Positions 1 through 64,000 of a DNA stretch of 64,000 nucleotides are shown here, piece by piece. A model generated the notes under the pieces. The model did no database searches. It was not told where the DNA came from and worked only from the letters and a program-made list of their open reading frames with translations. Made by a program: the position numbers and the translations under genes. Source of the DNA: an uncultured Candidatus Poseidoniales archaeon (GTDB taxonomy: Archaea > Thermoplasmatota > Poseidoniia > Poseidoniales > Poseidoniaceae); assembly GCA_963997415.1 (NCBI GenBank), contig CAXEMN010000009.1, positions 243-64,242 on the forward strand, given 5' to 3'. The number at the start of each line of letters is the position of its first letter. The first letter of the stretch is position 1.

Positions 1-1
1 A

Positions 2-355
2 GATGAAAGCGAGATTTACCAGGCTGAAGAATCCTCAGGACATGTGAGCCATCAGCAAGATGTTGTCAATAAGGCGTCCGACGATGAGGTTGTTGAAGTC
101 AAAGATGCTACCATCGAAGAAGCAGTGACAACCAAAGCAGAACCGGCTTCTGCACCTGCATTGAGTATTCCAAAGCCAGTTCTCAAATCAAGCGAAACGA
201 GGGTAAAAACACGGCATGGATTTGAAATTGAACTGCCACCGAATATGTTTGAAAACATTGTTTCCTCAATTGAAATGACGCCACATGAAGGCTACAAGCC
301 AGTGGTTTCGTTTGGCCCAAGAGGCGAAATCATGCTTAATTTTGAAGCCATTTGA
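2..355 (+). CDS. hypothetical protein, C-terminal fragment (frame open to left window edge)
   Basis: The frame of ORF 44..355 has no stop back to nt 2. Sequence is acidic and Ala/Pro-rich with no recognisable motif. Its stop (353-355) abuts the stop of the convergent protease gene (356-358). Confidence 0.4.
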   Translation, partial: DESEIYQAEESSGHVSHQQDVVNKASDDEVVEVKDATIEEAVTTKAEPASAPALSIPKPVLKSSETRVKTRHGFEIELPPNMFENIVSSIEMTPHEGYKPVVSFGPRGEIMLNFEAI

Positions 356-1720
356 TCAGTCACGTGCTCGAGCACCTTCATCGCCAGTTCCGGTTGGAGC
401 AACAGGCATCGTAGGGTATGCGCTCCAATACGCTTCTCTGGCAGCTTGGTTGAGGTTCATGCAGGCGACAACATCGCCTGGTCGGTCACCAAGAGGTTCC
501 GATTCATTGAGGTGCTTGATGATTGGTTCTATGTTTGAGAGGTTGACAAGGCCCCATCCTGTTTGGGTACAAGGCGCCACTGGAGAAATCGGCATGGTTC
601 CCGAAGTTGGATCCCAGCCAAGGTCAGGATACCATGCTGAAAGATTGAGCGCTTCCCTAATCTTAGCGTTGTCAATCAAAAATGGTGTGCCATCTGATTG
701 AGTGCCGTTCACCAGTTGTTTGGAACGTACATCTGGTGAGGCACCAGATGATGGATCTTGGAACTCATGGCGCAATGAATCGAGCACAAACGAAAGGATT
801 CCTGCCGTTCGTGGCGTTGCAAATGAAGTCCCAGAGGTCTCGTGATAGCCATCAATGTCGTCATGATTTGGCAGGATCTGCGTCCAATCGGCAGAAATAT
901 CTGGATACGAGCCCGACATGATTTCTTTCTGATCGTCACCCTCCTCAGCATACCCTGCAATGCCAATCGACCATGGCGGACCTGCTGTTGAATCTTGAAC
1001 CGCTGGAGAAGGACTGTTGTCGGCAGCACCGGTGTGGATTTTGCCAAATTCAACAACTGCTGACTCTGTTGCTCGTTCAATGCCGGGCGCAGGTACTGAG
1101 CCAGGAGCGCCAAATGAGGTCGTAATGACATCAACAAGAGGCTGATCAGCTGCAGATTGAACCGCTTCTGATGAAAAACCTTCAACGAAGTAAATCACTG
1201 CATTTGGATTGGCGTCTAAAACCGCTCCAGTCACAGCAGAGCCATGACCGTCAGAGGGGTCATCAAGAATCAAGATGTCACTATTACCATCTGGAGAACT
1301 GCCGATGATTTTTGTGCCAGGGAAGTAGACGATATCACTCGCAGTCAACGTGTCCCAACAGGCTTCTCTGTCAGCATCATAACGCTCCTGCCATGACCCC
1401 TCAAATGTCAAATCACACACTTTGGTGACACCCAAACCATCCAACAGCCATTGAGGATAAGTTTCATTGGTTCGAAAGTGATCATGATAGACGTTGATTC
1501 CAGTATCGATTGGGGCGACGACTGAATGGGCTCGCCAGCCGTCGTCTCCGGTGAAGATATCGATGCTTTTGCTCGACTCAGGGGCGTCTCTAAAGAACGA
1601 CATCCCTGCAATGATTGATACCACTAAGAGGGTCACGAGGGACAAAGCAATCAGTTGCCTCCACGTCATTCGACTGGAGATTTCTTCCGCAATGAGAAGC
1701 GCATCACCCACATCCGCCAT
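356..1720 (-). CDS. membrane-anchored subtilisin-like (S8) serine protease
   Basis: Subtilase Asp/His/Ser blocks occur in order: DTGINVYHDHF, DGHGSAVTG, GTSFATPRTAG. N-terminal TM helix LIALSLVTLLVVSIIAGMSFF. The ORF is open to 1855, but that would overlap the orn start. I prefer the ATG at 1720 (MADVGD...). Confidence 0.8.
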   Translation of the reverse strand: MADVGDALLIAEEISSRMTWRQLIALSLVTLLVVSIIAGMSFFRDAPESSKSIDIFTGDDGWRAHSVVAPIDTGINVYHDHFRTNETYPQWLLDGLGVTKVCDLTFEGSWQERYDADREACWDTLTASDIVYFPGTKIIGSSPDGNSDILILDDPSDGHGSAVTGAVLDANPNAVIYFVEGFSSEAVQSAADQPLVDVITTSFGAPGSVPAPGIERATESAVVEFGKIHTGAADNSPSPAVQDSTAGPPWSIGIAGYAEEGDDQKEIMSGSYPDISADWTQILPNHDDIDGYHETSGTSFATPRTAGILSFVLDSLRHEFQDPSSGASPDVRSKQLVNGTQSDGTPFLIDNAKIREALNLSAWYPDLGWDPTSGTMPISPVAPCTQTGWGLVNLSNIEPIIKHLNESEPLGDRPGDVVACMNLNQAAREAYWSAYPTMPVAPTGTGDEGARARD

Positions 1721-1791
1721 GAAGGTGGGTCGCAACCAGTTGCTGATGAACCCTACGCCGTATTGAAGAACTGAGTCATCGTGCCCCTCAT

Positions 1792-2349
1792 ATGGCCGAG
1801 GACAAGGACCGAATGGTATGGATTGACTTGGAGATGACCGGTCTTGATGTGACAAAGGAATCGATTATTGAGATTGCAACGGTCGTGACCGATGGTGAAC
1901 TCAACATCCTTGCTCAAGGCCCAAACCTTGCAGTCCACGTATCGGATGAATTATTGGCTCAAATGGATGAATGGAACACCAGCCATCACATGAGCAGTGG
2001 ACTTGTTCAGCGGGTAAGAGAACAAGGTGTTTCTGTTCAAGAAGCAGAGGCGCAGACTTTGGAATTCTTGAAAAAATGGGTGCCTAAAGGAAAGGCACCA
2101 TTGTGTGGCAACAGCGTTTGGAATGATCAGAAATTCATGGAAAAGGAAATGCCACAACTCGTCGATTACTTACACTATAGAATGATTGATGTCTCGACAA
2201 TTAAAGAATTAGCCCGTCGATGGTACCCCGATCTTGACAGGTATGAAAAGAAAGGAGCACACCTTGCTCTGGATGACATCCTTGAATCAATTGAGGAACT
2301 CAAGTACTTTAGAAAGCACGTGTTTCAAGCCAACCAATCATCGCCATGA
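1792..2349 (+). CDS. orn: oligoribonuclease (DEDDh 3'-5' exonuclease)
   Basis: Collinear with E. coli Orn as I recall it: [68 protein letters not shown]. Size of 185 aa is typical. Confidence 0.93.
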
Positions 2350-3210
2350 GCCATCAGATGGATTCACGCCTTTGTGTGCTGCCATGATTTGAGCCACAAC
2401 GGCAACAGCAATTTCTTCTGGAGACTCTGCTCCAATTTGAATTCCAATTGGGCATACAACTTGGTCCAACAGCTCTTGTGCAATACCTTGATCAAGCGCT
2501 GCCTGCTCGAACGCTTGCCATTTAGAACGGCTACCAATCACGCCAATCCGAGGGCCATGCTCACCATCGAGCATCGAATTGGAGGACTGAAGTGTGTCAA
2601 GAATACCGAGCAAACGGAGTTGATCTTCAGCCCAGTCATGACCTAAAAAGAGCACATCAGAATACGTTGATAGCGCCGAATGATCATGCGTCTTGACAAA
2701 GGATTGAGCATCCATGTGCAGATGATGCTTCGCTTCAGGGAAGGCGTTGTGGTCGCTGAATGCTGCTCGTGTGTCATGGATTGAATGGTCCCATCCCAAC
2801 GCACTCAGCGCAGGAGCAATGGCTTTGGCGCAGTGGCCCCCTCCAATCAACAACACATGTGGCATTGGAATCAAAACCTCCAAACTTAGGGTCACGCGTC
2901 CCCCGCAGAGAGAATCCAGCGGTGTTACTTCATAGCCCTTCGCCCCTTTGTTGAGCCCATAGGTGAGTACTTTTCCAGCCGCAAGACGGTGTGTTTCTAA
3001 CATGGATGAACTCTCTTTGAGCACCATCATCTCGAGGCCTGCACCACCAACTGTGCCAACCCAATGTTGATCGTTCGAACGCATCGCCAAACGAGCTCCT
3101 GCCTTACCAGGAACGCTGCCCGACGTCTCAACCACACTGGCGAGAACGACGCGGTGGCCGTGCTCGAGTTGAGTCAACGCCCAAGCAAGCACTGCGGCTG
3201 TCATGGCCAT
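2338..3210 (-). CDS. XdhC/CoxI-family molybdoenzyme maturation protein
   Basis: N-terminal XdhC_CoxI-like block ([23 protein letters not shown]) plus a C-terminal Rossmann-like block ([21 protein letters not shown] ... VIGSRSK). Confidence 0.75.
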
Positions 3211-3254
3211 CCCTCGTGGCGCTCACACATACCATTTGCGCCACACAAGTATGG

Positions 3255-3842
3255 TCAGCAAGCCAGGGCATCTTTTGCTTCTTCTAAGAGGCGTAAATCC
3301 TCTGGAGTGTCGATGTTGAGGGCGAGATAGGGCGCATCGACATCACATGGTTGAGCATGAATGAGATCACGCAATGGAGTTTCTGGATCAGATGCCAAAA
3401 TCTGTTCGATGTCGTTCGAATGAATCAGAAGTGGGTGACCTCGTCTCCCGTTGCTGGATAAATTCGAACTTTGCTCTTGTTCCATAAGGCGCACAACATG
3501 GTCTTTCGACCAACCGGGCCGGTCGACTGGAGCGATGATGACCTTTCTTGGGACGCGCCCCTTGTCGCCCATGAGCGCAAGTAAACCTCGTTGAACTGTA
3601 CCTGTCCTGCCTGCTTCAGGGTCTGCATTGACAACAACTGTTGCATCCATGGATTGAGTCATGACATCAAACTGAAGCTCTTGACGGGTCACAACGACCA
3701 CAGGTGTGCATCCTGCGTCAAGTAAACGCTTTACTGCAAGACCAACCAAGGTTGTCGAGCCAACGCCAACAAGGGCCTTTGGCTGACCTAAGCGTCGGCT
3801 TGCGCCCGCAGCCAAAACAAGGGCGGGGCATCCACTGGCCAT
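3255..3842 (-). CDS. MobA/MocA-like nucleotidyltransferase (molybdenum cofactor cytidylyl/guanylyl-transferase family)
   Basis: N-terminal signature ALVLAAGASRRLGQPKALV. Size of 195 aa. Adjacent to XdhC. Confidence 0.7.
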   Translation of the reverse strand: MASGCPALVLAAGASRRLGQPKALVGVGSTTLVGLAVKRLLDAGCTPVVVVTRQELQFDVMTQSMDATVVVNADPEAGRTGTVQRGLLALMGDKGRVPRKVIIAPVDRPGWSKDHVVRLMEQEQSSNLSSNGRRGHPLLIHSNDIEQILASDPETPLRDLIHAQPCDVDAPYLALNIDTPEDLRLLEEAKDALAC

Positions 3843-3913
3843 GGATTTGGGTTGTGCCCGCCAGTCATGTAGTTTGCTTTGTTGTTCAAATACACTCGAG
3901 CGGCTTCAAGCAC

Positions 3914-4666
3914 ATGTCGAAAAACAAGTCCAAGTTATCAGAACCAGAGCAACGTTCACTTGAGCTTCTTGGGAGCATTGTTGAGGCGAATGAATGGGCA
4001 GAATACATCGTTCAGAAGCATCGCCTCATCACGATCCGGGTCAAGGGCCGTTCGAACCGTTGGTACCTGATCGAAGCGCGGTTGAACAATGGGAGCGATC
4101 CCCGCCTTCGTTTTGACTTCCGAGGATGGCGCACCATTGTGATGGGTGGTGCTCGAAAACGTGACATTACCCACAAAAACCGATATTGCGTAAATTTGTG
4201 CCTCAGCACACATTCCACTGGGAAGTTGCCATTTGGGGATAAAATTGCAGCGCTATGCCTCTCCTTACACAACGATCTCACGACGGCAATGACCATTCCT
4301 TTGCTGGCTCAATTTATTGTATGTCCAAGAGATGAATTGGAGAAAATCATGGTTTTTCAAGACGAGATGGTCATTTACAGAGAAATGTTTGGCGGTCCCA
4401 TGGATGGTTTTGGAAACCCACCTTACCAGGAAACGATTGAAGATGAGCATGAGGAACCTTACCCCTATTGGGATGACGCTGACTTTCACAATCACGAAGC
4501 GAACACGCCCCCGCCAGAGGAGCATGACCCCTCACTGCAGGATGAACCATCGCCGTTGACGGAAGAAGAAATTGCAGAGATGCGATTGTGGGATGCCTAC
4601 GAACAACATATGGAAGACCTTGCTCGGCAAGAAGAATGGAGTCGGCGGCGCGAAGAAGATCAATAG
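3914..4666 (+). CDS. hypothetical protein with acidic Pro/Glu-rich C-terminal region
   Basis: ATG at 3914 (MSKNKSKL...). The longer ORF from 3704 would run antisense through the MocA-like gene. No recognisable domain. Confidence 0.5.
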   Translation: MSKNKSKLSEPEQRSLELLGSIVEANEWAEYIVQKHRLITIRVKGRSNRWYLIEARLNNGSDPRLRFDFRGWRTIVMGGARKRDITHKNRYCVNLCLSTHSTGKLPFGDKIAALCLSLHNDLTTAMTIPLLAQFIVCPRDELEKIMVFQDEMVIYREMFGGPMDGFGNPPYQETIEDEHEEPYPYWDDADFHNHEANTPPPEEHDPSLQDEPSPLTEEEIAEMRLWDAYEQHMEDLARQEEWSRRREEDQ

Positions 4667-4667
4667 T

Positions 4668-5816
4668 TCACAAATCCTTGGTGATTTCTCGACCAATAAT
4701 CATCCGTTGAACTTGAGAAGAACCTTCGTAAATCTGCATGACCTTGGCTGCACGCATCAATTGCGCTACTGGGTATTCCTCAGAATAGCCATACCCACCA
4801 AAGACTTGAACCGCATCAGTGGAGACTTCCATGGCGGTATCTGAAGCAAATCGCTTTGCGTGTGCTGCTGACTCGGTATTGCGAAGACCTGCGTCAGATT
4901 CAGCTGCCGATTTCCACGTGAGCATTCTTGATGCCTCAATTTTGGTCTTCATATCTGCAAGCATGAATTGAATGGCCTGATGCTGATGGAGGTGCTTACC
5001 GAAGGTTTTGCGCTCACCTGAATAGCGAAGGGCGTGCTCGTAAGAAGCACGTGCAAGCCCTGTAGCGTGCGCAGCAATGTTTGGCCTCGACATGTCGAAG
5101 GCTTTCATGGCGTTCATCCACCCACCAGATTCCGAACCACCGATGAGATAATCGGCAGGCACCCTCACATCGTCGAAGGTGATGGAACGCGTATCGGAGC
5201 AGCGTTGCCCCATATTGGTTTCTTTCTTGCCAAGACTGAACCCTGGTGTATCTTTTTCCACAATGAACCCTGACATGCCCTTGTAGCCAGCCTCAACGTC
5301 TGTCTTTGCTAGAACAAAGAAGAAATCTGCATGCCCTGCACCAGTGATCCACATTTTCGAACCATTGATGACGTATTCATCACCATCGCGAACAGCTGTG
5401 GTTTTGCATGCTGCAACGTCAGATCCAGCCCCTGGTTCGGTCACAGCGTATGAGGCAAGAGCGCCTTCCTCTGCGACTTTTCGGAGCCATACATCCTTTT
5501 GAGCATCGGTCGCACCAGTGATGATCGGTGCACAAGCAAGAGCGGTCGCATAGGCTGCGGTTGCAAAACCAGGATCGCCCCAGGCGAGTTCCTCATTGAC
5601 AAGCACTTCTTCCATTGAGCCAAGGCCTGGCCCGCCGTATGCCTCAGGAATGTGGAGATTGAGCAAACCCATCTCATGAGCCGCTTGAATGGTTTCCTTG
5701 GGATAGGTCGAGGTGGCGTCCCAGTGTTCCGCATGTGGACGAATTTCATCCACTGCAAATTCGTGAGCAAGTTCCTTGAGCATTTCCTGCATTTCATCAA
5801 GTTGGAAGTTGACCAT
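4668..5816 (-). CDS. acyl-CoA dehydrogenase
   Basis: ACAD family blocks: TEPGAGSDVAA, YVINGSKMWITGAG, QVFGGYGYSEEYPVAQLMRAAKVMQIYEGSSQVQR. ATG at 5816 (MVNFQLDEMQEM...) matches the usual ACAD N-terminus. The ORF track start at 5858 is a TTG. Confidence 0.9.
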   Translation of the reverse strand: MVNFQLDEMQEMLKELAHEFAVDEIRPHAEHWDATSTYPKETIQAAHEMGLLNLHIPEAYGGPGLGSMEEVLVNEELAWGDPGFATAAYATALACAPIITGATDAQKDVWLRKVAEEGALASYAVTEPGAGSDVAACKTTAVRDGDEYVINGSKMWITGAGHADFFFVLAKTDVEAGYKGMSGFIVEKDTPGFSLGKKETNMGQRCSDTRSITFDDVRVPADYLIGGSESGGWMNAMKAFDMSRPNIAAHATGLARASYEHALRYSGERKTFGKHLHQHQAIQFMLADMKTKIEASRMLTWKSAAESDAGLRNTESAAHAKRFASDTAMEVSTDAVQVFGGYGYSEEYPVAQLMRAAKVMQIYEGSSQVQRMIIGREITKDL

Positions 5817-5854
5817 GCTGATGGGAGGAGGCCACCCTTTATGTCTCCATTGTT

Positions 5855-6985
5855 TCAACCAAATACAATGATGCCTCGACGGTAGAGTTCAAGCGAGATC
5901 AAGAAGGCAACGTAGATGCTGATCATAATCCAGCCTTCCCATTTCCTGAATTCATAGGCAGTTCTCATCATCAGCAACGCCGACAGACAGCCAATCACTG
6001 TGAATGGCATGATGATGTAGATGATCAGATCATAACCACCAGCAGTGATGACCAATGGATGAATAAGACCTGCGATGCCGATTGAAAGCAAAGGATCGGT
6101 GATGTTTGAGCCAATGAGTGTTCCAATAGCCACGCCTTGACTGCGTCGTGCGGCCATGAGCGCGATGGTCAATTCAGGTAAGGACGTACCAATCCCTGAG
6201 ACCGTGGTCCCAACAACTGCTTCTGGCACACCTAGATCGCTGGCAATCAATTGGGCATAATTGACAAGTTGTTCTGCCGCAAATACAGCGAAAGATAAGC
6301 CAACAATGACCATCACGATGTAGGCCGTTGTGCTCCATGAAGAGCCATGGGTTTCAGTTGATTCTACGTATTTCAGTTCTTCAGCTTGGATTTCTTTTCG
6401 ATTGGTGAGCAGCCAAGTGATGTAGACGACATAGAGTGTGACTAAGATTCCTGCTTCCCATTGCTGGAGGGTCCCTTCAGTGATGAGGAAGAAACTCAGG
6501 ATGAGCACTGAGAGGAGCATGATTTGACCGTCCCTTTTCAGCCAAGATTCCCTAATTTTGAGACCTCTGTTCACCACCACGATACCCATGATGAGGGTGA
6601 TTTGAACAAACACTGAACCAAGAATACCGCCAATGGCAAAATCAGCTAAGGCGGGATCAGAACCAATGGTGTTTGCCGCCGAACTCGTGACCAAGATTTC
6701 AGGCAACGAGGTCCCAATTGAAACGATCGTCAAGCCAATCACAACCTCGGGTAAACCACCGCGCCGAGCCAACCCCTTGGCGCCTTCAATGAAGAAATCA
6801 GCAGAAAAAATGAGGAGGAAAAGTGCCAATATTGCAATGCTCAGTGTCACGGCGATATTGTTGGCACTCAACTCAGCAGAAATCACCTTCAAGCCGATTA
6901 AGCCAAGGAAAAGGGCGCCAGTGGTGATCAGGGTCTGAAAATGAACCAATTGAGGAATCCCCATCACCTTCTGGTCGGACTCCAT
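5855..6985 (-). CDS. Ca2+/cation antiporter (CaCA, YrbG-like Na+/Ca2+ exchanger)
   Basis: Two alpha-repeat signatures, GTSLPEILVT and GTSLPELTIAL, in a protein of about 10 TM helices. Confidence 0.85.
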   Translation of the reverse strand: MESDQKVMGIPQLVHFQTLITTGALFLGLIGLKVISAELSANNIAVTLSIAILALFLLIFSADFFIEGAKGLARRGGLPEVVIGLTIVSIGTSLPEILVTSSAANTIGSDPALADFAIGGILGSVFVQITLIMGIVVVNRGLKIRESWLKRDGQIMLLSVLILSFFLITEGTLQQWEAGILVTLYVVYITWLLTNRKEIQAEELKYVESTETHGSSWSTTAYIVMVIVGLSFAVFAAEQLVNYAQLIASDLGVPEAVVGTTVSGIGTSLPELTIALMAARRSQGVAIGTLIGSNITDPLLSIGIAGLIHPLVITAGGYDLIIYIIMPFTVIGCLSALLMMRTAYEFRKWEGWIMISIYVAFLISLELYRRGIIVFG

Positions 6986-7085
6986 GCTTTGCGCTGAACG
7001 CCCTCCTTCTTCACCCTTCTCTTACGATTTAACTCAATATTCTCAATTCAAAAGGCACTTAATCCTCAGTCGGTCGCACCTTCAT

Positions 7086-7709
7086 ATGCTGAAGCGTGCC
7101 TTTGCCGAATTTATTGGCACTTGGTTCATGGTTGGTGTTGGTTGCGGAAGCATAGCCATGGGCGCTCCCGGTTGGCTGATTTCCATCTCTTTTGGCCTCG
7201 CTGTAACCCTCGCCATCTTGGCACTGCAGCCAATCAGTGGCGCCCATATCAATCCAGCAGTGAGTATTGCGTTCATGCGTTCAGGTCATCTTGAGAAAGA
7301 AGCCTTAGCACCCTACATTGCAGCTCAACTTGCAGGTGCATTAACTGCAGCATGGATGCTTGGCGGGGTGGGGGAAACACAACTTGCAAACAACGTGAGC
7401 ATGCTTCAGGGGACAGCTGTTGAAATTTTCATCACCTTTTCCCTCATGGCTTCGATCTATTGGATTGTCGTCAAGTCAGAAACCCATGTCTCCATCGCCT
7501 TTTTTGTCGGGGGCGCTGTGGGAATTCTTGCCTACTTCTTCGGTCCAATGACGGGTGCATCGATGAATCCTGCTCGTACCTTCGGACCAAATATTGTCGG
7601 CGGTTTTGCCACCAGCATACCGTTCTATAGTTTAACTACCGTCGCTGGTGCACTCCTTGCAGCAGAAGTGTACATCCGTATCTATGGGAAAAAGCAGCCT
7701 CAAGATTGA
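7086..7709 (+). CDS. MIP-family channel (aquaporin/aquaglyceroporin)
   Basis: Two NPA boxes (HINPAVSIAF, SMNPARTFGP) and six hydrophobic segments. ATG at 7086 (MLKRAFAEFIGT...) gives the usual N-terminus. Confidence 0.9.
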   Translation: MLKRAFAEFIGTWFMVGVGCGSIAMGAPGWLISISFGLAVTLAILALQPISGAHINPAVSIAFMRSGHLEKEALAPYIAAQLAGALTAAWMLGGVGETQLANNVSMLQGTAVEIFITFSLMASIYWIVVKSETHVSIAFFVGGAVGILAYFFGPMTGASMNPARTFGPNIVGGFATSIPFYSLTTVAGALLAAEVYIRIYGKKQPQD

Positions 7710-10303
7710 GCACTAAAGCGTACCACTTCGATCACGTGGTCAAGCGAAGGGACGGTGAAATCTTCCAATGGTGGGGAGAACGGAACTGGCGTATCGATCG
7801 CACCAATCACAACTGGTGCTGCTTCAAGCGAATAGAAACTTGATTCGAGAATTCTGCTCTGAAGGGTGTGACCAAGACCACCATTCCACTGACCTTCTTG
7901 AAGGATCACGAGTCGCCCCGTTCGAGTGACTGAATCGATGCAGGTTTGAGCATCGAATGGTAGCAGCGTACGTAAATCAATGATTTCAACTTCAATGCCC
8001 TCGTCTGAAAGAACATCTGCGGCTTGCTTTGCTATGTGAATCATTGAACCCCATGTCACCAAGGTCAGGTCACGACCGCCACGAATGACGGCTGCTTTGC
8101 CAATTTTGTGCCGTTGTCCATCTTCAATCGCTTTCTTGACAGGAGCAGTGTCCACCTTTTGGTTGATGTTTTGGCCCCAACCAGTTAACCCGCCACCGAG
8201 GCCATACAAACCGATGTGCTCGAGCATGATCACTGGATCATTCAGTTCCGCCGCCTCCATCAAGAGATCATAGGCGTCTTGAGGGCAACCAGGAGCGATG
8301 ACAACCATTCCTGGGTCATTGGCAAACCAGGATTCGATCATGTTGGCATGGAAAGGACCAGAGCGAGTCTTTGCACCAAGTGGCACTCGAATCGTCATTG
8401 GGCAATCGGCACCCCAGCGCCAGCGCAGCATTGCTGCGTTGTTGATGAGAGCGTTGTATCCAAGAGCCGCAAACCCTCCAAACTGGATTTCAACCATAGG
8501 CCGCATACCCGAAAGGGCCGCCCCGGTACCGGTGTGAACAATGACAGCTTCACACAGTGGCATATCGACCAACTTATCTGCATGGCCTGCATTTTTGAGG
8601 GCCATATTCATTCCGAAAGCACCAGCGACTTCCATATCTTCACCGATGAAAACGCATTGATCTCCGTGTCGTGTAGCAATGTCTGCCATCGCTTGTTGAA
8701 TCGCCCTTGCATAGGTCCAACCTCCGGCCTCAACATACTCCAGGCTGGTCTCACCTAGACCCATTGGAGCGGGTGAATCTGAGCCTTCGAATGGGTTTTG
8801 AAGCCGTTCAAAGCGTTGTTGATGTGTTTCAGCATCATTGAGGGTCGTCACGCCTTTTGTCACCGTTTCTGGTTCCGGCCAAGGCATTTCTGTCACATCT
8901 TTGAGGGCTTGATCGACAAGAGCTTGTTCCTCATCTTCCATGTTCGTCAATGCAACTTCGTCAACACCGAGGTCGAGCAGAAGTTGCCTGTGCGTCGGGA
9001 TTGGGTCCTTGGCTTCCCAATACGAAAGGAGTTCTCGATCGACGTACCCCGGTGGAGTCCCTGAAGCATTGCCAAGGTAAAGATCGTCATGGTGGTGGGC
9101 ATGTCCACAACCCCGCATGGTCTCGACATGAATCAACGTTGGACCACCTCCTTCCATAGCAAATTCTCGAGCCACAGCGGCACTGGCATGCCACGCCGCA
9201 GGGTCTGAGCCGTCGATGGTCCACGCTGGGAAGCCCATTGCAACGGCTTTGTCCGCCCAAACCTCAACGCCGGATTGTTTTGCAGGAGGTGTATCAAGAG
9301 CAATTTGGTTGTTCTGAAGAATATAACAAATCGGCAAACCACGGGCTCCTGCAAGGTTCATTGCTTCCCAAAATTCTCCAGAAGAAGATGCGCCTTCACC
9401 GATGCAAGCCACATGGAAGCGCTCGAGGTTCTGTCGCCACGCAGCAAAAGCAAGACCGGTCATGGTCACGCTAGCGATTGGGAGGGGGGCTGTGGGTGGA
9501 AGTACGCCAACATGCCAGGCGCCAACGTGTAAATCTCGGCCTCCAGCATTGTCCCAGCCTCCGTTTTGATTCGAGCCTGCCTTTCCTAAATTTGCAGCCA
9601 TAACATCGAGGGGCGTGTCCCCCATGGCGAGACCAAGCCCAATATCCCTGATCATTGGTGCAATTAAATCACCATCATACCCTTTTCCGGGGAGGGCGTC
9701 CCGAGGGGCATCAGGTTGGCGCTGAAGAGCGGTTGCGACAGCGACAACGCCTTCTTGCCAAGTCGAACGGAAACCTTTGCCGCCGAACATGCCTCCGTCT
9801 GGAGTGGCCATTCCATCGGTGTAGATGGTTTTGAGGTGAGCATCGAGTTTCCGAGTTCGTGTCATCATGCGTTGCCATTCAAGGCGTTGGCCAATGCCAA
9901 CCGCCATGTAATGTGCTAGACGGCGGAAGGTGAGGCGTAAATCAACAAGGAAGTGTTGAGCGCGCCGGTCAAGAAACGCATCCATAGTGCGGCGGGGAAT
10001 CACCTCAACCCCTTCATCCTGGCCCATTTTCGCCTTGATTTGAGCTTGCAGACCTCGATGGACTGCTTCGATAAAGCGGGTTGTAAAGGTGTGCCATGAT
10101 TCCCCTTCAAACTGGGCCGGTTCATTTTCAGCCAACACATCCCATACGTTGGCGACGAGGAATAAGTGCCCGTCATGACGCTGAGCCACAAAACGGAGGA
10201 CTTCGGTTCTGGCTGCGTCAGCAAGCAGCGGTTGGGTGAAGGTGAGCGGCGCCTTTGCCCTCCACTCTGAACCATGAATCGCAGGTAAGTCGCCTTGGCT
10301 CAT
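7700..10303 (-). CDS. fused 2-oxoacid dehydrogenase E1 component (alpha + beta in one polypeptide, TPP-dependent)
   Basis: E1-alpha TPP block IGEGASSSGEFWEAMNLAGARGLPICYILQNNQIA is followed in the same frame by E1-beta/transketolase-like blocks (FIGEDMEVAGAFGMN; DLTLVTWGSMIHIAKQAADVLSDEGIEVEIIDLRTLLPFD). ATG at 10303; the ORF is open to a GTG at 10321. Confidence 0.8.
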   Translation of the reverse strand: MSQGDLPAIHGSEWRAKAPLTFTQPLLADAARTEVLRFVAQRHDGHLFLVANVWDVLAENEPAQFEGESWHTFTTRFIEAVHRGLQAQIKAKMGQDEGVEVIPRRTMDAFLDRRAQHFLVDLRLTFRRLAHYMAVGIGQRLEWQRMMTRTRKLDAHLKTIYTDGMATPDGGMFGGKGFRSTWQEGVVAVATALQRQPDAPRDALPGKGYDGDLIAPMIRDIGLGLAMGDTPLDVMAANLGKAGSNQNGGWDNAGGRDLHVGAWHVGVLPPTAPLPIASVTMTGLAFAAWRQNLERFHVACIGEGASSSGEFWEAMNLAGARGLPICYILQNNQIALDTPPAKQSGVEVWADKAVAMGFPAWTIDGSDPAAWHASAAVAREFAMEGGGPTLIHVETMRGCGHAHHHDDLYLGNASGTPPGYVDRELLSYWEAKDPIPTHRQLLLDLGVDEVALTNMEDEEQALVDQALKDVTEMPWPEPETVTKGVTTLNDAETHQQRFERLQNPFEGSDSPAPMGLGETSLEYVEAGGWTYARAIQQAMADIATRHGDQCVFIGEDMEVAGAFGMNMALKNAGHADKLVDMPLCEAVIVHTGTGAALSGMRPMVEIQFGGFAALGYNALINNAAMLRWRWGADCPMTIRVPLGAKTRSGPFHANMIESWFANDPGMVVIAPGCPQDAYDLLMEAAELNDPVIMLEHIGLYGLGGGLTGWGQNINQKVDTAPVKKAIEDGQRHKIGKAAVIRGGRDLTLVTWGSMIHIAKQAADVLSDEGIEVEIIDLRTLLPFDAQTCIDSVTRTGRLVILQEGQWNGGLGHTLQSRILESSFYSLEAAPVVIGAIDTPVPFSPPLEDFTVPSLDHVIEVVRFSAQS

Positions 10304-10369
10304 GGTTTGGCCAATCGACACACGAATACAAAACCAGCGGCCAAAAAAAATGATTCCCTCTTGAGTGTC

Positions 10370-11155
10370 TCATTCGCTTTCCGAACTCAAAGTACCACCC
10401 AAAGCAGCCTTAGAGGCTCGTGTAATGTAGACGGTTGCGAAGATCGAAGCAAAAATACCGAGAACAAGAACCGCCACCCCTGCTGGTGAAGTTTGAACCC
10501 CTTGTATAGCGCTCCTGTTGAGCGCGAGGCTGCCAAGAACATACCCATAATAGGCATAAGCGAACGAATACACAAAACTAGTTGCATTTGAAAGCATAAA
10601 GACACGGAAGGAAACTGGACTTGCCGACATCATGTAATTCAGCCATTCATCCGGAATGACGGGCGATAACCGAACTAAGATGGAAATTCGCAAAGCATCT
10701 TCGGCCAAAGCATCTTCGATTCGTGTCAATCGTTCATCCTTCGAAATTGACTGTTGGATGAGATCTCTGAAAAGCCACCTTCCAGTCAAGAAGGCGAGCA
10801 TGCCTCCAATTAGCGAGGCAGCATAATTCACCAATACCGCAATCCAGTATGGAAAAATAGCCCCTGCTGCGACTTTCAGCAGAGGTGAAGGAATAAGGAG
10901 GAGGATGGAAAGTGCGATCGTTAAAGAAAACAACACTGGCCCAATTGGCCCTACATCCTCAAACCACGCGATAATTGAAACTGCATCCTTAAACAAAACA
11001 TAACCTGCAACGGCGCAACAAAGGAGAATGACAACGCCGAAGAGGGCGCGCCACCTGTACAAACGAGGTTGGTGTTCCTTCATTTGTTGAAGGCTGTCTT
11101 TTCCATCGAGCAGTTGCATTTCTGATGGCGTGGGCATCGGAGGAGTGGATTTCAT
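10370..11155 (-). CDS. TVP38/TMEM64 (DedA-related) family membrane protein
   Basis: Polytopic protein with core LLLIPSPLLKVAAGAIFPYWIAVLVNYAASLIGGMLAFLTGRWLFR, typical of the SNARE-associated/TVP38 family. Its start forms an ATGA overlap with the upstream gene. Confidence 0.65.
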   Translation of the reverse strand: MKSTPPMPTPSEMQLLDGKDSLQQMKEHQPRLYRWRALFGVVILLCCAVAGYVLFKDAVSIIAWFEDVGPIGPVLFSLTIALSILLLIPSPLLKVAAGAIFPYWIAVLVNYAASLIGGMLAFLTGRWLFRDLIQQSISKDERLTRIEDALAEDALRISILVRLSPVIPDEWLNYMMSASPVSFRVFMLSNATSFVYSFAYAYYGYVLGSLALNRSAIQGVQTSPAGVAVLVLGIFASIFATVYITRASKAALGGTLSSESE

Positions 11156-12207
11156 TCCTCTTCCTCCGCTTCAGGCAAGGAAGCGAGGACATCCTGCAAC
11201 ATCTGAGCAGCATCTTCGACCTGAGTCATGAGCGTGAGATCAGAAACAGCTCCCGGTCGGCCAAGATTCCACATCAAATCAGAGACAAATTCAGTTGTCA
11301 GTCTGGTCAGTTTGAGCACTTCAGGATCAATTGGCGTCATCGTACTCTCGTGATGAATGGTAATCAAATCAGGCGTTTCGTCTAAGATACCATCCATTGA
11401 GGCTTCAACATCATCAGCCAAACCCTGTGCTTGTGCTTCCAAAATCTCTTCCATTGAGGACTTAAATCCCTGCTTCATCGATGCAAGTGCTCCTTTTCCT
11501 TTGCCAAGGGATTCACTGCGCTTCAAATCTGAAAAAGTAGGCCCTTGTGAGCCTTGTGCTGGCTCACTTTCTTGGCCTTCAGATTCACCAACCAATTTAT
11601 TGAGAGCAAGTCTGAGCATGGCAGACATGACCGACGGGTCGAGTTCTTCATTCACTTCCAAGCCCTCTTCACCCATTTGGCCAAGAATTTCGTCAATGAA
11701 TCCGCTGTCAATTTTTTCGGGACCAACCAGTCCTTTGAGCATCGGCAGCGCCCATTTGCTGTCACCCATGGTCATCGAAACATCGAAGGTTCCACCGGTT
11801 CCACTTCCAGTATTGACTTCAGCAGGAGGAGGAACGAATTGCTTGCGCGTGTGACGGTGCAGTTGTTCAATGAGCGCTGACATATCGATTGGCTTGCCCA
11901 TCACCTCCGCCACGCCAGCCTGAGCAGCGCTGACAAGGTATTCTTTGCCAGTGTTTCGAGAGAGAATAACAATGCGACACTTGAAGGCAAATTCCGGATC
12001 GCTCATGAGCCGTTGAGAGGCGTCAATAGCATCACCATTTTTCCATTCACTATCGATCAAAACCACTTCAGGCATGATGGCTAGGGCTGTGCCTTCAGCT
12101 TGTCTTAAGGTACCAGCACGGGTGATTTCGAACCCTTCCCTTTCGAGGGTGTTGGCCAGAAGGCTCCTTCGCCCTTCATTCTCATCTGCAACGATTACCT
12201 TGGGCAT
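11152..12207 (-). CDS. CheY-like receiver-domain protein with acidic C-terminal region of unknown function
   Basis: N-terminal 120 aa have the receiver pattern (KVIVADENEG..., VVLIDSEWKNGD as putative phospho-Asp, CRIVILS). The remaining ~230 aa have no recognisable output domain. Ends in EAEEEE. Confidence 0.6.
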   Translation of the reverse strand: MPKVIVADENEGRRSLLANTLEREGFEITRAGTLRQAEGTALAIMPEVVLIDSEWKNGDAIDASQRLMSDPEFAFKCRIVILSRNTGKEYLVSAAQAGVAEVMGKPIDMSALIEQLHRHTRKQFVPPPAEVNTGSGTGGTFDVSMTMGDSKWALPMLKGLVGPEKIDSGFIDEILGQMGEEGLEVNEELDPSVMSAMLRLALNKLVGESEGQESEPAQGSQGPTFSDLKRSESLGKGKGALASMKQGFKSSMEEILEAQAQGLADDVEASMDGILDETPDLITIHHESTMTPIDPEVLKLTRLTTEFVSDLMWNLGRPGAVSDLTLMTQVEDAAQMLQDVLASLPEAEEEE

Positions 12208-12311
12208 ATTCCCCCCCCTTTCGTGTGCAGGGGGCAGAACGGAGTCTTGAACCTCACGCCTAATTCAAGCCGCACAGTGTTGGTTCACGAACAGCACAGA
12301 AAAGGCAGAAC

Positions 12312-13478
12312 TCAGGAGAACATAATTTCCTCGGGAAGGGCTGCTTGCCAGGCAAGGATACCGCCTTCAAGGTTGTAAAGCTTCGAACCGTTCATGCCCG
12401 CTTGAATCAATAACATTGCCGCGAGTTGCGAGCGCATGCCACTTCTACAGTGGATCACGATGTCGTTGTCTTTAGGCAGCACATCAAGAGATGAGACCAC
12501 CGATTCGTGAGGGACTTGATGATCACATGAGGACACGTGAGCCTCGTGGTATTCCATCAATGAACGGACGTCGAGGATGTAAGGTGCCCATCCCTCCGCT
12601 CTTCGAGCAATGAAGTTGGCCATCGAGATGCTTTCGAACATGGTTGTTCCATCGGAGGCACCACCCTCTTGAATTAACCGCCTTGGGTCTGCATGTAGGC
12701 ACCACTCAGGAGATTCAAACATCGCCTCTACTTCATCAAGATTCGAAGATGGGATTCGGTCAGGATTCCGCTCAAACCGAAGTTGGTTGAATTCCATTGC
12801 TTCAGCATCATAGACAAGAAGTCGACCGTTCAAGGGATCGCCCAATCCAAGGATGAGTTTGATGACTTCATTTGCTTGAAGTGAACCAATGACTCCTGGC
12901 AACACCCCGAGTACACCACCATCTGCACAGGAAGGGACCGCGTCTGAAGGAGGTGGGTTTGAAAAAAGATCTCTGTAGCATGGACCGCCATTGAAATTAA
13001 ATACGCTGACTTGGCCTTCAAAGCGATATATAGAGCCGTACACCCAAGGCAATTCAAGTAAACTACATGCATCATCTACAAGGTATCGAGTCGGAAGATT
13101 ATCGCACCCATCAACCACCACATCCCAACCACCACCCAAAATCTCAATGGCATTGTTTGGTGTGAGGCGAACATCAAAGGCATCAATCTGAATCTCGTCA
13201 TTCAATTCCTCAAGGCGTCTTTTTGCTGAATTGACTTTCTTTTCTCCGATGGCAGAAGAGGAATGAATCACTTGTCGTTGGAGGTTTGAAAGGGATACAA
13301 CATCATCATCAACGATGCCGATTCGCCCCACACCAGCAGCTGCGAGGTACAGCAACAGAGGGCTTCCAAGGCCGCCAGCACCAATCACGAGGACACGTGC
13401 TTGATCGAGTTTTTTCTGCCCTTCAGAACCGACACCGGGAAGCACCAAATGACGAGCATAGCGGTGTTCGTCTGACAT
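12312..13478 (-). CDS. MoeB/ThiF-type E1-like adenylyltransferase fused to a C-terminal rhodanese domain (MoeZ/Uba4/MOCS3 architecture)
   Basis: Nucleotide loop VLVIGAGGLGSP. Block GGPCYRDLFSNPPPSDAVPSCADGGVLGVLPG. C-terminal rhodanese active-site loop VIHCRSGMRS. Confidence 0.85.
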   Translation of the reverse strand: MSDEHRYARHLVLPGVGSEGQKKLDQARVLVIGAGGLGSPLLLYLAAAGVGRIGIVDDDVVSLSNLQRQVIHSSSAIGEKKVNSAKRRLEELNDEIQIDAFDVRLTPNNAIEILGGGWDVVVDGCDNLPTRYLVDDACSLLELPWVYGSIYRFEGQVSVFNFNGGPCYRDLFSNPPPSDAVPSCADGGVLGVLPGVIGSLQANEVIKLILGLGDPLNGRLLVYDAEAMEFNQLRFERNPDRIPSSNLDEVEAMFESPEWCLHADPRRLIQEGGASDGTTMFESISMANFIARRAEGWAPYILDVRSLMEYHEAHVSSCDHQVPHESVVSSLDVLPKDNDIVIHCRSGMRSQLAAMLLIQAGMNGSKLYNLEGGILAWQAALPEEIMFS

Positions 13479-13488
13479 GGAAATCGCA

Positions 13489-13917
13489 TCAAAAACCTTG
13501 AGTCATGAGAAGACCGAAGAAGAGAGCAAGGCCTGCAAGGCCGAGAGCCATGAAGCCTGAGATGATGGCTGAAATGATTTGAGCCGCACGTGCAAGGCCA
13601 TGATCTGAGTGCCCAGGGTACATTGTTGTGGTTTTCAATGCGCTGTTGGCCATGATCAGCGAAATAGGTGCGAGACAAAATGGAAGGCCGAAAATAAAAC
13701 CCCCGACCAATGCAACAAGTGAAATCACAAGGGCTGCTGTGGCACTGGTTGACGGTTGTACCATCATTTGATGTTGGCCGTAGGCTCCGCCACCCATCAT
13801 GGTCTGTGTTGTTCCTTGAATCATCTGGGGAGCTGGCTGGAACTGTTGTTGAGTCGCCGTCTGCTGACCAGCTGAATCCCACTGGAATCCTTGAGGGGGT
13901 TGTTGTCCGGGTTGCAT
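13489..13917 (-). CDS. small membrane protein with Gln-rich N-terminal region
   Basis: N-terminal ~55 aa are Q/G/T/M-rich (QPGQQPPQGFQW...QQQFQPAPQMIQG), followed by hydrophobic helices (ALVISLVALVGGFIFGLPFCLAPISLIMA; AQIISAIISGFMALGLAGLALFFGLLM). ATG at 13917. Confidence 0.5.
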   Translation of the reverse strand: MQPGQQPPQGFQWDSAGQQTATQQQFQPAPQMIQGTTQTMMGGGAYGQHQMMVQPSTSATAALVISLVALVGGFIFGLPFCLAPISLIMANSALKTTTMYPGHSDHGLARAAQIISAIISGFMALGLAGLALFFGLLMTQGF

Positions 13918-13959
13918 AGCCAAACCAGCCTGCAGCCTTTGATAAAATCAACTGTCAAA

Positions 13960-14889
13960 TCAAAGATGATTGTCTTCAAGCCACTTTTCGACATCCATGG
14001 CCGCTTGGCAACCCATTCCAGCTGCCGTAATGGCTTGCTTGTAGCGGGTGTCAACGACGTCCCCGGCTGCAAATACGCCTTCGACGGAGGTCATGGTATG
14101 TCGCTTGTGAACAATGTAGCCTTCCTCGTCGGTTTCAACTTGACCACCTAGGAAACCAGTGATTGGTTTGTGGCCGATGGCGATGAACGCACCAGTGACC
14201 GAAATTGTCTCCGTGCTACCATCCCGGGGATCTTCCAGTACAGCACCGGTCAACCCTTTTTCATCGGACAGCCAAGACTGGACTTGTCGGAAGGTTTTGA
14301 TTTCGATCTTCTCGTGATTTGCTGCTCGTTCGTACATGATGTTGGATGCTCTAAACACATCTCTACGATGGACGAGCGTCACTTTTGATGCAAATCTTGT
14401 GAGGAACGTCGCTTCTTCACAAGCTGAATCGCCGCCACCAACAACCATCACTTCTTCATCACGGAAGAAAGCACCGTCGCATGTTGCGCATGTCGAAATC
14501 CCGCGCCCTTTCTGTTCTTCCTCACCGGGTTTGTTCAGCCAAATAGACTCTGCACCCGTGCACACAATGATCGAATGCGTAAGGTAGGTTTCACCCTCGA
14601 CAACCACCTTGTATGGTCGCTCAGAAACATCCACAGATTCCACATTTTTATCTTGAACTTCCAATCCGAACCGTTCTGCTTGTTCGCGAAGTTCCATCAT
14701 CATTTCAGGTCCACCGATACCCTTAGGATAACCGGGGAAGTTCTCAATGTCGGAAGTAAGCATTAACTGACCACCAGACATATAGCCTGCAAACATGAGA
14801 GGATTGAGCATGGCTCGCGCTGCATAAAGTCCAGCAGTGTATCCAGCTGGACCAGATCCAATGATGATGACATTGTGTGTTTCGGACAT
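13960..14889 (-). CDS. trxB: thioredoxin-disulfide reductase
   Basis: FAD loop IIIGSGPAGYTAGLYAAR, redox-active CATCDG, NAD(P)H loop VVGGGDSACEEA, C-terminal GVFAAGDV. ATG at 14889 (MSETHNV...). Confidence 0.92.
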   Translation of the reverse strand: MSETHNVIIIGSGPAGYTAGLYAARAMLNPLMFAGYMSGGQLMLTSDIENFPGYPKGIGGPEMMMELREQAERFGLEVQDKNVESVDVSERPYKVVVEGETYLTHSIIVCTGAESIWLNKPGEEEQKGRGISTCATCDGAFFRDEEVMVVGGGDSACEEATFLTRFASKVTLVHRRDVFRASNIMYERAANHEKIEIKTFRQVQSWLSDEKGLTGAVLEDPRDGSTETISVTGAFIAIGHKPITGFLGGQVETDEEGYIVHKRHTMTSVEGVFAAGDVVDTRYKQAITAAGMGCQAAMDVEKWLEDNHL

Positions 14890-14992
14890 CCTATGCAACT
14901 CCAGTAGGTTTGAATGGTGAGACTCATCACTTGAACATTCACATTGATTCAAATGGGTTAATGTCGGCAGAATTGGTCCATTCTCTAGGTAC

Positions 14993-15391
14993 TCAAAGCA
15001 TCACTGCTATCGCTGAGACCGCTGCTCTGGCATGCGGTTCCAAGCGAGGCTCGATATGCTCTTGTTCTGCGCCTGGACCAATAATACCTAGGCCGACTGG
15101 TTTCTCATGAACGAGTTGTAATTCGATGATGGATTTGATGACGGCTTGACCCATCGCCAGTCCATGTTGTGTTTGACCTCGTTCAATGATGCCAAGGCAG
15201 GCCACTGCAGCGATGCCCTCATCCGCAAGCAAGCGATCGACGGCAAGGGGAACTTCCATTGCTCCTGGGACCCATACCACTGATTCAACATTCAAATCAT
15301 GCTTATTCGCTTCATCTTTCGCCCATTCGAGCATGCGTTCAATTTCGTTCTTGTGGAATGAACCACAGACCAGTGCTATCGATTGATTCAT
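14993..15391 (-). CDS. ribH: 6,7-dimethyl-8-ribityllumazine synthase (archaeal-size)
   Basis: 132 aa, collinear with archaeal lumazine synthases as I recall them (VVWVPGAMEVPLAVDRLL...AVACLGIIERGQTQH...KPVGLGIIGPG). Lies inside the rib operon. Confidence 0.8.
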   Translation of the reverse strand: MNQSIALVCGSFHKNEIERMLEWAKDEANKHDLNVESVVWVPGAMEVPLAVDRLLADEGIAAVACLGIIERGQTQHGLAMGQAVIKSIIELQLVHEKPVGLGIIGPGAEQEHIEPRLEPHARAAVSAIAVML

Positions 15392-16002
15392 GATGATACC
15401 TCATTGTGTTGTGAAAGATAACGTTCGACCGTGGCGACAATCGTTTGAGTTGATGAATCAATTTCAAGGTTCACTGCGTCGCCAATAGAGCGCTGTCCTA
15501 AGGTCGTCAGTCGCAGTGTTTCAGGAATAATGTGAAGCTTGAACGCCCCGTCTTGAACTTCACCAACCGTGAGAGAGATGCCATCAACCCCGATGTAACC
15601 CTTCTCCAAGACGTACTTTCTCATCTCTTCAGGAACAAGAACTTGGAAATCCATACCTTCACCCAACTCTGTTGCCGTTTGAATGCGTCCAGTGCCCATG
15701 ATGTGGCCCGACAACAGGTGGCCCCCTATTTCATCACCAAACGAAAGAGAGCGCTCGACGTTGACCTCCGAGCCCACAACAAGTTCGCCAATGGTAGTTC
15801 TGTGAAGCGTTTCTTGAATCACATCAAAGTTGACGACGGGCCCATCGATCTGTGTTGCTGTCAGGCACACTCCGTTGATGGCTACACTCGCCCCAATGGC
15901 GAGGTCATTGGTGTTTGGCAGTTCAATGCTCAGCGTGCGAATCGTGGTTCCATCGACAATGGCTTCGATACGCCCTTTGCCCTGAACGATACCGGTGAAC
16001 AT
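15388..16002 (-). CDS. ribE: riboflavin synthase, bacterial/eukaryotic-type alpha chain
   Basis: Starts MFTGIVQGKG. An internal two-fold repeat (GASVAINGVCLT / GYIGVDGISLT) is typical of the trimeric RibE family. The ATG at 16002 overlaps the ribL stop by 1 nt. Confidence 0.9.
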   Translation of the reverse strand: MFTGIVQGKGRIEAIVDGTTIRTLSIELPNTNDLAIGASVAINGVCLTATQIDGPVVNFDVIQETLHRTTIGELVVGSEVNVERSLSFGDEIGGHLLSGHIMGTGRIQTATELGEGMDFQVLVPEEMRKYVLEKGYIGVDGISLTVGEVQDGAFKLHIIPETLRLTTLGQRSIGDAVNLEIDSSTQTIVATVERYLSQHNEVSS

Positions 16003-16451
16003 CAATCATCACCTCGTTCGTTGGTTTGGGCACGTTCCAAAATTCGTGCAATGATTTTTCGTGTGCCGTCCAAGTCCTCTGACAACCCTTCGACTCGAGT
16101 TACTGCAATTCCTTCGTAGCCAAGTTCAGTGAGTTTGGCACGGATTCGATCTTCGGCATGTTCTTGATCGTACCCTAAGGCGATTACATCGGGATTGATG
16201 GTCGGAAGAATATCAAAGATGGGCACATCGGGAGGATTGCCAATCACGGCAGCGTCGACTGGCTTCAAGCCCTGGACCATGCGTAGGCGTAAGTCCTGTC
16301 CTGTCACTGGTTCATGCTTTCGCTTTCGAACCGTGTCATCGTGGGCAACCACAACGGTAAGGTGATCACCGAGTGCTTTGGCTTGCTCCATGTAATGCAA
16401 ATGACCGGCATGAAGCAAGTCAAACACACCCACCGCCATCACGCGCTTCAT
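16002..16451 (-). CDS. ribL: archaeal-type FAD synthase (CTP-dependent FMN adenylyl/cytidylyl-transferase)
   Basis: Cytidylyltransferase fold signature VGVFDLLHAGHLHYMEQAKALGDHLTVVVAHDDTV. Collinear with Methanocaldococcus RibL as recalled. ATG at 16451. Confidence 0.75.
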   Translation of the reverse strand: MKRVMAVGVFDLLHAGHLHYMEQAKALGDHLTVVVAHDDTVRKRKHEPVTGQDLRLRMVQGLKPVDAAVIGNPPDVPIFDILPTINPDVIALGYDQEHAEDRIRAKLTELGYEGIAVTRVEGLSEDLDGTRKIIARILERAQTNERGDD

Positions 16452-16503
16452 AGCCTCACCTAATCTTGTCATCCTGCACTTGCACAAGGTTCTACCGGCC
16501 GAA

Positions 16504-17211
16504 TCAAATCCCTAGAGCATCGATGAGTTGTGCACCTTCCAAGAACGGAATATTTCGTTCTTTGGCCCACGCTCTTGCGTCTGACACAGACAATGCATTG
16601 TCGCCATCTGGCTGCAACATCTCAGCACCGATGACCACTGGTGTCATGCCTGCTAAGCGAGCAAGCCCAACTGCGAGTTCGGTGTGGCCTTGGCGACGTG
16701 AAAGGCCACCTTCTGTTTCTCTGCAGACAGGGATGTGACCCGGTGTTCTGAATTCTTTACCAAGCGCCACTTGTGCAGCTTCACCACTGACCTCTGCCTG
16801 GATCAATTCCTCTGTCAATTCTGCAAACCTCCGCGTGGTGAGCGCTCGGTCGTGATCCGTAATTCCCGTGTAGGTCTTTCTGTGATTGAGGGAGAGGGTG
16901 AAGGCAGAGCGAGCATCATAGCGCAAATCATTGGTCACCAAATGATTGAGCACGTTGTGTTGATTGACAAGCGCTGGATGTGTGTGGAGGTCTTGGAGAA
17001 ACGGGAGGGAGAAACGTTCCCCTACATCGTGGCCGATTGCCAAAAAGAGCAGACCGCCGCAATCGAGACGAAGTTGCCTCATGGTTTTGGGCTCAGCACA
17101 TTGGCCGGGGAACAAAAGGTCGGTTTCTCCTTCTCGCTTTTCGGAGTCAAAAAGACACACTGGCTTCCCGTTCTTGAACGCATCAACAGCAGCCTGAACT
17201 TCATCCTCCAT
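16504..17211 (-). CDS. ribB: 3,4-dihydroxy-2-butanone-4-phosphate synthase
   Basis: GKPVCLFDSEKREGETDLLFPG, LSLNHRKTYTGITDHDRA, FRTPGHIP, RQGHTELAVGLARLAG. Standalone archaeal-style RibB. Confidence 0.88.
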   Translation of the reverse strand: MEDEVQAAVDAFKNGKPVCLFDSEKREGETDLLFPGQCAEPKTMRQLRLDCGGLLFLAIGHDVGERFSLPFLQDLHTHPALVNQHNVLNHLVTNDLRYDARSAFTLSLNHRKTYTGITDHDRALTTRRFAELTEELIQAEVSGEAAQVALGKEFRTPGHIPVCRETEGGLSRRQGHTELAVGLARLAGMTPVVIGAEMLQPDGDNALSVSDARAWAKERNIPFLEGAQLIDALGI

Positions 17212-17348
17212 GGTGCATGCTCAACGGAAGGAGTTCATGAAGGGTCGTATGCATTCACCATCAGCAGGGGCCATGAAATCACAAGATTTTGCGGACAGCC
17301 AACGGAAAGGGATTATCATAGGATGGCCCTTGGCTTGAACCTGCGGGG

Positions 17349-18536
17349 ATGCCAAGTATGCCAGTAAAACTCGGACCTGCAGGCGTACCATTGTCATGCA
17401 AAGGACGCACAATCGTCGAAGGAATGGACGATATCATCTCTCTCGGACTTGAAACCATGGAAGTCCAAACCGTTCGAATGGTGGCTCCAAATCACTTCGA
17501 ACAGTACTGGCAAGCCGGTGTCCTGGCCAACAAAACTGAATTTGAAATGAACATTCACGGCCCTTACTACTCTGAGTTGCTCGGCAACCGAGTCGAGCGT
17601 GGCCGCTCGTTAGCGAAGATTGAATCAACACTCCAAGCCGCACGAACCATCAACGCAAGACACATTACCCTTCACGCTGGCCATTATGGCGGCATGAGTC
17701 CCGGCTCTGCAGCAAATGAGCAAGTGGCGAATGTGTTCGCTGGTGTGGTCGATCGTGTCGCAGAAATTTGGCACGACGATGAGGATGAGTTCCCCGTCTT
17801 CCCTTGGATCAAGAACGGTACACCTTCCAAGATTGGAATTGAAACTTCTGGGCGACAGGAATTGTGGGGCAGCCTTGAGGAAGTCCTCGAAGTGGTCAAT
17901 CACGTTGAGGGAACAATCCCTGTGCTCAACATCGCCCACATCCACGCCCGAGGCCATGGGAAGATGCGTACATCAGAAGACTATGGCGAATTGTTTGACG
18001 AAGTGCGTGAAACGATTGGTACAAAGGAGTTTTATTGCCATTTCTCAGGTGTTGAACACCGAACTGGAAATGCTATGCACTACACCCAGATCAAGAAATC
18101 AGATTTGAACTTCGAACCTTTGGCTGAATTTATTGTTGAAGATGGTGGTTGGTTGGACATCACCCTGATTTCAGACTCACCGCTCCTCGAACACGATGCA
18201 ATGTACATGTTGCAGAGCATCGAAAAGTCAAGGCATCGCCAACTTGAGCGAAAGGCTCGAGAAAACCGACGACGCGCCTTAGCAGCACAAACCGGCACCA
18301 CGCCCGCAGCCTTGGCCGCAAAAGAAGCCCAACAAGCAGCCCTTCGTCCCGATGCAACGTCTGGTGCAAAGAAGGCGGAAGAAGCACCTGCAGCGGAAGT
18401 TGCAGAAGAAAAGGCCCCTGCAAAGGAAGAAAAGCCCGCTAAGAAAGCACCAAAAAAGAAAGCAACCAAGGCAAAGGCGGAAGAGAAGAACGATGATGTC
18501 TTTGACTTCGAAGAAGACGACGATGACTTGTTCTGA
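17349..18536 (+). CDS. AP-endonuclease-2/xylose-isomerase-like TIM-barrel protein (endonuclease IV-like) with Lys/Ala/Glu/Pro-rich tail and acidic tip
   Basis: Barrel blocks HGPYYSEL, HITLHAGHYGG, IGIETSG, NIAHIHARGHG, FYCHFSGVEH. Tail is KKAEEAPAAEVAEEKAPAKEEKPAKKAPKKKATKAKAEEKNDDVFDFEEDDDDLF. Confidence 0.6.
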   Translation: MPSMPVKLGPAGVPLSCKGRTIVEGMDDIISLGLETMEVQTVRMVAPNHFEQYWQAGVLANKTEFEMNIHGPYYSELLGNRVERGRSLAKIESTLQAARTINARHITLHAGHYGGMSPGSAANEQVANVFAGVVDRVAEIWHDDEDEFPVFPWIKNGTPSKIGIETSGRQELWGSLEEVLEVVNHVEGTIPVLNIAHIHARGHGKMRTSEDYGELFDEVRETIGTKEFYCHFSGVEHRTGNAMHYTQIKKSDLNFEPLAEFIVEDGGWLDITLISDSPLLEHDAMYMLQSIEKSRHRQLERKARENRRRALAAQTGTTPAALAAKEAQQAALRPDATSGAKKAEEAPAAEVAEEKAPAKEEKPAKKAPKKKATKAKAEEKNDDVFDFEEDDDDLF

Positions 18537-18636
18537 ACCGCTCGCAGTATTGCAAGACCTTCACAAACCCCTTTCCCGACGTGTTCAACTGTGGGAATCA
18601 AGATAAATGAAGTGGACAGCGTGAGCATTGTTCACC

Positions 18637-19635
18637 ATGGCACATATCGCAATTCTTGGACTTGGAAACTGGGGGACTGCAATTGCCCGCATGTGGCTTG
18701 CTGATGGACATCATGTCAAAGGTTGGACCATTGAACAGGAAGTCTACGAAACGATCACAATGGAAGGTATCAACAAAAAATACCTTCCAAATCACCCCGT
18801 CGAGGGAATGGAAGCAACAATGCACATCGAAGAAGCACTCGACGGTGTTGAGATTGTTGTTCTCGCCGTCCCATCATCAGTCATCCTCGGTGTTGTCGAT
18901 CAGATCATCCCCCATCTTCGACCTGGACACGTGCTTTTGGACTTAGCAAAAGGCCTCGCACCGGGAAACCAACTCATTTCACAAGCGATTCACGAAAAAC
19001 TGCATGCTGCTGACAAAAACAATCCGTTGGCCGTCGTCACTGGACCAACGATTGCCCCAGAAGCTGCAGGAGGTGTCATGACCACGGCTCTTGTCGCAAG
19101 CGAAGACGTCTCTGTAGCCAAGCATTTAGCCTCAACCTTGACCACTCAAACCTTTATTCTCCACCCGGCTGCTGATCCTGCTGGTGCTGAATTATGGGGC
19201 GCGTTCAAGAACGTCGTAGCGCTTGCTTGCGGCCTTGTTGACGGCTTGAAACAGGTTGGAACCCTCGGCGGTGACAACCTCAAAGCAGCAATTTTCATGG
19301 CCGGTTTCAAAGAAGGGTGCTTGCTTCTTCCCAAACTTGGTGCTCGAGCTGAAGTGGCCTTTGGTCCTGCAGGCTTGGGTGATTTGTACGTCACAGCGAC
19401 TTCACCTCATGGCAGAAACCGGTCCATGGGCGAAAAACTTGGTACTGGCCTTACGCTTCAACAAGCCCTCGACGAGATGCACATGGTCGCTGAAGGTGTG
19501 CGCGCAGCCCAGATGTTCGGTGAACGGGCAGAGGCTTTGAACATTCAAATCCCATTCACAAAGGCCCTCAACACATTACTGGAAGGGTATATTGACGCCG
19601 AAGAGTGCTGCCGTCGCATGGTTGCTTTGCATTGA
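18637..19635 (+). CDS. gpsA: NAD(P)H-dependent sn-glycerol-3-phosphate dehydrogenase
   Basis: IAILGLGNWGTAIA Rossmann loop. VVTGPTIAPEAAGG, GAFKNVVALACGLVDGL, GLGDLYVTATSPHGRNRSMGEKLG, VAEGVRAA. Collinear with bacterial GpsA as recalled. ATG at 18637 (a TTG at 18628 is also possible). Confidence 0.85.
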   Translation: MAHIAILGLGNWGTAIARMWLADGHHVKGWTIEQEVYETITMEGINKKYLPNHPVEGMEATMHIEEALDGVEIVVLAVPSSVILGVVDQIIPHLRPGHVLLDLAKGLAPGNQLISQAIHEKLHAADKNNPLAVVTGPTIAPEAAGGVMTTALVASEDVSVAKHLASTLTTQTFILHPAADPAGAELWGAFKNVVALACGLVDGLKQVGTLGGDNLKAAIFMAGFKEGCLLLPKLGARAEVAFGPAGLGDLYVTATSPHGRNRSMGEKLGTGLTLQQALDEMHMVAEGVRAAQMFGERAEALNIQIPFTKALNTLLEGYIDAEECCRRMVALH

Positions 19636-19699
19636 AGTGCCCTGATTGTAGGTCTCAATCAATCGGTGTTGTTTTCATCTATGGCCTCGTGGCTGTAGC

Positions 19700-19915
19700 A
19701 TGGCCGAAGACCTAACTGAATTGGAAGCACGCATCTTTGAGTGGATTCGTCAATCTGATTTCGAAACAGTAGCATGGTCAACAGCAAAGGCTGCTCGCTC
19801 GTTCAAGGTCAAGCAAGACGAAGTCTACGAAGCGGTCGCAGCGCTGACCCGCAAGGTGCCAGATCGAATTCAAGTGTTCTACAAAGATGGAGCAGTTCAC
19901 ATCGCAGCTGAGTGA
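19700..19915 (+). CDS. small hypothetical protein (71 aa)
   Basis: ATG-initiated ORF in an otherwise empty gap. Helical-looking (LTELEARIFEWIRQS...EVYEAVAALTRK), possibly winged-helix-like. No motif-level support. Confidence 0.4.
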   Translation: MAEDLTELEARIFEWIRQSDFETVAWSTAKAARSFKVKQDEVYEAVAALTRKVPDRIQVFYKDGAVHIAAE

Positions 19916-19953
19916 ACTGATTATTCTCAGTTGAATCTTGAGTATGTGAACTA

Positions 19954-20814
19954 TCAAATTCCAAAATTCTTCAAGAGCATAAGCCATGTTGGCTTTCGTA
20001 CATCACCTTCTTCGTTGACAAACGAACGTACAGCCATTGAGAGCAAATCAATCACCACGACAACGATGAAAATCAAGATGAGCAGGGCCAGGACTTTGTC
20101 ATACTGCAAGAATTTCAGGTACGTGCTGATGTAGTATCCAATACCACCTGCACCTACAATACCGATCACGGTTCCATGCCTGACGTTGTATTCGAACATG
20201 AACATCAATTGGCTCAGAAGATGGTTACTGTTTTCTGGAATGACGATGTTGAGGAGAATGCTGGAACGGCCAAGCCCCATTGCTCGACCTGCTTCAAGAG
20301 GATCGTTCGGCATGCCTTCAAAGACTTCATATTGCAATTTCCCTAGATAGCCAATAGTGTAGAAGGTCATGGCTAAAACGCCAGATAGAGGCCCAAAGCC
20401 GATGACGATCACGAACAATATGGCCCAAATAAGACTGGGTAAACTGCGCACAGCCGAAAGGAACACCCGTGCCGGAAGAGCAATCGAAAGAGGCATAAGA
20501 TTTCGCGCAGCAAGTGATGAAAAGAAGATAGCCCCAATGAATCCTAGAATGGTGGAGACGAATGCGATTTTCAGAGTTTCCATCATGCCGAGGTAGCCGA
20601 CCGAACAAAAGAACTCAATGTCTTGCTCACACACGGGATAGGATCGAGCCTCTAGTACACTCCAATTTGGTGGCCACATGCTTTCAGAAAAAAAGACGCT
20701 TAGGTTTGATAAGCCCCCTTCCAAACGACCCCAATCTCCTTCGACAAGACCGTCAAGCGTACGCCAGGCCAAGAAAAAGAGAAGAACCACGATACCATAT
20801 AATCGGTATTTCAT
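19954..20814 (-). CDS. ABC importer permease, PhnE-like
   Basis: Permease with EAGRAMGLGRSSILLNIVIPE (EAA-loop region) and the PhnE-typical VIGIVGAGGIGYY block. The ATG at 20814 forms an ATGA overlap with the ATPase stop. Confidence 0.8.
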   Translation of the reverse strand: MKYRLYGIVVLLFFLAWRTLDGLVEGDWGRLEGGLSNLSVFFSESMWPPNWSVLEARSYPVCEQDIEFFCSVGYLGMMETLKIAFVSTILGFIGAIFFSSLAARNLMPLSIALPARVFLSAVRSLPSLIWAILFVIVIGFGPLSGVLAMTFYTIGYLGKLQYEVFEGMPNDPLEAGRAMGLGRSSILLNIVIPENSNHLLSQLMFMFEYNVRHGTVIGIVGAGGIGYYISTYLKFLQYDKVLALLILIFIVVVVIDLLSMAVRSFVNEEGDVRKPTWLMLLKNFGI

Positions 20815-21497
20815 TCCTCTTCCCCCTTTAGCGAGTGAATCTCCCACTCTTCGATGGACATGTCATAGAAGCACTTGTCCTTGATTTCCCACACACGGGT
20901 TGCAAATTCCTTGGCATTGTCTTCGTGATGTTCAACCATAATCACAGCAGTTCCTTTGCTTACAAGCCCCTGTACTGCGCCCAAAACGATATCCACATTA
21001 TGCTGATCCAATTCTCCAAGGAATTCATCTGCAAGCATTAATTGAGGGCGTTGAGCCAAGGTCCTCGCTGTCGCCACACGCCGTTGTTGCCCGCCGGACA
21101 ATCGACGCACAGGTTCTGAGGCCTTTTCCTCAATCCCAAGCGTACGAATCGCATCATATGTGCGTTCTTTCCGCTCTTTGAACATCGTTCTTGACCAAGG
21201 AATGTTCAGCCTCGCTCCTAGAGATACATTGTGAGCGACCGTAGCGTGTCGAACCAGTCCAAGCCGCTGTGGGATGTACCCCAAACCCCCTCGGCGTTCA
21301 ACATGAAGATCAAAATCACCTTCCAACGGCCGAACGAGCCCCGCGATGGTACGAACAAGTGTGGTTTTACCAATCCCAGAAGATCCAAGGATGGCAATGA
21401 TTTCTCCCGGCCTGACCTCCAGCGTAATCGGTTTACAGAGAGGCTCATTGTAGCCAATCACAAGACCATTCAGGGATAAGATGGCGTCGTCACTCAT
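20811..21497 (-). CDS. ABC importer ATP-binding protein, PhnC-like
   Basis: Walker A GSSGIGKTT, signature LSGGQQRRVATARTL, Walker B LMLADEFLGELD, H-loop VMVEHH. Confidence 0.88.
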   Translation of the reverse strand: MSDDAILSLNGLVIGYNEPLCKPITLEVRPGEIIAILGSSGIGKTTLVRTIAGLVRPLEGDFDLHVERRGGLGYIPQRLGLVRHATVAHNVSLGARLNIPWSRTMFKERKERTYDAIRTLGIEEKASEPVRRLSGGQQRRVATARTLAQRPQLMLADEFLGELDQHNVDIVLGAVQGLVSKGTAVIMVEHHEDNAKEFATRVWEIKDKCFYDMSIEEWEIHSLKGEEE

Positions 21498-21516
21498 AGC
21501 ATCCCCTCTGTTGACC

Positions 21517-21594
21517 CTACAAGCGGGTCTTTTTCAAACGGTTGGAGCCCAACTCAACAAAACCGTTGAGCTTCATGTTTGATTTTTGCGTCAT
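21517..21594 (-). CDS. possible 25-codon small ORF between binding-protein and ATPase genes
   Basis: Minus-strand AAGGAGG-CGCTC-ATG (canonical SD with 5-nt spacer), then MTQKSNMKLNGFVELGSNRLKKTRL and TAG. No other support. Confidence 0.25.
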   Translation of the reverse strand: MTQKSNMKLNGFVELGSNRLKKTRL

Positions 21595-21618
21595 GAGCGC
21601 CTCCTTAGATGTCGACGA

Positions 21619-21653
21619 AGCAATCCACCGTTGGGTGAGGCGACTGGATTGCT
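21619..21653 (-). terminator. intercistronic stem-loop downstream of the binding-protein gene
   Basis: AGCAATCCA (21619-21627) and TGGATTGCT (21645-21653) form a 9-bp inverted repeat with a 17-nt loop, about 40 nt after the stop at 21693-21695. Function as attenuator or mRNA stabiliser is inferred. Confidence 0.3.
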
Positions 21654-21692
21654 CCGCCGACGGTTTTCATTCAAGGAAGACACCTTGCGAAT

Positions 21693-23807
21693 TCACTCCG
21701 TAATTTCATACTTCGAGTCGAAGTAGGAAGAAATACCAGGGATTGCACTGATGAGGCTACTGTAGCTGCCAAGGTGTTCTTGGGAGTTCACCTCGACCAA
21801 TCCACCTGTGTTCAACACGTTGGACAAGATTTGATCGCCGCATACCTCCACAGGGGACGTGGAGTCGACTTGCTGAGTGACCATAGAGTAGCAGCCAGTG
21901 TAATTCTGACCCTGGATCGGGTAATCTTCAACGTACATTTCATCGTTCAACGCTAACAAAGCATTGAGAATTGCGGTTCTTGTTTGGACATCAAGCGTCG
22001 CTGGATTGTACATCACAGGATGAGAAGGTGCAGAACCGTACGAGGGGAGAAGAATGTATTCAGATTCTGGCAAACACCAATCGGCGTTGTCACTGGAATC
22101 TTCATTCCCACAGTAGGAAGCAATTGTTGAATCCTTGGCAAAGGCCACATCACCGACACCTTCGGTCAAGCACTTTACTGCGCCAGAGTAGGAGTAGTAG
22201 GGGGTGCCAGAGTCAGGAATGCTTGCGTTCTCGTTGAAGAATGAGGTGATGGTATCTCGAAGTGATTCAATATCATCTTGTGGCCCAACAACAGGAGCAT
22301 AACCTTGAGAGATCAAGTGACCCATCGGAAGAAGCATTCCGGCGGATTTGAGCCATCCTGTGTGGCAGGAGGTTTTTCCTTCCATCATGGCGAAAGGATC
22401 GGTTGATGAATCGTCATCGAGGTAGGCATTGGCAATATCAGAACCATTGAGCACAACAGCGTGAGCATCGTAGTGTGTTCGTCCATCCGACTTCAAATCG
22501 GCAGCCATGGCTGCGAGTCCGTACTCTTTCCAGCCGACCCAAGCAGCACCGCCGTCCATGAACGCAATATCTGCATTACCAAAGCGAAGAGCTTCGATGA
22601 TGGCGCCTTCTGAAGCAACCGGATACAGCGTCACAGTGACCCCGGTTTGTTCTGCAATAAAATCAGCCAAAACTTGAGGGTTTTCGGCTGGATTGACGTA
22701 ATCATCTTTCATTTCGAAAGCAATTCTTATGTTCGAAATTGTTGGCTCAACTGAATCGTTGATCGAGAATTTTGTGTCATAATATGCGGAAATACCTGGG
22801 ACATCTTCAATCAAATTGCCATATGAAGAGAGATGATCTGCTGCAGTTGTTGCGGAAATAGCAGGTGTGTTCAACACATTTTCAAGGATGGATTGGCCGT
22901 CTTCTGTGTTTTTCATGTCCACAAGCACCTCTTGGACAAGCGTCATTGTGCTTGCATCCGAGGTTGCTGGATTGTACATCACAGGGTGAGACGGTGCGTT
23001 TCCGTAGGAAGGAAGTAAGACATAGTCGGATTCTGGCAAGCACCATGCTTCATTTGTCGTTGGATCTTCATTACCGCAATAAGATGCAATCGTGGAGTCC
23101 TTTGCAAACGCTACGTCGCCAACGCCCTCAGAGAGGCACTTCACTGCGCCGCTGTACGAGTAGTATGGAGTTCCCGAGTCGGGGATGCTTGCGTCCTCAT
23201 TGAAGAAGTTGGTAATGGTTGAGCGCAATGATTCAACATCATTTGCATCACCGATTACGTTCGCGTATCCATTGCCGATGAGGAAACCCATTGGAAGGAG
23301 CATCCCCGCTGATTTGAGCCACCCTGTGTGGCATGAGGTTGTTCCAGCCATCAAGGAAAATGGGTCTGTTGCTGGATCATCATCAAGGTGGGCTTGGGCA
23401 ATTTCTGAATCTTTGAGCACAACGGCATGTGCGCTGTAGTATGTTCTTCCATCGGATTTTTGATCGGCTGCAAGAGCATCGAGGCCATACTGTTGCCATC
23501 CAACCCACGCTGCCCCGCCATCCATGAAGGCAATGTCAGCGTTTCCAAAACGAAGAGCTTGCAGTGCGGCACCTTCTGAATCGATTGGATAAAGTGAAAC
23601 GTCCATGTTGAGAGCTTCACCGAGATAGTCAGCAAAACGTTGAGGGTTTTCGTCAACATTGGTATAATCGTCTTTGAGGCTAAAGGCAACCACGAGCGAT
23701 TCAAGATTCGAATCGTTCGAGGTGTCCTCACCACCGAGGCACCCTGCGAGGGCGGTCGTTCCAATCAATAGGCTCATTATCAGGCATTTTGCAATTTTGT
23801 TGTTCAT
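21693..23807 (-). CDS. bilobal transferrin-family substrate-binding lipoprotein
   Basis: Signal peptide with lipobox (LIGTTALAGC). Two homologous ~320-aa halves. Each half has ADIAFMDGG, RT(Y/H)Y.AHAVVL, TSCHTGWLKSAGMLLPMG, NFFNE.ASIPD, PYYSYSGAVKCL.EGVGDVAFAKDSTI and APSHPVMYNP, matching serotransferrin blocks as recalled. Confidence 0.85.
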   Translation of the reverse strand: MNNKIAKCLIMSLLIGTTALAGCLGGEDTSNDSNLESLVVAFSLKDDYTNVDENPQRFADYLGEALNMDVSLYPIDSEGAALQALRFGNADIAFMDGGAAWVGWQQYGLDALAADQKSDGRTYYSAHAVVLKDSEIAQAHLDDDPATDPFSLMAGTTSCHTGWLKSAGMLLPMGFLIGNGYANVIGDANDVESLRSTITNFFNEDASIPDSGTPYYSYSGAVKCLSEGVGDVAFAKDSTIASYCGNEDPTTNEAWCLPESDYVLLPSYGNAPSHPVMYNPATSDASTMTLVQEVLVDMKNTEDGQSILENVLNTPAISATTAADHLSSYGNLIEDVPGISAYYDTKFSINDSVEPTISNIRIAFEMKDDYVNPAENPQVLADFIAEQTGVTVTLYPVASEGAIIEALRFGNADIAFMDGGAAWVGWKEYGLAAMAADLKSDGRTHYDAHAVVLNGSDIANAYLDDDSSTDPFAMMEGKTSCHTGWLKSAGMLLPMGHLISQGYAPVVGPQDDIESLRDTITSFFNENASIPDSGTPYYSYSGAVKCLTEGVGDVAFAKDSTIASYCGNEDSSDNADWCLPESEYILLPSYGSAPSHPVMYNPATLDVQTRTAILNALLALNDEMYVEDYPIQGQNYTGCYSMVTQQVDSTSPVEVCGDQILSNVLNTGGLVEVNSQEHLGSYSSLISAIPGISSYFDSKYEITE
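21696..22736 (-). repeat. C-lobe of intragenic tandem duplication (aa ~358-704)
   Basis: See N-lobe. Carries an extra ~40-aa C-terminal extension (Cys-containing YTGCYSMVTQQVDSTSPVEVCGD). Confidence 0.8.
22758..23702 (-). repeat. N-lobe of intragenic tandem duplication (aa ~36-350)
   Basis: Aligns block-for-block with aa ~358-704 of the same ORF. Similarity is also visible at DNA level, e.g. around 23180-23230 versus 22215-22265. Confidence 0.8.
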
Positions 23808-23820
23808 TCGAATCGCTCCG

Positions 23821-23874
23821 GTTTAGGCCGCCCTAAAAGTCCACCATACATATAGTTTAGGCCACCCTAAAAGT
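23821..23874 (-). promoter_or_regulatory. two 20-bp operator-like repeats flanking a TATA-like element upstream of the transferrin-like gene
   Basis: GTTTAGGCCGCCCTAAAAGT (23821-23840) and GTTTAGGCCACCCTAAAAGT (23855-23874) differ at 1 position. Each contains the palindrome TTTAGG-N4-CCTAAA. ACATATA (23848-23854) lies between them, about 44 nt upstream of the ATG. Confidence 0.5.
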
Positions 23875-23908
23875 TACAATCTAGGCTAAAAAATGGAGGC
23901 TGCGAGCA

Positions 23909-24808
23909 TTATGCAGAAAGCCAATCGAGAACCAAGGATTCAGCGAAACGATCCGAGGACAGGCCAGGATGGAGCAGGGGTCGCACCACGACCAGCAACT
24001 GCAATTCTCCACCAAAACTGGCTTTGGCCACGCATAGAACTTCACCTACGCGCGTACCATCTTCTGAAGTGCTAAGTAAACTACGCAATTCAAAGACTCG
24101 GATTTCAACACGCTCATCCACATTTACAGAAGTAGAGGCATACCGGTGAGTGTTCTCTGTTGAAACCCGAACGAGACTCATTTCATCCGGATCAAGTGTA
24201 GGACCTGCAGTTTGTTGGTCCAATAATTCAATCGCTTGACGCATTCGATCGGTTTCCATCCCGAACCATGAAGCGAGATCGAGGGCAGTTGATGGCGCAC
24301 CCCAGGCACCATACTGATAGGGCAGTCGCATGCTGATCGATTGAACAATTTCAACCTCGAAACCAGCTTCTTCCGGCAGCATGAGCCACGTGTACTGTTG
24401 ACTTGCGGGATAGATCGGTGCATTCGGGTTTTCTTTCAACAATGGTTCACCCCATGATTCTGGAGCAACAGGTTCCTGCACGGGCACACAGCCGCCAAGA
24501 ACAATCATGGCCACCACACATAGACAAAGAGTGATTCGTGCCTTTTTGTGATCTTTCCAATCCTGTCGACCCGCTGGACTGAGCACTGACAAGACAAAGA
24601 TGAGTGGCAAAAGAAGCAGAAGGCCCCAAGGGACCAGCCAAAGCAGAACGAGACCGATGAGGGCCGTTTCAAGCCCCAATGGTCCAAAGATGACGCGAGG
24701 TGAATGGTTTGGGTCATCGACCTCAAGGGACCTTCGGAGCCACCAAAGGGCGATGAAAACCCCGCACAAGGCCAACATCGTTGGAACAAAGTTCCACAAT
24801 TGGCTCAT
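23909..24808 (-). CDS. hypothetical membrane protein with internal lipobox-like segment
   Basis: Two or three N-terminal TM helices, then KKARITLCLCVVAMIVLGGC (signal/lipobox-like), then a ~190-aa soluble domain. No family recognised. Confidence 0.5.
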   Translation of the reverse strand: MSQLWNFVPTMLALCGVFIALWWLRRSLEVDDPNHSPRVIFGPLGLETALIGLVLLWLVPWGLLLLLPLIFVLSVLSPAGRQDWKDHKKARITLCLCVVAMIVLGGCVPVQEPVAPESWGEPLLKENPNAPIYPASQQYTWLMLPEEAGFEVEIVQSISMRLPYQYGAWGAPSTALDLASWFGMETDRMRQAIELLDQQTAGPTLDPDEMSLVRVSTENTHRYASTSVNVDERVEIRVFELRSLLSTSEDGTRVGEVLCVAKASFGGELQLLVVVRPLLHPGLSSDRFAESLVLDWLSA

Positions 24809-24898
24809 GGAGGTTGTAACGCCTCAGTGGTGAAGAGGGTTGGGGTTCAATCGCCGTTGGAACGGTATGTTGTCAAGTCATGACCTCGTCGCCGTACC

Positions 24899-25918
24899 AT
24901 GGAGGAGGGGGTTTTGCAACTCAAAGGCGTCACTTTTCGCCATAAAGTGAGTTCACCTGAACCGTTTCGGCCATGGAAGAAGCGTCTTGGCCCTGGCGTG
25001 TTTGAAGTGTCATTGAGCCTTCACAAAGGCGAAATTCTCGGACTTGTTGGCCCAAACGGTGCTGGAAAAACAACACTGCTCCGCACTATTTCGGGTATCC
25101 TTCCAATACAAAGTGGTCAATTTATTCAAGGGGATGTTGAACAATCTCAACCATTGGCGTCAACAGATCTGCGGGGTCTGGTTGGCCATATGCCTGAGCA
25201 AGTTCGTTGGCAAGGCCAACAAACAGTTCATGATGCCCTGATGGAACTTGCAGAAATGCGTGGAGCAACGGAAAAGAGAGTCAACAACCTTCTCAAGTTG
25301 GTTGGTTTGTCTGAGCGCCACGACACTTCGCTGAGCGGATTGAGCCAAGGCATGCGTCAACGGCTTACCCTTGCTGCTTCTTTGCTTGGTTCTCCAAAGT
25401 ACCTCATGCTCGATGAACCATTGAATGGCTTAGATCCAGTCGCAGCAACTGCTTTTGTCAACCTGCTTCATCAATTGAAAGAGAAAGGCGTCTCAATCGT
25501 CATTTCTTCACACCAAGTCGAGGGGCTGCAAGCCATTACCGATCGCATTGCATTGATGCACCGTGGACAAATGCTGGCGTGCGGTAGCATTGAATCGATT
25601 GCAAAATCGCTCGATTTACAAACAAAAATCAACGTTTCAGGTGAAGGTCCCGCCCCCGATCTTTCGTGGTGCGAAACGATTGACTCAAAGGTGGAGGTTG
25701 ATGCATCGACGTGGTCGGTTCAATTGCTCGACGATGGAACGACTACAATGGAAATGTTCCTCGAAAAAGGTATTGGAATCAAGGCTTGGACGCCCCAGCA
25801 CCCAGGCATTGTTGAGATGCTTTGCGCTGCAACTGGCATGAACATCGAAGAGGTTGGACTTGACATTGCTTCGCCCTCACTTTTGCCTCACAGGCGAGTC
25901 GGTGGTGAAGAAGAATGA
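24899..25918 (+). CDS. ABC transporter ATP-binding protein (ABC-2/CcmA-like) with ~100-aa C-terminal extension
   Basis: Walker A GPNGAGKTTLL, signature LSQGMRQRLTLAASL, Walker B LMLDEPLNGLD, H-loop ISSHQ. Confidence 0.88.
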   Translation: MEEGVLQLKGVTFRHKVSSPEPFRPWKKRLGPGVFEVSLSLHKGEILGLVGPNGAGKTTLLRTISGILPIQSGQFIQGDVEQSQPLASTDLRGLVGHMPEQVRWQGQQTVHDALMELAEMRGATEKRVNNLLKLVGLSERHDTSLSGLSQGMRQRLTLAASLLGSPKYLMLDEPLNGLDPVAATAFVNLLHQLKEKGVSIVISSHQVEGLQAITDRIALMHRGQMLACGSIESIAKSLDLQTKINVSGEGPAPDLSWCETIDSKVEVDASTWSVQLLDDGTTTMEMFLEKGIGIKAWTPQHPGIVEMLCAATGMNIEEVGLDIASPSLLPHRRVGGEEE

Positions 25919-26745
25919 ATGACAGGCAACGGATTTTCGCCCTCGCCCGTCGAGTCTTCAACGGACGGTTTCGATCGACAAGGATGTACATCATGCTTCC
26001 AATTCTCATTCTCTTCATTCCTGGAATGGCATGGGGGTTTTCTGACCCTGACATCATTTTACCCGGCGGCCATCAACCAGACAGCCCCATGGAAGTGCTG
26101 TTTTATGCAAGCTTAGGTGTCGTTTTTGGCGCCACAATGTGTGCTGTATTACTGGCGTTTGATGGGGTCAGCAAGGACAGAGCGAGTGGCGTCTTTGAAC
26201 TCCGATTGGCTCAACCCATGCCCCGGCACCACCAAGCGTTAGCTCTTCTGTTTGGCACATGGCAAGCCATCTTCGTACCGGTTGCGGTGTTGATTGGACT
26301 CTCTGTGGTTTTGATCCGATACCGTTTGGGTGAATGGGCAGCCTTTGGCGACGTGATGGTCCACCTTGGAGCGACTGCTCTGATTTTGTATTGGTATGTT
26401 GTCTTCACATTACTTGCATCTTCGAGAACGAAAGATCAGGGTACGGCGATTGCTTTTGGAATTGGCATGTGGTTCTTGTTCACCTTCTTATGGGCCTTGG
26501 TAACCACCATGGTAGCCTATGCCTCAGGCGTGGCAATCGGTGAACAAAATGACGCACAATGGGTCGCGCTCGAGGGAGCTTTTGATTTGCTTTCCCCGAA
26601 TGGTGTCTATCACCATCTGCTCGAGACCAGACTTGTTGAGATCGACCGTGGCATCTCTGACTGGCAGTCGTGGTCAATGGCGATGGTGTGGACCGTTCTG
26701 CCTACATGGTGGTTCATTCGAAGAATGGATGAATTGCAGCCATGA
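25915..26745 (+). CDS. ABC-2-type transporter permease
   Basis: ATGA-coupled to the ATPase. Six hydrophobic segments. No EAA loop, which is consistent with an exporter-type ABC-2 permease. Confidence 0.6.
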   Translation: MNDRQRIFALARRVFNGRFRSTRMYIMLPILILFIPGMAWGFSDPDIILPGGHQPDSPMEVLFYASLGVVFGATMCAVLLAFDGVSKDRASGVFELRLAQPMPRHHQALALLFGTWQAIFVPVAVLIGLSVVLIRYRLGEWAAFGDVMVHLGATALILYWYVVFTLLASSRTKDQGTAIAFGIGMWFLFTFLWALVTTMVAYASGVAIGEQNDAQWVALEGAFDLLSPNGVYHHLLETRLVEIDRGISDWQSWSMAMVWTVLPTWWFIRRMDELQP

Positions 26746-26833
26746 TGGTTTCATGGGACTCACTGTACAACTGCCACAAAAACCTTGATTCGAAGGCGAA
26801 GTCTCTTTGAGACAAGACCGCACCGCAAAGAGC

Positions 26834-28804
26834 ATGGCAAGACCTCGTTTCGCCCAAACCTCGACCGCATTGACCATCATCATCTTGTTTTTGTTGATGG
26901 CCGCATCTTCAATGGTGACTGAAAGTTCCATCGATGAAAAAACCACTGAAGCACCAACAAGTGCCCGACAGGGTTCACTTGATGTGGATTGTTCTGGCTA
27001 CAAATTTGAAGATCTCTTTGACTATAATTTTGCATCCTTTGACATCCTCTTGGGTGACGATTGGGCTACGGCTCAAATGAGTGCTGTGGCTTACGTCAAC
27101 GGTAGCAACTCTGCAACCGTTCGTGAAAACCTCGACGAGTTATTCGATGGCACCCCTGGAGGAAACAACTCATGGATGAGCACTGATGAGCGAGAGGCTG
27201 TTCGAGCCATCGGCCCAGAGTGCATTGCTGACATGGACACTCGACTCGGGATTCGTGAAGGCCTACCACACCGAGGCGGCGTTGACTGGAATGATTTGGA
27301 ATTCGTCAAAGACGGTATTGCCCTTGATGAAGTCAACTTGGTTCCCGCAAACCATCCCGAGGAGCGAAGTTGCCAAGACCTCCTTGCCTCTTCAGATTGC
27401 AAAGAAGTCCCTGTGACCATCACTGACGACCTACAAATCCTCATGTTCACCAAGGAAGATGAAACCCACAATGTGCGCTTTGATCAACTACCAAACAGTG
27501 GATCATCGAACTTCACTTTGGCCCTTAACGTCACCAACATGAGCAGTGCTGGGCTTGTCCTCACCTTCCCACAACTGCAAGGGCTGCGAATGGTAAATTC
27601 ATCAATTCAAGACGACAATATGGAAAGCACAGCCATGCCTGCACCGGTAGCAGAATACCTCCCAGATGGACGATTGCGAGTCACACAGGAAGTCAGTTAT
27701 CTGCCGAGTGATTATCCAGCAATTCGCAACCTTTTCCTCGATTTCACAACCCAAGCACCCGAAACCAATGAGGTTCCTGTGTGGACGGCTGAGGCCCCTG
27801 TTGATGGAACTGTCATCCCATACACTGTTGGTACCCGAGACCTCGTCGCTGGTGAGGTGACCGCCACATGGGCATCAGATGACAGCGGATGGGCACTCGA
27901 GTGTGACTTCGGTGAACAAATGCCTGCCGACCTATGGGCTGCGGGATTGACCGAAGATGGATCTTTATTCTTGGATGGACCTGAAGCCCCTGCTGCAGAT
28001 GAAGTTGCAGAAGCAGAGTGCAGTGTCGTCGATCCATTCGGAGCCGTGTCCGTTGAAACCCGCAACTGGTCATTTGCTCAACCATTCACTGCAGAAGCCG
28101 TGCTCTCTCAAGCAGGGGATTCGATTGAATTTACAGTGACCCCCACCGGCGTGGTTAGTGAAATTTCAATCAGTGCTCATGCGCACCAATCAAATTCAAT
28201 GGGCGAAATGCGAATGGCAACCATCGCATCAGACCCATCGACCATTGCTCTTCCAATGGATGGGCTCGCACCTGGCATGGTTATGGTCATGGGGCAAGCT
28301 CAATCAAACGGCATGCTTGACTACGCCTTTATGCTCGATTTCGGTTTGGAAAAACCAAGCGCTCCACCTGTCATTGAAGTCGATGTCAACCTCGACGGAA
28401 CCAATGCCACATGGGATGCGAGCTACCTCAAGTTCACGCTCCAAGGCAAGGTGCTTGATCCAGACGGTGAATCCGTAGAAATGTCCTTGTCGCTTTGTGG
28501 CTACACCACGAACGATTTCGTCCGCTCAGGCCCTATCTGGGAAATCGATGTCAACATCGTATCGTGTTCATCACAAAACCCACCTGTCACGGTCTACGAT
28601 ATTACCCTCACAGCAACCGATGAATCTGGGACCATGACGACCATGCAAGTCTCGGTACCAGACCCATATGCTTCCGGCGGAGATGACACAGTCATCGAAC
28701 CAGATGAGAATTCAGAAGAAGCCGTTCCTGCAGCCTCTATGATGGCAACCTTGGCCGTAGCCCTTCTTGGAGCCGCTGTGGTCAGCAGAAGAAAGGACCA
28801 GTGA
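26834..28804 (+). CDS. cell-surface protein, N-terminal signal/anchor and C-terminal TM anchor
   Basis: MARPRFAQTSTALTIIILFLLMAASS signal-like start (ATG at 26834). Acidic ~600-aa body with no recognisable domain. C-terminal MMATLAVALLGAAVVSRRKDQ anchor. Confidence 0.6.
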   Translation: MARPRFAQTSTALTIIILFLLMAASSMVTESSIDEKTTEAPTSARQGSLDVDCSGYKFEDLFDYNFASFDILLGDDWATAQMSAVAYVNGSNSATVRENLDELFDGTPGGNNSWMSTDEREAVRAIGPECIADMDTRLGIREGLPHRGGVDWNDLEFVKDGIALDEVNLVPANHPEERSCQDLLASSDCKEVPVTITDDLQILMFTKEDETHNVRFDQLPNSGSSNFTLALNVTNMSSAGLVLTFPQLQGLRMVNSSIQDDNMESTAMPAPVAEYLPDGRLRVTQEVSYLPSDYPAIRNLFLDFTTQAPETNEVPVWTAEAPVDGTVIPYTVGTRDLVAGEVTATWASDDSGWALECDFGEQMPADLWAAGLTEDGSLFLDGPEAPAADEVAEAECSVVDPFGAVSVETRNWSFAQPFTAEAVLSQAGDSIEFTVTPTGVVSEISISAHAHQSNSMGEMRMATIASDPSTIALPMDGLAPGMVMVMGQAQSNGMLDYAFMLDFGLEKPSAPPVIEVDVNLDGTNATWDASYLKFTLQGKVLDPDGESVEMSLSLCGYTTNDFVRSGPIWEIDVNIVSCSSQNPPVTVYDITLTATDESGTMTTMQVSVPDPYASGGDDTVIEPDENSEEAVPAASMMATLAVALLGAAVVSRRKDQ

Positions 28805-28863
28805 ACATGTTTACCGGCACCCTCAAGAGGGGACGGTGAGCCCAACAGACTGAGAGTGAGCAC

Positions 28864-30051
28864 ATGTTCGCAGGCACTGTTGAGTCGTTGAGTCACGAAG
28901 GTGGCCTCTTGGTGTCCTTTACAGGCTCCTCTCCAGCGCTTGAATCGATTATTGTCAACCTTGAGACTGGGGAGTATATCGGCAAAGTCGACGCTGTGCT
29001 CGGCAACACCAATGCTCCGTTAGCTCATGTGGCACATCTTGATCGAAAACTGGACATCCCTAGCTTGGTTGGAATTGAAGTCAATATTCGGCCAAAGAAG
29101 GTCCGAGAAGAACGAAGTTTTGGCGACCGAAATGGTGGACGGAACAACGACCGCGGTAGAAATGACCGCGGTGGACGGTTTGACCGGAACGATCGCGGTG
29201 GTCGATTTGAGCGAAATGACCGTCGGGGTGGTGACCGAAGAGGACACGACCGAAACAATCGTGGCAACAACGGCGGCGACTGGGAATGTCCAAAGTGCAA
29301 TAACAACAATTTCGCTTTCCGACAAGAATGTAATCGCTGCGGAGAACCGAGAGGAAGTCATAGTCATGGACAGCGTTCAAACGACCGAGGTTTCCAACGC
29401 CGCGAGCAACGAGGTGGACGTTTCGAGCGAAACGACCGTTCCAGCAACCGTATGCAAGGCGACTGGGATTGCCCGAAGTGTCACAATGACAACTTTGCTT
29501 GGCGAACTGAATGCAACAAATGTGGTGCACCGAAGCCTGGAGGTCAAGGACGGCCTCCACGACGGGATGACCGAAGAGGTAACGACCGATTTGGAGGCAA
29601 CGATCGGCGTGGTGGCGACCGAAGAGGCAACGACCGTCGGGGCGGTGACCGAAGAGGCAACGACCGTAGAGGCGGTGGTGAAATATTCAACGACAACGAC
29701 TGGGAGTGCCCTCAGTGTAATAATTCGAATTTCGCGTTCAGACAAGAATGCAATCGGTGTGGCCTGCCTCGAAACGGTGGTCAATCCAGACCTCGTCGAG
29801 ATGACCGGCGAGGTGGCGACCGAAGAGGTCGAGATGATCGGCGAGGTGGCGACCGAAGAGGTGGCGATGACCGACGGGGTGGCGACCGAAGAGGTCGAGA
29901 TGACCGGCGAGGTGGCGACCGAAGAGGTGGCGATGATCGGCGACCCCCTCGCCGTGAACCTCGTGAATTCCGAAAGGCCCGCGGCAAGGGTTCAGGCCAT
30001 GCTCACAACCGGCCACCTCGTGACTTGATGGGCAGGGACAAAGAAGATTGA
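28864..30051 (+). CDS. Gar1-like barrel fused to three RanBP2-type zinc fingers in R/G/D-rich repeats
   Basis: aa 1-78 are collinear with archaeal Gar1 as recalled (G.V......G.LLV....SP.L...IV........IGKVDAVLG....P...V). Three exact matches to W-x-C-x2-C-x3-N-x6-C-x2-C. The remainder is [15 protein letters not shown] repeats. Confidence 0.8.
29278..29343 (+). other. RanBP2-type zinc finger 1
   Basis: [22 protein letters not shown]. Confidence 0.85.
29461..29526 (+). other. RanBP2-type zinc finger 2
   Basis: [22 protein letters not shown]. Confidence 0.85.
29611..29678 (+). repeat. coding 30-nt tandem repeat ([10 protein letters not shown] units)
   Basis: GGTGGCGACCGAAGAGGCAACGACCGTCGG is followed by GGCGGTGACCGAAGAGGCAACGACCGTAGA and a partial third unit. 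Confidence 0.8.
29698..29763 (+). other. RanBP2-type zinc finger 3
   Basis: [22 protein letters not shown]. Confidence 0.85.
29797..29945 (+). repeat. coding 33-nt tandem repeat, ~4.5 units (R[DG][10 protein letters not shown])
   Basis: Units at 29797, 29830, 29863, 29896 and 29929. Units 1 and 4 are identical (CGAGATGACCGGCGAGGTGGCGACCGAAGAGGT). Confidence 0.9.
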
Positions 30052-30076
30052 ACTCGGAACCAAAAGGGTGTTTCAA

Positions 30077-31114
30077 ATGAGTGCTGAAGATCACTACCTC
30101 GATGCAGTCGAAGCGTATGACGAGGGCGACCTTGAGCAAGCATATGCTTCAGCACGCCTAGCAGCCAAAGCAGATCCGCTCCATGTTGATGCTTGGCAAC
30201 TGTGTGCAGAAGCTGCACTGCCCCCTAAGGGTGAAAAGCCGACCTTGAAGCAAGCGGCTCAGTCCTTATCCGCCGTCAAAAAAATCATCGCTATCGATCC
30301 TGATCGCACGGCGATGTGGTTCCTTGGTGGAAGACTGTTGAGTGATGAACTCGGTCTTTTGGATGAATCATTGGCATGGTGGCAACAGTTGCGACATCAT
30401 ATGCCTACAGAAGTGACGCCGCTTGTTGAACAGGCAACATTGCTCGCAGACATGGGCCTTTACACAGAGGCTAGATACCGACTCGAGGCCATCACAGACG
30501 AAAACATGGACGTGAGTGGGCAGCAATATGCCAAGATCAGTCAATTACACGGCATGGTCTTGTCAGCATCAATGCAAGATGAACGTGAATTTTTCAAGCC
30601 TTGGGAGCGACACCACAATGGCTGGGGCGCTATCGAATTGAAGATGCGGAAACCTCCGGTCTCAGAGAGTTTCTTGTTCATGGCAACAACCGTCCCAATC
30701 CTCTTGCTCGAAGTGCTCTTTTCGAACCGTTTTGTCGAACAAGGCTGGGGTGGATTTTGCCTCACCACCCTGATGATTTTCGCAACAGTCCTTATTGGAA
30801 TGAGGTTCAGTCGTCGTATTTTTAGAAGAGTCAACCGTCCTGCCTTCAATCTCTTAAGAGCAATGAATTTTGAGGCGTCGACTGGCTATGTGGTGATTTC
30901 TGAAGACATTCGAACCTCTGTCCTCTACATGTACATCATGCAACGAAAACCCAAAGCATGGCAAGAACGCATGTTGAAGATCATCGACGACAATACGAAA
31001 CTACCCGGAGGCTGGAAGCACAGCCTCCCTGATTTCGAATCCCACTTGGATGACCTTGGATTCATCGAAGAAGAAAAGGAAGAAAAATTTGAGTTCTGGA
31101 ATGAAGAAGAGTGA
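30077..31114 (+). CDS. hypothetical TPR-like/membrane protein
   Basis: N-terminal helical-repeat region (AVEAYDEGDLEQAYASARLAAKADPLHVDAW...). Two central TM helices (FLFMATTVPILLLEVLF; FCLTTLMIFATVLIGM). Acidic C-terminus ending NEEE. ATG at 30077. Confidence 0.5.
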   Translation: MSAEDHYLDAVEAYDEGDLEQAYASARLAAKADPLHVDAWQLCAEAALPPKGEKPTLKQAAQSLSAVKKIIAIDPDRTAMWFLGGRLLSDELGLLDESLAWWQQLRHHMPTEVTPLVEQATLLADMGLYTEARYRLEAITDENMDVSGQQYAKISQLHGMVLSASMQDEREFFKPWERHHNGWGAIELKMRKPPVSESFLFMATTVPILLLEVLFSNRFVEQGWGGFCLTTLMIFATVLIGMRFSRRIFRRVNRPAFNLLRAMNFEASTGYVVISEDIRTSVLYMYIMQRKPKAWQERMLKIIDDNTKLPGGWKHSLPDFESHLDDLGFIEEEKEEKFEFWNEEE

Positions 31115-31226
31115 AGCAGCATCTCATTTGACAATGAGTATGAATCGACTTTGGCCGGCACAACACTCAAAGTATCCAGTGTGAAGCATAGGAATGCAGA
31201 CCTCTTGATGCACGGATGGTGGTACG

Positions 31227-32369
31227 ATGGACATTTCAAGTGAATTGGTGGCGGTCAACACCATACTCATCACGTTAATGCTCTCAGAAGGATTGTATAC
31301 GAAATTCGCAAGGAAAAAACAAGTTCCTTGGAAGGAGATGATTTACAATCTCAATTCTGGCCACCTCATCATGTGGATCTTCCGTGGTTTTGAAATCGTT
31401 GGATACTACTACATTTGGCTTCATTCACCGTTCAGGCTGTTTGAAGGCGTCCCTTACTGGGCAACGGTCGCTATTGCCTTCATTTGTTGGGACTTTGGAT
31501 TCTATTGGTTCCATCGCATGCACCACAAATTCCCTGTGTTGTGGGCCCTGCACAATGTGCATCATGAAGGTGAACATTTCAACCTCTCCCTCGGCATCCG
31601 AAACGCGTGGTTTTCTTCAATCTCAGCCCTTCCATTCTACAGCTTCATGGCTATTGCAGGCATACCGACAGAAATTTTCGTTCTCGTTGCAAGTACTCAC
31701 ATCGTCATTCAATTTTACAACCACAATGGCATTGTCAAAAAATCAGGGGTCTTGGAACACATCATGATCACACCTTCTCATCACCGAGTTCATCACGGCA
31801 GGCAGGAGATTTACATCGACAAGAATTTCGGAGGTACGCTTGTGCTATGGGACAAAATGTTTGGTACATTCCAAAGGGAAGAAGAACATACTCCGGTACA
31901 ATTTGGAACCGATCAACCACTTGGAACCACCAATGTATTCTGGGGTAATTTAATTCCTATTTTCCGCTGGATGGGCGTTAAAATTGAGGCCCCTGTTCAA
32001 GGGAAATATCGAATATCCAACCTCCACATTGTGGTTCATGGCATTCTTCTTTTCACCATTTACATCCAGTACCTGTTGATGGAATTAAACGGGACATATA
32101 CAGACAGATTGATCGTCTTTTGTATTGGCATCGCAGGTACCATTGGCCTTGGCTTCATCAGTGATCAGAAACTTTGGGGCTACAGACTCAATTTGCTTGC
32201 ATCCACCCTTCTTGTCGCATCCTACTTTACCTTCTTCCGCATGAATGATCTCATCTTCGAGGTGATGTTGGCCCTTCTGATGTGTTCAAATCTCATCATG
32301 TTACTCACTGCTATCGAAGAACCACTGCATCAAAAAACATCGAAAGAAGCAATGGGAATGAAGGCATAA
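31227..32369 (+). CDS. fatty-acid-hydroxylase superfamily (sterol desaturase/alkylglycerol-monooxygenase-like) di-iron membrane oxygenase with extra C-terminal TM domain
   Basis: Histidine boxes HRMHH, HNVHHEGEH and HHRVHH, plus NFGGTLVLWDKMFGTF. The C-terminal ~130 aa add about 4 TM helices. Confidence 0.8.
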   Translation: MDISSELVAVNTILITLMLSEGLYTKFARKKQVPWKEMIYNLNSGHLIMWIFRGFEIVGYYYIWLHSPFRLFEGVPYWATVAIAFICWDFGFYWFHRMHHKFPVLWALHNVHHEGEHFNLSLGIRNAWFSSISALPFYSFMAIAGIPTEIFVLVASTHIVIQFYNHNGIVKKSGVLEHIMITPSHHRVHHGRQEIYIDKNFGGTLVLWDKMFGTFQREEEHTPVQFGTDQPLGTTNVFWGNLIPIFRWMGVKIEAPVQGKYRISNLHIVVHGILLFTIYIQYLLMELNGTYTDRLIVFCIGIAGTIGLGFISDQKLWGYRLNLLASTLLVASYFTFFRMNDLIFEVMLALLMCSNLIMLLTAIEEPLHQKTSKEAMGMKA

Positions 32370-32430
32370 ATTGGTTCAGTCCGCTGTTGACCGGTTGAAC
32401 CTTTTTAGTCACAATAGAGTATTCTTCGCC

Positions 32431-33474
32431 ATGGTAGCCGGGGGCACGCATGCGCAAATCCTATCCTTTGCGGGGTATCTACCAGAAAAGGAGATTCTGA
32501 CAGAATCGTTCGCAAAGTTGGGCGACCTCCCAGCTTCAATCGAATTCAAGCGATTGACTGGAATCAATGCTCATAGAGAGGCTGCTGAAGATGAAGGAAG
32601 CCTCGAACTTGCACTCAAGGCTGGTCAAAAGGCGCTTGAACGCTGCGGAATTCCGCGCGAGGAAATTGATCTTGTCATCAGTTGTTCAGTGAGCCAACTT
32701 TCGCCTGAACTTCACCAACATATTTCGCCAAGTTTTGCAACATCGATCGCTGAACATCTTGGCATATACGGCGCACAAACCTTCGATGTCGCTAATGCTT
32801 GCTCGAGCATGATGACGTCATTGATGATTGCAGAAGCCAAGATCAAGGCGGGAAAAATACGTCATGCGCTCATCGTTTCAGGAGAACACATCACATCATT
32901 AATTGATGAAGCAAAGAGCAAGAATCTCTGGTTGCACAGCAAAGCGATTGCTTCGATGACCGTTGGCGATGGTGCTGCAGCATACGTTGTTGGTCCAAGC
33001 AAGGATGCCAAGCGAATGACCTTCAGTGAACCATTCACATTTGCTCAATACAACAATCACTGCATAGGTGAGGCGTCACGTGAACGCCCTGGACCACGAA
33101 TGAGAACGAAGGCCAAGCAGTTGCAATTGGGTGTGCTTGATAACCTGAGTGAGTTTTTACAGCGATCCATGAAGCATATGGAGTTAGAATGGAGTTCAAT
33201 TGATCACGTCTATTCTCACCCAACCACACCAAAGGCAGTCAAGAAAGGCGCAAAGATTGCTGAGGATTCGGTTGGTTCCATTAAATTCCTTCACAATGAC
33301 AGCAAAGACATCGGCAATACCGCCTCGACAAGTCATGGTGTTCTTCTTGAAATGTCCCGTGAAGCCGGCCACCTCAAGGAAGATGATACAGCGATATTGG
33401 TGTCGTTTGGCTCTGGTCTTGCTATGCTCGCTTTGCATTTTCATCTACCTAAGGGGGTTGAAGGATGGTCGTGA
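32431..33474 (+). CDS. KAS III (FabH/OleA-like) thiolase-fold condensing enzyme, catalytic triad present
   Basis: FDVANACSSMMTSL (Cys), VYSHPTT (His), IGNTASTSHG (Asn), C-terminal FGSGLA. ATG at 32431; the ORF is open to a TTG at 32371. Confidence 0.8.
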   Translation: MVAGGTHAQILSFAGYLPEKEILTESFAKLGDLPASIEFKRLTGINAHREAAEDEGSLELALKAGQKALERCGIPREEIDLVISCSVSQLSPELHQHISPSFATSIAEHLGIYGAQTFDVANACSSMMTSLMIAEAKIKAGKIRHALIVSGEHITSLIDEAKSKNLWLHSKAIASMTVGDGAAAYVVGPSKDAKRMTFSEPFTFAQYNNHCIGEASRERPGPRMRTKAKQLQLGVLDNLSEFLQRSMKHMELEWSSIDHVYSHPTTPKAVKKGAKIAEDSVGSIKFLHNDSKDIGNTASTSHGVLLEMSREAGHLKEDDTAILVSFGSGLAMLALHFHLPKGVEGWS

Positions 33475-34178
33475 TGCGTTCATGGAAAGCCAGCCCTCTG
33501 GGCAAAGGCCGTTTACTCAAGACCAGCGTGAACTTGGCAACCTCTGCCATGGAGGAAGCTTCGATTGATTTGAATGATATTGCGCTTATTGTGCACAGCG
33601 GGATTTACAGGCAGCATTTCCGGACTGAGCCAGCATTTGCAACACACCTTCAAGGTGCGTTGAACATCAAATGCACAACACTCACTCAAGAGAGTTCTCA
33701 CTGCTTTGCTTTCGATGTCAGCGATGGGAGTTGTAGCGCTCATGTCGCCCTCGATGCAATTGCCGATCTCTTACCACAATTCAATGGGAAATATGCGATC
33801 TTATGTGTTGGTGATGAGCGCCCTAACAAACAAACTGAATGGCCCCACACACCACATTGCTTCGTTGCCATTCTTGCACTGGAAGGTAATGGTCCTCGTC
33901 TTGAAAGGGTTTCATTTGATGAGACAAAGGCCGTCCCAGAACGAGTGATTGCATCGCATTTCGATACCAACAAAAAGGCCAATGTTTCGATTGAATATGG
34001 CGAATACCAACCTCAGCCAGTGCATGAAACTGAGCTTGAATTTTCAGGCCATCAGAACTGGTTGTCGGGAGAGCATATGCATGCATTCCACCAACGGCTG
34101 GATGGTAAAACCGATGCCTTTACCCATCGAATTGTCGACAGAACAGGTAAGACTACATCGGCCCACTGGGAGCGATGA
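33465..34178 (+). CDS. truncated KAS III-like protein lacking the catalytic His/Asn half (putative non-catalytic partner)
   Basis: N-terminal thiolase-half blocks (DIALIVHSGIY..., FAFDVSDGSCSAHVALDAIADL, YAILCVGDE). Only 237 aa and no GNT/HxxN blocks. Overlaps the upstream gene by 10 nt. Confidence 0.55.
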   Translation: MVVMRSWKASPLGKGRLLKTSVNLATSAMEEASIDLNDIALIVHSGIYRQHFRTEPAFATHLQGALNIKCTTLTQESSHCFAFDVSDGSCSAHVALDAIADLLPQFNGKYAILCVGDERPNKQTEWPHTPHCFVAILALEGNGPRLERVSFDETKAVPERVIASHFDTNKKANVSIEYGEYQPQPVHETELEFSGHQNWLSGEHMHAFHQRLDGKTDAFTHRIVDRTGKTTSAHWER

Positions 34179-35824
34179 GCATGACTGTACGGAGGTCGAA
34201 GGAGGATCTATTTCTCCTGACCTTCCTCATCGTGCTCTGCGTCTATCACATTGTAGCAAGGTTTGGACTGGCTGTTGATTTACAATGGCATACCGACGTA
34301 GGAAGGGACAAACTGCTCACGCCTCCTCATTTGATGATTTTCGCAGGCATTCTACCAACGGCTGTGTTCTTAGGTGGATACCTCATTTGGAACAGTTTCT
34401 ACAAGCCACAAAAAGTGAGTTCAGATTTCAAATTGGGCCCATTGTACGCCCCGGCAAGCATCTGGATGATGTGCACAGGCATGTTTACCCTCACCATTGG
34501 AGGGCTATTTGATGACTATTGGCATGCAAGTTATGGCGTCGACACGACGATCATTACCCCACCACATGTGTGGACTTTTGCCGGTGGAATGCTTGTTGAA
34601 GCAGCCACCTTGGTGCTCGCACTCGAACTTAAGCACAAAATGAAGGAGCAAACACCTCACTGGATCAATATCATTGTGCTGGGAACACTTTGGGCGCTTG
34701 TCTATCACTTCCATCTGGCGTTCGCTAATTTCCTTGACCCTCGGGTATCGACCCTTGATGTCTTTGATTTCCAACTCATTTTGCATTTTGTCTTTGCAGG
34801 TGCGGTCTTGATGACCTTTCTACCACTTGGCGAACGCTGGCTTGGAAAGCACGGGGTGTTGCGCCTCTCCGGCGTTATGCTTGGTTCGCAAGTCCTTTTC
34901 TTAGTGCTTGTACCGTTCTTGGTCACCTCGTTCATGACCGAAGAGCATGTGCTGAGGCCAGGAGCACCCCACACCACCTATGCGGCAAATTGCCTGCCTT
35001 GGTTGCTTTTCCCTGCAGTGTTCTTTGTCTCGAAATTCACCTCAATCACTGAAAAAAAGATCTTGATTCCACTCGTTTTGGCAGTCGATGTGGCTTGGCT
35101 CCCCACATTTATCGAACACACCCCAGTTGAAGTTGGCATTTTGAACACGGTGCTTTCAGTTCTTCTTAGTGCAGCAATCTTGTGGTTGATTTGGCCGATC
35201 ACTCAGGGTTTTGGACCAGCCATCGAAAGGTTAGCTCTACGAACTGCAAGCCAAGGTGTGAAGCCTGTTCGAAAAAAGAAGTCCGTTTCCCTGGTCGTAC
35301 TCATGCTGGTGCTTCTTTGTATGAGCGCCCCATTAGCAAGCGCCCATGCCATCCATTTGAGTGAAGAAGGCGATGGTTTTGATGCGCCTATGCGCTATTT
35401 GATTGACGTCAATGACACCTACGTTTGGGTTGAATTCATGATGTGGCCACCGAAGGCGAAGACGGTCGTTGAAGTCAGCATTCTCCCAGCCGAAAATGAA
35501 TCTACAGTGATTGATGATGTTTGGTTGACCCTTGTTTACCCCGATGAACGTGGTGAAGTCAAGATGAAGACGCTGTTTGAAAACCCAGGAGGCTATGGTC
35601 TGTGGGAATCCCAGGTCAACTTCCCCTATGCTGGTGACCAAACCATTGAAATTTGGCTTGAAGTCGATGGTGTGGCTGCGTTCACTGAGATTCCGGTGGA
35701 TGTAGCAGGCCCACCATCTCTACCGGTGTGGCTCGCTTGGTTCATTGCTTTAGCATGGCCAACAGCGTTTGTTCTGATGTGGAGACGTATCTCACTTTTG
35801 CCAAGCCAAGGGGTGAGTGCTTGA
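34175..35824 (+). CDS. polytopic membrane protein with duplicated WH...PPH motif and C-terminal extracytoplasmic domain
   Basis: About 12 hydrophobic segments. DLQWHTDVGRDKLLTPPHLMIFAG and DDYWHASYGVDTTIITPPHVWTFAG. A late signal-like segment LVVLMLVLLCMSAPLASAHAIHL is followed by a ~140-aa domain and a final TM. Confidence 0.6.
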   Translation: MSMTVRRSKEDLFLLTFLIVLCVYHIVARFGLAVDLQWHTDVGRDKLLTPPHLMIFAGILPTAVFLGGYLIWNSFYKPQKVSSDFKLGPLYAPASIWMMCTGMFTLTIGGLFDDYWHASYGVDTTIITPPHVWTFAGGMLVEAATLVLALELKHKMKEQTPHWINIIVLGTLWALVYHFHLAFANFLDPRVSTLDVFDFQLILHFVFAGAVLMTFLPLGERWLGKHGVLRLSGVMLGSQVLFLVLVPFLVTSFMTEEHVLRPGAPHTTYAANCLPWLLFPAVFFVSKFTSITEKKILIPLVLAVDVAWLPTFIEHTPVEVGILNTVLSVLLSAAILWLIWPITQGFGPAIERLALRTASQGVKPVRKKKSVSLVVLMLVLLCMSAPLASAHAIHLSEEGDGFDAPMRYLIDVNDTYVWVEFMMWPPKAKTVVEVSILPAENESTVIDDVWLTLVYPDERGEVKMKTLFENPGGYGLWESQVNFPYAGDQTIEIWLEVDGVAAFTEIPVDVAGPPSLPVWLAWFIALAWPTAFVLMWRRISLLPSQGVSA

Positions 35825-36780
35825 ACATCCTCGTCACTGGAGCAACCGGCTCACTTGGCTCAGCAGTGATGCAGCGCCTCACAACAAAAGGCCATTCTGT
35901 CAAGGGCATCGGAAGATCGCAACAAAAAATAGAGCACCTCAAAGCAAACGGACTTCAAGTGTACCGATGCGATCTTCTTGATCTTGAGGCGCTAAAATCC
36001 CATACCAACAACGTGGATGTCATTGTCCATTGTGCCGCCTATGCTGCTCCTTTTGGCAGGAAAAGCCAGTTTTTTTCGACGAACGTGAGAGGTTTAGAGC
36101 ATGTCTTCAAAGCTGTGGGGAATTCAGGGGCCCGAGTGATTGTGGTGTCCTCTGCCTCGGTGTTTGATGGTAATAACGAAACGATCCTTCACGGTGATGA
36201 AACACCCCTAAAGAGACCAAAGCACCCCTATGGAGCGAGCAAGTACGATGCAGAATGCCTCGCAGCAACCATGCCGACGAAGGCATGGATTGGATTACGA
36301 CCAAGAGCCGTCTTCGGAATTGGTGACCAAACCCTCTTACCGCGATTAAATCGACTTGTCAGCAAAGACAAATACACCATTGTTGGGAAAGGCGATGCGT
36401 TGATGGACGTCACATGCCTGAACAATTTCCTCGATGCTGTGGAGGCGGCACTCGTCGCTGAAGATGAGGCATGGGGGAAATTCTACAATATTTCAAACGG
36501 TGATCCGAGGCGATTTGAGGACATCCTCAAAGCGTATTCACAGAGGCATGGCAAAGGCATGAAACGGCGTTCAGTTCCAACATTCCTTGTCGCCTTCTTT
36601 GCATACAGTTCAGTCGCCATTGCATCGCTGATCCCAGGGAAACCATGGGAGCCACGATTGACGCCGTATGGGCTAAGGCAAATCACGCAAACCCTTCGAT
36701 TGGACATCTCTGGAGCACAAGAAGCACTCCAATGGAATCCTGAAATGACATTTGAGCAAGGTGTGGAGGAACTCAAATGA
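35821..36780 (+). CDS. extended SDR, 3beta-hydroxysteroid dehydrogenase/NAD-dependent epimerase family (OleD-like)
   Basis: ILVTGATGSLGSAV Rossmann loop right after a TTG that overlaps the upstream TGA (TTGA). Catalytic YGASKYDAE (YxxxK). VVSSASV. Confidence 0.8.
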   Translation: MNILVTGATGSLGSAVMQRLTTKGHSVKGIGRSQQKIEHLKANGLQVYRCDLLDLEALKSHTNNVDVIVHCAAYAAPFGRKSQFFSTNVRGLEHVFKAVGNSGARVIVVSSASVFDGNNETILHGDETPLKRPKHPYGASKYDAECLAATMPTKAWIGLRPRAVFGIGDQTLLPRLNRLVSKDKYTIVGKGDALMDVTCLNNFLDAVEAALVAEDEAWGKFYNISNGDPRRFEDILKAYSQRHGKGMKRRSVPTFLVAFFAYSSVAIASLIPGKPWEPRLTPYGLRQITQTLRLDISGAQEALQWNPEMTFEQGVEELK

Positions 36781-38069
36781 GTAAAATTGGCACCTTGATG
36801 CGCTACCTCAGCACACCAAGGAAATTCAAATCACGCCAACAGATTTTGAAACGTCAAAAGAAAGGCATACGGAAACACATTGCCTATGTTCGAGACCGTT
36901 CCCCGTTCTACGCAAGGCATTGGCAAGGCTTTGACAATGAGCAGTGGCAGAGCTTCCCGCTGATCGATAAGAACATCATGATGGAAAATTTAGATGATTT
37001 CCTCACGGTCAGGTTGAACGTCGAAGAGGCTCGAATCCTCGCAGCAAGGGCTGAAAAAAGTAGAGATTTCTCGCCCAAGATTGGACCCTATTCAATTGGA
37101 TATTCATCCGGAACAAGTGGTTCAAGGGGCATGCACTTCATCAGTGAGGCAGAACAAACAGGGTGGGCAGGGTTCATGCTCAAGCGTGGACTTGGTGGTT
37201 CAATATTGGGACGGCACAAGATTGGATTGATCTTGCGAGCAAATTCAAACACCTTCGAATCGATTGGTTCCAAAAAAATACAATTCTGCTTTTACGATTT
37301 GATGCTCCCTCTTGCTGAGATTCACGAACAACTTCTACGCGACCAAGTGGACGTTCTCATCGGACCACCGAGCGTCTTGAGGTACCTTGCGGATGAGAAG
37401 ACCACACTCAAACCGCGACGAATTATTTCCTCAGCGGAAGTGCTGGACGACATTGATCGTGAAATCATTGAAACCCATTTTGGCACCATAGTCCACCAGT
37501 TTTACTCCTCGACGGAGGGGGAAATTGCTGCAACATGCGAATATGGGACCTTACATCTCAATGAGGGGATGATGGTGATTCAGAAAGAATGGGTGGATGA
37601 AGAAAAGCGTTGGTTCCACCCAATCATCACGGATTTCAAGAGAAAAACCCAGCCGATTATACGCTATCGACTCAATGACATCCTCGTGGCATCACAACAC
37701 CAATGCAAATGCGGTGACGCAAGGCAATCGATCGAGGCAGTCATGGGTCGCCAAGACGATGTCTTCTACCTCCAAAAGGAAAACGAAGAGGGGTATGAGA
37801 AGATTGTCCCCGACTTCATTCGCAGAGCAGTGATGCAAATGCATCCTGACATCACTGCCTTCTGTGCCATTCAGAAATCCGCTGAGACCATCGAGGTTCA
37901 ACTCCTCCCAGAGGGCTTGAAGGACTGTTCTATGCTTGGCTTTGAATCATTATGGGCGTCGAAAAAGGTCAAAGCTGCCAGCATCAATGTGGTCGCCTAC
38001 ACACATGTTCCTTCAACCACGAAACTACGTAGGATTCGACGAAGCTTTGAACCGGCAGAATCCCTTTAG
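36777..38069 (+). CDS. adenylate-forming enzyme, PaaK/CapK/F390-synthetase-like (ANL superfamily)
   Basis: N-terminal SPFYARHWQGF...FPLIDKNIMMENLDDF pattern of COG1541-type ligases. P-loop YSSGTSGSRG. FYSSTEGEIA. ATGA-coupled to the SDR gene. Confidence 0.75.
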   Translation: MSKIGTLMRYLSTPRKFKSRQQILKRQKKGIRKHIAYVRDRSPFYARHWQGFDNEQWQSFPLIDKNIMMENLDDFLTVRLNVEEARILAARAEKSRDFSPKIGPYSIGYSSGTSGSRGMHFISEAEQTGWAGFMLKRGLGGSILGRHKIGLILRANSNTFESIGSKKIQFCFYDLMLPLAEIHEQLLRDQVDVLIGPPSVLRYLADEKTTLKPRRIISSAEVLDDIDREIIETHFGTIVHQFYSSTEGEIAATCEYGTLHLNEGMMVIQKEWVDEEKRWFHPIITDFKRKTQPIIRYRLNDILVASQHQCKCGDARQSIEAVMGRQDDVFYLQKENEEGYEKIVPDFIRRAVMQMHPDITAFCAIQKSAETIEVQLLPEGLKDCSMLGFESLWASKKVKAASINVVAYTHVPSTTKLRRIRRSFEPAESL

Positions 38070-38091
38070 GCATTCCCAGTTAGTTCCCGAC

Positions 38092-38580
38092 ATGGAGGAT
38101 TGTGTCTGGCTCAGGTCGATGCTCACTTCTGAGTTGGAGGTTCGCCCACCAAGGAGCGAACGAAAAGAAAAGCAGGCTCTCGCTGGTTTTTGCACAACAA
38201 TATACGACAATGGCAGACTTGTAGCCTTCGCAGAAATGAGAAAAGTTGGTTCTCATTTCGAGATCTCAACAGTTCTTGTTGACCCAGCCCATCGTGGCAG
38301 GGGCGTCGGAAAAAGCCTCATTCGCACCTCGGTTGAGCAGATCGAGGGGTCGCTGGTGCTGTGTTGCACGAAAAATCCAGCTATGGCAAAGGTGCTGAAA
38401 TCGCTTGGCTTTACAGCCGTTGGTTGGCCAGGAATTTCTACAGCGATTGGCCTCACCATCAACACCATTGGGCGTTTACTATCGATGCTCATCCGTTTTG
38501 AATTCAAGCGCATATGGATCCAAGGCAAAGGTATTCTCGCCTATGAGCGCTATGTGCTTGAAAAGGCTGAGAAGCAGTGA
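38092..38580 (+). CDS. GNAT-family N-acyltransferase
   Basis: Motif A VLVDPAHRGRGVGKSLI, followed by LGFTAVG. ATG at 38092, 23 nt after the upstream stop. Confidence 0.7.
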   Translation: MEDCVWLRSMLTSELEVRPPRSERKEKQALAGFCTTIYDNGRLVAFAEMRKVGSHFEISTVLVDPAHRGRGVGKSLIRTSVEQIEGSLVLCCTKNPAMAKVLKSLGFTAVGWPGISTAIGLTINTIGRLLSMLIRFEFKRIWIQGKGILAYERYVLEKAEKQ

Positions 38581-38647
38581 CACTTGCCGCCCTCATGCAT
38601 TGCTTTCGCTCATGCGTGCCAACATGGCTGGTGTAAACTCGCCCTGC

Positions 38648-41600
38648 TCACTGCTGTGATTGTGCATACTGGGCTGCATATTGCTGTGCATATTGAGCCG
38701 CTGTTGCTTCATCATAGCCTTGTGAAACGAATTGCTGGTAATACTGTTGGTACACCGCATTATCCGCTGCAGGTGCCGCTGCTGCCGGCGCTGCTGCACC
38801 TGCTGCTTGCGCGGCATATTGTTGAGCATAGGTTCGTGCTGTTTCCTCAGGGTATCCCTGGGCGATCAGTTGCTGGACATATTGCTCAGTAGCATCGAGT
38901 TGTGCGGAGCCATAGCCTGCAGAGCTTGCTGCGAAGTCCTTGATGGTATCATCGCCACCTGCGCCGCCCTTCTTTAGGAAGAGCAAGGTCAAGATGATCA
39001 CCACGAGAAGGGCTGCGACGCCAATGCCGATGGTCGTGGCATCTAGACCGCTGCTTGTGCCGTCGGAATCGCCAGTTTGAGCAGGTGCAACCCATTCTCC
39101 GTTCTCGAAGGTCCAAGCACCACTCCACTCACATTCATTGTCAGCGTTGAGGATGAACTCGCCTCCTGCTGCAAGTGCTTCGGCGTCTGCCTCAAGCCCT
39201 TGACATGCTGGAAGTTGGATTTCAATCCACTTGATGGTGACCCATCGTTCATCATCGCCTTCGTAGATCTTGATGAAGATACGTTGACTTTGAGACTTGT
39301 TGGTGTACTTGCCATCCAACGAAAGGGTGAGATCGAATGTTTCAGTGTCGCCAATCTTGTCGGTACGGTCCCATTCACCAGCGAGGCCAAGGTTGTACTT
39401 GTCCACAGCGCTGGCTTCGAAGTCGGTCTCAACGAAAGCGGCTTCGACGTAGACGTCACCATTTTCCGCACCCGAAAGGACAGTTCCTGAGATGGTCACG
39501 GTATCGGTGTCAACTCGAGAAGCGTTGAGTGAAGCATCGAGTTGGACCACAGGTTCTTCGTCACCGAAGCCATCTGGTACAACAACGAAGTACATTCGGT
39601 ACTTCTCAGAGAACTTACCTGCCTTATCATAGACAATCAATTCAATTCGGATTTGGTTCTCAGTGGTACCGCTTGGGTCAACAGTCACGTTTCGGAAGGT
39701 GTAAGCCCATGCGCCATCACTGGCAGCGTTCTGCTCGAAGGTGTGACCGTCGAGGCTGAAGGAGTCGTCGCCATATGGAGCGTCAAACAGGACCTTCCAT
39801 TCATAGGATTCAATTCCATTACCTTCGAGCGCATCCAAGTCAGTTGAGTTGCTGGCATCGAAGTGGATGGTCACTTCACCATCTTCATCGAGGATGATTC
39901 GATTCACTGACCACTCGGTGTTGGAAACTGTCTTGGTTCCTACGTATTCCACGAGGTCTGTGTACTCATCACGCATGTCGATCATTGCTTCAGCGGTTGG
40001 CCGGTATTCGTCTGCATAGACATCATTGGTTTCCACAGTCACTTCGATGACACGGGCGTGGCCAGCATCGTCGTGAAGCATGAGCGTGATGGTCCATTGT
40101 TCGCCCTGAGCGCAACCTGTTGCCGATGAAAGATCAATCTTACAGAAGTTCATGACTGGCATTGCTTCTGTGGTGTGACCGGTCATTCCAGTCGCCATGG
40201 TCGAACCGTCCCACGAGGTTGGTCCAGAAACAATCCAGTCGGTATGGAGGGTCTCGGTTGTGGTCGTGGTGTAGGAGAAGGTCAAGTCGGCGTCACTCTT
40301 CATGTAGCGCAACTCATATCCACCTGTGCTTGGGTTGATTCCTGGGATTTGGTCGTTGATCTTCAGGTCCAATCCGTTCCCGAGTGTACCGAACCCTTCT
40401 GGGTAAGGTGTGACTTGGTAGCTGAGCATGTTTCCGAGCAATGGTAGCGTTGAACTGTCAGCACGTTCGGAGTGGGTGGAAACGTCCATTGTAGAGATGA
40501 TCATACCACCAGAGTAGTAGCTGCACACACCAAGAACTGTGTCTTGGATGTCATCAGCATCACGAATCAAACGCTGGAAATAACCGCCGTCTTCCATGTA
40601 TCCATTACAGGTCACAGGGACGTTGTTTGCGCTGACTGACTTGGTGTTCAGTACCGCTTGAGCCACTGTTGAATCCGCATCAAATCCTTGGAAGGCGTTG
40701 ATGTCAACGTTATCCATCAATGGGTGGTATGGGTCAGCGAAATCAGTTCCAGAGAAGTCAATTCGAGACTCAGGAGTGTTTCGGCTTTGCACGTCAAGTC
40801 CGAATGGCAGTCGTCCATTGAGGCCTTGGTCGACACCGTAGATTTGGCTTCCTTGTGGCCCGAGGTGGGCTTGGATTGTACCACCTGCGGACATGAAGCC
40901 CTCAAGTGTGGTTCGGTGAGCAGTTGATCCCAACTTCTGGTAATAGCCACGTCCACCGTTCTCGATGTCCTTTGCTGCGATGTCATCTTGCCAAGGCAAT
41001 ACAATCTTGTCGTAGTGAGTGAACCAGCCTGCATCGAGGTACTCATCCCAATCGTTGATGGTGTACTGAGTGTAAGACATGTTCAAGATGTTCAGATCTT
41101 CCTTGATGGCATTGGTTCGAACAGAGGTGTCTGAAAGGATGGCGACATCCACGTGGTCTGCGAAGGTGGCATGGAAGTATCGAACGTTTCCAGAGGCGGC
41201 TCCACTTGCGAGTTCTGCATCAAAGCTGATGTTGTAGGTGTGGCCGTCCATCCAGCCGTTCCATGGGGTGAATGTCACCTCAATCTTCTGATGTGAGTCA
41301 AGAGACTGTGATGGTCCAGCAGTCGTGGTGTGAGCCATGCTACCAGCAGTTTCGTCGTAGATGTTCATGTTGAACACATAGTCACCAGCAAGCACACCGT
41401 TGGTGGCTTGGAGGGCCCAGTCGTGGGTGTAAGAACTGTCAATTGGCATCACACACTCGAGAATTTGGTCATTCAAACACGAAAGCGTGTTCGGCTTACC
41501 CAGAGTGATATCAACGGATTCTACGTTGAAGATCACACGCTCGATGTTGTTTGACGTCGAAATTTCTGCAACGTTGTACCAAGGCACACCTTGAGTTGTG

Positions 41601-44600
41601 TTGTCATAGATTGTTTCAACTTCAATCATGTAGACTCCAGCAAAGAATTCGTGGTTTGCCACTGTGTCTGTGGATGGGTCTTCAGCGTCGACGTTGGTGC
41701 GGGAAATCATGTATGCATTGTCTTCAACGAAGGTGAATTCTTGCAAGGTGATGTTGTTGAACGCCACACCTTTGAACCCATCATTGATTCCGTTTCTTCC
41801 ATCATCGTCTGATTGGAATTCGAAGTTGATGTCAACAACCGAGCCAGAAAGTGACATGCACTCATAGCCCCAGTTGATTGAACTGGCATCTGAAGTGTTG
41901 AGCACATACAAGTGGGTCAGATCGATTGAGGTGGTTGCCACAAGGTCGTTCGTGTTGAAGAACACATTGTAGTTGCCACCCGTACCGTCAGTGGTTGAAT
42001 CATCGCCAATGTAGGAGATTTCAGCGTTGTCGATTGGTTCTGAGGCGTTGACAAGTCCATTGCCGTCTTCGTCAATTTGACAGGTGCCATCTTCGTTGTA
42101 GTCATTCCACTGTCCGACCAAGACGCCAGAGTAGGTTGCTCCATCCCGTAGGATATCGAGGGTCATGGCGGCGTAATCGTTGACGTCAACGATGGATGTT
42201 CCGTCTGAATCAATACCGTAGAATGTATCAGCGTAGTATTCAAAGTTGAGAGATACGAAATCTCCGCTCATCGAGGTCAAGTCAATGTCAGGGATGGTCA
42301 GCGTTTCATTTGCCCAAGCATCACCATAGCCATTTGCTCCAGTGTCACAAGGGTGTCCAAACCAATATGCATTGTTGTTGAAGATCTTGTCTTGACAGGT
42401 GTTTTCATTGTAGATCACACCCTTCGGATTGGCGCTTTCAGTGTACCTGTATCCATTCGCTCCTCCTTCGAAGTCTTCTTCACATAGAGCAGTCGGTGTT
42501 CCACAGTACACATCGGATGGTGTTGCAGAGAAGACGGTCGCCTCGATATCGAAGTCCATTTCGGTGTTACCATAGTTGTTGGTTGTGACATCGATGTCGA
42601 ACATACCTTCTGCATAGAGTCCTCCTGGATTGAAGTATTCGATGCCTTCCACGGTTGGATCATAAAGATTGAACGGCGTAATGTAGCCAACCAACTCATC
42701 ATTCTGCGGTTGTTCATCCCAACTGTTTGCAGACAGGCTTGCGGAAATTCTGTATGTTGTGTCATTGAGCAAGTCTGCGGTAATCGAAGTGGTGTACTCT
42801 TGTCCAGGACCGAGGTTGTTGAGGTTGATCGTGGATTGCTGAACTTGTGGGTTCGCAAGGAAGGCCGTGTTTTGCTTCCAAATGGTGAGATTATCCACTG
42901 CGTATCCGTCTCGGCCAGTCCAACGGCTTTCGTTATCATCAGAAATGGAGCCTGTGAATCCAGTGCGGAAGCGGAAGCGGACATCGACTGTTTCACCAGC
43001 CCAAGGACTGAGGTCAAACGCACCTACGCCCTCTTCAGTGAAGTTGTTCCATCCGTAATAGGTTCCAAAGGAATAGACACCATAGTAGTAGACGCCCTCG
43101 GCGACACCACCAATGGCTTGCTTGTATTGACGATCGAGGTCAAAGCCACCCCACATCGAGGCACCAGAGGCGCATGCACCGCTGACATAGGCTTCTTGTG
43201 GACAGGAGATAACGTCCCATCCCGATTCAGCACTGCCAATTTCAATCATTGCAATGTCATCCCAAACATCGCCAGCAAGGTAGTTGCCTGTTTGATCAAC
43301 GCTTCCAAGCACACCGTGACCGAGGTGCTGGAACAGCTCAACGCTCATGAAGGCACGATCTGAGCCCGTGAGGTCAACATCTTCGAGGACCATAGCGTCG
43401 TCCCAGTTCTTGTCATACCCACTCCATAGACCGCCAGAGGTGTTGGTCTTGTAATGTCCAGCCCACATGAAGTCGGTTGGGTTTTGGTAATTCGCGGAAA
43501 CGTTTGGATCGTTGTTTCCATCAGATGCACCGATGGAATGATTTGTCTCTTCGTGCCACTTTGTGGCTTGATCGATGTATTCTTCGAAAGCCCAACTGCA
43601 GCCAGTGCCACAGCCGGTCTTGTCTTCTGGAGCGTCCCAGTCCATTTGGTAGACAGTGCTGTTGGTCGATGAAGCCTCATCGACAACCTTGAGTTCAAGG
43701 TCAAGGGTCGCGCTTTGGCCATTGAGAATGTCCATTCCAGTGTTGGTCACTGTGACGTTGATGTCACGCGTACCTTCACCGACAATTCCGAAGAAGTTGT
43801 CAGTTGGGTTAATCTCGAGAGAGGTGACAGCAAGATCTTTGTTGTCCATTTCGACAACGGTAATGGTATCGTATTGCCCTTCCCATCCGAAGTTGTCTAC
43901 CCAACTACCGAAGTCATAGCTGGTGTGCCCAACAACGATGTCTGGTGCTGAATTGGAAGCACCTGCGAGTTGACCCACTTCGACCATGCTCGGTCGTCGG
44001 CCTGCCTCGTAGGAAAGAGGTGTTAGATGTGCCCCGCTTCCGTCCGAAAGGGTCACTTGGACCGTGGTTGGGAAGTTGAGGTAGAAGTTTGATGTGGAGC
44101 CACCTGCGGAGTCACTGCTGTTTTGTTGATACGCAACCGTTGGGTTGACGAAATCAGGCTCACCGTCACCGTTGAGATCAGCGATGGTGACAGAATAGGA
44201 GATGTAGGGTCCAAAGTAGGCCCGGGCGGGCGTCGACCAACTTCCAGAGGAAGCAGATGTCACGAAACTGACATTTTCCACGTTTCCATCGTTGAGAACC
44301 ATAGCGTCGATTTCTCCGTTTCCATCAATGTCTGCAATATCGAAATCATTGGCAAATTCGACGTTCATGTTGATGATGCTCGTTCCGGTTTGTGGGGTTG
44401 CTGTGTTGAAGCTGTAGGTTGCTGGGTACGTGTTTGTCAAGCAGGAGTACTCGATGATGGAGAGGTTATCGCTGTTTCCAGGGTTGGTGGATTGACCAGT
44501 GGAATAATCAACACCTTCTGAACGAAGCAGATAGATGTCATCATCGGTACAAGTGCCGCTGAGTCCACCGGTTTCAGTTTCACCCCAGTCGCCAACTTCG

Positions 44601-45325
44601 AGGCTACGGTATGCGTTTTGATTCGATGGCCCGAGGGTTGTAATCATGCCCTGAGTGGCGGAAGAGATCGGTCCACGGTAGGTGACGACACGTTGCGATG
44701 AAAGATCGCTCAAGAGGTCGAGAATGTAGATGTCATCGTTTCCGTCTTGGTCTGCATCGCCCACAGCGAGGTCCCAAGCCCAGAAATGTGTGAATCGCTC
44801 TCCGATGCTCCAAGAGTCGTCATTGCATCCAGCGTTTTCAATGATGGTGACGTTTCCAGGTTCTCCTGCTGGTGCGCCGTTATCATCGGTCTTGAATGGG
44901 TTGTTGCGTTGGAAGATGACGATGTCGTCTGCTCCATCGCCAGTGAATTCACCAACTTCGATGAATTGAACGTTCGAGAATTCGTCCCAGTCTGCGTTTC
45001 GACTTTGGTTCTTTGAGACCCAAATGTCCTGACGCTCGCTGAAATCTCCATTGCCATCGTTCCAGAGGATGCTGATGGTGTGGGTTCCTTCTGTTGCCAC
45101 GGCCAAATCATTGAAACCGTCACAATTGAAATCGCCGATTGCGACGTCCAACGGATCACGATTTGTGGTGTATGAACGGGCAATTGAAGCGCTCGCAGTT
45201 GTTGCAAGGGCGGCGGTGGTCGACAAAACCATCAGCATGACAAGGAACATGCTCAAGGCGCGGCTGTTATTGTGGTTGTTTTTGGAGAACATCAACATCA
45301 CTGCTTCGGCCAACGCCCGTTGCAC
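38648..45325 (-). CDS. giant (about 2200 aa) cell-surface protein with FG-GAP/VCBS-like repeats, C-terminal TM anchor and repeated Q/Y/A-rich cytoplasmic tail
   Basis: Signal peptide MFLVMLMVLSTTAALATTASA. Ca-binding-like repeats (DFNCDGFNDLAV, FTGDGADDIVI, GDADQDGNDDIYI, DIDGNGEIDAMV, DLNGDGEPDFV). TM IGIGVAALLVVIILTLLFL, then a 108-aa tail. The ORF is open to a GTG at 45325; ATGs at 45298/45292 are the likely starts. Confidence 0.85.
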   Translation of the reverse strand: MQRALAEAVMLMFSKNNHNNSRALSMFLVMLMVLSTTAALATTASASIARSYTTNRDPLDVAIGDFNCDGFNDLAVATEGTHTISILWNDGNGDFSERQDIWVSKNQSRNADWDEFSNVQFIEVGEFTGDGADDIVIFQRNNPFKTDDNGAPAGEPGNVTIIENAGCNDDSWSIGERFTHFWAWDLAVGDADQDGNDDIYILDLLSDLSSQRVVTYRGPISSATQGMITTLGPSNQNAYRSLEVGDWGETETGGLSGTCTDDDIYLLRSEGVDYSTGQSTNPGNSDNLSIIEYSCLTNTYPATYSFNTATPQTGTSIINMNVEFANDFDIADIDGNGEIDAMVLNDGNVENVSFVTSASSGSWSTPARAYFGPYISYSVTIADLNGDGEPDFVNPTVAYQQNSSDSAGGSTSNFYLNFPTTVQVTLSDGSGAHLTPLSYEAGRRPSMVEVGQLAGASNSAPDIVVGHTSYDFGSWVDNFGWEGQYDTITVVEMDNKDLAVTSLEINPTDNFFGIVGEGTRDINVTVTNTGMDILNGQSATLDLELKVVDEASSTNSTVYQMDWDAPEDKTGCGTGCSWAFEEYIDQATKWHEETNHSIGASDGNNDPNVSANYQNPTDFMWAGHYKTNTSGGLWSGYDKNWDDAMVLEDVDLTGSDRAFMSVELFQHLGHGVLGSVDQTGNYLAGDVWDDIAMIEIGSAESGWDVISCPQEAYVSGACASGASMWGGFDLDRQYKQAIGGVAEGVYYYGVYSFGTYYGWNNFTEEGVGAFDLSPWAGETVDVRFRFRTGFTGSISDDNESRWTGRDGYAVDNLTIWKQNTAFLANPQVQQSTINLNNLGPGQEYTTSITADLLNDTTYRISASLSANSWDEQPQNDELVGYITPFNLYDPTVEGIEYFNPGGLYAEGMFDIDVTTNNYGNTEMDFDIEATVFSATPSDVYCGTPTALCEEDFEGGANGYRYTESANPKGVIYNENTCQDKIFNNNAYWFGHPCDTGANGYGDAWANETLTIPDIDLTSMSGDFVSLNFEYYADTFYGIDSDGTSIVDVNDYAAMTLDILRDGATYSGVLVGQWNDYNEDGTCQIDEDGNGLVNASEPIDNAEISYIGDDSTTDGTGGNYNVFFNTNDLVATTSIDLTHLYVLNTSDASSINWGYECMSLSGSVVDINFEFQSDDDGRNGINDGFKGVAFNNITLQEFTFVEDNAYMISRTNVDAEDPSTDTVANHEFFAGVYMIEVETIYDNTTQGVPWYNVAEISTSNNIERVIFNVESVDITLGKPNTLSCLNDQILECVMPIDSSYTHDWALQATNGVLAGDYVFNMNIYDETAGSMAHTTTAGPSQSLDSHQKIEVTFTPWNGWMDGHTYNISFDAELASGAASGNVRYFHATFADHVDVAILSDTSVRTNAIKEDLNILNMSYTQYTINDWDEYLDAGWFTHYDKIVLPWQDDIAAKDIENGGRGYYQKLGSTAHRTTLEGFMSAGGTIQAHLGPQGSQIYGVDQGLNGRLPFGLDVQSRNTPESRIDFSGTDFADPYHPLMDNVDINAFQGFDADSTVAQAVLNTKSVSANNVPVTCNGYMEDGGYFQRLIRDADDIQDTVLGVCSYYSGGMIISTMDVSTHSERADSSTLPLLGNMLSYQVTPYPEGFGTLGNGLDLKINDQIPGINPSTGGYELRYMKSDADLTFSYTTTTTETLHTDWIVSGPTSWDGSTMATGMTGHTTEAMPVMNFCKIDLSSATGCAQGEQWTITLMLHDDAGHARVIEVTVETNDVYADEYRPTAEAMIDMRDEYTDLVEYVGTKTVSNTEWSVNRIILDEDGEVTIHFDASNSTDLDALEGNGIESYEWKVLFDAPYGDDSFSLDGHTFEQNAASDGAWAYTFRNVTVDPSGTTENQIRIELIVYDKAGKFSEKYRMYFVVVPDGFGDEEPVVQLDASLNASRVDTDTVTISGTVLSGAENGDVYVEAAFVETDFEASAVDKYNLGLAGEWDRTDKIGDTETFDLTLSLDGKYTNKSQSQRIFIKIYEGDDERWVTIKWIEIQLPACQGLEADAEALAAGGEFILNADNECEWSGAWTFENGEWVAPAQTGDSDGTSSGLDATTIGIGVAALLVVIILTLLFLKKGGAGGDDTIKDFAASSAGYGSAQLDATEQYVQQLIAQGYPEETARTYAQQYAAQAAGAAAPAAAAPAADNAVYQQYYQQFVSQGYDEATAAQYAQQYAAQYAQSQQ

Positions 45326-45475
45326 TTTAATTCCTTTGTTCTAAAGTTCACAATTATCCTGCCCGCTTTTCTTCGCAGTACCCCGTTTAACACGAAAAAA
45401 GAAAATTCAATATTCCGGTAGAAAATCGGCGTAAAAATAACACCGAATATCGCTGTTTTTGACAGCCCTTAGGCT

Positions 45476-46150
45476 TCAAAATTTACCTTTAAGCCAACCC
45501 GGTGAAGGGCCCCAACCTGTAGCGTCGCCACCGTGTACCTTGACTAATTTACCAGCACCAAACAGCGATTCAAGCCATACTTCTAAGGCAGTCCCTTCTC
45601 GATGACCGAGTTTCTTACTGGCCACCTCTTCGATCACTTCAGTTTGCAGGGCAGTAATGCCATATTCTCTGACGATAAGATGCATTAATTCACGCAACCA
45701 AGCTTCTGCCATAGGGTCGATGCTCATTGCACCCTGTACAGGGCGAGGCTCTTCCATTTCATCCAAGGCTTCCATCAATTCGATAGGATCTGGGCGCTCA
45801 GGTACTTGCAAACCAATGGCCTCCAATTCGACACCGAGGTCGAGTTGGCCAATTGGACGGCGAACAACTGGTATTCGACTGGGATCTGGAGTCGGGCCCA
45901 TGTCGAGGGGTTTGTCACCAATTGGAGCGTCATCGAGTTCATCTTTCTGCGCTGTTTTTTGCGGGGCTAAACCAGAGGTGTTCGTGGCTTGAACCTCGGT
46001 GCCAATTGGCATCGACCAACCGACCCCTTGAAGCCCAAGTTCCTTCACTCGCTCCTCAATCCATGATGCTTCACCTTCGAGAAGAACATTGACATCGTGC
46101 TCATCCGAGCGGAAACGATAACGAACATGACCACGAAGTTTCGCCATCAT
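45476..46150 (-). CDS. hypothetical protein (224 aa) immediately upstream of the giant surface-protein gene
   Basis: ATG-initiated ORF, co-directional. Acidic and Pro-rich middle section. No motif recognised. Confidence 0.5.
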   Translation of the reverse strand: MMAKLRGHVRYRFRSDEHDVNVLLEGEASWIEERVKELGLQGVGWSMPIGTEVQATNTSGLAPQKTAQKDELDDAPIGDKPLDMGPTPDPSRIPVVRRPIGQLDLGVELEAIGLQVPERPDPIELMEALDEMEEPRPVQGAMSIDPMAEAWLRELMHLIVREYGITALQTEVIEEVASKKLGHREGTALEVWLESLFGAGKLVKVHGGDATGWGPSPGWLKGKF

Positions 46151-46220
46151 CCATCCCTCGGTTGAACTGCTCTTGAATTTGCCGAATGCCTTCTCGATTC
46201 AGGTTTCGCTTGGGTGTGCC

Positions 46221-48890
46221 TCACTCAGAGGTCGCAAGTTGTCGTAACACGGTGTGGAGGATCCCGCCATTTCGATAGTATTCAACTTCGACAGGTGTAT
46301 CAAGTCGGACCTGAGCAGAGAATGTCATGGTCGTGCCATCTGTGCGGGTTGCGGTCACTTCAATCATCTGAAGCGGTTGGACATCATCGCCAATCGGGAT
46401 GGTGAATGTTTCCGTCCCGTCAAGGCCGAGGGCTTCGTGGGATTCACCTTCCATGAAGGTCATCGGAAGAACGCCCATGCCGACAAGATTCGAGCGGTGA
46501 ATACGTTCGAAGGATGTCGCAATGACTGCCCCCACACCTAGCAAGTATGTGCCCTTTGCAGCCCAGTCCCGCGAAGAACCTGTGCCATATTGACTCCCTG
46601 CAAGAACGACTTTTGGTCCATCGTAACTTTGTGCAGCGTCATAGACAGAGACGATTTCACCCGTGGTAAAATCTCGAGCAAAACCACCTTCGGTTCCTGG
46701 AGCCATTTGATTTCGAATCCGCACATTTGCAAAGGTGCCTCGCATCATCACTTCGTGGTTTCCTCGACGGCTGCCGAAGGAATTGAAATCTGTTTTTTGA
46801 ATGCCGCGCTCAATCAGCCATGTGCCTGCTGGGCCATCCGCAGGGAATGCACCCGCTGGCGAGATGTGATCGGTTGTGATCGAGTCACCCAATTTTAGCA
46901 AGACCTTGGCATCATCAATGCTTGTGATTGGTTCAGGTTCTGCTGAAAGTCCTGAAAAGAATGTTGGAAGGCGGATGTAGGTCGATTCTGGCGCCCAAGG
47001 ATAGAGTGGACTTGCCTCAGACGGTATGCTGTCCCAGCGGGGTTCATTCATTGCATCAGCGTAGCGTTGACGGAACATCTCAGGCGTAATGACGGCAAGA
47101 GCTTCTGCAAGTTCCTCATCACTCGGCCAAAGTTCACTCAACATCACAGGCTTTCCTTCCGGCGTATAGCCAACTGGTTGGGTCGAAAGGTCAACCTCCA
47201 AGGAACCCGCCAAAGCATAAGCAACCACCAAAGGTGGGCTTGCGAGGTAAGAAGCCTTGACTTTACCATGAACCCGACCCTCGAAGTTTCTATTTCCTGA
47301 AATCACAGAACCGACAATGAGGCCTGCTTCATCAATAGCAGCCTCAATTTGCTCTGGAATTGGCCCTGAGTTACCGATGCAGGTGGTGCACCCGTAGCCG
47401 ACGACGTTGAATCCGAGTGCGTTCAAGTCCTCTTGAAGTCCCGTTGCCTCGTAGTACTCGGTGACGACACGTGAACCAGGCGCAAGGGAGGTTTTGACCC
47501 ATGGTTTGACTTCAAGACCATGCTTTCGTGCATTTCGTGCCAAAATACCGGCAGCCAGCATGACGTCAGGGTTCGAGGTGTTGGTGCAGCTTGTGATGGC
47601 TGCGATGACAACATCTCCGTGATTCAAATCGTATGTTTTTCCATCGCGCTCGACGATCGCACCTTTTGACAAATCCTCGGGAGCTAAACCGTGGCCATGA
47701 TGACCAAGTTCGTGGGTTAGAGATTCGAGGAAATGAGATTTCATGTTCGAAAGGTCAACCCGATCTTGTGGGCGCTTGGGACCTGCCAATGCTGGTTGCA
47801 CAGATGTCAAATCAAGTTCTAGCGTGGCCGTGTATGACTTCTCAGCTGCGCCTGCCTCAAACCACAAACCTTGGGCGCGAGCATAGGCTTCAACGCCGGC
47901 AATGGCATCGTCTTCTCGTCCACTCAGGCGCATGTAATCCAGTGTTCGCTCGTCAACAGGGAAGAAACCGCATGTAGCACCGTATTCAGGAGCCATGTTC
48001 GCAATGGTTGCCCGGTCGGCAAGCGTTAATGCTGCCATTCCGCTTCCAAAGAATTCTACAAATTTCCCAACAACACCGTGCTCACGCAACATTTCGACAA
48101 TTCGTAACGTCATGTCTGTTGCAGTGACGCCAGGGTTGAGGCTCCCAGTCAATCGTACGCCGACAACATCTGGGGCAAGCATGTAAATTGGTTGTCCGAG
48201 CATGACGGCTTCTGCTTCAATGCCTCCAACGCCCCATCCAAGCACGCCTAATCCGTTGATCATGGTGGTGTGTGAATCGGTTCCTACAAGGGTATCTGCA
48301 AGCCAAACGCCATCTTCTTGACGAGCAACGCTTGCAAGATATTCCAGATTGACTTGGTGAACAATTCCACGAGAAGGAGGTACGGCTTGGAAATTTGCCA
48401 AGGATTGTTGACCCCATTTCAAAAAGGTGTACCGCTCCATATTTCGGTGGTATTCGATGTCGAGGTTCATATCGAGTGCTTCGCTGTTCGAACCATCGAT
48501 ATCGACCTGGACAGAGTGGTCAATGACCAAGTCAACGGGGACCTGAGGATTGACTTTTTCAGGGTCGCCGCCCATTTCCACCATCGCGTCCCTCAATGCT
48601 GCGAGATCGACAACCGCTGGTACGCCAGTGAAGTCTTGAAGAATGACTCGAGATGGACGAAATGGTATTTCTCCACGTTCCCCATTTGGCGTCCACCCTG
48701 CAATATTTCGGATGTCTTTTTCGCTGACAAGAAAGCCATCATTCCCGCGCAGTGCCCCTTCGAGAAGGATTCGAATCGAGTAGGGAAGAGAAGATGTATC
48801 GATGCCTTGTTCATCAAGGCCAGCCAGCGCGTAGTACTCGCCACCAACTGAAAGAGTTCTGCGTGCATTGAATGGGTCCAAAGTCGCCAT
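46221..48890 (-). CDS. acnA: aconitate hydratase A
   Basis: 889 aa. Blocks ILLEGALR, VILQDFTGVPAVVDLA, DHSVQVD, GTDSHTTMINGLGVLGWGVGGIEAE, ITSCTNTSNP, GCTTCIGNSG, SGNRNFEGR, GSSRDWAAKG. Confidence 0.95.
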   Translation of the reverse strand: MATLDPFNARRTLSVGGEYYALAGLDEQGIDTSSLPYSIRILLEGALRGNDGFLVSEKDIRNIAGWTPNGERGEIPFRPSRVILQDFTGVPAVVDLAALRDAMVEMGGDPEKVNPQVPVDLVIDHSVQVDIDGSNSEALDMNLDIEYHRNMERYTFLKWGQQSLANFQAVPPSRGIVHQVNLEYLASVARQEDGVWLADTLVGTDSHTTMINGLGVLGWGVGGIEAEAVMLGQPIYMLAPDVVGVRLTGSLNPGVTATDMTLRIVEMLREHGVVGKFVEFFGSGMAALTLADRATIANMAPEYGATCGFFPVDERTLDYMRLSGREDDAIAGVEAYARAQGLWFEAGAAEKSYTATLELDLTSVQPALAGPKRPQDRVDLSNMKSHFLESLTHELGHHGHGLAPEDLSKGAIVERDGKTYDLNHGDVVIAAITSCTNTSNPDVMLAAGILARNARKHGLEVKPWVKTSLAPGSRVVTEYYEATGLQEDLNALGFNVVGYGCTTCIGNSGPIPEQIEAAIDEAGLIVGSVISGNRNFEGRVHGKVKASYLASPPLVVAYALAGSLEVDLSTQPVGYTPEGKPVMLSELWPSDEELAEALAVITPEMFRQRYADAMNEPRWDSIPSEASPLYPWAPESTYIRLPTFFSGLSAEPEPITSIDDAKVLLKLGDSITTDHISPAGAFPADGPAGTWLIERGIQKTDFNSFGSRRGNHEVMMRGTFANVRIRNQMAPGTEGGFARDFTTGEIVSVYDAAQSYDGPKVVLAGSQYGTGSSRDWAAKGTYLLGVGAVIATSFERIHRSNLVGMGVLPMTFMEGESHEALGLDGTETFTIPIGDDVQPLQMIEVTATRTDGTTMTFSAQVRLDTPVEVEYYRNGGILHTVLRQLATSE

Positions 48891-48974
48891 GGGTTACCCC
48901 AATTGGCTCTAATGTATGAACAAAACCCTTGACAAGGCTCGTGTGCTGGAGCATCAATGGTCAAGAAAGGCAGT

Positions 48975-50012
48975 TCACCAGAACTGCCACCAAGCATCAG
49001 AAGAACTGCCGCTAAACGATGCATCGACTAAGGTGACTGGATTCACAGGGTCGCTGCCCTGTGGACCGTCTGTTGGAACCGCATCGATCTTGTCGACCAC
49101 ATCTTGGCCATCAATGACCTTGCCGAACACGGTGTGAACACCATCTAAATGGGACGGCGTCGAATCCGGAGAGACGATGAAGAACTGTGATCCACCAGTG
49201 TGTGCGTTGCTGGTTTTCGCCATCGAGAGCATGTAAGGTGCGTGCCTCAAACCGTTGTCTGCTTCATCACCAATGGTCCAAGAGGTCTTGGCGCATGATG
49301 AGGATGAACTCGTAGCTTGTCCGTTGCAGTATCCATCCCAAACAGCAGCATGACCACCTGTGCCATCGCCATTGGTGAAGTCGCCTCCTTGCAGCATGAA
49401 GCCTTCGATGATCCGATGGTAAATGGTATCATCATAGGATCCGTCGCGAACGAGTTCCTTGAAGTTCTCAACGTGTGTAGGTGCCTCTTCGCTGTAGAGT
49501 TCAATGGTGATCTCTCCAGTTTCAAAGGTGCCGTCAGCATTGGTCCACGACATCTCAAAGACGACGTGTTCGCCGTCAGCCTGAGGGGCGCCAAGCGCTG
49601 AAATACCGGCGAGAATCAACAAGAGTGCGGCACCGAATGCAAACACTCCAGCAACGGTTGGAGTCCCATCCTTCACCAAGGGCGGGAATGCGGTTTCTGA
49701 GATTCCTGCATCTTGCATTTCATTTCGCAGGTTGTTGTACATGGTACCGGTTCGCTTGTCCTTTGAGTTTCCTTTGAGTGAATCACGGAACAAACTTGCA
49801 GCATTTCGATAATCTGATTTTGAACGAGTGTCCTTTGCTTTCGCCCATGTGGCCTCGCCCGCAATTCTCAGAGTTGTTGGATGTTCGCCTGATGGATCGA
49901 TGCTTCTCAATGATTCAAGAGCGCCTTCATACTTACCCTTAGCCAGTGATTTTTCCGCCTTATCCCACACTGATTTGCGCATGTCAGCTTCGGTCATTTT
50001 GCTGTCGGCCAT
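48975..50012 (-). CDS. membrane-tethered cyclophilin-type peptidyl-prolyl isomerase
   Basis: N-terminal ~120-aa helical (TPR-like) region, TM VAGVFAFGAALLLILAGISAL, then a cyclophilin core (FHRIIEGFMLQGGDFTNGDGTGG, LSMAKTSNAHTGGSQFFI, HTVFGKVIDG). Confidence 0.85.
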   Translation of the reverse strand: MADSKMTEADMRKSVWDKAEKSLAKGKYEGALESLRSIDPSGEHPTTLRIAGEATWAKAKDTRSKSDYRNAASLFRDSLKGNSKDKRTGTMYNNLRNEMQDAGISETAFPPLVKDGTPTVAGVFAFGAALLLILAGISALGAPQADGEHVVFEMSWTNADGTFETGEITIELYSEEAPTHVENFKELVRDGSYDDTIYHRIIEGFMLQGGDFTNGDGTGGHAAVWDGYCNGQATSSSSSCAKTSWTIGDEADNGLRHAPYMLSMAKTSNAHTGGSQFFIVSPDSTPSHLDGVHTVFGKVIDGQDVVDKIDAVPTDGPQGSDPVNPVTLVDASFSGSSSDAWWQFW

Positions 50013-50186
50013 ACCTCTTCCGAGGTGTCAACCTTTTTTGAGCGTCACGGCTCAACTGAACGGTCTTCATCACCTCCAAATCCGGCCAAATTTTCGGAGA
50101 GCCCCATCAACATGTTCAAAGAGTGCATGCTGAACCCGAGCCTATACAGCCCTCACTTAGGTGAGTCGGCCCTGAGGGAACACACA

Positions 50187-51974
50187 ATGGAAACCATTGC
50201 CAACGATTACACCATCAACATCGCAACCGCAAACGGAACTGGCTCCCAATCCGCCAACCTCATTCTGCTTCAATCTCTTTTCGAGATGGGCGTCCCCGTC
50301 AGCGGAAAGAACCTGTTTCCCTCCAACATTTCGGGACTACCGACATGGTACATCGTTCGACTTTCAGATCATGGCTACCAAGCCCCAGGTGATCGAACCC
50401 ACATCCAAGTTTTGGTGAATCCAGCAACATGGGACGAAGATCTCGCTGCGCTCGAACCTGGAACCGTTGTTATTTGGAACGAGAATGCAAAGATGGAAAT
50501 GACCCGTGATGATGTGATTTCTTACCCTGTTCCTATGATGGGGCTCGCTCGAAAAATCAATCCTAAAATTGCCAAACTCGTTACCAACATCATCTATGTT
50601 GGCGTGCTTGCAGAAATGCTCGGGATTGATCAAGCAGCGTTAGAAGACGCGGTGGCAAAGCAATTCAAAGGCAAGGATAGTGCGATTGAACTCAATATTA
50701 CTGCATTAGGCTTGGGCCGTGACTACTTCAAAGACAACTTCACCAAAGAGGACCCATATGTTGTTGAAGCAAGGGAAATTGAAACACCCAAGTTCTTCAT
50801 TGACGGAAACGAAGCTGCTGCTCTTGGTTCCATCTTCGGCGGCGTCCAGATGTTGGCATGGTACCCAATCACTCCATCATCATCCCTTGCTGAAGGCATC
50901 ATCAATTACATCCCACAACTGCGCGTGGATGATGAAGGAAACGCTACATGCGCCGTCATTCAAGCAGAAGATGAATTGGCAGCAGCAGGTATGGTTCTTG
51001 GCGCTGGCTGGGCCGGCGGACGAGGCATGACTGCAACCTCAGGCCCCGGTATTTCGTTGATGCAAGAATTCATTGGCCTGGGCTACTTTGCAGAAATCCC
51101 ATCTGTGTTTTGGGACGTCAACCGTGTGGGCCCATCAACAGGTCTTCCGACACGAACACAACAATCCGATATTACGCTCCTGTACGAAGGAAGCCATGGC
51201 GATACACAACACATCGTACTCATTCCCGGCACGGTCGAGGAATGTTTCGAATTTGGATGGAGAGCCTTTGACATCACCGAGCGCTTCCAAACCCCGGTCT
51301 TTGGACTCAGCGACCTCGACCTTGGAATGAACCGATGGGCCTGTGAAGGATTCACGTATCCAGACAAGCCAATGGATCGAGGCAAGGTTGTTCGAGACAG
51401 GGATGTGTTCGAGGCCTTCGAAGAATTCGGTCGATACCTCGACGTTGATGGCGATGGCGTGCCTTACCGAACGCTTCCAGGGTCCGGCTTGGATCCTATC
51501 CTCTACAGAGGTACTGGCCACAATCCGAAGGGCGTTTATTCTGAAAAGCCAGAGGATTACTTCAACCTCATGGAGCGACTAAAGAACAAGATTGACGGGG
51601 CAAGAGACCACCTGCCTGCACCAATTCTGCGAGAAGAAACAGAATGTGAGGTTGGTATCATTTACCTTGGAAGTATGGAAAACACCATTCAAGAAATCGA
51701 CGACATGTTGGAAGGAACCGGGCTCAAGGTGAGCCAATGCCGAGTTCGTGCACTTCCACTCCACAGCGGTGTTGAAGACTTCATTCGTCGACACAAGACC
51801 ACGATTGTTCTCGAGATCAATCGTGACGGCCAACTCTATGGTATTCTACGAAAGGAATTGCCAAACGATTTGATCACCAAGGTCCATTCCGTTGCATACA
51901 GTGACGGTATGCCACCTCGGGCTCGCATCTATGCGGACCAAATCCTAGCCACCCTTGAGGAGGTGAACCAATGA
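50187..51974 (+). CDS. korA: 2-oxoacid:ferredoxin oxidoreductase, alpha subunit (gamma-alpha fused)
   Basis: N-terminal gamma-like block ATANGTGSQSANLILLQSLFEMGVPVSGKNLFPSNISGLPTWY, then alpha blocks (GNEAAALGSIFGGVQMLAWYPITPSS, TSGPGISLM). ATG at 50187. Confidence 0.85.
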   Translation: METIANDYTINIATANGTGSQSANLILLQSLFEMGVPVSGKNLFPSNISGLPTWYIVRLSDHGYQAPGDRTHIQVLVNPATWDEDLAALEPGTVVIWNENAKMEMTRDDVISYPVPMMGLARKINPKIAKLVTNIIYVGVLAEMLGIDQAALEDAVAKQFKGKDSAIELNITALGLGRDYFKDNFTKEDPYVVEAREIETPKFFIDGNEAAALGSIFGGVQMLAWYPITPSSSLAEGIINYIPQLRVDDEGNATCAVIQAEDELAAAGMVLGAGWAGGRGMTATSGPGISLMQEFIGLGYFAEIPSVFWDVNRVGPSTGLPTRTQQSDITLLYEGSHGDTQHIVLIPGTVEECFEFGWRAFDITERFQTPVFGLSDLDLGMNRWACEGFTYPDKPMDRGKVVRDRDVFEAFEEFGRYLDVDGDGVPYRTLPGSGLDPILYRGTGHNPKGVYSEKPEDYFNLMERLKNKIDGARDHLPAPILREETECEVGIIYLGSMENTIQEIDDMLEGTGLKVSQCRVRALPLHSGVEDFIRRHKTTIVLEINRDGQLYGILRKELPNDLITKVHSVAYSDGMPPRARIYADQILATLEEVNQ

Positions 51975-53026
51975 GCGACCGACCTGCACGACCCGCCCGA
52001 GCTGTGAAACTGAATGTCATCAATGAACCAAAGGACAGTTACACTGGAGGAAAGTCCTCGCTCTGTCCTGGTTGTGGCCACGATCAGATTTCAAACGTCA
52101 TCATCGCAGCCGCTTGGGAAAACGGAATCGAACCACATCGCATCGCAAAGATGTCAGGCATCGGTTGTTCCTCAAAGACGCCAGCGTACTACCTTGGACA
52201 ATCGCACGGATTCAACACAGTTCACGGACGAATGCCATCGGTCACCACCGGTGCCTATGCCATCAACAAAGACTTGCTCTACCTCGGCGTGTCTGGTGAT
52301 GGCGACTCTGCATCCATTGGAATCGGTCAATTGATTCACGCTATTCGCCGAAACATGGACATGGTCTATATTGTCGAAAACAACGGTGTCTACGGATTGA
52401 CAAAGGGTCAATATTCTGCAACAGCAGATGTGGGCTCGAAAAAGAAGAAAGGAAAGGCAAACACCACGCAACCAATCGATTTGTGCGCTCTTGCCATCAA
52501 TCTAGGATGCACATTTGTCGCTCGCTCCTTCTCAGGTTCGAAAAAACAACTGACATCGCTTCTCAAGGCAGCCATGTCGCACAAAGGCTTCGCTCTCATC
52601 GACGTCATCAGCCCGTGTGTGACCTTCAACAACAATGATGAGTCCATGCGCTCCTACGGCTACGTCAAAGAGAACGAAATCACACTCCATATGGCAGATT
52701 ACATCCCTCACTTCAACCCCGTTGAAGAGATCGAAGTACCCGAAGGGCATTTCCGAGACATTGAACTTCATGATGGCTCAACCATTCGCTTGGAAACCAT
52801 TTCAGCAGAACATGACCCTGGAAATGCAGTGGCTGCACTCACCGCACTTCATGAGGCTGAATCAAGCCAAAAGCACGTCACTGGGTTGTTGTATTTCGAC
52901 AATTCAAAGCCTGCACTTGCAGAGGATTTGGGCCTTGTTGATACACCACTGATCGACGTCCCAGATGACGAACTCCGTCCAAGCAAAGCCATTCTGGATG
53001 AACTCAATGCCGCATTGCTTGGCTGA
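51971..53026 (+). CDS. korB: 2-oxoacid:ferredoxin oxidoreductase, beta (TPP) subunit
   Basis: CPGCGHD, GIGCSS, GDGDSASIG, ENNGVYGLTKGQ. ATGA-coupled to korA with a GAGGAGGTGA SD upstream. Confidence 0.9.
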   Translation: MSDRPARPARAVKLNVINEPKDSYTGGKSSLCPGCGHDQISNVIIAAAWENGIEPHRIAKMSGIGCSSKTPAYYLGQSHGFNTVHGRMPSVTTGAYAINKDLLYLGVSGDGDSASIGIGQLIHAIRRNMDMVYIVENNGVYGLTKGQYSATADVGSKKKKGKANTTQPIDLCALAINLGCTFVARSFSGSKKQLTSLLKAAMSHKGFALIDVISPCVTFNNNDESMRSYGYVKENEITLHMADYIPHFNPVEEIEVPEGHFRDIELHDGSTIRLETISAEHDPGNAVAALTALHEAESSQKHVTGLLYFDNSKPALAEDLGLVDTPLIDVPDDELRPSKAILDELNAALLG

Positions 53027-53078
53027 GGATGACTCTTCGCCGAATCTCCAATAAAGGAGTGGGAGGGATGGCACCCCG

Positions 53079-53972
53079 ATGAGCACCATCGCAATCGCCT
53101 TGGGTTGCATAGCACTTCTTGGCATGTTTGTTGTCGGCATTCGCCTTCGAAAGTCCCGTCGTCAACGAGAACTTTTGGCGGCCCGTCGGGCGAAATACAA
53201 TCCTCATTTCGAACAACGACGACGTCACATACAGAATATTCGTGGACGCCAAGTTGAGGATTTAGACGAAGACGAAATCATCGCCTACCAACAAAGAGAC
53301 GTGGCTCGAAATCAAAACATCCAATTCCTGAGATTGATTGTTTCCGACCTCTTCGATGAAGAGGAACTCGAACCCGAACAAGAAGAAGAGCAGCGTGAGG
53401 AACTGTTGGTCGAACGTCAATCATGGATTGAAGAGAATCAAGAAGGTTTGAACGAGCATGCAGCGCTTGTTGAAGAGGAGGAAATTGGTAGTGGTGTCAC
53501 TGTGATGGAAACAATTGCTCCTGAAGAAGACGACATTGAAGAACGGCTCGAGCGGGAAGGTGGCAAAGCCGGTGAAGTGCAACTCTCCCTCGCATGGGAT
53601 GATTACAACGATCTCGACATGCACGTGTTTTGCCCTTCCGGCGAACGCATTTACTTCAACAACAAGAAGAGCGAATGTGGTGGAGAACTTGACGTCGACA
53701 TGAACGTGCGCCCTGTCAGCAACAATCCTGTCGAGAATGTGGTCTGGACCGGAGAGGCGCCACCTGGCAAATACAAGATTGGCGTTCACTTCTACAAGCA
53801 CCACCGAAAGCGACGCTCAAAGAAGACCACCACCTTCAGATTGCGAGTGATGGTTCATGGAAAGTCAAGAGATTACAGCGGCACCATCAGTTCTGGAAGC
53901 GCCATGCAGATGGTGACGAGTTTCACACTCAAGCCGAACAGTTCAGAATCGGGTAAATCCATGCCGATTTGA
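53079..53972 (+). CDS. N-terminally anchored protein with Glu-rich coiled region and C-terminal DUF2135/YfaP-like beta-sandwich-type domain
   Basis: TM IAIALGCIALLGMFVVGI followed by RLRKSRRQR. E-rich segment. C-terminal VQLSLAWDDYNDLDMHVFCPSGERIYFNN...GGELDVDMN...PGKYKIGVHFY resembles the YfaP-type domain as I recall it. Confidence 0.5.
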   Translation: MSTIAIALGCIALLGMFVVGIRLRKSRRQRELLAARRAKYNPHFEQRRRHIQNIRGRQVEDLDEDEIIAYQQRDVARNQNIQFLRLIVSDLFDEEELEPEQEEEQREELLVERQSWIEENQEGLNEHAALVEEEEIGSGVTVMETIAPEEDDIEERLEREGGKAGEVQLSLAWDDYNDLDMHVFCPSGERIYFNNKKSECGGELDVDMNVRPVSNNPVENVVWTGEAPPGKYKIGVHFYKHHRKRRSKKTTTFRLRVMVHGKSRDYSGTISSGSAMQMVTSFTLKPNSSESGKSMPI

Positions 53973-53973
53973 A

Positions 53974-54294
53974 TCAGAATTTCTGTCCCCGAATGAAGCG
54001 GGTAAAACGGAGAAAGAGCCCTACGTTTGGTTTTTCTTCGAGACCGAGCCGCCAGTCCAGTTCATTGGCTTGATCGTACTTCAAAAGGTCATCAAAGCCA
54101 CCAATCCATGCGTCATCAATGAATATTTGAGGGACCGATTTACTTCCTTTCGTTCGAATCAAAAATTCCCGATCCATTCGTGCTGAGGAGCCGAGTTTCT
54201 TTTCCTCATAGGCAACCCCCTTTCTGTCAAAAAGACGCTTGGCGCTAACGCAAGCTCCACACCCTTTGTTGGTGTAGAGTTCTACTTTCGCCAT
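53974..54294 (-). CDS. glutaredoxin-like protein
   Basis: VELYTNKGCGACVSAKRLFDRKGVAYEE (CxxC site), SVPQIFIDDAWIGGFDDL. An extra ~30-aa basic C-terminal extension. Confidence 0.7.
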   Translation of the reverse strand: MAKVELYTNKGCGACVSAKRLFDRKGVAYEEKKLGSSARMDREFLIRTKGSKSVPQIFIDDAWIGGFDDLLKYDQANELDWRLGLEEKPNVGLFLRFTRFIRGQKF

Positions 54295-54341
54295 GCTAAT
54301 CCCAACGCATGTGTGATTTCAACCTCACTGGAGATGAGCGG

Positions 54342-54417
54342 TGGTAGTCCCTCTCGGATTTGAACCGAGGTCGGAGGAACCAGAATCCTCCATGATGGAC
54401 CGCTACACTAAGGGACT
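54342..54417 (-). tRNA. tRNA-Gln (anticodon CUG), CCA encoded
   Basis: Minus strand: AGTCCCT-TA-GTGTAGCGGTCCATCAT-GGAGGA-TTCTGGT-TCCTCC-GACC-TCGG-TTCAAAT-CCGA-G-AGGGACT-A-CCA. Cloverleaf folds by hand. The A1-U72 pair is typical of archaeal tRNA-Gln. Confidence 0.85.
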
Positions 54418-54487
54418 GTTGTTTTGGCGAATCGCCTTTCCCTCTTCAATTCAGCGGTTCGATGAAGTGGCGTCAACAGTGACCTTA

Positions 54488-54685
54488 TCATTCGATGCTA
54501 ACGAAGCGAAACAAGACCTTCGAAACTGCGCTGAGCATGAGAATAATCATGAACGAACCAAGTGCCCATTTGGCCCAAGGTCGTTCTTTCTTTTCAGGTG
54601 GCCAAGGATCAATACCGAGGCGCTCTGCCTCGCGAACGAGTTCCGCTAATTCAGCGAGTTCTTCTTCCACCGATTGCGCCGCCAT
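54488..54685 (-). CDS. possible 65-aa tail-anchored small protein
   Basis: MAAQSVEEELAELAELVREAERLGIDPWPPEKKERPWAKWALGSFMIILMLSAVSKVLFRFVSIE. Sits in the 350-bp gap between tRNA-Gln and the Nudix-MBL gene. Supported only by ORF and TM prediction. Confidence 0.3.
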   Translation of the reverse strand: MAAQSVEEELAELAELVREAERLGIDPWPPEKKERPWAKWALGSFMIILMLSAVSKVLFRFVSIE

Positions 54686-54770
54686 GGGTTTTCCAATACA
54701 CGCCGCTACAAGACCTTCGCGCTTCCAAGAGTATGCAAAGCCTTGAAGCCGGGGCGTTCGAGCCCAAATC

Positions 54771-56276
54771 ATGAGTGAGGTCCCCGACGGTGTTACGCTC
54801 GCCTCGTTGGAACGCCGACCGCCTCGTCCAACCGCGACCATGACCATGACGCGAGACGGGCCTGATGGGGTCGAAGTGCTGCTTGGCCTCCGTTCGCCCA
54901 CCATGCGAGCCTTTCCTTCATACTGGGCGTTTCCCGGTGGCGGCGTGTCAAGCGTCGATGCTGCTGCAGTTGAACAACTCCAAGGGCTTGAAGGGCCACA
55001 ATCGAAGACAATCGCCTGTATTCTGAGGGAAATGAGCGAAGAGTTGGGCCTTGCTCCATCGAGCGAGGGATTGGTAGCCATCGCACCAGAGGTCCGTGCA
55101 GAAATCATTGCTGACAAAACACGGTACCTTCAGCTTGCTTTGGAGGGGCATGTTCCCCATGACCGAAGCAAATTGAAGGTGCTCTGTCATCGTATTACCC
55201 CTCCATTTGGACCAGTCCAGTTTGACAATGCCTTCCTTCACATTCATGCTGGTGAAGCAAACGGCATGCCTGAAATTGATTTGGAGCCGCAAACAGAGTT
55301 TACAGAGATCATGTGGGCCAAGCCGAGCACGATATTGGAACGCTGGTCGAGGCATGAAATCAAAGTGGCACCGCCTGTTGTGACGTTGCTCATGGAGATC
55401 AATCGTGTCCTTCAACGCACGAAGGGACGGATGGAAGAGGCGGCGAGCGACATCGCAAGTCGTCTCCCAGGTCGACGATCAATTCTCTTTGCTCATGGCG
55501 TGGAAGTGGTACCTGTCAAAACAGCCACCTTACCACCTGCTGACCATACCAATGCTTACCTTGTCGGCGATCCGCACGGCGATTTTATCCTCGTTGACCC
55601 TGCTGCTCACCTACGAGAAGGGATGGAAGATTTAGCGACGGCTGTCGAACGGCATCAGGGCAACCTTGTCGCCCTCTTATTCACCCATTCGCATGGTGAC
55701 CATATTGGCGACATGGGTCTGCTTCGAGAGGCTTTTGATGTCCCAGTTTGGGGGAGTCAACATACCAACAAGAGCGTCAAATGTGATCGGATTTTGAACG
55801 ATGGTGAGCAACTTACGCTCGGTTCAACAACTTGGGAGGTCCTGATTACACCAGGTCATCATCCGGGCCATGTCTGCTTGTTAAGCGAGGCTGGGCTGAT
55901 TGCCGGAGACATGGTTGCAGGTATTGGAACAATCTTGATTCCTCCTTATTCGGGCGATATGGCAGTTTACATTGAGCAACTTGAACGATTGAAACAACGT
56001 CAACCGCATTTGTTATTCCCGTCTCATGGACCAGTGATTGCACAACCCACAAAGGTGTTCAATCGGTACATCAGTCATCGTAAGGCAAGGCATCAGAGGG
56101 TGCTTGAAGCCGTAGGAAAGGCAGAATCAATTGCCGAAATTGCAGCCTTAGCCTATGCGGATACCCCCGATGCCCATCCCGGCTTAGCCGAAGACCAAAC
56201 GCTGTCTCACTTGCTAACTCATGAGCGAGATGGCGCAGTTCAAAAATCAAAACATGGTTGGACATTGAGCGAATGA
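54771..56276 (+). CDS. Nudix hydrolase / MBL-fold metallo-hydrolase fusion protein
   Basis: N-terminal Nudix box with expanded loop (FPGGGVSS...ILREMSEELGL). C-terminal MBL motifs LFTHSHGDHIGD, TPGHHPGH, GDMVAG, FPSHGP. Confidence 0.75.
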   Translation: MSEVPDGVTLASLERRPPRPTATMTMTRDGPDGVEVLLGLRSPTMRAFPSYWAFPGGGVSSVDAAAVEQLQGLEGPQSKTIACILREMSEELGLAPSSEGLVAIAPEVRAEIIADKTRYLQLALEGHVPHDRSKLKVLCHRITPPFGPVQFDNAFLHIHAGEANGMPEIDLEPQTEFTEIMWAKPSTILERWSRHEIKVAPPVVTLLMEINRVLQRTKGRMEEAASDIASRLPGRRSILFAHGVEVVPVKTATLPPADHTNAYLVGDPHGDFILVDPAAHLREGMEDLATAVERHQGNLVALLFTHSHGDHIGDMGLLREAFDVPVWGSQHTNKSVKCDRILNDGEQLTLGSTTWEVLITPGHHPGHVCLLSEAGLIAGDMVAGIGTILIPPYSGDMAVYIEQLERLKQRQPHLLFPSHGPVIAQPTKVFNRYISHRKARHQRVLEAVGKAESIAEIAALAYADTPDAHPGLAEDQTLSHLLTHERDGAVQKSKHGWTLSE

Positions 56277-56316
56277 TACCGCAGGGTTCATTGAACAAAA
56301 GCAATTGGGCAAAAGC

Positions 56317-57336
56317 ATGCCTCGGCGAGTTGTCCTGACAAAAGCAGGAGGGCCAAGCACCCTTGCGGTTGTTCCAATGGAGATGCCAAAGCCAAAGGCG
56401 GGTGAAATTCGCATTGAAGTGGCCTATGCAGGAATTAATTTTGCCGACCTCTTGATGAGATTGGGGTTGTATCAACCAAGGCCAAAATACCCGTTCACAC
56501 CGGGCTATGAGTTGAGCGGTGTTGTCGATGCTGTTGGCGATGGTGTGACTGATTTTTCGATCGGTCAACGGGTTGTTGCTGCTCTACCGAATGGAGGGCA
56601 GGCAAGCCATGTCATCGTCAATTCACAACGCGCATTGCACCTTCCTGATGAAGTTGGATTGGACGTTGCTGCATCGATTCCAGTGACCTACTTGACAGCA
56701 CATCATATGCTTCATCACCTTGGCCATATGACCCAAAATGATGCTGTGCTGATTCACGGAGGAGCAGGAGGCGTTGGAACCGCAGCGTTGCAAATTTGCC
56801 AATGGGCTGGCGTTTCGAACGTCTGGGCGACCGCATCTGGTCACAAGAGTTCGACCATCGAAGCCTTTGGAGGCATTGCCATTGACCGGCACAATGAGGA
56901 TTTTGTTGAAGTCATAAAAAAAGCCACCAACAACGAGGGAGTGGACCATATTCTTGATCCAATTGGAGGCGATAACCTCAGCCGTTCACTCTCAGTTCTC
57001 AAAGAAGGAGGGCGGCTTTACACCTACGGTATGTCAGCAGCAGCACCAACATCAAAGAGAAACCTCATTCGTTCGTACTTGGCATGGCGAAAGACGCCAA
57101 AATTCGACCCCCTTCGGTTGATGACACGAAACCGTGGTGTGTTTGGTGTCCACATGGGCACTTGGAAGGATGAAAAAGTAATGCTAAAACAGTTGCAGCG
57201 CATCCTCGAAGGCATCAACAGTGGAAGGCTTGCCCCTGTCATCGATTCGGTTTTTGATGCCGAGGATGTTGCGAAGGCACACCAATATATCCATGATGGC
57301 AAGAATATTGGAAAGGTCTTACTTCGCTTCAAGTGA
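56317..57336 (+). CDS. medium-chain dehydrogenase/reductase, NADPH:quinone oxidoreductase (zeta-crystallin/VAT-1-like)
   Basis: GEIRIEVAYAGINFADL, PFTPGYELSGVV, VLIHGGAGGVGTAALQI, C-terminal GKNIGKVLL. ATG at 56317. Confidence 0.85.
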   Translation: MPRRVVLTKAGGPSTLAVVPMEMPKPKAGEIRIEVAYAGINFADLLMRLGLYQPRPKYPFTPGYELSGVVDAVGDGVTDFSIGQRVVAALPNGGQASHVIVNSQRALHLPDEVGLDVAASIPVTYLTAHHMLHHLGHMTQNDAVLIHGGAGGVGTAALQICQWAGVSNVWATASGHKSSTIEAFGGIAIDRHNEDFVEVIKKATNNEGVDHILDPIGGDNLSRSLSVLKEGGRLYTYGMSAAAPTSKRNLIRSYLAWRKTPKFDPLRLMTRNRGVFGVHMGTWKDEKVMLKQLQRILEGINSGRLAPVIDSVFDAEDVAKAHQYIHDGKNIGKVLLRFK

Positions 57337-57379
57337 GCATTCAAGAAGCGTGAACATAACGCAATGGTGAGGGGAGCAC

Positions 57380-59551
57380 GTGAAAGCAACAATGTCCGGT
57401 TTCGATCTTCGCGCAGTGGCGCAAGAGCTGGACGCATTTGCTGGTGCATACGTAAAAAAAGCGTACATGCCTCACTATGAACAAATTGTGCTTCGAATTA
57501 ATCCAAAAGAGAGTGACCAGTTTGACTTGGTGCTCGTGCGAGGTTCGAGAATATACACCTCTCAAAGGGACCGCCCAATGCCAATGACGCCCCCGCCCTT
57601 TGCCATGGTGCTTCGTAAGCACTTGAAGAACGCAAGGATGACTGCAGTGAGGCAGTTAGGATTTGATCGAGTGTTAGGATTTGATTTTGACACGAAGCAT
57701 GGCACATACCATTTGTACGTCGAAGTGTTCAGAGATGGAAACATCATCCTCACAGATCAAGACGGTGTGATCATCCAACCGTTGACCCATGCCTCATACG
57801 CTGGCCGCACACTGAAAAAAGGGGTTGTGTACCAACCGCCTCCAGCAGCGATGGACCCTCATCAACTTGACAAGGCAACACTTTCTGAATTATTTTCAAC
57901 ATCTGACAGGGACCTCGTTTCGACCCTTGGCGGGAAAGCCAATCTTGGCGGAACCCATGCGAATGCTGTCTGTGATTTGGCAGGCCTTGAACCAAACATG
58001 GCCACACAAGAGGCCCCTGTTGAAGATGTGCATGTTGCGTTGCAAACATTGCTGAGCAATTTAGCTGAAACACCTCAAGGGATCCTCTTGATGAAGCCCA
58101 CTGAAGAAAAAGACGTCCCCCACCTAGAACGTGAGGCGGCGGGAATGGAAGCAAATGGATTGCGTGATCGTTTCTTCGAGCAACACGCCTCTGAGGCCAC
58201 GCCAACATTGCTTCCCTCGCATGAAGGCATGGCCCAAGCAATATTCCCAACACTTTGTGAGGCAGTGGACGCATGGAAGGGCGCTCACGATGCTGGAGCA
58301 CTCGCTCGCAGGGAGGCTGAGAAATTGGATATTGCCGCTCCTGGAAGAGGGCACTCAACTGATGTGGAGCGACTCGAACGAAGAAAGGTCCAACAAGAAA
58401 AGGCGCTCGAAGGCTTTTCGAAAAAGATTGAGAAACAGCAAATGCTTGGCCATATCATCCAAAACAATTGGACGCATGTTGAAAGTCTTCTCAAGCAGGT
58501 CACAGAAGCCGTTGAAACAATGGGCTGGAAGGAAGTCAAGTCCATGGCCAAGGCCATTCCTTGGATTGTGTCACTCAATCCAGCAGAACGAAGTTTCCTC
58601 AGCGTCCTCCCCGATGAACAGGGAGAACCAAAAGGGCCTCAAGCCACACTTTCCATCGACGAAAGCGTCCACCAAAACGCCCAACGATACTTTGAAGCCG
58701 CGCGAAAGCAGAAAGACAAAACAAAGGGTGCTGTCGATGCTTTGGAAGACACAATGCTTCAACTTCAGCGTGCTCAAAAGAAAGAGGCAAAACAGCAGGC
58801 CAGCGGCAAATTGAACAAAATAAAACGCAGCAAGCGACTCTGGTTTGAACACCACCGTTGGAGCATGATCACTGGAGGGCATTTGCTCGTTGGAGGAAAG
58901 GACGCCAAAGGAAACGATTCGATTGTCAAGAAGCACTTGTCGGGTGAAGACCGATACCTGCACGCTGATTTGCATGGAGCACCAAGTTGTAGCCTAAGGG
59001 CAACTCAGGGCTTTGTTGTTGATGAGCACAAACCTGCTCACATCCCTGAAGATATTCCGGCGTTCAGAATCGTGGACAAGCTTGGAGACGAGCGAATCAC
59101 CGATGAGAAGTTGCTCGAAGCTGCTTCAATGGCGTTGTGTTGGAGCCGAGCGTGGGCTGGCGGCGGCGCACACGGAACCGTCTATTCGGTCAAGCCCGCT
59201 CAGGTTTCTAAAACCGCACAAACCGGTGAGTTCGTTGGCAAGGGCTCGTTTATTGTTCGTGGCCAGCGCCAGTGGTTCAAGGACCTCGATGTTCAAATTG
59301 GAATTGGAATTGTGGCTGTGAACGGAGTGCCGCTCTTGATGGGAGGGCGCCCTGAAACCATCGCTACGACGTGTCAGAGGTACGCCATCCTACGACCAGG
59401 GCTGACAAAAAAGGAACAATTGGCCAATCGCATCTACAAGAACACCGGCCTTGTCACAGACGATGTATTGCCGGTATTGCCAGGTGCCTCTGACATTTTG
59501 GAAGATTATGGGATTTTTTCGCCCCCAGCATCACTCGCTGAAGAGGAATAA
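57380..59551 (+). CDS. NFACT-family protein (Rqc2/NEMF/RqcH homologue, FbpA-N + DUF814)
   Basis: N-terminal NFACT-N pattern (MSGFDLRAVAQEL...AYVKKAY...IVLRIN). Central coiled coil. NFACT-R/DUF814 block GGHLLVGGKDAKGNDSIVKKHLSGEDRYLHADLHGAPSCSLRA. GTG at 57380 or ATG at 57392. Confidence 0.8.
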   Translation: MKATMSGFDLRAVAQELDAFAGAYVKKAYMPHYEQIVLRINPKESDQFDLVLVRGSRIYTSQRDRPMPMTPPPFAMVLRKHLKNARMTAVRQLGFDRVLGFDFDTKHGTYHLYVEVFRDGNIILTDQDGVIIQPLTHASYAGRTLKKGVVYQPPPAAMDPHQLDKATLSELFSTSDRDLVSTLGGKANLGGTHANAVCDLAGLEPNMATQEAPVEDVHVALQTLLSNLAETPQGILLMKPTEEKDVPHLEREAAGMEANGLRDRFFEQHASEATPTLLPSHEGMAQAIFPTLCEAVDAWKGAHDAGALARREAEKLDIAAPGRGHSTDVERLERRKVQQEKALEGFSKKIEKQQMLGHIIQNNWTHVESLLKQVTEAVETMGWKEVKSMAKAIPWIVSLNPAERSFLSVLPDEQGEPKGPQATLSIDESVHQNAQRYFEAARKQKDKTKGAVDALEDTMLQLQRAQKKEAKQQASGKLNKIKRSKRLWFEHHRWSMITGGHLLVGGKDAKGNDSIVKKHLSGEDRYLHADLHGAPSCSLRATQGFVVDEHKPAHIPEDIPAFRIVDKLGDERITDEKLLEAASMALCWSRAWAGGGAHGTVYSVKPAQVSKTAQTGEFVGKGSFIVRGQRQWFKDLDVQIGIGIVAVNGVPLLMGGRPETIATTCQRYAILRPGLTKKEQLANRIYKNTGLVTDDVLPVLPGASDILEDYGIFSPPASLAEEE

Positions 59552-59557
59552 ACTCAG

Positions 59558-61213
59558 TCATTTGCCTCTACCCGAACGCTTGAATCCGCCCTTAGAAGGC
59601 CTGTTATTCCTGTTGGCTTGGCTCTTTCCATAGCCTTTCTTCGAGTTCTTGGAAGGTTTGTACGTCTGACCACGGGCTTCGCCTCTGTAGCCCTTCGATG
59701 AACCGCTGGATCCTCGATCATTTGACCTTGAATCATTGCCGCCGCTGCGACCACCACGATAGCCTCCGCCACCACTGCGTCCACCGCCACTGTCATTGTT
59801 GCGACCACCGCCACGATAGCCACCGCTTCGGCCACCGCCACCGCTTCGACCACCTCCACGGTAGCCACCGCCACCGCCACTGCGTCCGCCGCCTCGGTAT
59901 CCACCGCCGCTTCGGCCACCGCCACGGTAGCCTCCGCCGCCTCTGCCGCCACCACGGTAGCCTCCGCCACCGCTATTTCGACCGCCGCCACCATAGCCAC
60001 CACGGCCACCGCCGCTTCGACCACCGCCGCCATAGCCGCCTCTGTTTTGCTCACGTGAACGGCGATCAGCCGCAATGTAAACAACTTCAAATTCTGGAAG
60101 CACTGAAAATTCAGGAGGCGTAAATTCAACGTTGATACCAACATTTCTTTGGATGCGAACATAGGAACGCTTCTGAGGTCGTTGAACAAGTGAAACCACA
60201 ACACCTGATGCGCCACCTCGAGCTGTTCGTCCGCTTCGGTGTTTGTACGCTTTACCGTTTTCAGGAGGATCGTAATGAATCACACAATTCACGCCTGCAA
60301 CGTCGATGCCACGCGCTGCGACATCTGTAGCGACCAACGCCATGCACTCACCATGCTGGAAGCGTTCCATGGCTCTGTCACGACCACGTTGGGTCAATCC
60401 TCCATGGAGGGTTTGGACCGCAAGACCGTCATAGGTAAGATCGTCACCAACTCGGTCGACGCCTGCTCGAGTTCGACAGAAGACAATGGTTCGACCACAC
60501 TTTCGAATCAGTTCAGATGTGATGTCTGGTTTCTTGGAGTTTGGCATCAACCAAAAGTGGTGGGTCATGCTCTCCATGCTCACTTCTTTTGGTCCGACTT
60601 CGATGGTGACTGGATCGGTTTGGTAATCACGGACAAGATCGGCAACTTCGTCATCGAGTGTGGCGCTAAAGAGAATTGTTTGTCGGTCCTTTTGACACGC
60701 ATCAAGAATTTGGCAAACCGGTTCCATGAACCCCATATCAGCCATTCGATCTGCTTCATCAAGCACAACAACCGAAACATCGTCAAGAGTCAACGAGCCT
60801 CGCTCCATCAAGTCGATCAAGCGACCCGGACAAGCCACAAGCACATCGACACCACGATCGAGTGCACGGAATTGCTTCTGGTAGGAAACACCGCCATACA
60901 TCGCTTCAACATACAACTTCAAATCGTAGGCTAACGGGTCGAGAACTTTGTAAATTTGCTCTGCCAATTCCCGGGTAGGTGTGAGAATGAGCGAGGTGGG
61001 TCGGCGGGGTTCTGCTTCTGTGGTCCGAGAAAGGAGAGGAAGTCCGAATGCGAGGGTCTTACCGGAGCCTGTTGGGGCTCTGCAACACACATCTCTTCCA
61101 AGCATGGCATCAGGTATCGACTCACGCTGAACCTCAAACGGCTCAAGGATGCCTTGTGTTTTTAGAGCATTCACCAAAATTGGCTCAATACCCAAATCAC
61201 TGAACGACACCAT
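59558..61213 (-). CDS. DEAD-box ATP-dependent RNA helicase with ~160-aa RGG/GYR C-terminal tail
   Basis: Q-motif region FEVQRESIP, motif I APTGSGKTLAF, PTRELA, VLDEADRM, FSATL, HRSGRTARGG. Tail is (GGYRGGGRS)n. Confidence 0.92.
   Translation of the reverse strand: MVSFSDLGIEPILVNALKTQGILEPFEVQRESIPDAMLGRDVCCRAPTGSGKTLAFGLPLLSRTTEAEPRRPTSLILTPTRELAEQIYKVLDPLAYDLKLYVEAMYGGVSYQKQFRALDRGVDVLVACPGRLIDLMERGSLTLDDVSVVVLDEADRMADMGFMEPVCQILDACQKDRQTILFSATLDDEVADLVRDYQTDPVTIEVGPKEVSMESMTHHFWLMPNSKKPDITSELIRKCGRTIVFCRTRAGVDRVGDDLTYDGLAVQTLHGGLTQRGRDRAMERFQHGECMALVATDVAARGIDVAGVNCVIHYDPPENGKAYKHRSGRTARGGASGVVVSLVQRPQKRSYVRIQRNVGINVEFTPPEFSVLPEFEVVYIAADRRSREQNRGGYGGGGRSGGGRGGYGGGGRNSGGGGYRGGGRGGGGYRGGGRSGGGYRGGGRSGGGGGYRGGGRSGGGGRSGGYRGGGRNNDSGGGRSGGGGYRGGRSGGNDSRSNDRGSSGSSKGYRGEARGQTYKPSKNSKKGYGKSQANRNNRPSKGGFKRSGRGK
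59561..60043 (-). repeat. low-complexity coding repeat (Gly/Arg/Tyr) in helicase tail
   Basis: Reiterated GGTAGCCxCCGCCxCC-type units on the plus strand. All reading frames are stop-poor here. Confidence 0.8.
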
Positions 61214-61299
61214 ACACGCACCCCGTTCGGACCCGCCGTCCGACCCTATTTGAAACCCATAGTTGGAATAAGCGACCTTATTGACGGCTCAATCAATAT

Positions 61300-62493
61300 T
61301 CATGCGCGCCGGACAAGCATTGCAACTGCGTTGCCCCCACCGAGGCAAAGGGTTACAATTCCACTTGATGCTTCAACTCGACGCATGACGCCAAGCATGG
61401 TAATGAGACAACGTGTGCCGCTTGACCCGAGAGGGTGGCCCAAACTTACTGCTCCGCCATGGAGGTTGAATCGATCTTCCGGGATGTTCAGTTCTTTTGC
61501 GACGGCACATGAGGCTGAAGCGAAGGCTTCGTTGTGTTCGTAGACATCGACATCGAGGACATCCAAATTGTTGCGTTCAAGAAGCATTTCCACTGCTGTA
61601 ATTGGAGCGCTCATCACACGGGCCGGTTCGACACCGCTCGTGCAATAGTCTTCGACATAACCCAGAATCTCCCATCCTTGTTGTTGAGCGTATTCTGCCT
61701 CTGCAAGAAGGACTGCACTTGCGCCATCATTGAGGGTGCTTGCATTTCCTGCGGTCACTTGGCCTCCCTTTTTGAAGACTGGACGAAGCCCTGCAAGTGA
61801 TTCTTCAGAGGTCGTTGAACGAACGCCTTCATCAGAGTTGAACATGACTGGGTCACCTCTGCGTTGTGGAATCTCAATGGTGAACATTTCCCAATCAAAC
61901 CACCCATTTTCTTGGGCAGCCGATGCTCGCTGTTGGCTTCGTGCAGCATAAGCATCCGAGTCTTTTCGGGAGATGTTGCATTCTTCTGCAATGGTTTCTC
62001 CAGTTGTACCCATGTGCATGTCATTGTAGCCATCCCACAATCCATCATGAATCATTGAATCAACAAGCGTTGAATCGCCCATCTTTGAGCCCTTACGGTG
62101 GTTTTTCAACAGGTGTGGTGCATTCGACATGCTCTCCATGCCCCCTGCAATGATCGCTTTGTATTCCCCAGCTCGAATGCTGTTAGCTGCCAACATTGCC
62201 GCTTTCAGTGAACTGCCACATACTTTGTTGATGGTGACCGAGGGAGTGGAATATGGTAGATGTGCTCCAAGGGCGACTTGCCGAGCAGGGTTTTGTCCAG
62301 CACCAGCTTGGAGGACTTGGCCAAAAATCACTTCTTCAATGATCCCAGATGAGGGATCAATCCCTGCACGTTGACACAATTCCTTGACGGCGAGAATTCC
62401 TAATTCCACGGCGGTAAAGCCTGAAAGCGCGCCCATGAATTTACCAATAGGGGTTCGAGCAACGGCACAAATGGCGACTTTGGGCTGTGGCAT
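61300..62493 (-). CDS. acetyl-CoA C-acetyltransferase (thiolase II)
   Basis: VARTPIGKFMGAL, NKVCGSSLKA (Cys), NEAFA, GGAVSLGHPLGSSG, CLGGGNAVAML. Confidence 0.92.
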   Translation of the reverse strand: MPQPKVAICAVARTPIGKFMGALSGFTAVELGILAVKELCQRAGIDPSSGIIEEVIFGQVLQAGAGQNPARQVALGAHLPYSTPSVTINKVCGSSLKAAMLAANSIRAGEYKAIIAGGMESMSNAPHLLKNHRKGSKMGDSTLVDSMIHDGLWDGYNDMHMGTTGETIAEECNISRKDSDAYAARSQQRASAAQENGWFDWEMFTIEIPQRRGDPVMFNSDEGVRSTTSEESLAGLRPVFKKGGQVTAGNASTLNDGASAVLLAEAEYAQQQGWEILGYVEDYCTSGVEPARVMSAPITAVEMLLERNNLDVLDVDVYEHNEAFASASCAVAKELNIPEDRFNLHGGAVSLGHPLGSSGTRCLITMLGVMRRVEASSGIVTLCLGGGNAVAMLVRRA

Positions 62494-62589
62494 GGCCGAC
62501 CTAATGGTGCACTATTCTTGAATGTGCGCGCCCCGATTTCACGCTAAAATGAGGAGAAGCCTTGATGAAGAGAAGGTGCTGGCCAATGC

Positions 62590-63414
62590 ATGGCGAAATT
62601 CAAGACTGGATTCACAACAGACCGAGAAGCGAACGAAATGCGACATGTGGAAGTCGAGATTGACTTCACACCAAACGCACTTGCTTCAATCCTTTATCGT
62701 CAAGGTGACACCGTCATCCTTGCATGCTGCACCAAGGAGGCGCGTTTACCAGGTTGGTTCCCCCGTGACTCAACGAAAGGTTGGGTTCACGCTGAATACT
62801 CACTGTTGCCAGGCTCCACAGATTCGAGGTTCCGCCGAGAACGACGAGGTGCAAAAGGACGCACACAAGAAATTGAACGTCTTATTGCACGTTCCCTTCG
62901 AGCTGCAGTCGATCTCGAAGCACTTGGACCGGTCGCTCTCAATGTCGATTGTGATGTTCTCAATGCAGATGGGGGCACTCGATGTGCATCGATCACTGCG
63001 GCAAACATCGCCCTCCGTCTTGCTGTTCGTCGCCTCATCGCACGAGGCGATTGCTTACCCATGGACATGCGCCCAACCGAAGATGAGCGAAGGAATGGGT
63101 GGACGGCTCCATCGCTTTCAGAGGCCGAACGAACCAACCATGAAAATGCTGTTATCCCACACGATTTGGCGGCAATCTCTGTAGGATTGATCGATGGTGA
63201 AGTCTACCTCGATCTTGACTATGTCCTGGATTCAAATGCTGATGTCGACATGAATGTTGTCAAAACAGCTGACGGAAAATACGTTGAAGTCCAAGGCACT
63301 GGTGAAGAATCAACCTTTTCCGGTGATGAACTCGTTGCTCTTCTGGCACGAGCAGATGAAGGACTTGAGGCACTCTTTGATGCGCAAGTCGCCATCCTCG
63401 ATGGCATCGAGTGA
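62590..63414 (+). CDS. rph: ribonuclease PH (bacterial type) with an internal insertion
   Basis: GWVHAEYSLLPGSTDSRFRRE, KGRTQEIERLIARSLRAAVDL, VDCDVLNADGGTRCASITAA. An extra ~30-aa insert (CLPMDMRPTEDERRNGWTAPSLSEAERTNHEN). Confidence 0.85.
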   Translation: MAKFKTGFTTDREANEMRHVEVEIDFTPNALASILYRQGDTVILACCTKEARLPGWFPRDSTKGWVHAEYSLLPGSTDSRFRRERRGAKGRTQEIERLIARSLRAAVDLEALGPVALNVDCDVLNADGGTRCASITAANIALRLAVRRLIARGDCLPMDMRPTEDERRNGWTAPSLSEAERTNHENAVIPHDLAAISVGLIDGEVYLDLDYVLDSNADVDMNVVKTADGKYVEVQGTGEESTFSGDELVALLARADEGLEALFDAQVAILDGIE

Positions 63415-63469
63415 GGCATAGCGTTCGGGCGGAAGCCTTGATATGGCAGGGGTCATCGCCAAGTTGCAC

Positions 63470-63542
63470 GGGTCAGTAGCTTAGTTGGGAGAGCGCGGCA
63501 CTGAAGATGCCGAGGTCGCTGGTTCAAGTCCGGCCTGACCCA
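63470..63542 (+). tRNA. tRNA-Phe (anticodon GAA)
   Basis: GGGTCAG-TA-GCTT-AGTTGGGA-GAGC-G-CGGCA-CTGAAGA-TGCCG-AGGTC-GCTGG-TTCAAGT-CCGGC-CTGACCC-A. CCA is not fully encoded (CCT follows). Confidence 0.85.
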
Positions 63543-63662
63543 CCTCGACGCAAGTTCAGCGTACGCTGTAACAAAACATTCCCCTCAAATCTAGCCTTGA
63601 AAAGCAACAATGTTCGGATGAACAAGCGTTGGGTTCATTTGCATGAACCTCCTCTCAAGGGT

Positions 63663-64000
63663 ATGGGCGGCAAAGACGGTGAGAATGTCGCGTCGCACGA
63701 TGGGCTCGAGCACGAAACCCGAAAGGACAAACTCAGCAAAGAACTGGAAGTCATCCGAACTCGAAGAAACGGTGGCTCAGGACGTAGTTTCTTGGCCAAA
63801 AAAGAAAATTTTGTCCTCTTCGGTGGAATCGTCTATGGTGGCGTTTACGCACTCATGATTTTCGCTATGTCGTCAGGCATGCTTGGTGAATCAACAGCAC
63901 TCGACCACGCTGCTTCCAAGACCTTCCTCGACATTGGTGGGGAATGCGAAGAAATCACCGATGAGCCTTGGGTTCACATGTTCCCAAATGAAGACCTCCA
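63663..64000 (+). CDS. hypothetical membrane-anchored protein, N-terminal fragment (runs off right window edge)
   Basis: The frame starting at ATG 63663 (or ATG 63618) is open to nt 64000. It contains a TM (FVLFGGIVYGGVYALMIFAM) followed by an acidic region. It competes with listed ORF 63643..63858 in another frame. Confidence 0.4.
   Translation, partial: MGGKDGENVASHDGLEHETRKDKLSKELEVIRTRRNGGSGRSFLAKKENFVLFGGIVYGGVYALMIFAMSSGMLGESTALDHAASKTFLDIGGECEEITDEPWVHMFPNEDL

Follow-up and report, generated by a model that had tools for sequence, protein, structure and literature searches.

Canonical archaeal Gar1 is a β-barrel of 75–105 amino acids that carries at most a short Lys-rich tail. Canonical Gar1 binds the catalytic domain and thumb loop of Cbf5, in a particle that also contains Nop10, L7Ae and guide RNA; it makes no contact with RNA itself, so that its known mechanism has no need of an RNA-binding tail. 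Eukaryotic Gar1, fibrillarin and nucleolin bear a GAR/RGG domain, a disordered and strongly cationic region of clustered RGG and RG motifs that is usually interspersed with phenylalanine. RanBP2 fingers of the FUS/ZRANB2 type, which bind RNA, have been described in eukaryotic factors for splicing and RNA processing, and the FET family (FUS, EWS and TAF15) combines a single RanBP2 finger with a SYGQ-rich N-terminal domain, an RRM, RGG boxes and a C-terminal PY-NLS. The Arg/Gly-rich extensions of Gar1 and fibrillarin have been described as additions specific to eukaryotes and associated with nucleus and nucleolus (PMC8096250; PMC7194090), and those of eukaryotic Gar1 are thought to provide accessory RNA binding (PMC8096250).

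The gene described here occupies positions 28864..30051 of the forward strand of the window, by which we mean the whole 64-kb stretch of DNA analyzed. It starts with ATG and encodes 395 amino acids, as given in the preliminary description of this DNA, which also correctly placed the gene in a prokaryote: it belongs to an archaeon of Candidatus Poseidoniaceae. Its order, the Poseidoniales (Marine Group II, MGII), is among the most abundant archaeal groups of the surface ocean. The product comprises an N-terminal β-barrel, three RanBP2-type zinc fingers and about 200 residues of R/G/D/N-rich disorder, and its full-length AF2 model resembles beads on a string, with pLDDT values above 90 for the barrel and fingers and below 50 for the linkers. 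We consider it probable, at roughly 0.6, that this protein is the Gar1 subunit of the Poseidoniaceae (Marine Group II) box H/ACA pseudouridylation RNP, equipped with a lineage-specific C-terminal extension. Database entries for family members read "hypothetical" or "zinc finger protein" (NCBI) or "rRNA processing protein Gar1" (JGI/IMG). A literature search returned no paper joining Poseidoniales or MGII with Gar1, and no description of archaeal RanBP2 fingers, of an archaeal Gar1 with RGG repeats, or of tandem RanBP2 fingers on a Gar1 barrel. The concern raised earlier, that homologues might prove common and already annotated, is thus borne out in part: they are common in Poseidoniales and some carry names from JGI/IMG and NCBI, but no paper describing them was found.

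The N-terminal barrel

Residues 1–80 (28864..29103, + strand) are modeled by AF2 as a six-stranded β-barrel with a pLDDT of 91.9. A Foldseek comparison of this model with the PDB returned Gar1 chains as all of the top 11 matches, the archaeal ones ranking best (2ey4_D, E = 9e-4; 2hvy_B, TM 0.75/0.84, rmsd 1.7 Å); across archaeal Gar1 structures, TM values were 0.74–0.75 by query and 0.82–0.84 by target, with an rmsd of 1.7–2.1 Å. Naf1 and unrelated barrels ranked below Gar1. Naf1, a eukaryotic H/ACA assembly factor (2V3M), resembles the present protein in setting a Gar1-fold domain within a longer, largely disordered chain, but its structural match is poorer (TMq 0.61–0.67 versus 0.74–0.75 for Gar1), the barrel here lies at the N-terminus, and regions specific to Naf1 are absent.

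Sequence comparison also leads to Gar1, provided that the family is represented broadly. A clade-wide profile (A2), built from a family alignment that includes distant members and needed in order to reach Gar1 in the PDB, placed only Gar1 among its top five matches to all PDB sequences (2hvy_B, P. furiosus Gar1, E = 2e-5; 2ey4_C, 2e-4; yeast 3u28_C, 0.018), whereas the narrow family profile (A1) found no Gar1 among the PDB sequences at E ≤ 10. An hhalign comparison with Gar1 gave a probability of 92.8% (E = 3.9e-7) over 66 columns. Judged by model and profile, residues 1–80 form a divergent Gar1-type barrel, and the match of residues 1–78 to archaeal Gar1 that had been proposed by eye is upheld, even though curated thresholds are missed. 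In each of 23 close members tested, Gar1 is the best-scoring Pfam family and its score stays below the cut-off; the present protein scores 16.7 bits at full length and 21.3 bits over residues 1–86, against a gathering cut-off of 29.3, and 10 distant members likewise fall short, at 17–25 bits. For NCBIfam NF009631 the score is 12.1 bits against a cut-off of 139. Used as an HMM against the whole library of 1.84 billion representatives (E ≤ 1e-3), A1 yielded 125 matches, essentially all of them recognizable members of the clade, and reached no recognizable canonical Gar1. The divergence of the barrel likely explains why surveys based on Pfam thresholds would score Poseidoniales as lacking Gar1.

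Relative to described archaeal Gar1 (P. furiosus PF1791 in 2HVY/3HAY; M. jannaschii 2EY4; PF04410, COG3277), the protein shares the small β-barrel fold, the core signature P-x-L ... G-x-V-x-x-V-x-G-x-x-x-x-P, which appears here with a G-K-V-D-x-V-L-G core, and the arrangement of an N-terminal barrel followed by a basic tail. It differs in having only about 21–23% identity, in scoring under the curated family cut-offs, in a loop (S-H-E-G-G-L-L) peculiar to its clade and a strand rich in His, and in a 315-residue extension, where RGG linkers of mixed charge separate three zinc fingers and a conserved motif lies toward the C-terminus. Within the family alignment, mean column identity is 68% in the barrel and the tail is hypervariable; the S-H-E-G-G part of the loop, H55, H58 and R61 are invariant across the clade and lie outside the canonical Gar1 signature.

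These features bear on an alternative in which the protein is a paralogue working outside the H/ACA RNP, its barrel docking another partner and the whole acting as a multivalent hub of general function, for RNA binding or as a chaperone, while an ordinary Gar1 is encoded elsewhere. The unusual divergence of the barrel, which in every member tested scores beneath the cut-offs of Pfam and NCBIfam, and the invariant residues peculiar to the clade would suit such a paralogue. On the other hand, the core P-x-L ... G-x-V-x-x-V-x-G ... P is retained, the nearest structure is archaeal Gar1 rather than Naf1, and IMG assigns the name Gar1 to family members. We regard the paralogue as unlikely, and return to it below in connection with gene order.

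Zinc fingers and linkers

The three RanBP2-type fingers span residues 137–163 (29272..29352, +; detected by regular expression and Pfam PF00641, pLDDT ~93), 198–224 (29455..29535, +; phmmer against the PDB, pLDDT ~95) and 277–303 (29692..29772, +; regular expression, and a match to the ZRANB2 finger 2k1p/3g9y at E = 4.3e-5). Each is a C4 zinc ribbon that fits W-x-C-x2-C-x3-N-x6-C-x2-C exactly and has the D-W and N-x-N-F-A-x-R context, as had been claimed from inspection of the translation; PF00641 is found in three stretches (E = 1.1e-24; 85.8 bits, where 27 would suffice), and pLDDT values for the fingers are 93–96. Their best PDB matches are fingers of FUS, ZNF265/ZRANB2 and RBM10. Finger 2 is the most FUS/EWS-like, matching the FUS finger 6g99_B at E = 5.9e-8 over residues 194–227, where the FUS counterpart reads NFSWRNECNQCKAPKPDG. 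Only finger 3 could be aligned across all 40 full-length homologues (alignment A3), and within it D279, W280, C282, C285, N289, F290, R293, C296 and C299 are invariant.

The residues of ZRANB2 ZF2 that contact RNA are D4, N14, an aromatic residue at 17, R/W19, R20 and N24, with roles described previously (PMC6384913), and these positions are kept in all three fingers. Among 192 distinct family fingers, the ZRANB2 contact positions are conserved as follows: D-1 99%, W 100%, N 94%, N 100%, F 98%, R 100% and N 94%; the position of R19 is occupied by F, R or W, the last being the residue found in FUS and EWS. The fingers thereby keep every residue by which ZRANB2 and FUS read GGU-type single-stranded RNA, and by sequence they probably belong to the ssRNA-binding subclass (ZRANB2/FET/RBM5-10 type), in agreement with the type assigned earlier.

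RanBP2-type fingers also include protein-binding subclasses, and the fingers might instead bind proteins or other ligands, as in Nup153/RanBP2 (Ran-GDP) or the NZF fingers of Npl4/TAB2 (ubiquitin-like proteins), so that the tail would recruit protein partners. Archaea do possess ubiquitin-like SAMPs, and Nup153 fingers are among the PDB matches. Their scores are weaker, however (3gj8_B, E = 1.2e-4), and the best matches are to fingers that bind RNA, those of FUS, ZRANB2 and RBM10; the T-F dipeptide through which NZF fingers bind ubiquitin is absent from the three finger sequences; RNA-contact positions are 94–100% conserved across the family; and the fingers sit in RGG-rich linkers, as they do in known RNA binders. 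A protein-binding role is therefore very unlikely, and assignment to the ssRNA-binding subclass is preferred.

With ZRANB2/ZNF265, FUS/EWS/TAF15 (3G9Y, 1N0Z, 6G99) and RBM5/RBM10, the fingers share the exact zinc-binding scaffold and the D-W, N-x-N-F, R and N contact residues, and, as in FUS, they are flanked by RGG repeats. They differ from FET proteins in occurring as one to five tandem copies on a Gar1 barrel; Pfam detects Gar1 and the fingers as the only domains, and an RRM, a SYGQ prion-like domain and a PY-NLS are lacking. The FET-protein-like architecture suggested in the preliminary description accordingly holds for the module of fingers plus RGG repeats and fails for the RRM and the SYGQ-type domain. 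Membership in the FET family was considered and rejected, given an N-terminus that is a Gar1 barrel, a C-terminus that reads RGKxxGHAHNxxP, and the lack of an RRM. To our knowledge, the host archaeon has no eukaryotic-type splicing. In 1.22 Mb of Poseidoniales loci together with the window, no RanBP2-finger gene was found besides the Gar1-domain gene.

The first linker (29104..29271, +) is built of GGRFDRNDR-type repeats of R, G, N and D, with pLDDT below 50 for residues 87–136; its composition was taken over residues 81–138, which extends two residues into finger 1. The peptide repeats quoted earlier are present in the tail. Overall, R accounts for 34% of the 200 disordered residues (pLDDT <50), G for 23%, D for 16.5% and N for 9%, and 13 RGG and 22 RG motifs occur among them. 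Acidic residues make up 20%; the charged fraction is 0.54, with a net charge of only +0.14 per residue. As read from this composition, the linkers are arginine-rich mixed-charge R/D/G sequence; with 16.5% D, their acidity far exceeds that of eukaryotic GAR domains, which tells against the reading as a Gar1 subunit, and a likeness to Gly/Arg-rich flanks of the eukaryotic type is probably overstated. Eukaryotic Gar1 (yeast 3U28; human telomerase H/ACA lobe 7BGB) similarly joins a barrel to a disordered Arg/Gly-rich RGG extension, but there the GAR domains lie on both sides of the barrel, are nearly acid-free and have no zinc fingers, whereas the present extension is C-terminal only, is rich in Asp and includes folded fingers; in addition, Foldseek places the barrel structurally nearer the archaeal form. 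Because Poseidoniales are not Asgard archaea, the features shared with eukaryotic Gar1 are taken to reflect convergence or domain transfer rather than ancestry.

Orthology, gene order and a proposed role

Scoring of 8000 candidates gave 367 homologous clusters at E ≤ 1e-3, and among the best 120 the named homologues are MGII/Poseidoniales or unclassified Euryarchaeota, with one exception labeled Woesearchaeota. A search for related loci, run with the narrow alignment A1, revealed that at least 203 GTDB species-level Poseidoniales genomes encode a relative in conserved synteny. In the loci sampled, which represent the same region, the gene is single-copy; the number of fingers ranges from one to five across relatives.

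Two conserved genes accompany it. The upstream neighbor (26807..28804, +) encodes 665 residues that match no Pfam family, with a hydrophobic segment at both the start and the end of the translation, and it adjoins the gene in 79 of 80 loci. The downstream neighbor (30068..31114, +; 348 residues, no Pfam family) is present in 58 of the 80. Both recur at locus L081 (28% identity, E = 5e-57, and 31% identity, E = 3e-42, respectively), beside the finger-less orthologue whose locus was read. Finger-less relatives of 145–163 residues look like plain Gar1, and one of them, the 163-residue P0430 of a distant lineage, lies between the same two neighbors. Because this finger-less relative, at the one such locus read, occupies the same genomic slot, the tail appears to have grown within a single orthologous gene.

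The conserved neighbors are functionally uninformative, and the partners that had been recommended as a check, cbf5, nop10 and L7Ae, were not detected by Pfam within the 64-kb window; nor was an H/ACA sRNA, the Rfam matches in the window being two tRNAs only. This lack of linkage to H/ACA genes would also be compatible with the paralogue discussed above. Weighing against the paralogue are the finger-less relatives resembling plain Gar1, with P0430 as positional orthologue, and the finding of no second Gar1-like gene in 1.2 Mb of sampled Poseidoniales DNA, all from the same region. Assignment as the Gar1 subunit remains the preferred reading.

Near its end, the protein carries a short linear motif, F-R-K-x-R-G-K-x-x-G-H-A-H-N-x-x-P (residues 369–385; 29968..30018, +), defined from an alignment of 40 full-length homologues in which R370, G374, G378, H379, A380, H381, N382 and P385 are invariant, and found in most of the 120 best homologue matches. 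Such invariance implies an additional partner, which is a further point in favor of the paralogue. A fold-back of the GHAHN motif onto the barrel was considered and rejected, as the full-length AF2 model shows pLDDT values of 45–58 there and no docking. The window also encodes an RGG-tailed DEAD-box helicase. A C-terminal motif common to the two proteins was likewise discarded, the helicase version (GK..NRP) not being conserved in 120 helicase homologues.

If the protein is the Gar1 subunit, then by analogy with canonical Gar1 the barrel would dock on the catalytic domain of Cbf5, where it would regulate the thumb loop and the loading and release of substrate. The tail might serve as a flexible multivalent RNA tether, with three low-affinity, GGN-reading fingers supplemented by non-specific RGG contacts, and could enrich the RNP locally wherever pre-rRNA or other substrates offer G-rich single-stranded stretches. 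In eukaryotic Gar1, the RGG domains have been proposed to play a roughly similar accessory part in RNA binding. A more far-reaching proposal, which we consider distinctly unlikely, is that MGII independently evolved a eukaryote-like RNP organizer, in which Gar1 with FUS/ZRANB2-type fingers captured horizontally from planktonic eukaryotes would join the RGG-tailed DEAD-box helicase in nucleating an RNA-dependent, nucleolus-like condensate for ribosome biogenesis. On the preferred reading, an Arg/Gly-rich tail and FUS/ZRANB2-type fingers are combined on the Gar1 of cells without a nucleus and are conserved throughout an order. Poseidoniales Gar1 might thus offer a natural experiment on what a tail contributes to the H/ACA RNP beyond targeting to nucleus or nucleolus, and the protein, being compact and recombinantly tractable, could be used to study multivalent RNA binding and phase behavior in an archaeal context.

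Repeat variation in the tail

Tandem Repeats in the DNA of the tail were located by TRF: a 30-nt unit repeated 2.8 times with 87% matches lies in linker 3 (29594..29677, +; 10-residue units), and a 33-nt unit repeated 4.5 times with 88% matches follows at 29795..29943 (+; 11-residue units). At these values the repeats are less regular than the "near-perfect" arrays of the preliminary description, but the expansion and contraction proposed there is supported, since units have been gained and lost: the copy number of the 33-nt repeat varies, and an 18-nt in-frame indel (GGDDRR) within it distinguishes this gene from that of the closest genome, L002. The number of fingers and the length of the tail may drift rapidly through slippage or recombination of such tandem repeats. 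Across 29020–30140, the long open reading frames that occur on the minus strand and in the alternative frames are by-products of the repeats; of the frames in this interval, only the + frame has homologues.

Spurious frames of this kind, together with the breakage of assemblies at repeats, raise the alternative of an artefact, in which the gene would be an assembly chimera or an open reading frame miscalled over low-complexity sequence. Contigs of 22 of 80 genomes stop within the gene, and some copies are without the C-terminal motif. An artefact is nevertheless scarcely credible. The same combination of barrel and fingers is found in all of the 120 best matches and is encoded by at least 203 species genomes that were assembled independently, the reading frame and C-terminal motif are kept across 40 full-length proteins, and copies 99–100% identical to this one exist in two other assemblies (P0001 and L002). 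With more than 200 independent genomes sharing this architecture, the fusion is not an assembly chimera, which settles the doubt voiced earlier on this point. The tandem repeats of this gene do break MGII assemblies systematically. The copies without the C-terminal motif probably reflect frameshift or misassembly.

A divergent Gar1 barrel

The open reading frame at window positions 28864-30051 (+ strand) begins with an ATG and comprises 395 codons, with a translation identical to that in the preliminary description. The interval also contains long open reading frames in the other frames and on the minus strand; these have no homologues and arise from the repetitive, G+C-rich composition of the gene.

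The N-terminal domain had been proposed to resemble Gar1. Because this sequence alone scores 21.3 bits against the Pfam Gar1 family, below the cut-off of 29.3, and matches the NCBIfam Gar1 equivalog with E=0.17, four further tests were run. First, PF04410 is the top family for all 23 nonredundant N-terminal domains in a narrow alignment of homologues (A1), and the sole family for 22; the best E-value is 2.7e-5, with every domain under the cut-off. Second, aa 1-84 were modelled with AlphaFold2 from A1 (mean pLDDT 91.9) and the model was compared with the PDB using Foldseek; Gar1 chains account for all eleven top matches. Archaeal Gar1 proteins from M. jannaschii (2EY4; E=9e-4, TM 0.74/0.82, rmsd 2.1 Å) and P. 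furiosus (2HVY; TM 0.75/0.84, rmsd 1.7 Å) are followed by those of insect, yeast, and human, and the barrels of Naf1, F1-ATPase, and aIF5B rank after Gar1 with clearly lower TM values. Third, the A1 profile finds no Gar1 among PDB sequences; with a broader profile of 36 sequences that includes distant clade members (A2), the top five matches are Gar1 (P. furiosus, E=2e-5, profile positions 13-82). Fourth, hhalign of A2 against P. furiosus Gar1 yields a probability of 92.8% (E=3.9e-7, 66 columns) and aligns the canonical P-x-L ... G-x-V-x-x-V-x-G ... P core. Several members have also been named 'rRNA processing protein Gar1' independently by JGI/IMG.

These tests bear out the proposed assignment, and we regard the Gar1 fold and homology of the domain as established and its divergence as unusual. 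Fold and profile homology place the protein in the Gar1 family, although curated score cut-offs are not reached, and a survey at the Pfam threshold would miss the barrel. Its clade-specific invariant residues are an S-H-E-G-G-L-L loop, H55, H58, and R61.

RanBP2-type fingers and a mixed-charge tail

Pfam identifies the RanBP2 zinc finger (PF00641) in three stretches of the protein (E=1.1e-24, 85.8 bits versus a cut-off of 27). A regular expression confirmed the three exact W-x-C-x2-C-x3-N-x6-C-x2-C fingers reported previously, at aa 137-163, 198-224, and 277-303. When the whole protein was searched against PDB sequences, finger 2 (aa 198-224) matched the FUS zinc finger 6G99 (E=5.9e-8). Further matches include ZNF265/ZRANB2 fingers (1N0Z, 2K1P/3G9Y), a FUS finger-plus-RGG fragment (5YVH), and RBM10 (2MXV), with Nup153 fingers matching more weakly. 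By sequence, the three fingers are true members of PF00641 and belong to its ZRANB2/FET subclass, which binds single-stranded RNA. The pattern occurs nowhere outside this gene in 1.22 Mb of Poseidoniales loci plus the window.

In the structure of ZRANB2 bound to RNA, the residues that read GGU are D4, N14, a stacking aromatic residue at position 17, R19/R20, and N24; position 19 is W in FUS and EWS (PMC6384913). All three fingers carry D, N, N, F, an aromatic residue (F/W/F), R, and N at the ZRANB2 contact positions, and contact positions are 94-100% conserved among 192 distinct family fingers (D 99%, W 100%, N 94%, N 100%, F 98%, R 100%, N 94%). The equivalent of R19 in this set is F in 77%, R in 11%, and W in 6%. 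The fingers lack the T-F dipeptide that NZF fingers binding ubiquitin carry. From the retained contact residues and the missing dipeptide we infer, on good grounds, that the fingers would bind RNA, probably at GGN-type motifs. Two Thalassarchaeaceae (MGIIb) homologues from a distant subfamily, P0213 and P0254, possess at aa ~126-150 a lone degenerate finger (WVCSACRSMNSRTSKCSKCGSPRP; PF00641 at only 20 bits) that does not carry the N-x-N-F RNA-contact residues, and thus the capacity to read RNA is not kept clade-wide.

The ~200 non-finger residues past aa 80 consist of 34% Arg, 23% Gly, 16.5% Asp, and 9% Asn and include 13 RGG and 22 RG motifs. With a charged fraction of 0.54 and a net charge per residue of only +0.14, this tail is rich in arginine but of mixed charge, has RGG boxes set within it, and differs from classical GAR domains, which are nearly devoid of acidic residues. 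Tandem Repeats Finder locates a 30-nt unit present 2.8 times at 29594-29677 (87% matches) and a 33-nt unit present 4.5 times at 29795-29943 (88% matches); the repeats described earlier are therefore genuine tandem arrays but not 'near-perfect' ones. The closest genome differs from the window by an 18-nt in-frame indel in the 33-nt array, encoding GGDDRR, and its tail has ~94% nucleotide identity. Across homologues the tails are hypervariable in both length and sequence, with 1 to 5 fingers.

The last 30 residues hold the motif (F/Y)-R-(K/R)-x-(R/K)-G-K-x-x-G-H-A-H-N-x-x-P, and 40 full-length homologues all retain R370, G374, G378, H379, A380, H381, N382, and P385. Its probable role is that of a short linear motif recognized by a partner. 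A full-length AlphaFold2 model, with pLDDT >90 for the barrel and three fingers and <50 for all linkers, predicts a beads-on-a-string protein. Docking of the C-terminal motif (pLDDT 45-58) on the barrel was considered, and no such docking is seen in the model.

Distribution, orthology, and proposed function

The top matches derive from Candidatus Poseidoniaceae/Poseidoniales (Marine Group II) MAGs and include one 100% identical partial protein. A common layout, barrel followed by 1-5 fingers and, in most, the C-terminal motif, is shared by all of the best 120. The recurrence of the complete architecture across many independent assemblies excludes an assembly chimera, which the preliminary description had raised. 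When each GTDB species was represented by a single genome, 203 genomes were seen to encode a relative, the best 80 of which have titles that are Poseidoniales/MGII or unresolved (Euryarchaeota, Methanobacteriota, Thermoplasmatota) and include the original MG-II chromosome, CM001443.1. Upstream genes for a 299-aa protein, an ABC ATPase, an ABC-2 permease, and a 665-aa protein with no Pfam family remain adjacent in 65-79 of these 80 loci, and a downstream 348-aa gene is kept in 58.

Contigs end inside the 1.2-kb gene in 22 of the 80 species-representative genomes, which shows that its tandem repeats break up or corrupt short-read assemblies. Several apparently complete copies among the 80 loci (gene at ~10001 in each) are missing the C-terminal motif. 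One MAG, QQSC01 bin_220, has two differing copies on two contigs (L051 and L057), a 2-finger truncated form and a 3-finger form of 432 aa, which probably represent mixed populations in one bin and not a true duplication.

An exhaustive search of 1.84 billion representative proteins with the A1 HMM returned only 125 matches, among them remoter homologues with 0-3 fingers that belong to Thalassarchaeaceae (MGIIb) or to unclassified Thermoplasmatota. Seeding with a bare 93-aa member recovered 49 finger-less relatives, mostly of 140-163 aa, and those that were read bear short basic R/G/S/K tails. One of them, P0430 (163 aa), is flanked by homologues of the window's 665-aa gene (28% identity, E=5e-57), 348-aa gene (31%, E=3e-42), and 2225-aa giant protein gene (32%, E=0). 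Because P0430 occupies the same slot, finger-less and finger-bearing forms are positional orthologues, and it was inside a single gene lineage that the tail and its fingers accumulated. Given this positional orthology and the strongly conserved barrel, the gene is likely to be the Gar1 of the clade. None of cbf5, nop10, L7Ae, or an H/ACA RNA is present within the 64-kb window.

Archaeal Gar1 binds Cbf5, makes no guide-RNA contact, and governs both the thumb loop and the release of product; its eukaryotic counterpart has extra RGG domains, held to be eukaryote-specific, that seem to touch substrate RNA and to influence catalysis and turnover (PMC8096250). GAR domains of Gar1 and fibrillarin have been stated to be absent from archaea (PMC8096250, PMC7194090). 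The protein studied here would work like a Gar1 with an accessory RNA-binding tail of eukaryotic style. It is not an FET protein, the likeness suggested earlier, since it has no RRM, SYGQ domain, or PY-NLS. We propose that the barrel would dock on Cbf5 while the flexible, multivalent tail tethers RNA, its three fingers reading GGN weakly and its RGG motifs adding non-specific contacts. Such tethering could concentrate the RNP locally where pre-rRNA or other targets are G-rich and single-stranded, and the C-terminal motif might recruit one more partner. A multivalent mixed-charge protein can in principle form condensates, but for this one the idea is pure speculation.

Our literature search turned up no account of this architecture, and none of RGG tails on an archaeal Gar1 or of Marine Group II proteins with RanBP2 fingers. 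Hundreds of copies already reside in databases under generic names, and the protein is not categorically new. It is relevant for work on H/ACA RNPs, archaeal RNA biology, and low-complexity RNA-binding domains.

Other genes in the window

A DEAD-box RNA helicase (Pfam DEAD and Helicase_C; 59558-61213, - strand) ends in a G/R/S/Y-rich tail of ~135 aa (GGYRGGGRSGGG...) with 9 RGG motifs. At least three RGG occur in the tails of 107 of its best 120 homologues, and so RGG tails on RNA-handling proteins seem to be a lineage theme. Zinc fingers are found in none of these 120, and the four that are organism-named are from Poseidoniaceae or Euryarchaeota. The helicase region is flanked by genes for an NFACT (Rqc2/RqcH-like) protein (57380-59551, +) and an RNase PH-domain (exosome-type) protein (62590-63414, +). 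Rfam and ARAGORN detect tRNA-Gln (54342-54417, -) and tRNA-Phe (63470-63544, +) and no other RNAs in the window.

The block at 31227-38580 (+) comprises genes for a fatty-acid hydroxylase, a KAS-III-like enzyme, an NAD epimerase/dehydratase, and a GNAT acetyltransferase, along with several of no assigned function. Among the 80 Poseidoniales loci it is matched, in part, by the closest genome alone (L002), in a comparison that reaches the contig end part-way through the 36777-38069 gene. The block looks like an inserted, strain-variable island. In L081, a locus of the distant lineage, the 348-aa gene directly abuts the gene for the giant 2225-aa protein with FG-GAP repeats (38648-45325, -), which is kept at the same position in both distant loci, L081 and L082, with 32% identity over ~2200 aa. 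Genes for a bacterial-type, GpsA-like NAD-dependent glycerol-3-phosphate dehydrogenase (18628-19635, +), an acyl-CoA dehydrogenase (4668-5858, -), a thiolase (61300-62493, -), and the KAS-III-like enzyme (32371-33474, +) form a bacterial-style lipid/fatty-acid set in an archaeal genome.

Follow-up and report, generated by a model that had tools for sequence, protein, structure and literature searches.

A conserved Poseidoniales operon with a putative head-to-head acyl-condensing pair and a PmoC/AmoC-like membrane protein

The membrane lipids of Marine Group II archaea are, to our knowledge, still unidentified. The window analyzed is a stretch of 64,000 nucleotides of Poseidoniales (Marine Group II) DNA; the list of open reading frames places seven co-directional genes, p1 to p7, between positions 31227 and 38580, most of them with overlapping start and stop codons (Table 1). 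We propose, with a probability of about 55%, that this operon makes a two-chain (alpha-branched, beta-oxygenated) lipid following the logic of the Ole, Lst and Nlt pathways, with two non-orthologous replacements.

Table 1. Genes p1 to p7 and the mapped parts of p4, in positions of the window.
Feature	Position (nt)	Strand	Length or residues	Description
p1	31227-32369	+	380 aa	FA_hydroxylase-superfamily di-iron membrane oxygenase
p2	32431 (ATG)-33474	+	347 aa	Catalytic KAS III-like subunit, NltA/LstA-like
p3	33465-34178	+	237 aa	Shortened non-catalytic thiolase-fold partner, NltB/LstB-like
p4	34175-35824	+	549 aa	Polytopic membrane protein
p4 motif copy 1	34277-34330	+	D35/H39/H52	
p4 motif copy 2	34511-34567	+	D113/H117/H131	
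p4 C-terminal domain	35345-35704	+	~391-510	Begins ASA/H391xxH394
p5	35821 (TTG)-36780	+		Extended SDR, 3beta-HSD/epimerase type
p6	36777-38069	+		Adenylate-forming enzyme, family TIGR02304
p7	38092-38580	+	162 aa	Small GNAT acetyltransferase

A first-pass annotation had described eight genes, where seven reading frames are counted, comprising a conserved core of five and variable accessories; its domain calls were borne out for every gene (Pfam, NCBIfam and alignments; an AF2 model and Foldseek for p3). The junctions that it gave stand for the p2/p3 overlap of 10 nt (1 nt if translation of p3 begins at Met4), the ATGA overlaps of p3/p4 and p5/p6, the TTGA overlap of p4/p5 and the 22-nt gap between p6 and p7. 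Its p1/p2 spacing of +1 nt applies only if TTG 32371, which is also open, is the start of p2; ATG 32431 is likelier, gives the same 347 aa as in the orthologues, and sets the spacing at +61 nt.

The core order p2-p3-p4-p5-p6 is seen again, overlapping junctions included, on Poseidoniales contigs at a protein identity of only 38-57%, so the arrangement is not due to chance; synteny in relatives, which the annotation had suggested looking for, thus holds for the five-gene core, with p1 and p7 outside it. The genes that stay together across the lineages, to identities as low as 38%, are these five only, and wherever p2 and p3 are present, p4 sits between p3 and p5. One lineage, L024, keeps only p5 and p6, with p2, p3 and p4 lost together. 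In L024 and L031, fatty-acid degradation genes are located close to the operon.

The lineage-specific add-ons p1 and p7 are replaced in other Poseidoniales by a glycosyltransferase (one lineage), or by an ATP-grasp enzyme and a Fem-like GNAT. The operon is Poseidoniales-wide, and its accessory genes vary by lineage but all encode lipid- or head-group-type enzymes, as is expected of the head-group diversification of a lipid. The oxygenase p1 (Pfam FA_hydroxylase, 93 bits; boxes HRMHH, HNVHH and HHRVHH in the translation) shares 35% identity over 372 aa with a 'sterol desaturase family protein' of an E. coli cassette (see below); no p1 was found in loci L012, L023, L028 and L030, and it is an accessory present in this lineage only. 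The GNAT p7 (Pfam Acetyltransf_1, 46 bits) is confined to the closest relatives (L001, L003 and L022), is unlike the Acetyltransf_6-type protein of 370-384 aa with which the operon is associated in other lineages and in Bacillales, and is an accessory or possibly unrelated. The annotation had counted both as members of the operon, and both were found in this lineage only.

For the condensation, p2 matches Pfam ACP_syn_III and ACP_syn_III_C, and its Cys124 (nt 32800-32802), His263 (33217-33219) and Asn296 (33316-33318; 347-aa numbering) align with E. coli FabH C112/H244/N274 and are invariant in six orthologues. The NCBIfam FabH models score 127-131 bits on p2, below their cutoffs of 249-292. 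In the comparison with NltA and FabH, two of the clades that the annotation had proposed, a profile of p2 orthologues favors NltA (184 and 171 bits) over E. coli FabH (114.5 bits), with the KAS enzymes of the bacterial cassette at 42-78 bits, and a profile of p3 orthologues gives 49.6 bits for NltB, 20.9 for FabH and 8.4 for NltA; the NltA and NltB scores rest on sequences machine-read from a supplement, with frameshift errors, and joined by hand. By these profiles, p2 and p3 match NltA and NltB reciprocally, each better than FabH.

The AF2 model of p3 (pLDDT 83) has the thiolase/KAS III fold, with OleA, AbyA1 and FabH as top Foldseek matches, and hhalign relates p3 to KAS III with 96.6% probability. 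Xanthomonas OleA accounts for 12 of the 13 top matches in a profile search of the PDB, in which Glu55-Pro56 of p3 (nt 33627-33632) aligns with OleA Glu117-Pro118; in NltB, the residue aligned with Glu55 is Glu57. Mutagenesis in OleA, LstB and NltB showed this glutamate to be catalytic, and NltB Glu57 to be essential. The Cys-His-Asn triad is lost in p3; among p3 orthologues Glu-Pro is invariant and the Cys position varies (C/N/C/R), and in four of six p2 orthologues Ser-Pro replaces Glu-Pro. Such a pattern would be expected with the p2 active site as the only working one. A word-seeded search (21 clusters) returned no p3 homologues outside Poseidoniales. Taken together, these data support a head-to-head Claisen condensation, and the annotation's suggestion of an active/inactive KAS III pair of the Ole, lipstatin and nocardiolactone type gains from both the NltA/NltB scores and the Glu-Pro of p3.

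A decarboxylative, PQS/FabH-like route is an unlikely alternative: p6 would act as CoA ligase on a starter acid, p2, beside a purely structural, PqsB-like p3, would extend this with malonyl-CoA to a beta-ketoacyl thioester, and p5 would reduce the thioester to a linear 3-hydroxyacyl chain that then receives a head group, to yield an unbranched 3-hydroxy-acyl lipid or lipoamino acid. Among solved structures, FabH is a better match to p2 (114-119 bits) than is Xanthomonas OleA (86 bits); PqsBC, an earlier example of an active/inactive pairing of KAS III proteins, is also among the Foldseek matches of p3, and the ATP-grasp enzyme and Fem-like GNAT of some lineages suggest amino-acid attachment. 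The profile, however, places p2 much closer to NltA, p3 retains the very Glu-Pro by which OleA-type enzymes are defined and which LstB and NltB require, and a partner with a purely structural role would have no need to keep this Glu invariant while losing its Cys. No ACP or FAS II genes were found within ~15 kb of the operon.

For the reduction, p5 carries GATGSLG and YGASK motifs (Pfam Epimerase, 102 bits; 3Beta_HSD, 77 bits), and its best NCBIfam family is OleD (NF042422, 2-alkyl-3-oxoalkanoate reductase) at 156 bits (E 1.4e-45), far below the equivalog cutoff of 580 bits, followed by HpnA at 69 bits; this family assignment agrees with the OleD-type reduction proposed in the annotation. Almost no similarity of p5 to NltD was found by tblastn. 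A GNAT and an epimerase-family SDR would also be components of a bacterial-type ceramide or sphingolipid-like pathway (GNAT ceramide synthase, epimerase-family reductase), already disfavored by the annotation for want of a PLP-dependent Spt. None was found in or near the operon, the small GNAT is missing from most lineages, and with OleD as the best family of p5 and a KAS pair that matches NltA/NltB, this reading is scarcely credible.

For the activation, p6 is by its score a bona fide member of NCBIfam TIGR02304 (F390 synthetase-related, PaaK-like; 399.8 bits, cutoff 251.9), with intact adenylation motifs (SSGTSGSRG, YSSTEGE, GRQDD); the annotation's PaaK/F390-type call is thereby upheld, whereas its OleC-type reading gives way. 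That score and the absence of a Pfam AMP-binding match rule out an OleC/ANL PF00501 protein, so that beta-lactone formation by p6 would be an analogy and not a homology. OleB is absent from the operon; this weighs against the head-to-head reading, as do the low OleD score of p5, its near lack of similarity to NltD and the retention of p5 and p6 only in L024. There are 2986 clusters of p6 homologues at E<=1e-10, and bacterial 'F390 synthetase-related' proteins are 35-43% identical to p6. A sequence search of the PDB returned weak PaaK-like matches alone; because of further weak matches to acyl-CoA ligases (DVU_1553 family, E 1e-21; FlxY, E 1e-11), p6 could equally be a starter-acid CoA ligase, and all of these matches favor the PQS/FabH-like route.

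The SDR, adenylating enzyme and oxygenase of the operon are shared with a widespread, apparently uncharacterized bacterial cassette, which comprises a TIGR02304 enzyme, an OleD-like SDR (28-34% identical to p5, and likewise matching OleD best), a KAS III and an MBL enzyme with lactonases as its best matches. Its KAS III belongs to a different family (FabH-like PRK07204), in which the Glu position is occupied by a hydrophobic residue; the bacterial cassette as a whole thus need not use head-to-head chemistry, a further point for the PQS/FabH-like route. Accessory genes for a PAP2 phosphatase and desaturases, beside the glycosyltransferase, ATP-grasp enzyme and GNAT, are of biosynthetic type.

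The most unusual part of the operon is p4, in which the annotation rightly saw a ~12-TM protein (about 11-12 helices are predicted) but passed over its kinship: a distant PmoC/AmoC-like domain fused to a C-terminal, copper-protein-like beta-sandwich domain with a TM anchor. The former contains a duplicated motif, D-x2-W-H-x3-G-x-D-x6/7-H (internal repeat, z = 9.2), whose 12 residues are all invariant in 52 sequences 16-39% identical to p4. Matches of the p4 family profile in the PDB are AmoC/PmoC in 14 of 16 cases (best E 9.2e-6), aligned on 'DASWHQVIIRDTSFTPSH', the stretch of the PmoC CuC site Asp156/His160/His173 (PMC12576850), and three independent AmoC models match weakly. The C-terminal domain is most similar to the H. 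pylori copper protein CrdA (Foldseek E 1.1e-3, TMt 0.68). No Pfam family was found over either half. In bacteria the halves are separate adjacent genes, the small one with a predicted N-terminal His after signal-peptide cleavage. As judged from its sequence, p4 is a previously unrecognized protein that resembles copper subunit C of methane/ammonia monooxygenase.

The bacterial gene pairs reside in contexts that have nothing to do with genes for KAS, SDR or adenylating enzymes, p1 and p7 are restricted to one lineage, and p7 follows a gap; p4 might hence be a copper-handling protein (CopC/CopD- or YcnI/YcnJ-like) that came by chance to lie within a small secondary-metabolite cassette, with p1 and p7 independent. 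We consider this improbable in view of the 4-nt start/stop overlaps on both sides of p4, its constant place between p3 and p5, the joint loss of p2, p3 and p4 in L024, and the full-length p1 homologue in the E. coli cassette.

Marine Group II archaea are heterotrophs that degrade lipids and proteins, and with its PmoC-like metal site p4 could also be the copper monooxygenase of a catabolic operon, whose hydrophobic substrate would be hydroxylated by p4, oxidized as the alcohol or hydroxy acid by p5, converted to a CoA ester by p6 and passed to beta-oxidation through a retro-Claisen cleavage by p2/p3. The characterized KAS III and OleA-type enzymes known to us condense, however, and thiolytic cleavage is a matter of true thiolases; PmoA or PmoB partners were not found in domain searches, and the accessory enzymes are biosynthetic-type. 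We give this scheme little credence, though it draws on the fatty-acid degradation pathways that Poseidoniales encode (PMC6461757), on the neighborhoods of L024 and L031 noted above, and on the lactonase-like MBL enzyme of the bacterial cassettes.

In the two-chain lipid pathway that we favor, p2 and p3 would form a heterodimer like NltA/NltB or LstA/LstB, with Glu55 of p3 entering the p2 active site as general base, and join two acyl-CoAs in a non-decarboxylative head-to-head Claisen condensation to a 2-alkyl-3-keto acid, which p5 would reduce to the 2-alkyl-3-hydroxy acid. More tentatively, p6 may adenylate the carboxylate, for beta-lactone formation as with OleC/NltC or for transfer to an acceptor. 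We speculate that, at the outer face of the membrane, p4 receives the hydrophobic product or acts on it, an oxidation being our favored guess; the alternative is a metal-dependent hydrolysis, by which p4 would take the part that the lactonase-like MBL enzyme has in the bacterial cassette. A lineage-specific decoration, here by the di-iron hydroxylase and the small GNAT, would come last.

Marine Group II archaea hence carry a conserved operon with a predicted chain-joining pair of the bacterial head-to-head type. The two-KAS III logic is common to p2/p3 and the bacterial NltA/NltB and LstA/LstB; the counterpart of OleA Glu117-Pro118 is located in p3 and the catalytic triad in p2. In comparison with PmoC/AmoC of the methane and ammonia monooxygenases, with their Asp-His-His copper site, the motif occurs twice in p4.

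The operon at positions 31227-38580 comprises seven co-directional genes on the + strand (p1 to p7; ORF listing), not eight as the title of the first-pass annotation had it. With slightly better than even odds (probability roughly 0.55), it encodes a lipid pathway in which p2 and p3 would catalyse a condensation, p5 a reduction and p6 an adenylation, with p4 acting at the membrane and lineage-specific enzymes decorating the product. All results are computational, and the pathway product is predicted from the genes alone. The domain calls made earlier all hold against Pfam and NCBIfam, as does the list of gene junctions, which was checked on the junction sequences.

Coordinates of the operon genes and of further features discussed (window positions unless another locus is named)
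Feature	Locus	Position	Strand	Assignment
p1, oxygenase	window	31227-32369	+	FA_hydroxylase protein (Pfam)
p2, KAS III-like protein	window	32371/32431-33474	+	two ACP_syn_III domains (Pfam)
p3, putative truncated KAS III partner	window	33465-34178	+	
p4, membrane protein	window	34175-35824	+	
p5, SDR	window	35821-36780	+	Epimerase/3Beta_HSD domains (Pfam)
p6, adenylating enzyme	window	36777-38069	+	TIGR02304 'F390 synthetase-related', 399.8 bits vs cutoff 251.9 (NCBIfam)
p7, small protein	window	38092-38580	+	GNAT (Pfam)
704-aa protein	window	21693-23807	-	
395-aa protein	window	28864-30051	+	
2225-aa protein	window	38648-45325	-	
p4 C-terminus remnant	L024	7707-8036		
~256-260-aa membrane protein	L012	11324-12106	-	
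~256-260-aa membrane protein	L030	11930-12712		
~256-260-aa membrane protein	L031	11676-12446		
Bacterial two-gene p4 module	L026	7001-8655		
Bacterial two-gene p4 module	L032	6001-7980		
E. coli island	L015 (plasmid-labelled record NZ_CP141085.1)	6200-13081		
E. coli island	L017 (E. coli ABU 83972 chromosome)			

The overlap of p2 and p3 is 10 nt (33465/33474), or 1 nt with p3 starting at its fourth codon, as several orthologues do. The pairs p3/p4, p4/p5 and p5/p6 have in common ATGA (34175), TTGA (35821) and ATGA (36777), respectively, and p6 and p7 are spaced by 22 nt (38069/38092). The p1/p2 junction is ambiguous: a start at TTG 32371 gives +1 nt, and a start at ATG 32431 gives a 61-nt spacer and a protein of 347 aa, the length called in relatives. 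The neighbours within ~15 kb encode surface proteins, a Gar1/zinc-finger protein, transporters, aconitase, cyclophilin and a 2-oxoacid oxidoreductase, and are unrelated to the operon. The 395-aa protein among them combines a weak Gar1-like N-terminus with three zinc fingers of the RanBP2 type and with long repeats rich in Arg/Gly/Asp (DRRGGDRRG...), an architecture unusual in an archaeon. A 2225-aa predicted surface protein, convergent with the operon, carries a signal/anchor at the N-terminus, a TM segment at the C-terminus and a tail rich in Gln/Ala/Tyr; its homologue stands at the same position in two related loci (L001 and L022). Adjoining ABC transporter genes, the 704-aa protein carries a phosphonate-binding-type periplasmic domain and Transferrin-family repeats.

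A scan of genome contigs with p6 as query yielded only close Poseidoniales loci and PaaK-like genes of 24-30% identity. The close relatives of p6 belong to Candidatus Poseidoniales/Poseidoniaceae MAGs, which assigns the window to a Marine Group II archaeon, and the cluster members with names are recorded as 'Ca. Poseidoniales archaeon' or 'Euryarchaeota archaeon'. L001, a contig 92% identical, carries the full set of seven; in L022 (80%), p4-p5-p6-p7 stand on a contig that begins within p3, L023 (71%) has p2-p3-p4-p5-p6 only, and in L012/L013 (70%) a glycosyltransferase (PF13528) replaces p1 and the GNAT is missing. The order p2-p3-p4-p5-p6 recurs with overlapping junctions in three far more divergent lineages (L028/L029, L030 and L031; identity to L028 39% for p4 and 57% for p6). 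Because the gene neighbourhoods of relatives keep p2-p6, these five genes are taken as the core; p1 and p7 are accessories of the window's own lineage. L028 and L031 have as further accessories an ATP-grasp ligase and, transcribed divergently, an Acetyltransf_6-type protein of 370 aa, and a polytopic membrane protein of ~256-260 aa, of no family, adjoins p6 in L012, L030 and L031 and is absent from the window. One locus (L024) keeps only p5 and p6, both intact, and of p4 a C-terminal remnant of 86 residues; the loss of p2, p3 and p4 in this lineage was evidently a joint one, and the remaining state represents either a decaying pathway or a separate role for the SDR/adenylating pair. Loci of Verrucomicrobiota and Halanaerobium with PaaK-like genes (24-30% identical to p6) were dropped, since no homologue of any other operon protein was found there by tblastn.

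The Cys, His and Asn of p2 align with C112, H244 and N274 of E. coli FabH (reference sequence identical to PDB 1HN9), and the triad is invariant in six orthologues. Its proposed partner p3 (237 aa) has no Pfam family, is without the His/Asn half of KAS III, and has homologues in Poseidoniales only (21 clusters; word-seeded search). The AF2 model of p3 (pLDDT 83) matches OleA, AbyA1, FabH and PqsBC with query-normalised TM-scores of 0.6-0.7 (Foldseek), and residues 22-130 correspond to the N-terminal half of KAS III with 96.6% probability (hhalign). With the p3 profile against PDB sequences, Xanthomonas OleA made up 12 of the top 13 matches (E 2e-5 to 6e-4; E. coli FabH, E ~0.09), and 'RTE55P56AF' of p3 was aligned on 'YLE117P118ST' of OleA. 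Glu117 (then Pro) of one OleA subunit serves the other one's active site as general base, a trait described as unique to OleA homologues (PMC7064751). The p3 pair E55-P56 was also aligned with E57-P58 of the nocardiolactone protein NltB; 18 close orthologues and 3 divergent ones all keep it, and the residue at the nucleophile position of p3 varies (C/N/C/R). At the Glu position, the p2 of four lineages has Ser and that of two others Glu. This pattern, i.e. an invariant p2 triad, an invariant p3 Glu-Pro and a variable p3 Cys position, fits a predicted heterodimer with one working active site. A catalytic Cys-His-Lys variant in p3 was considered and rejected: C90/H221/K229 are invariant in close orthologues, but C90 and K229 vary in divergent ones.

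Characterised pairs of this kind are known: NltB is truncated, has no triad and needs its E57, and neither NltA nor NltB is active without the other (10.1101/856955); the lipstatin protein LstA carries C128/H271/N305 and is 26% identical to FabH, and E60 of LstB is essential (PMC12141560). NltA, NltB and NltD were taken from a preprint supplement (10.1101/856955) that was machine-read with frameshift errors, and the frames were stitched by hand; the stitched NltB puts its Glu at residue 57, in agreement with the published position (10.1101/856955). The profile comparison is reciprocal: the p2 profile scored higher with the hand-stitched NltA (184/171 bits) than with E. coli FabH (114.5 bits), the KAS of a bacterial cassette (see below; 42-78 bits) or NltB (44 bits), and the p3 profile gave 49.6 bits for NltB, 30 for an OleA fragment, 20.9 for FabH and 8.4 for NltA. 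We therefore propose p2/p3 as an NltA/NltB-like condensing pair, a putative heterodimer.

A competing reading is a decarboxylative, FabH/PQS-like route. Among solved structures, FabH (114-119 bits) outscores Xanthomonas OleA (86 bits) as a match of the whole p2, a caveat to the NltA-like reading, and the p2 profile reached PqsC with 68 bits only; next to the NltA scores and the invariant Glu-Pro of p3, this route is considered rather unlikely. A housekeeping FabH was rejected for p2, which scored under the cutoffs of the FabH models (PRK09352, 130.6 bits, cutoff 249; TIGR00747, 127.3 bits, cutoff 292.1), and no ACP or FAS II genes were found within ~15 kb of the operon.

The best NCBIfam family for p5 is OleD, 2-alkyl-3-oxoalkanoate reductase (NF042422/NF042423; 156.1 and 134.2 bits), followed by HpnA (68.6 bits), with the score of 156.1 bits lying under the OleD equivalog cutoff of 580 bits; p5 is distant from NltD, and tblastn on the error-containing supplement DNA gave no useful signal. 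For p6, residues 6-423 match positions 5-427 of the 430 in the TIGR02304 profile, and the adenylation motifs SSGTSGSRG, YSSTEGE and GRQDD are present. No PF00501 match was obtained for p6 (Pfam, E<=0.01), and against PDB sequences only PaaK-like ligases were found, with weak similarity. Without the ANL match and with weak PaaK-like similarity, p6 would at best be a functional analogue of OleC/NltC and no member of that family. It could alternatively be a CoA ligase for the starter acid. A catabolic operon is very unlikely. In some database protein records (P0085, P0090), TIGR02304 orthologues of Marine Group II archaea are named 'adenylate cyclase', a misannotation.

The membrane protein p4 gave no family match above threshold, and its closest relatives are found in Poseidoniales only. 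A full HMMER scan of its profile against 1.84 billion representative proteins returned 847 relatives, most of them ~380-410 aa long and matching the N-terminal 280 residues of p4; none of those tested had a Pfam family. Twelve residues are invariant in 52 family members at 16-39% identity to p4 and make up a duplicated motif (D35-W38-H39-G43-D45-H52 and D113-W116-H117-G121-D123-H131; internal repeat z = 9.2 vs shuffles). The membrane domain found nothing among solved structures by full-length Foldseek or by a PDB profile search with close orthologues, and AmoC/PmoC were reached only with a profile of distant family members; against PDB sequences, they then accounted for 14 of 16 matches (best E 9.2e-6), in alignments of ~60-110 residues that cover 'D-x-x-W-H-(x4)-R-D-(x4)-T-P-x-H'. 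The CuC site of PmoC is formed by Asp156/His160/His173 with Arg165 (PMC12576850), and D35/H39/H52 of p4 were aligned on these ligands (D-x3-H-x12-H) with the intervening Arg kept. The CuD site Asn227/His231/His245 may be the counterpart of the second motif, to judge by their common x3/x13 spacing and not by alignment.

Three independent AmoC models gave weak, repeated matches to p4 orthologues and distant family members (AmoC_BACT, 15.8 bits for p4; p4 at ~16-18 bits, far under the family cutoffs of 27-319, i.e. 26.7 bits for Pfam PF04896 and 280-319 bits for NCBIfam; E ~2e-3 at best for p4 orthologues against PmoC/AmoC models), and no AMO/PMO Pfam matches (PmoA/PmoB) were found in the ORFs nearest the operon, on both sides to ~15 kb. 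Membership of p4 in the PmoC/AmoC family fails on score, alignment length and the absence of PmoA/PmoB; the defensible reading is a distant relative with the predicted metal site in common. The C-terminal 180 residues form a beta-sandwich in a moderate-confidence model, with the copper-resistance protein CrdA of H. pylori as best Foldseek match (E 1.1e-3, target-normalised TM-score 0.68); Pfam CopC, CopD and YcnI matched neither half of p4. In two bacterial contexts, a p4-type protein of 380-417 aa is followed by a separate gene for a protein of 171-184 aa whose signal peptide, once cleaved, is predicted to leave an N-terminal His (ADA/HDS, ALG/HGE); this protein ends in a TM anchor and matches the p4 C-terminal profile; there is no Pfam family for either gene. 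Since the halves stand as separate genes in bacteria, p4 is interpreted as a fusion of this two-gene module. That p4 was juxtaposed by chance is highly improbable: it keeps its place between p3 and p5, overlaps each of these neighbours by 4 nt and was evidently lost along with p2 and p3 in L024, all of which argues that it is part of the pathway.

In the pathway proposed, p2/p3 would join two acyl-CoAs head-to-head to a 2-alkyl-3-keto acid, which p5 would then reduce; both steps are predicted by homology to characterised enzymes, and this part of the enzymology, which is of a known kind, had been identified correctly at first pass. By analogy, p6 might adenylate the beta-hydroxy acid for lactonisation or transfer. 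More speculatively, p4 might act on the product at the membrane, and the lineage-specific hydroxylase, GNAT, glycosyltransferase and ATP-grasp/Fem-like GNAT would decorate it. A ceramide pathway (Spt, bCerS, CerR), raised earlier as an alternative on account of the GNAT and the reductase, is scarcely credible and was rejected: no PLP-dependent Spt/aminotransferase-class enzyme is present in the operon or among its neighbours, and the small GNAT is an accessory, absent in most lineages. A bolder version of the head-to-head pathway, which we regard as quite improbable, would have the operon make so-far undetected branched lipids (2-alkyl-3-hydroxy, mycolate-like or beta-lactone) that form a significant part of the so far unexplained membrane/envelope lipids of Marine Group II; TIGR02304 would then be a second, non-OleC family of beta-lactone/beta-hydroxy-acid-activating synthetases, and the p4 family a minimal PmoC-related copper membrane oxygenase, fused or paired with a histidine-brace-type domain and acting on lipid chains, not on methane or ammonia.

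In a tblastn search of plasmid records, p6 matched 'F390 synthetase-related' genes within a recurrent cassette of the order KAS III, (ATP-grasp), NAD(P)-dependent oxidoreductase, MBL-fold hydrolase, F390-related enzyme and variable genes; ATP-grasp, Acetyltransf_6 GNAT, PAP2, FA-hydroxylase-type and acyl-CoA desaturase genes are optional. It is carried on plasmids of Bacillus, Paenibacillus, Pontibacillus, Ketogulonicigenium and Pseudomonas. Of 5426 complete E. coli genomes, 674, including UPEC/ABU strains, have it as an island of seven genes (KAS III, OleD-like SDR, lactonase-like MBL, TIGR02304, PAP2, sterol-desaturase-family protein and acyl-CoA desaturase) between narI and tyrT/purU. Identity to cassette proteins is 35-43% for p6 and 28-34% for p5, and the full length of p1 aligns with the E. 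coli sterol-desaturase-family protein at 35% identity. In divergent Poseidoniales loci, the ATP-grasp and the 370-aa GNAT-like protein have homologues in the Bacillales cassette (E ~1e-50). OleD is the best match of all cassette SDRs and lactonases are the best match of the cassette MBL enzymes; the KAS III of the cassette is a member of PRK07204, a FabH-like family that p2 matches with only 61.6 bits. The window's p7 was discarded as a counterpart of the cassette GNAT (370-384 aa), to which it is not homologous. Archaeal operon and cassette thus share ancestry, the archaeal one having another condensing enzyme, no MBL enzyme, and p3/p4 as gains. A literature search on the TIGR02304/F390-related cassette, the E. 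coli narI-tyrT island, its product and Marine Group II KAS III genes found nothing relevant.

Marine Group II (Poseidoniales) are the most abundant planktonic archaea of ocean surface waters (PMC6461757); they are without G1P dehydrogenase, and the waters that they dominate did not yield the known archaeal lipids (PMC6962369, PMC6461757). As a source of their lipids, the deeply conserved operon, predicted to join two fatty chains head-to-head, is a concrete and testable candidate; 2-alkyl-3-hydroxy acids, beta-lactones and derived ketones or olefins are predicted for seawater lipidomes. OleA-type head-to-head pathways outside bacteria are not described in the literature covered. Four points appear to be new: a predicted pathway of this type conserved across an abundant archaeal order, a TIGR02304 enzyme as the likely occupant of the OleC slot, an unannotated, putatively PmoC-like/copper-domain protein in the core, and the tie between the operon and a widespread bacterial cassette, including the E. 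coli island, with no published product found. This cassette sits in ~12% of complete E. coli genomes, and the PmoC/AmoC-like family (~850 representative clusters, no Pfam model) is of relevance to how copper membrane monooxygenases evolved.

In comparison with known systems, p4 differs from PmoC in size and helix count, and the predicted N-terminal His of its bacterial partner domain is reminiscent of PmoB, whose copper site includes the N-terminal histidine. The bacterial cassette has a single FabH-like KAS III gene, the product of which is hydrophobic where OleA has Glu117, whereas the archaeal operon has the NltA/NltB-like pair and p4, and no MBL enzyme. PqsBC, which is among the Foldseek matches of p3, is likewise an active/inactive KAS III-like heterodimer from adjacent genes; however, PqsC is without the Asn, PqsB gives no catalytic Glu, and the chemistry is an acyl transfer to 2-aminobenzoylacetate. 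With OleABCD of Xanthomonas, Shewanella and Micrococcus, the operon would share the proposed first two steps, a Claisen condensation with a trans-acting Glu117-Pro and then NADPH reduction by OleD, but OleA is a homodimer, the archaeal operon is without an OleC-family enzyme, and no OleB alpha/beta-hydrolase (beta-lactone decarboxylase) is found among the seven ORFs or the flanking genes.

Relative to the nocardiolactone (NltABCD) and lipstatin (LstABCD) systems, the differences are the TIGR02304 enzyme (PaaK/F390-synthetase-like) in place of ANL PF00501 enzymes (OleC/NltC/LstC), a p3 shorter than NltB (237 vs ~300 aa), the putatively PmoC-like membrane protein between the condensing and reducing genes, the archaeal host and other accessory genes. 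The likeness lies in a condensing enzyme split into two adjacent, translationally coupled genes, in an OleD-family-like SDR and an ATP-dependent adenylating enzyme in the same operon, and in the division of residues between the subunits, one with Cys-His-Asn and the other truncated, without the triad, and with Glu-Pro near residue 55-60 (p3 E55; NltB E57; LstB E60).
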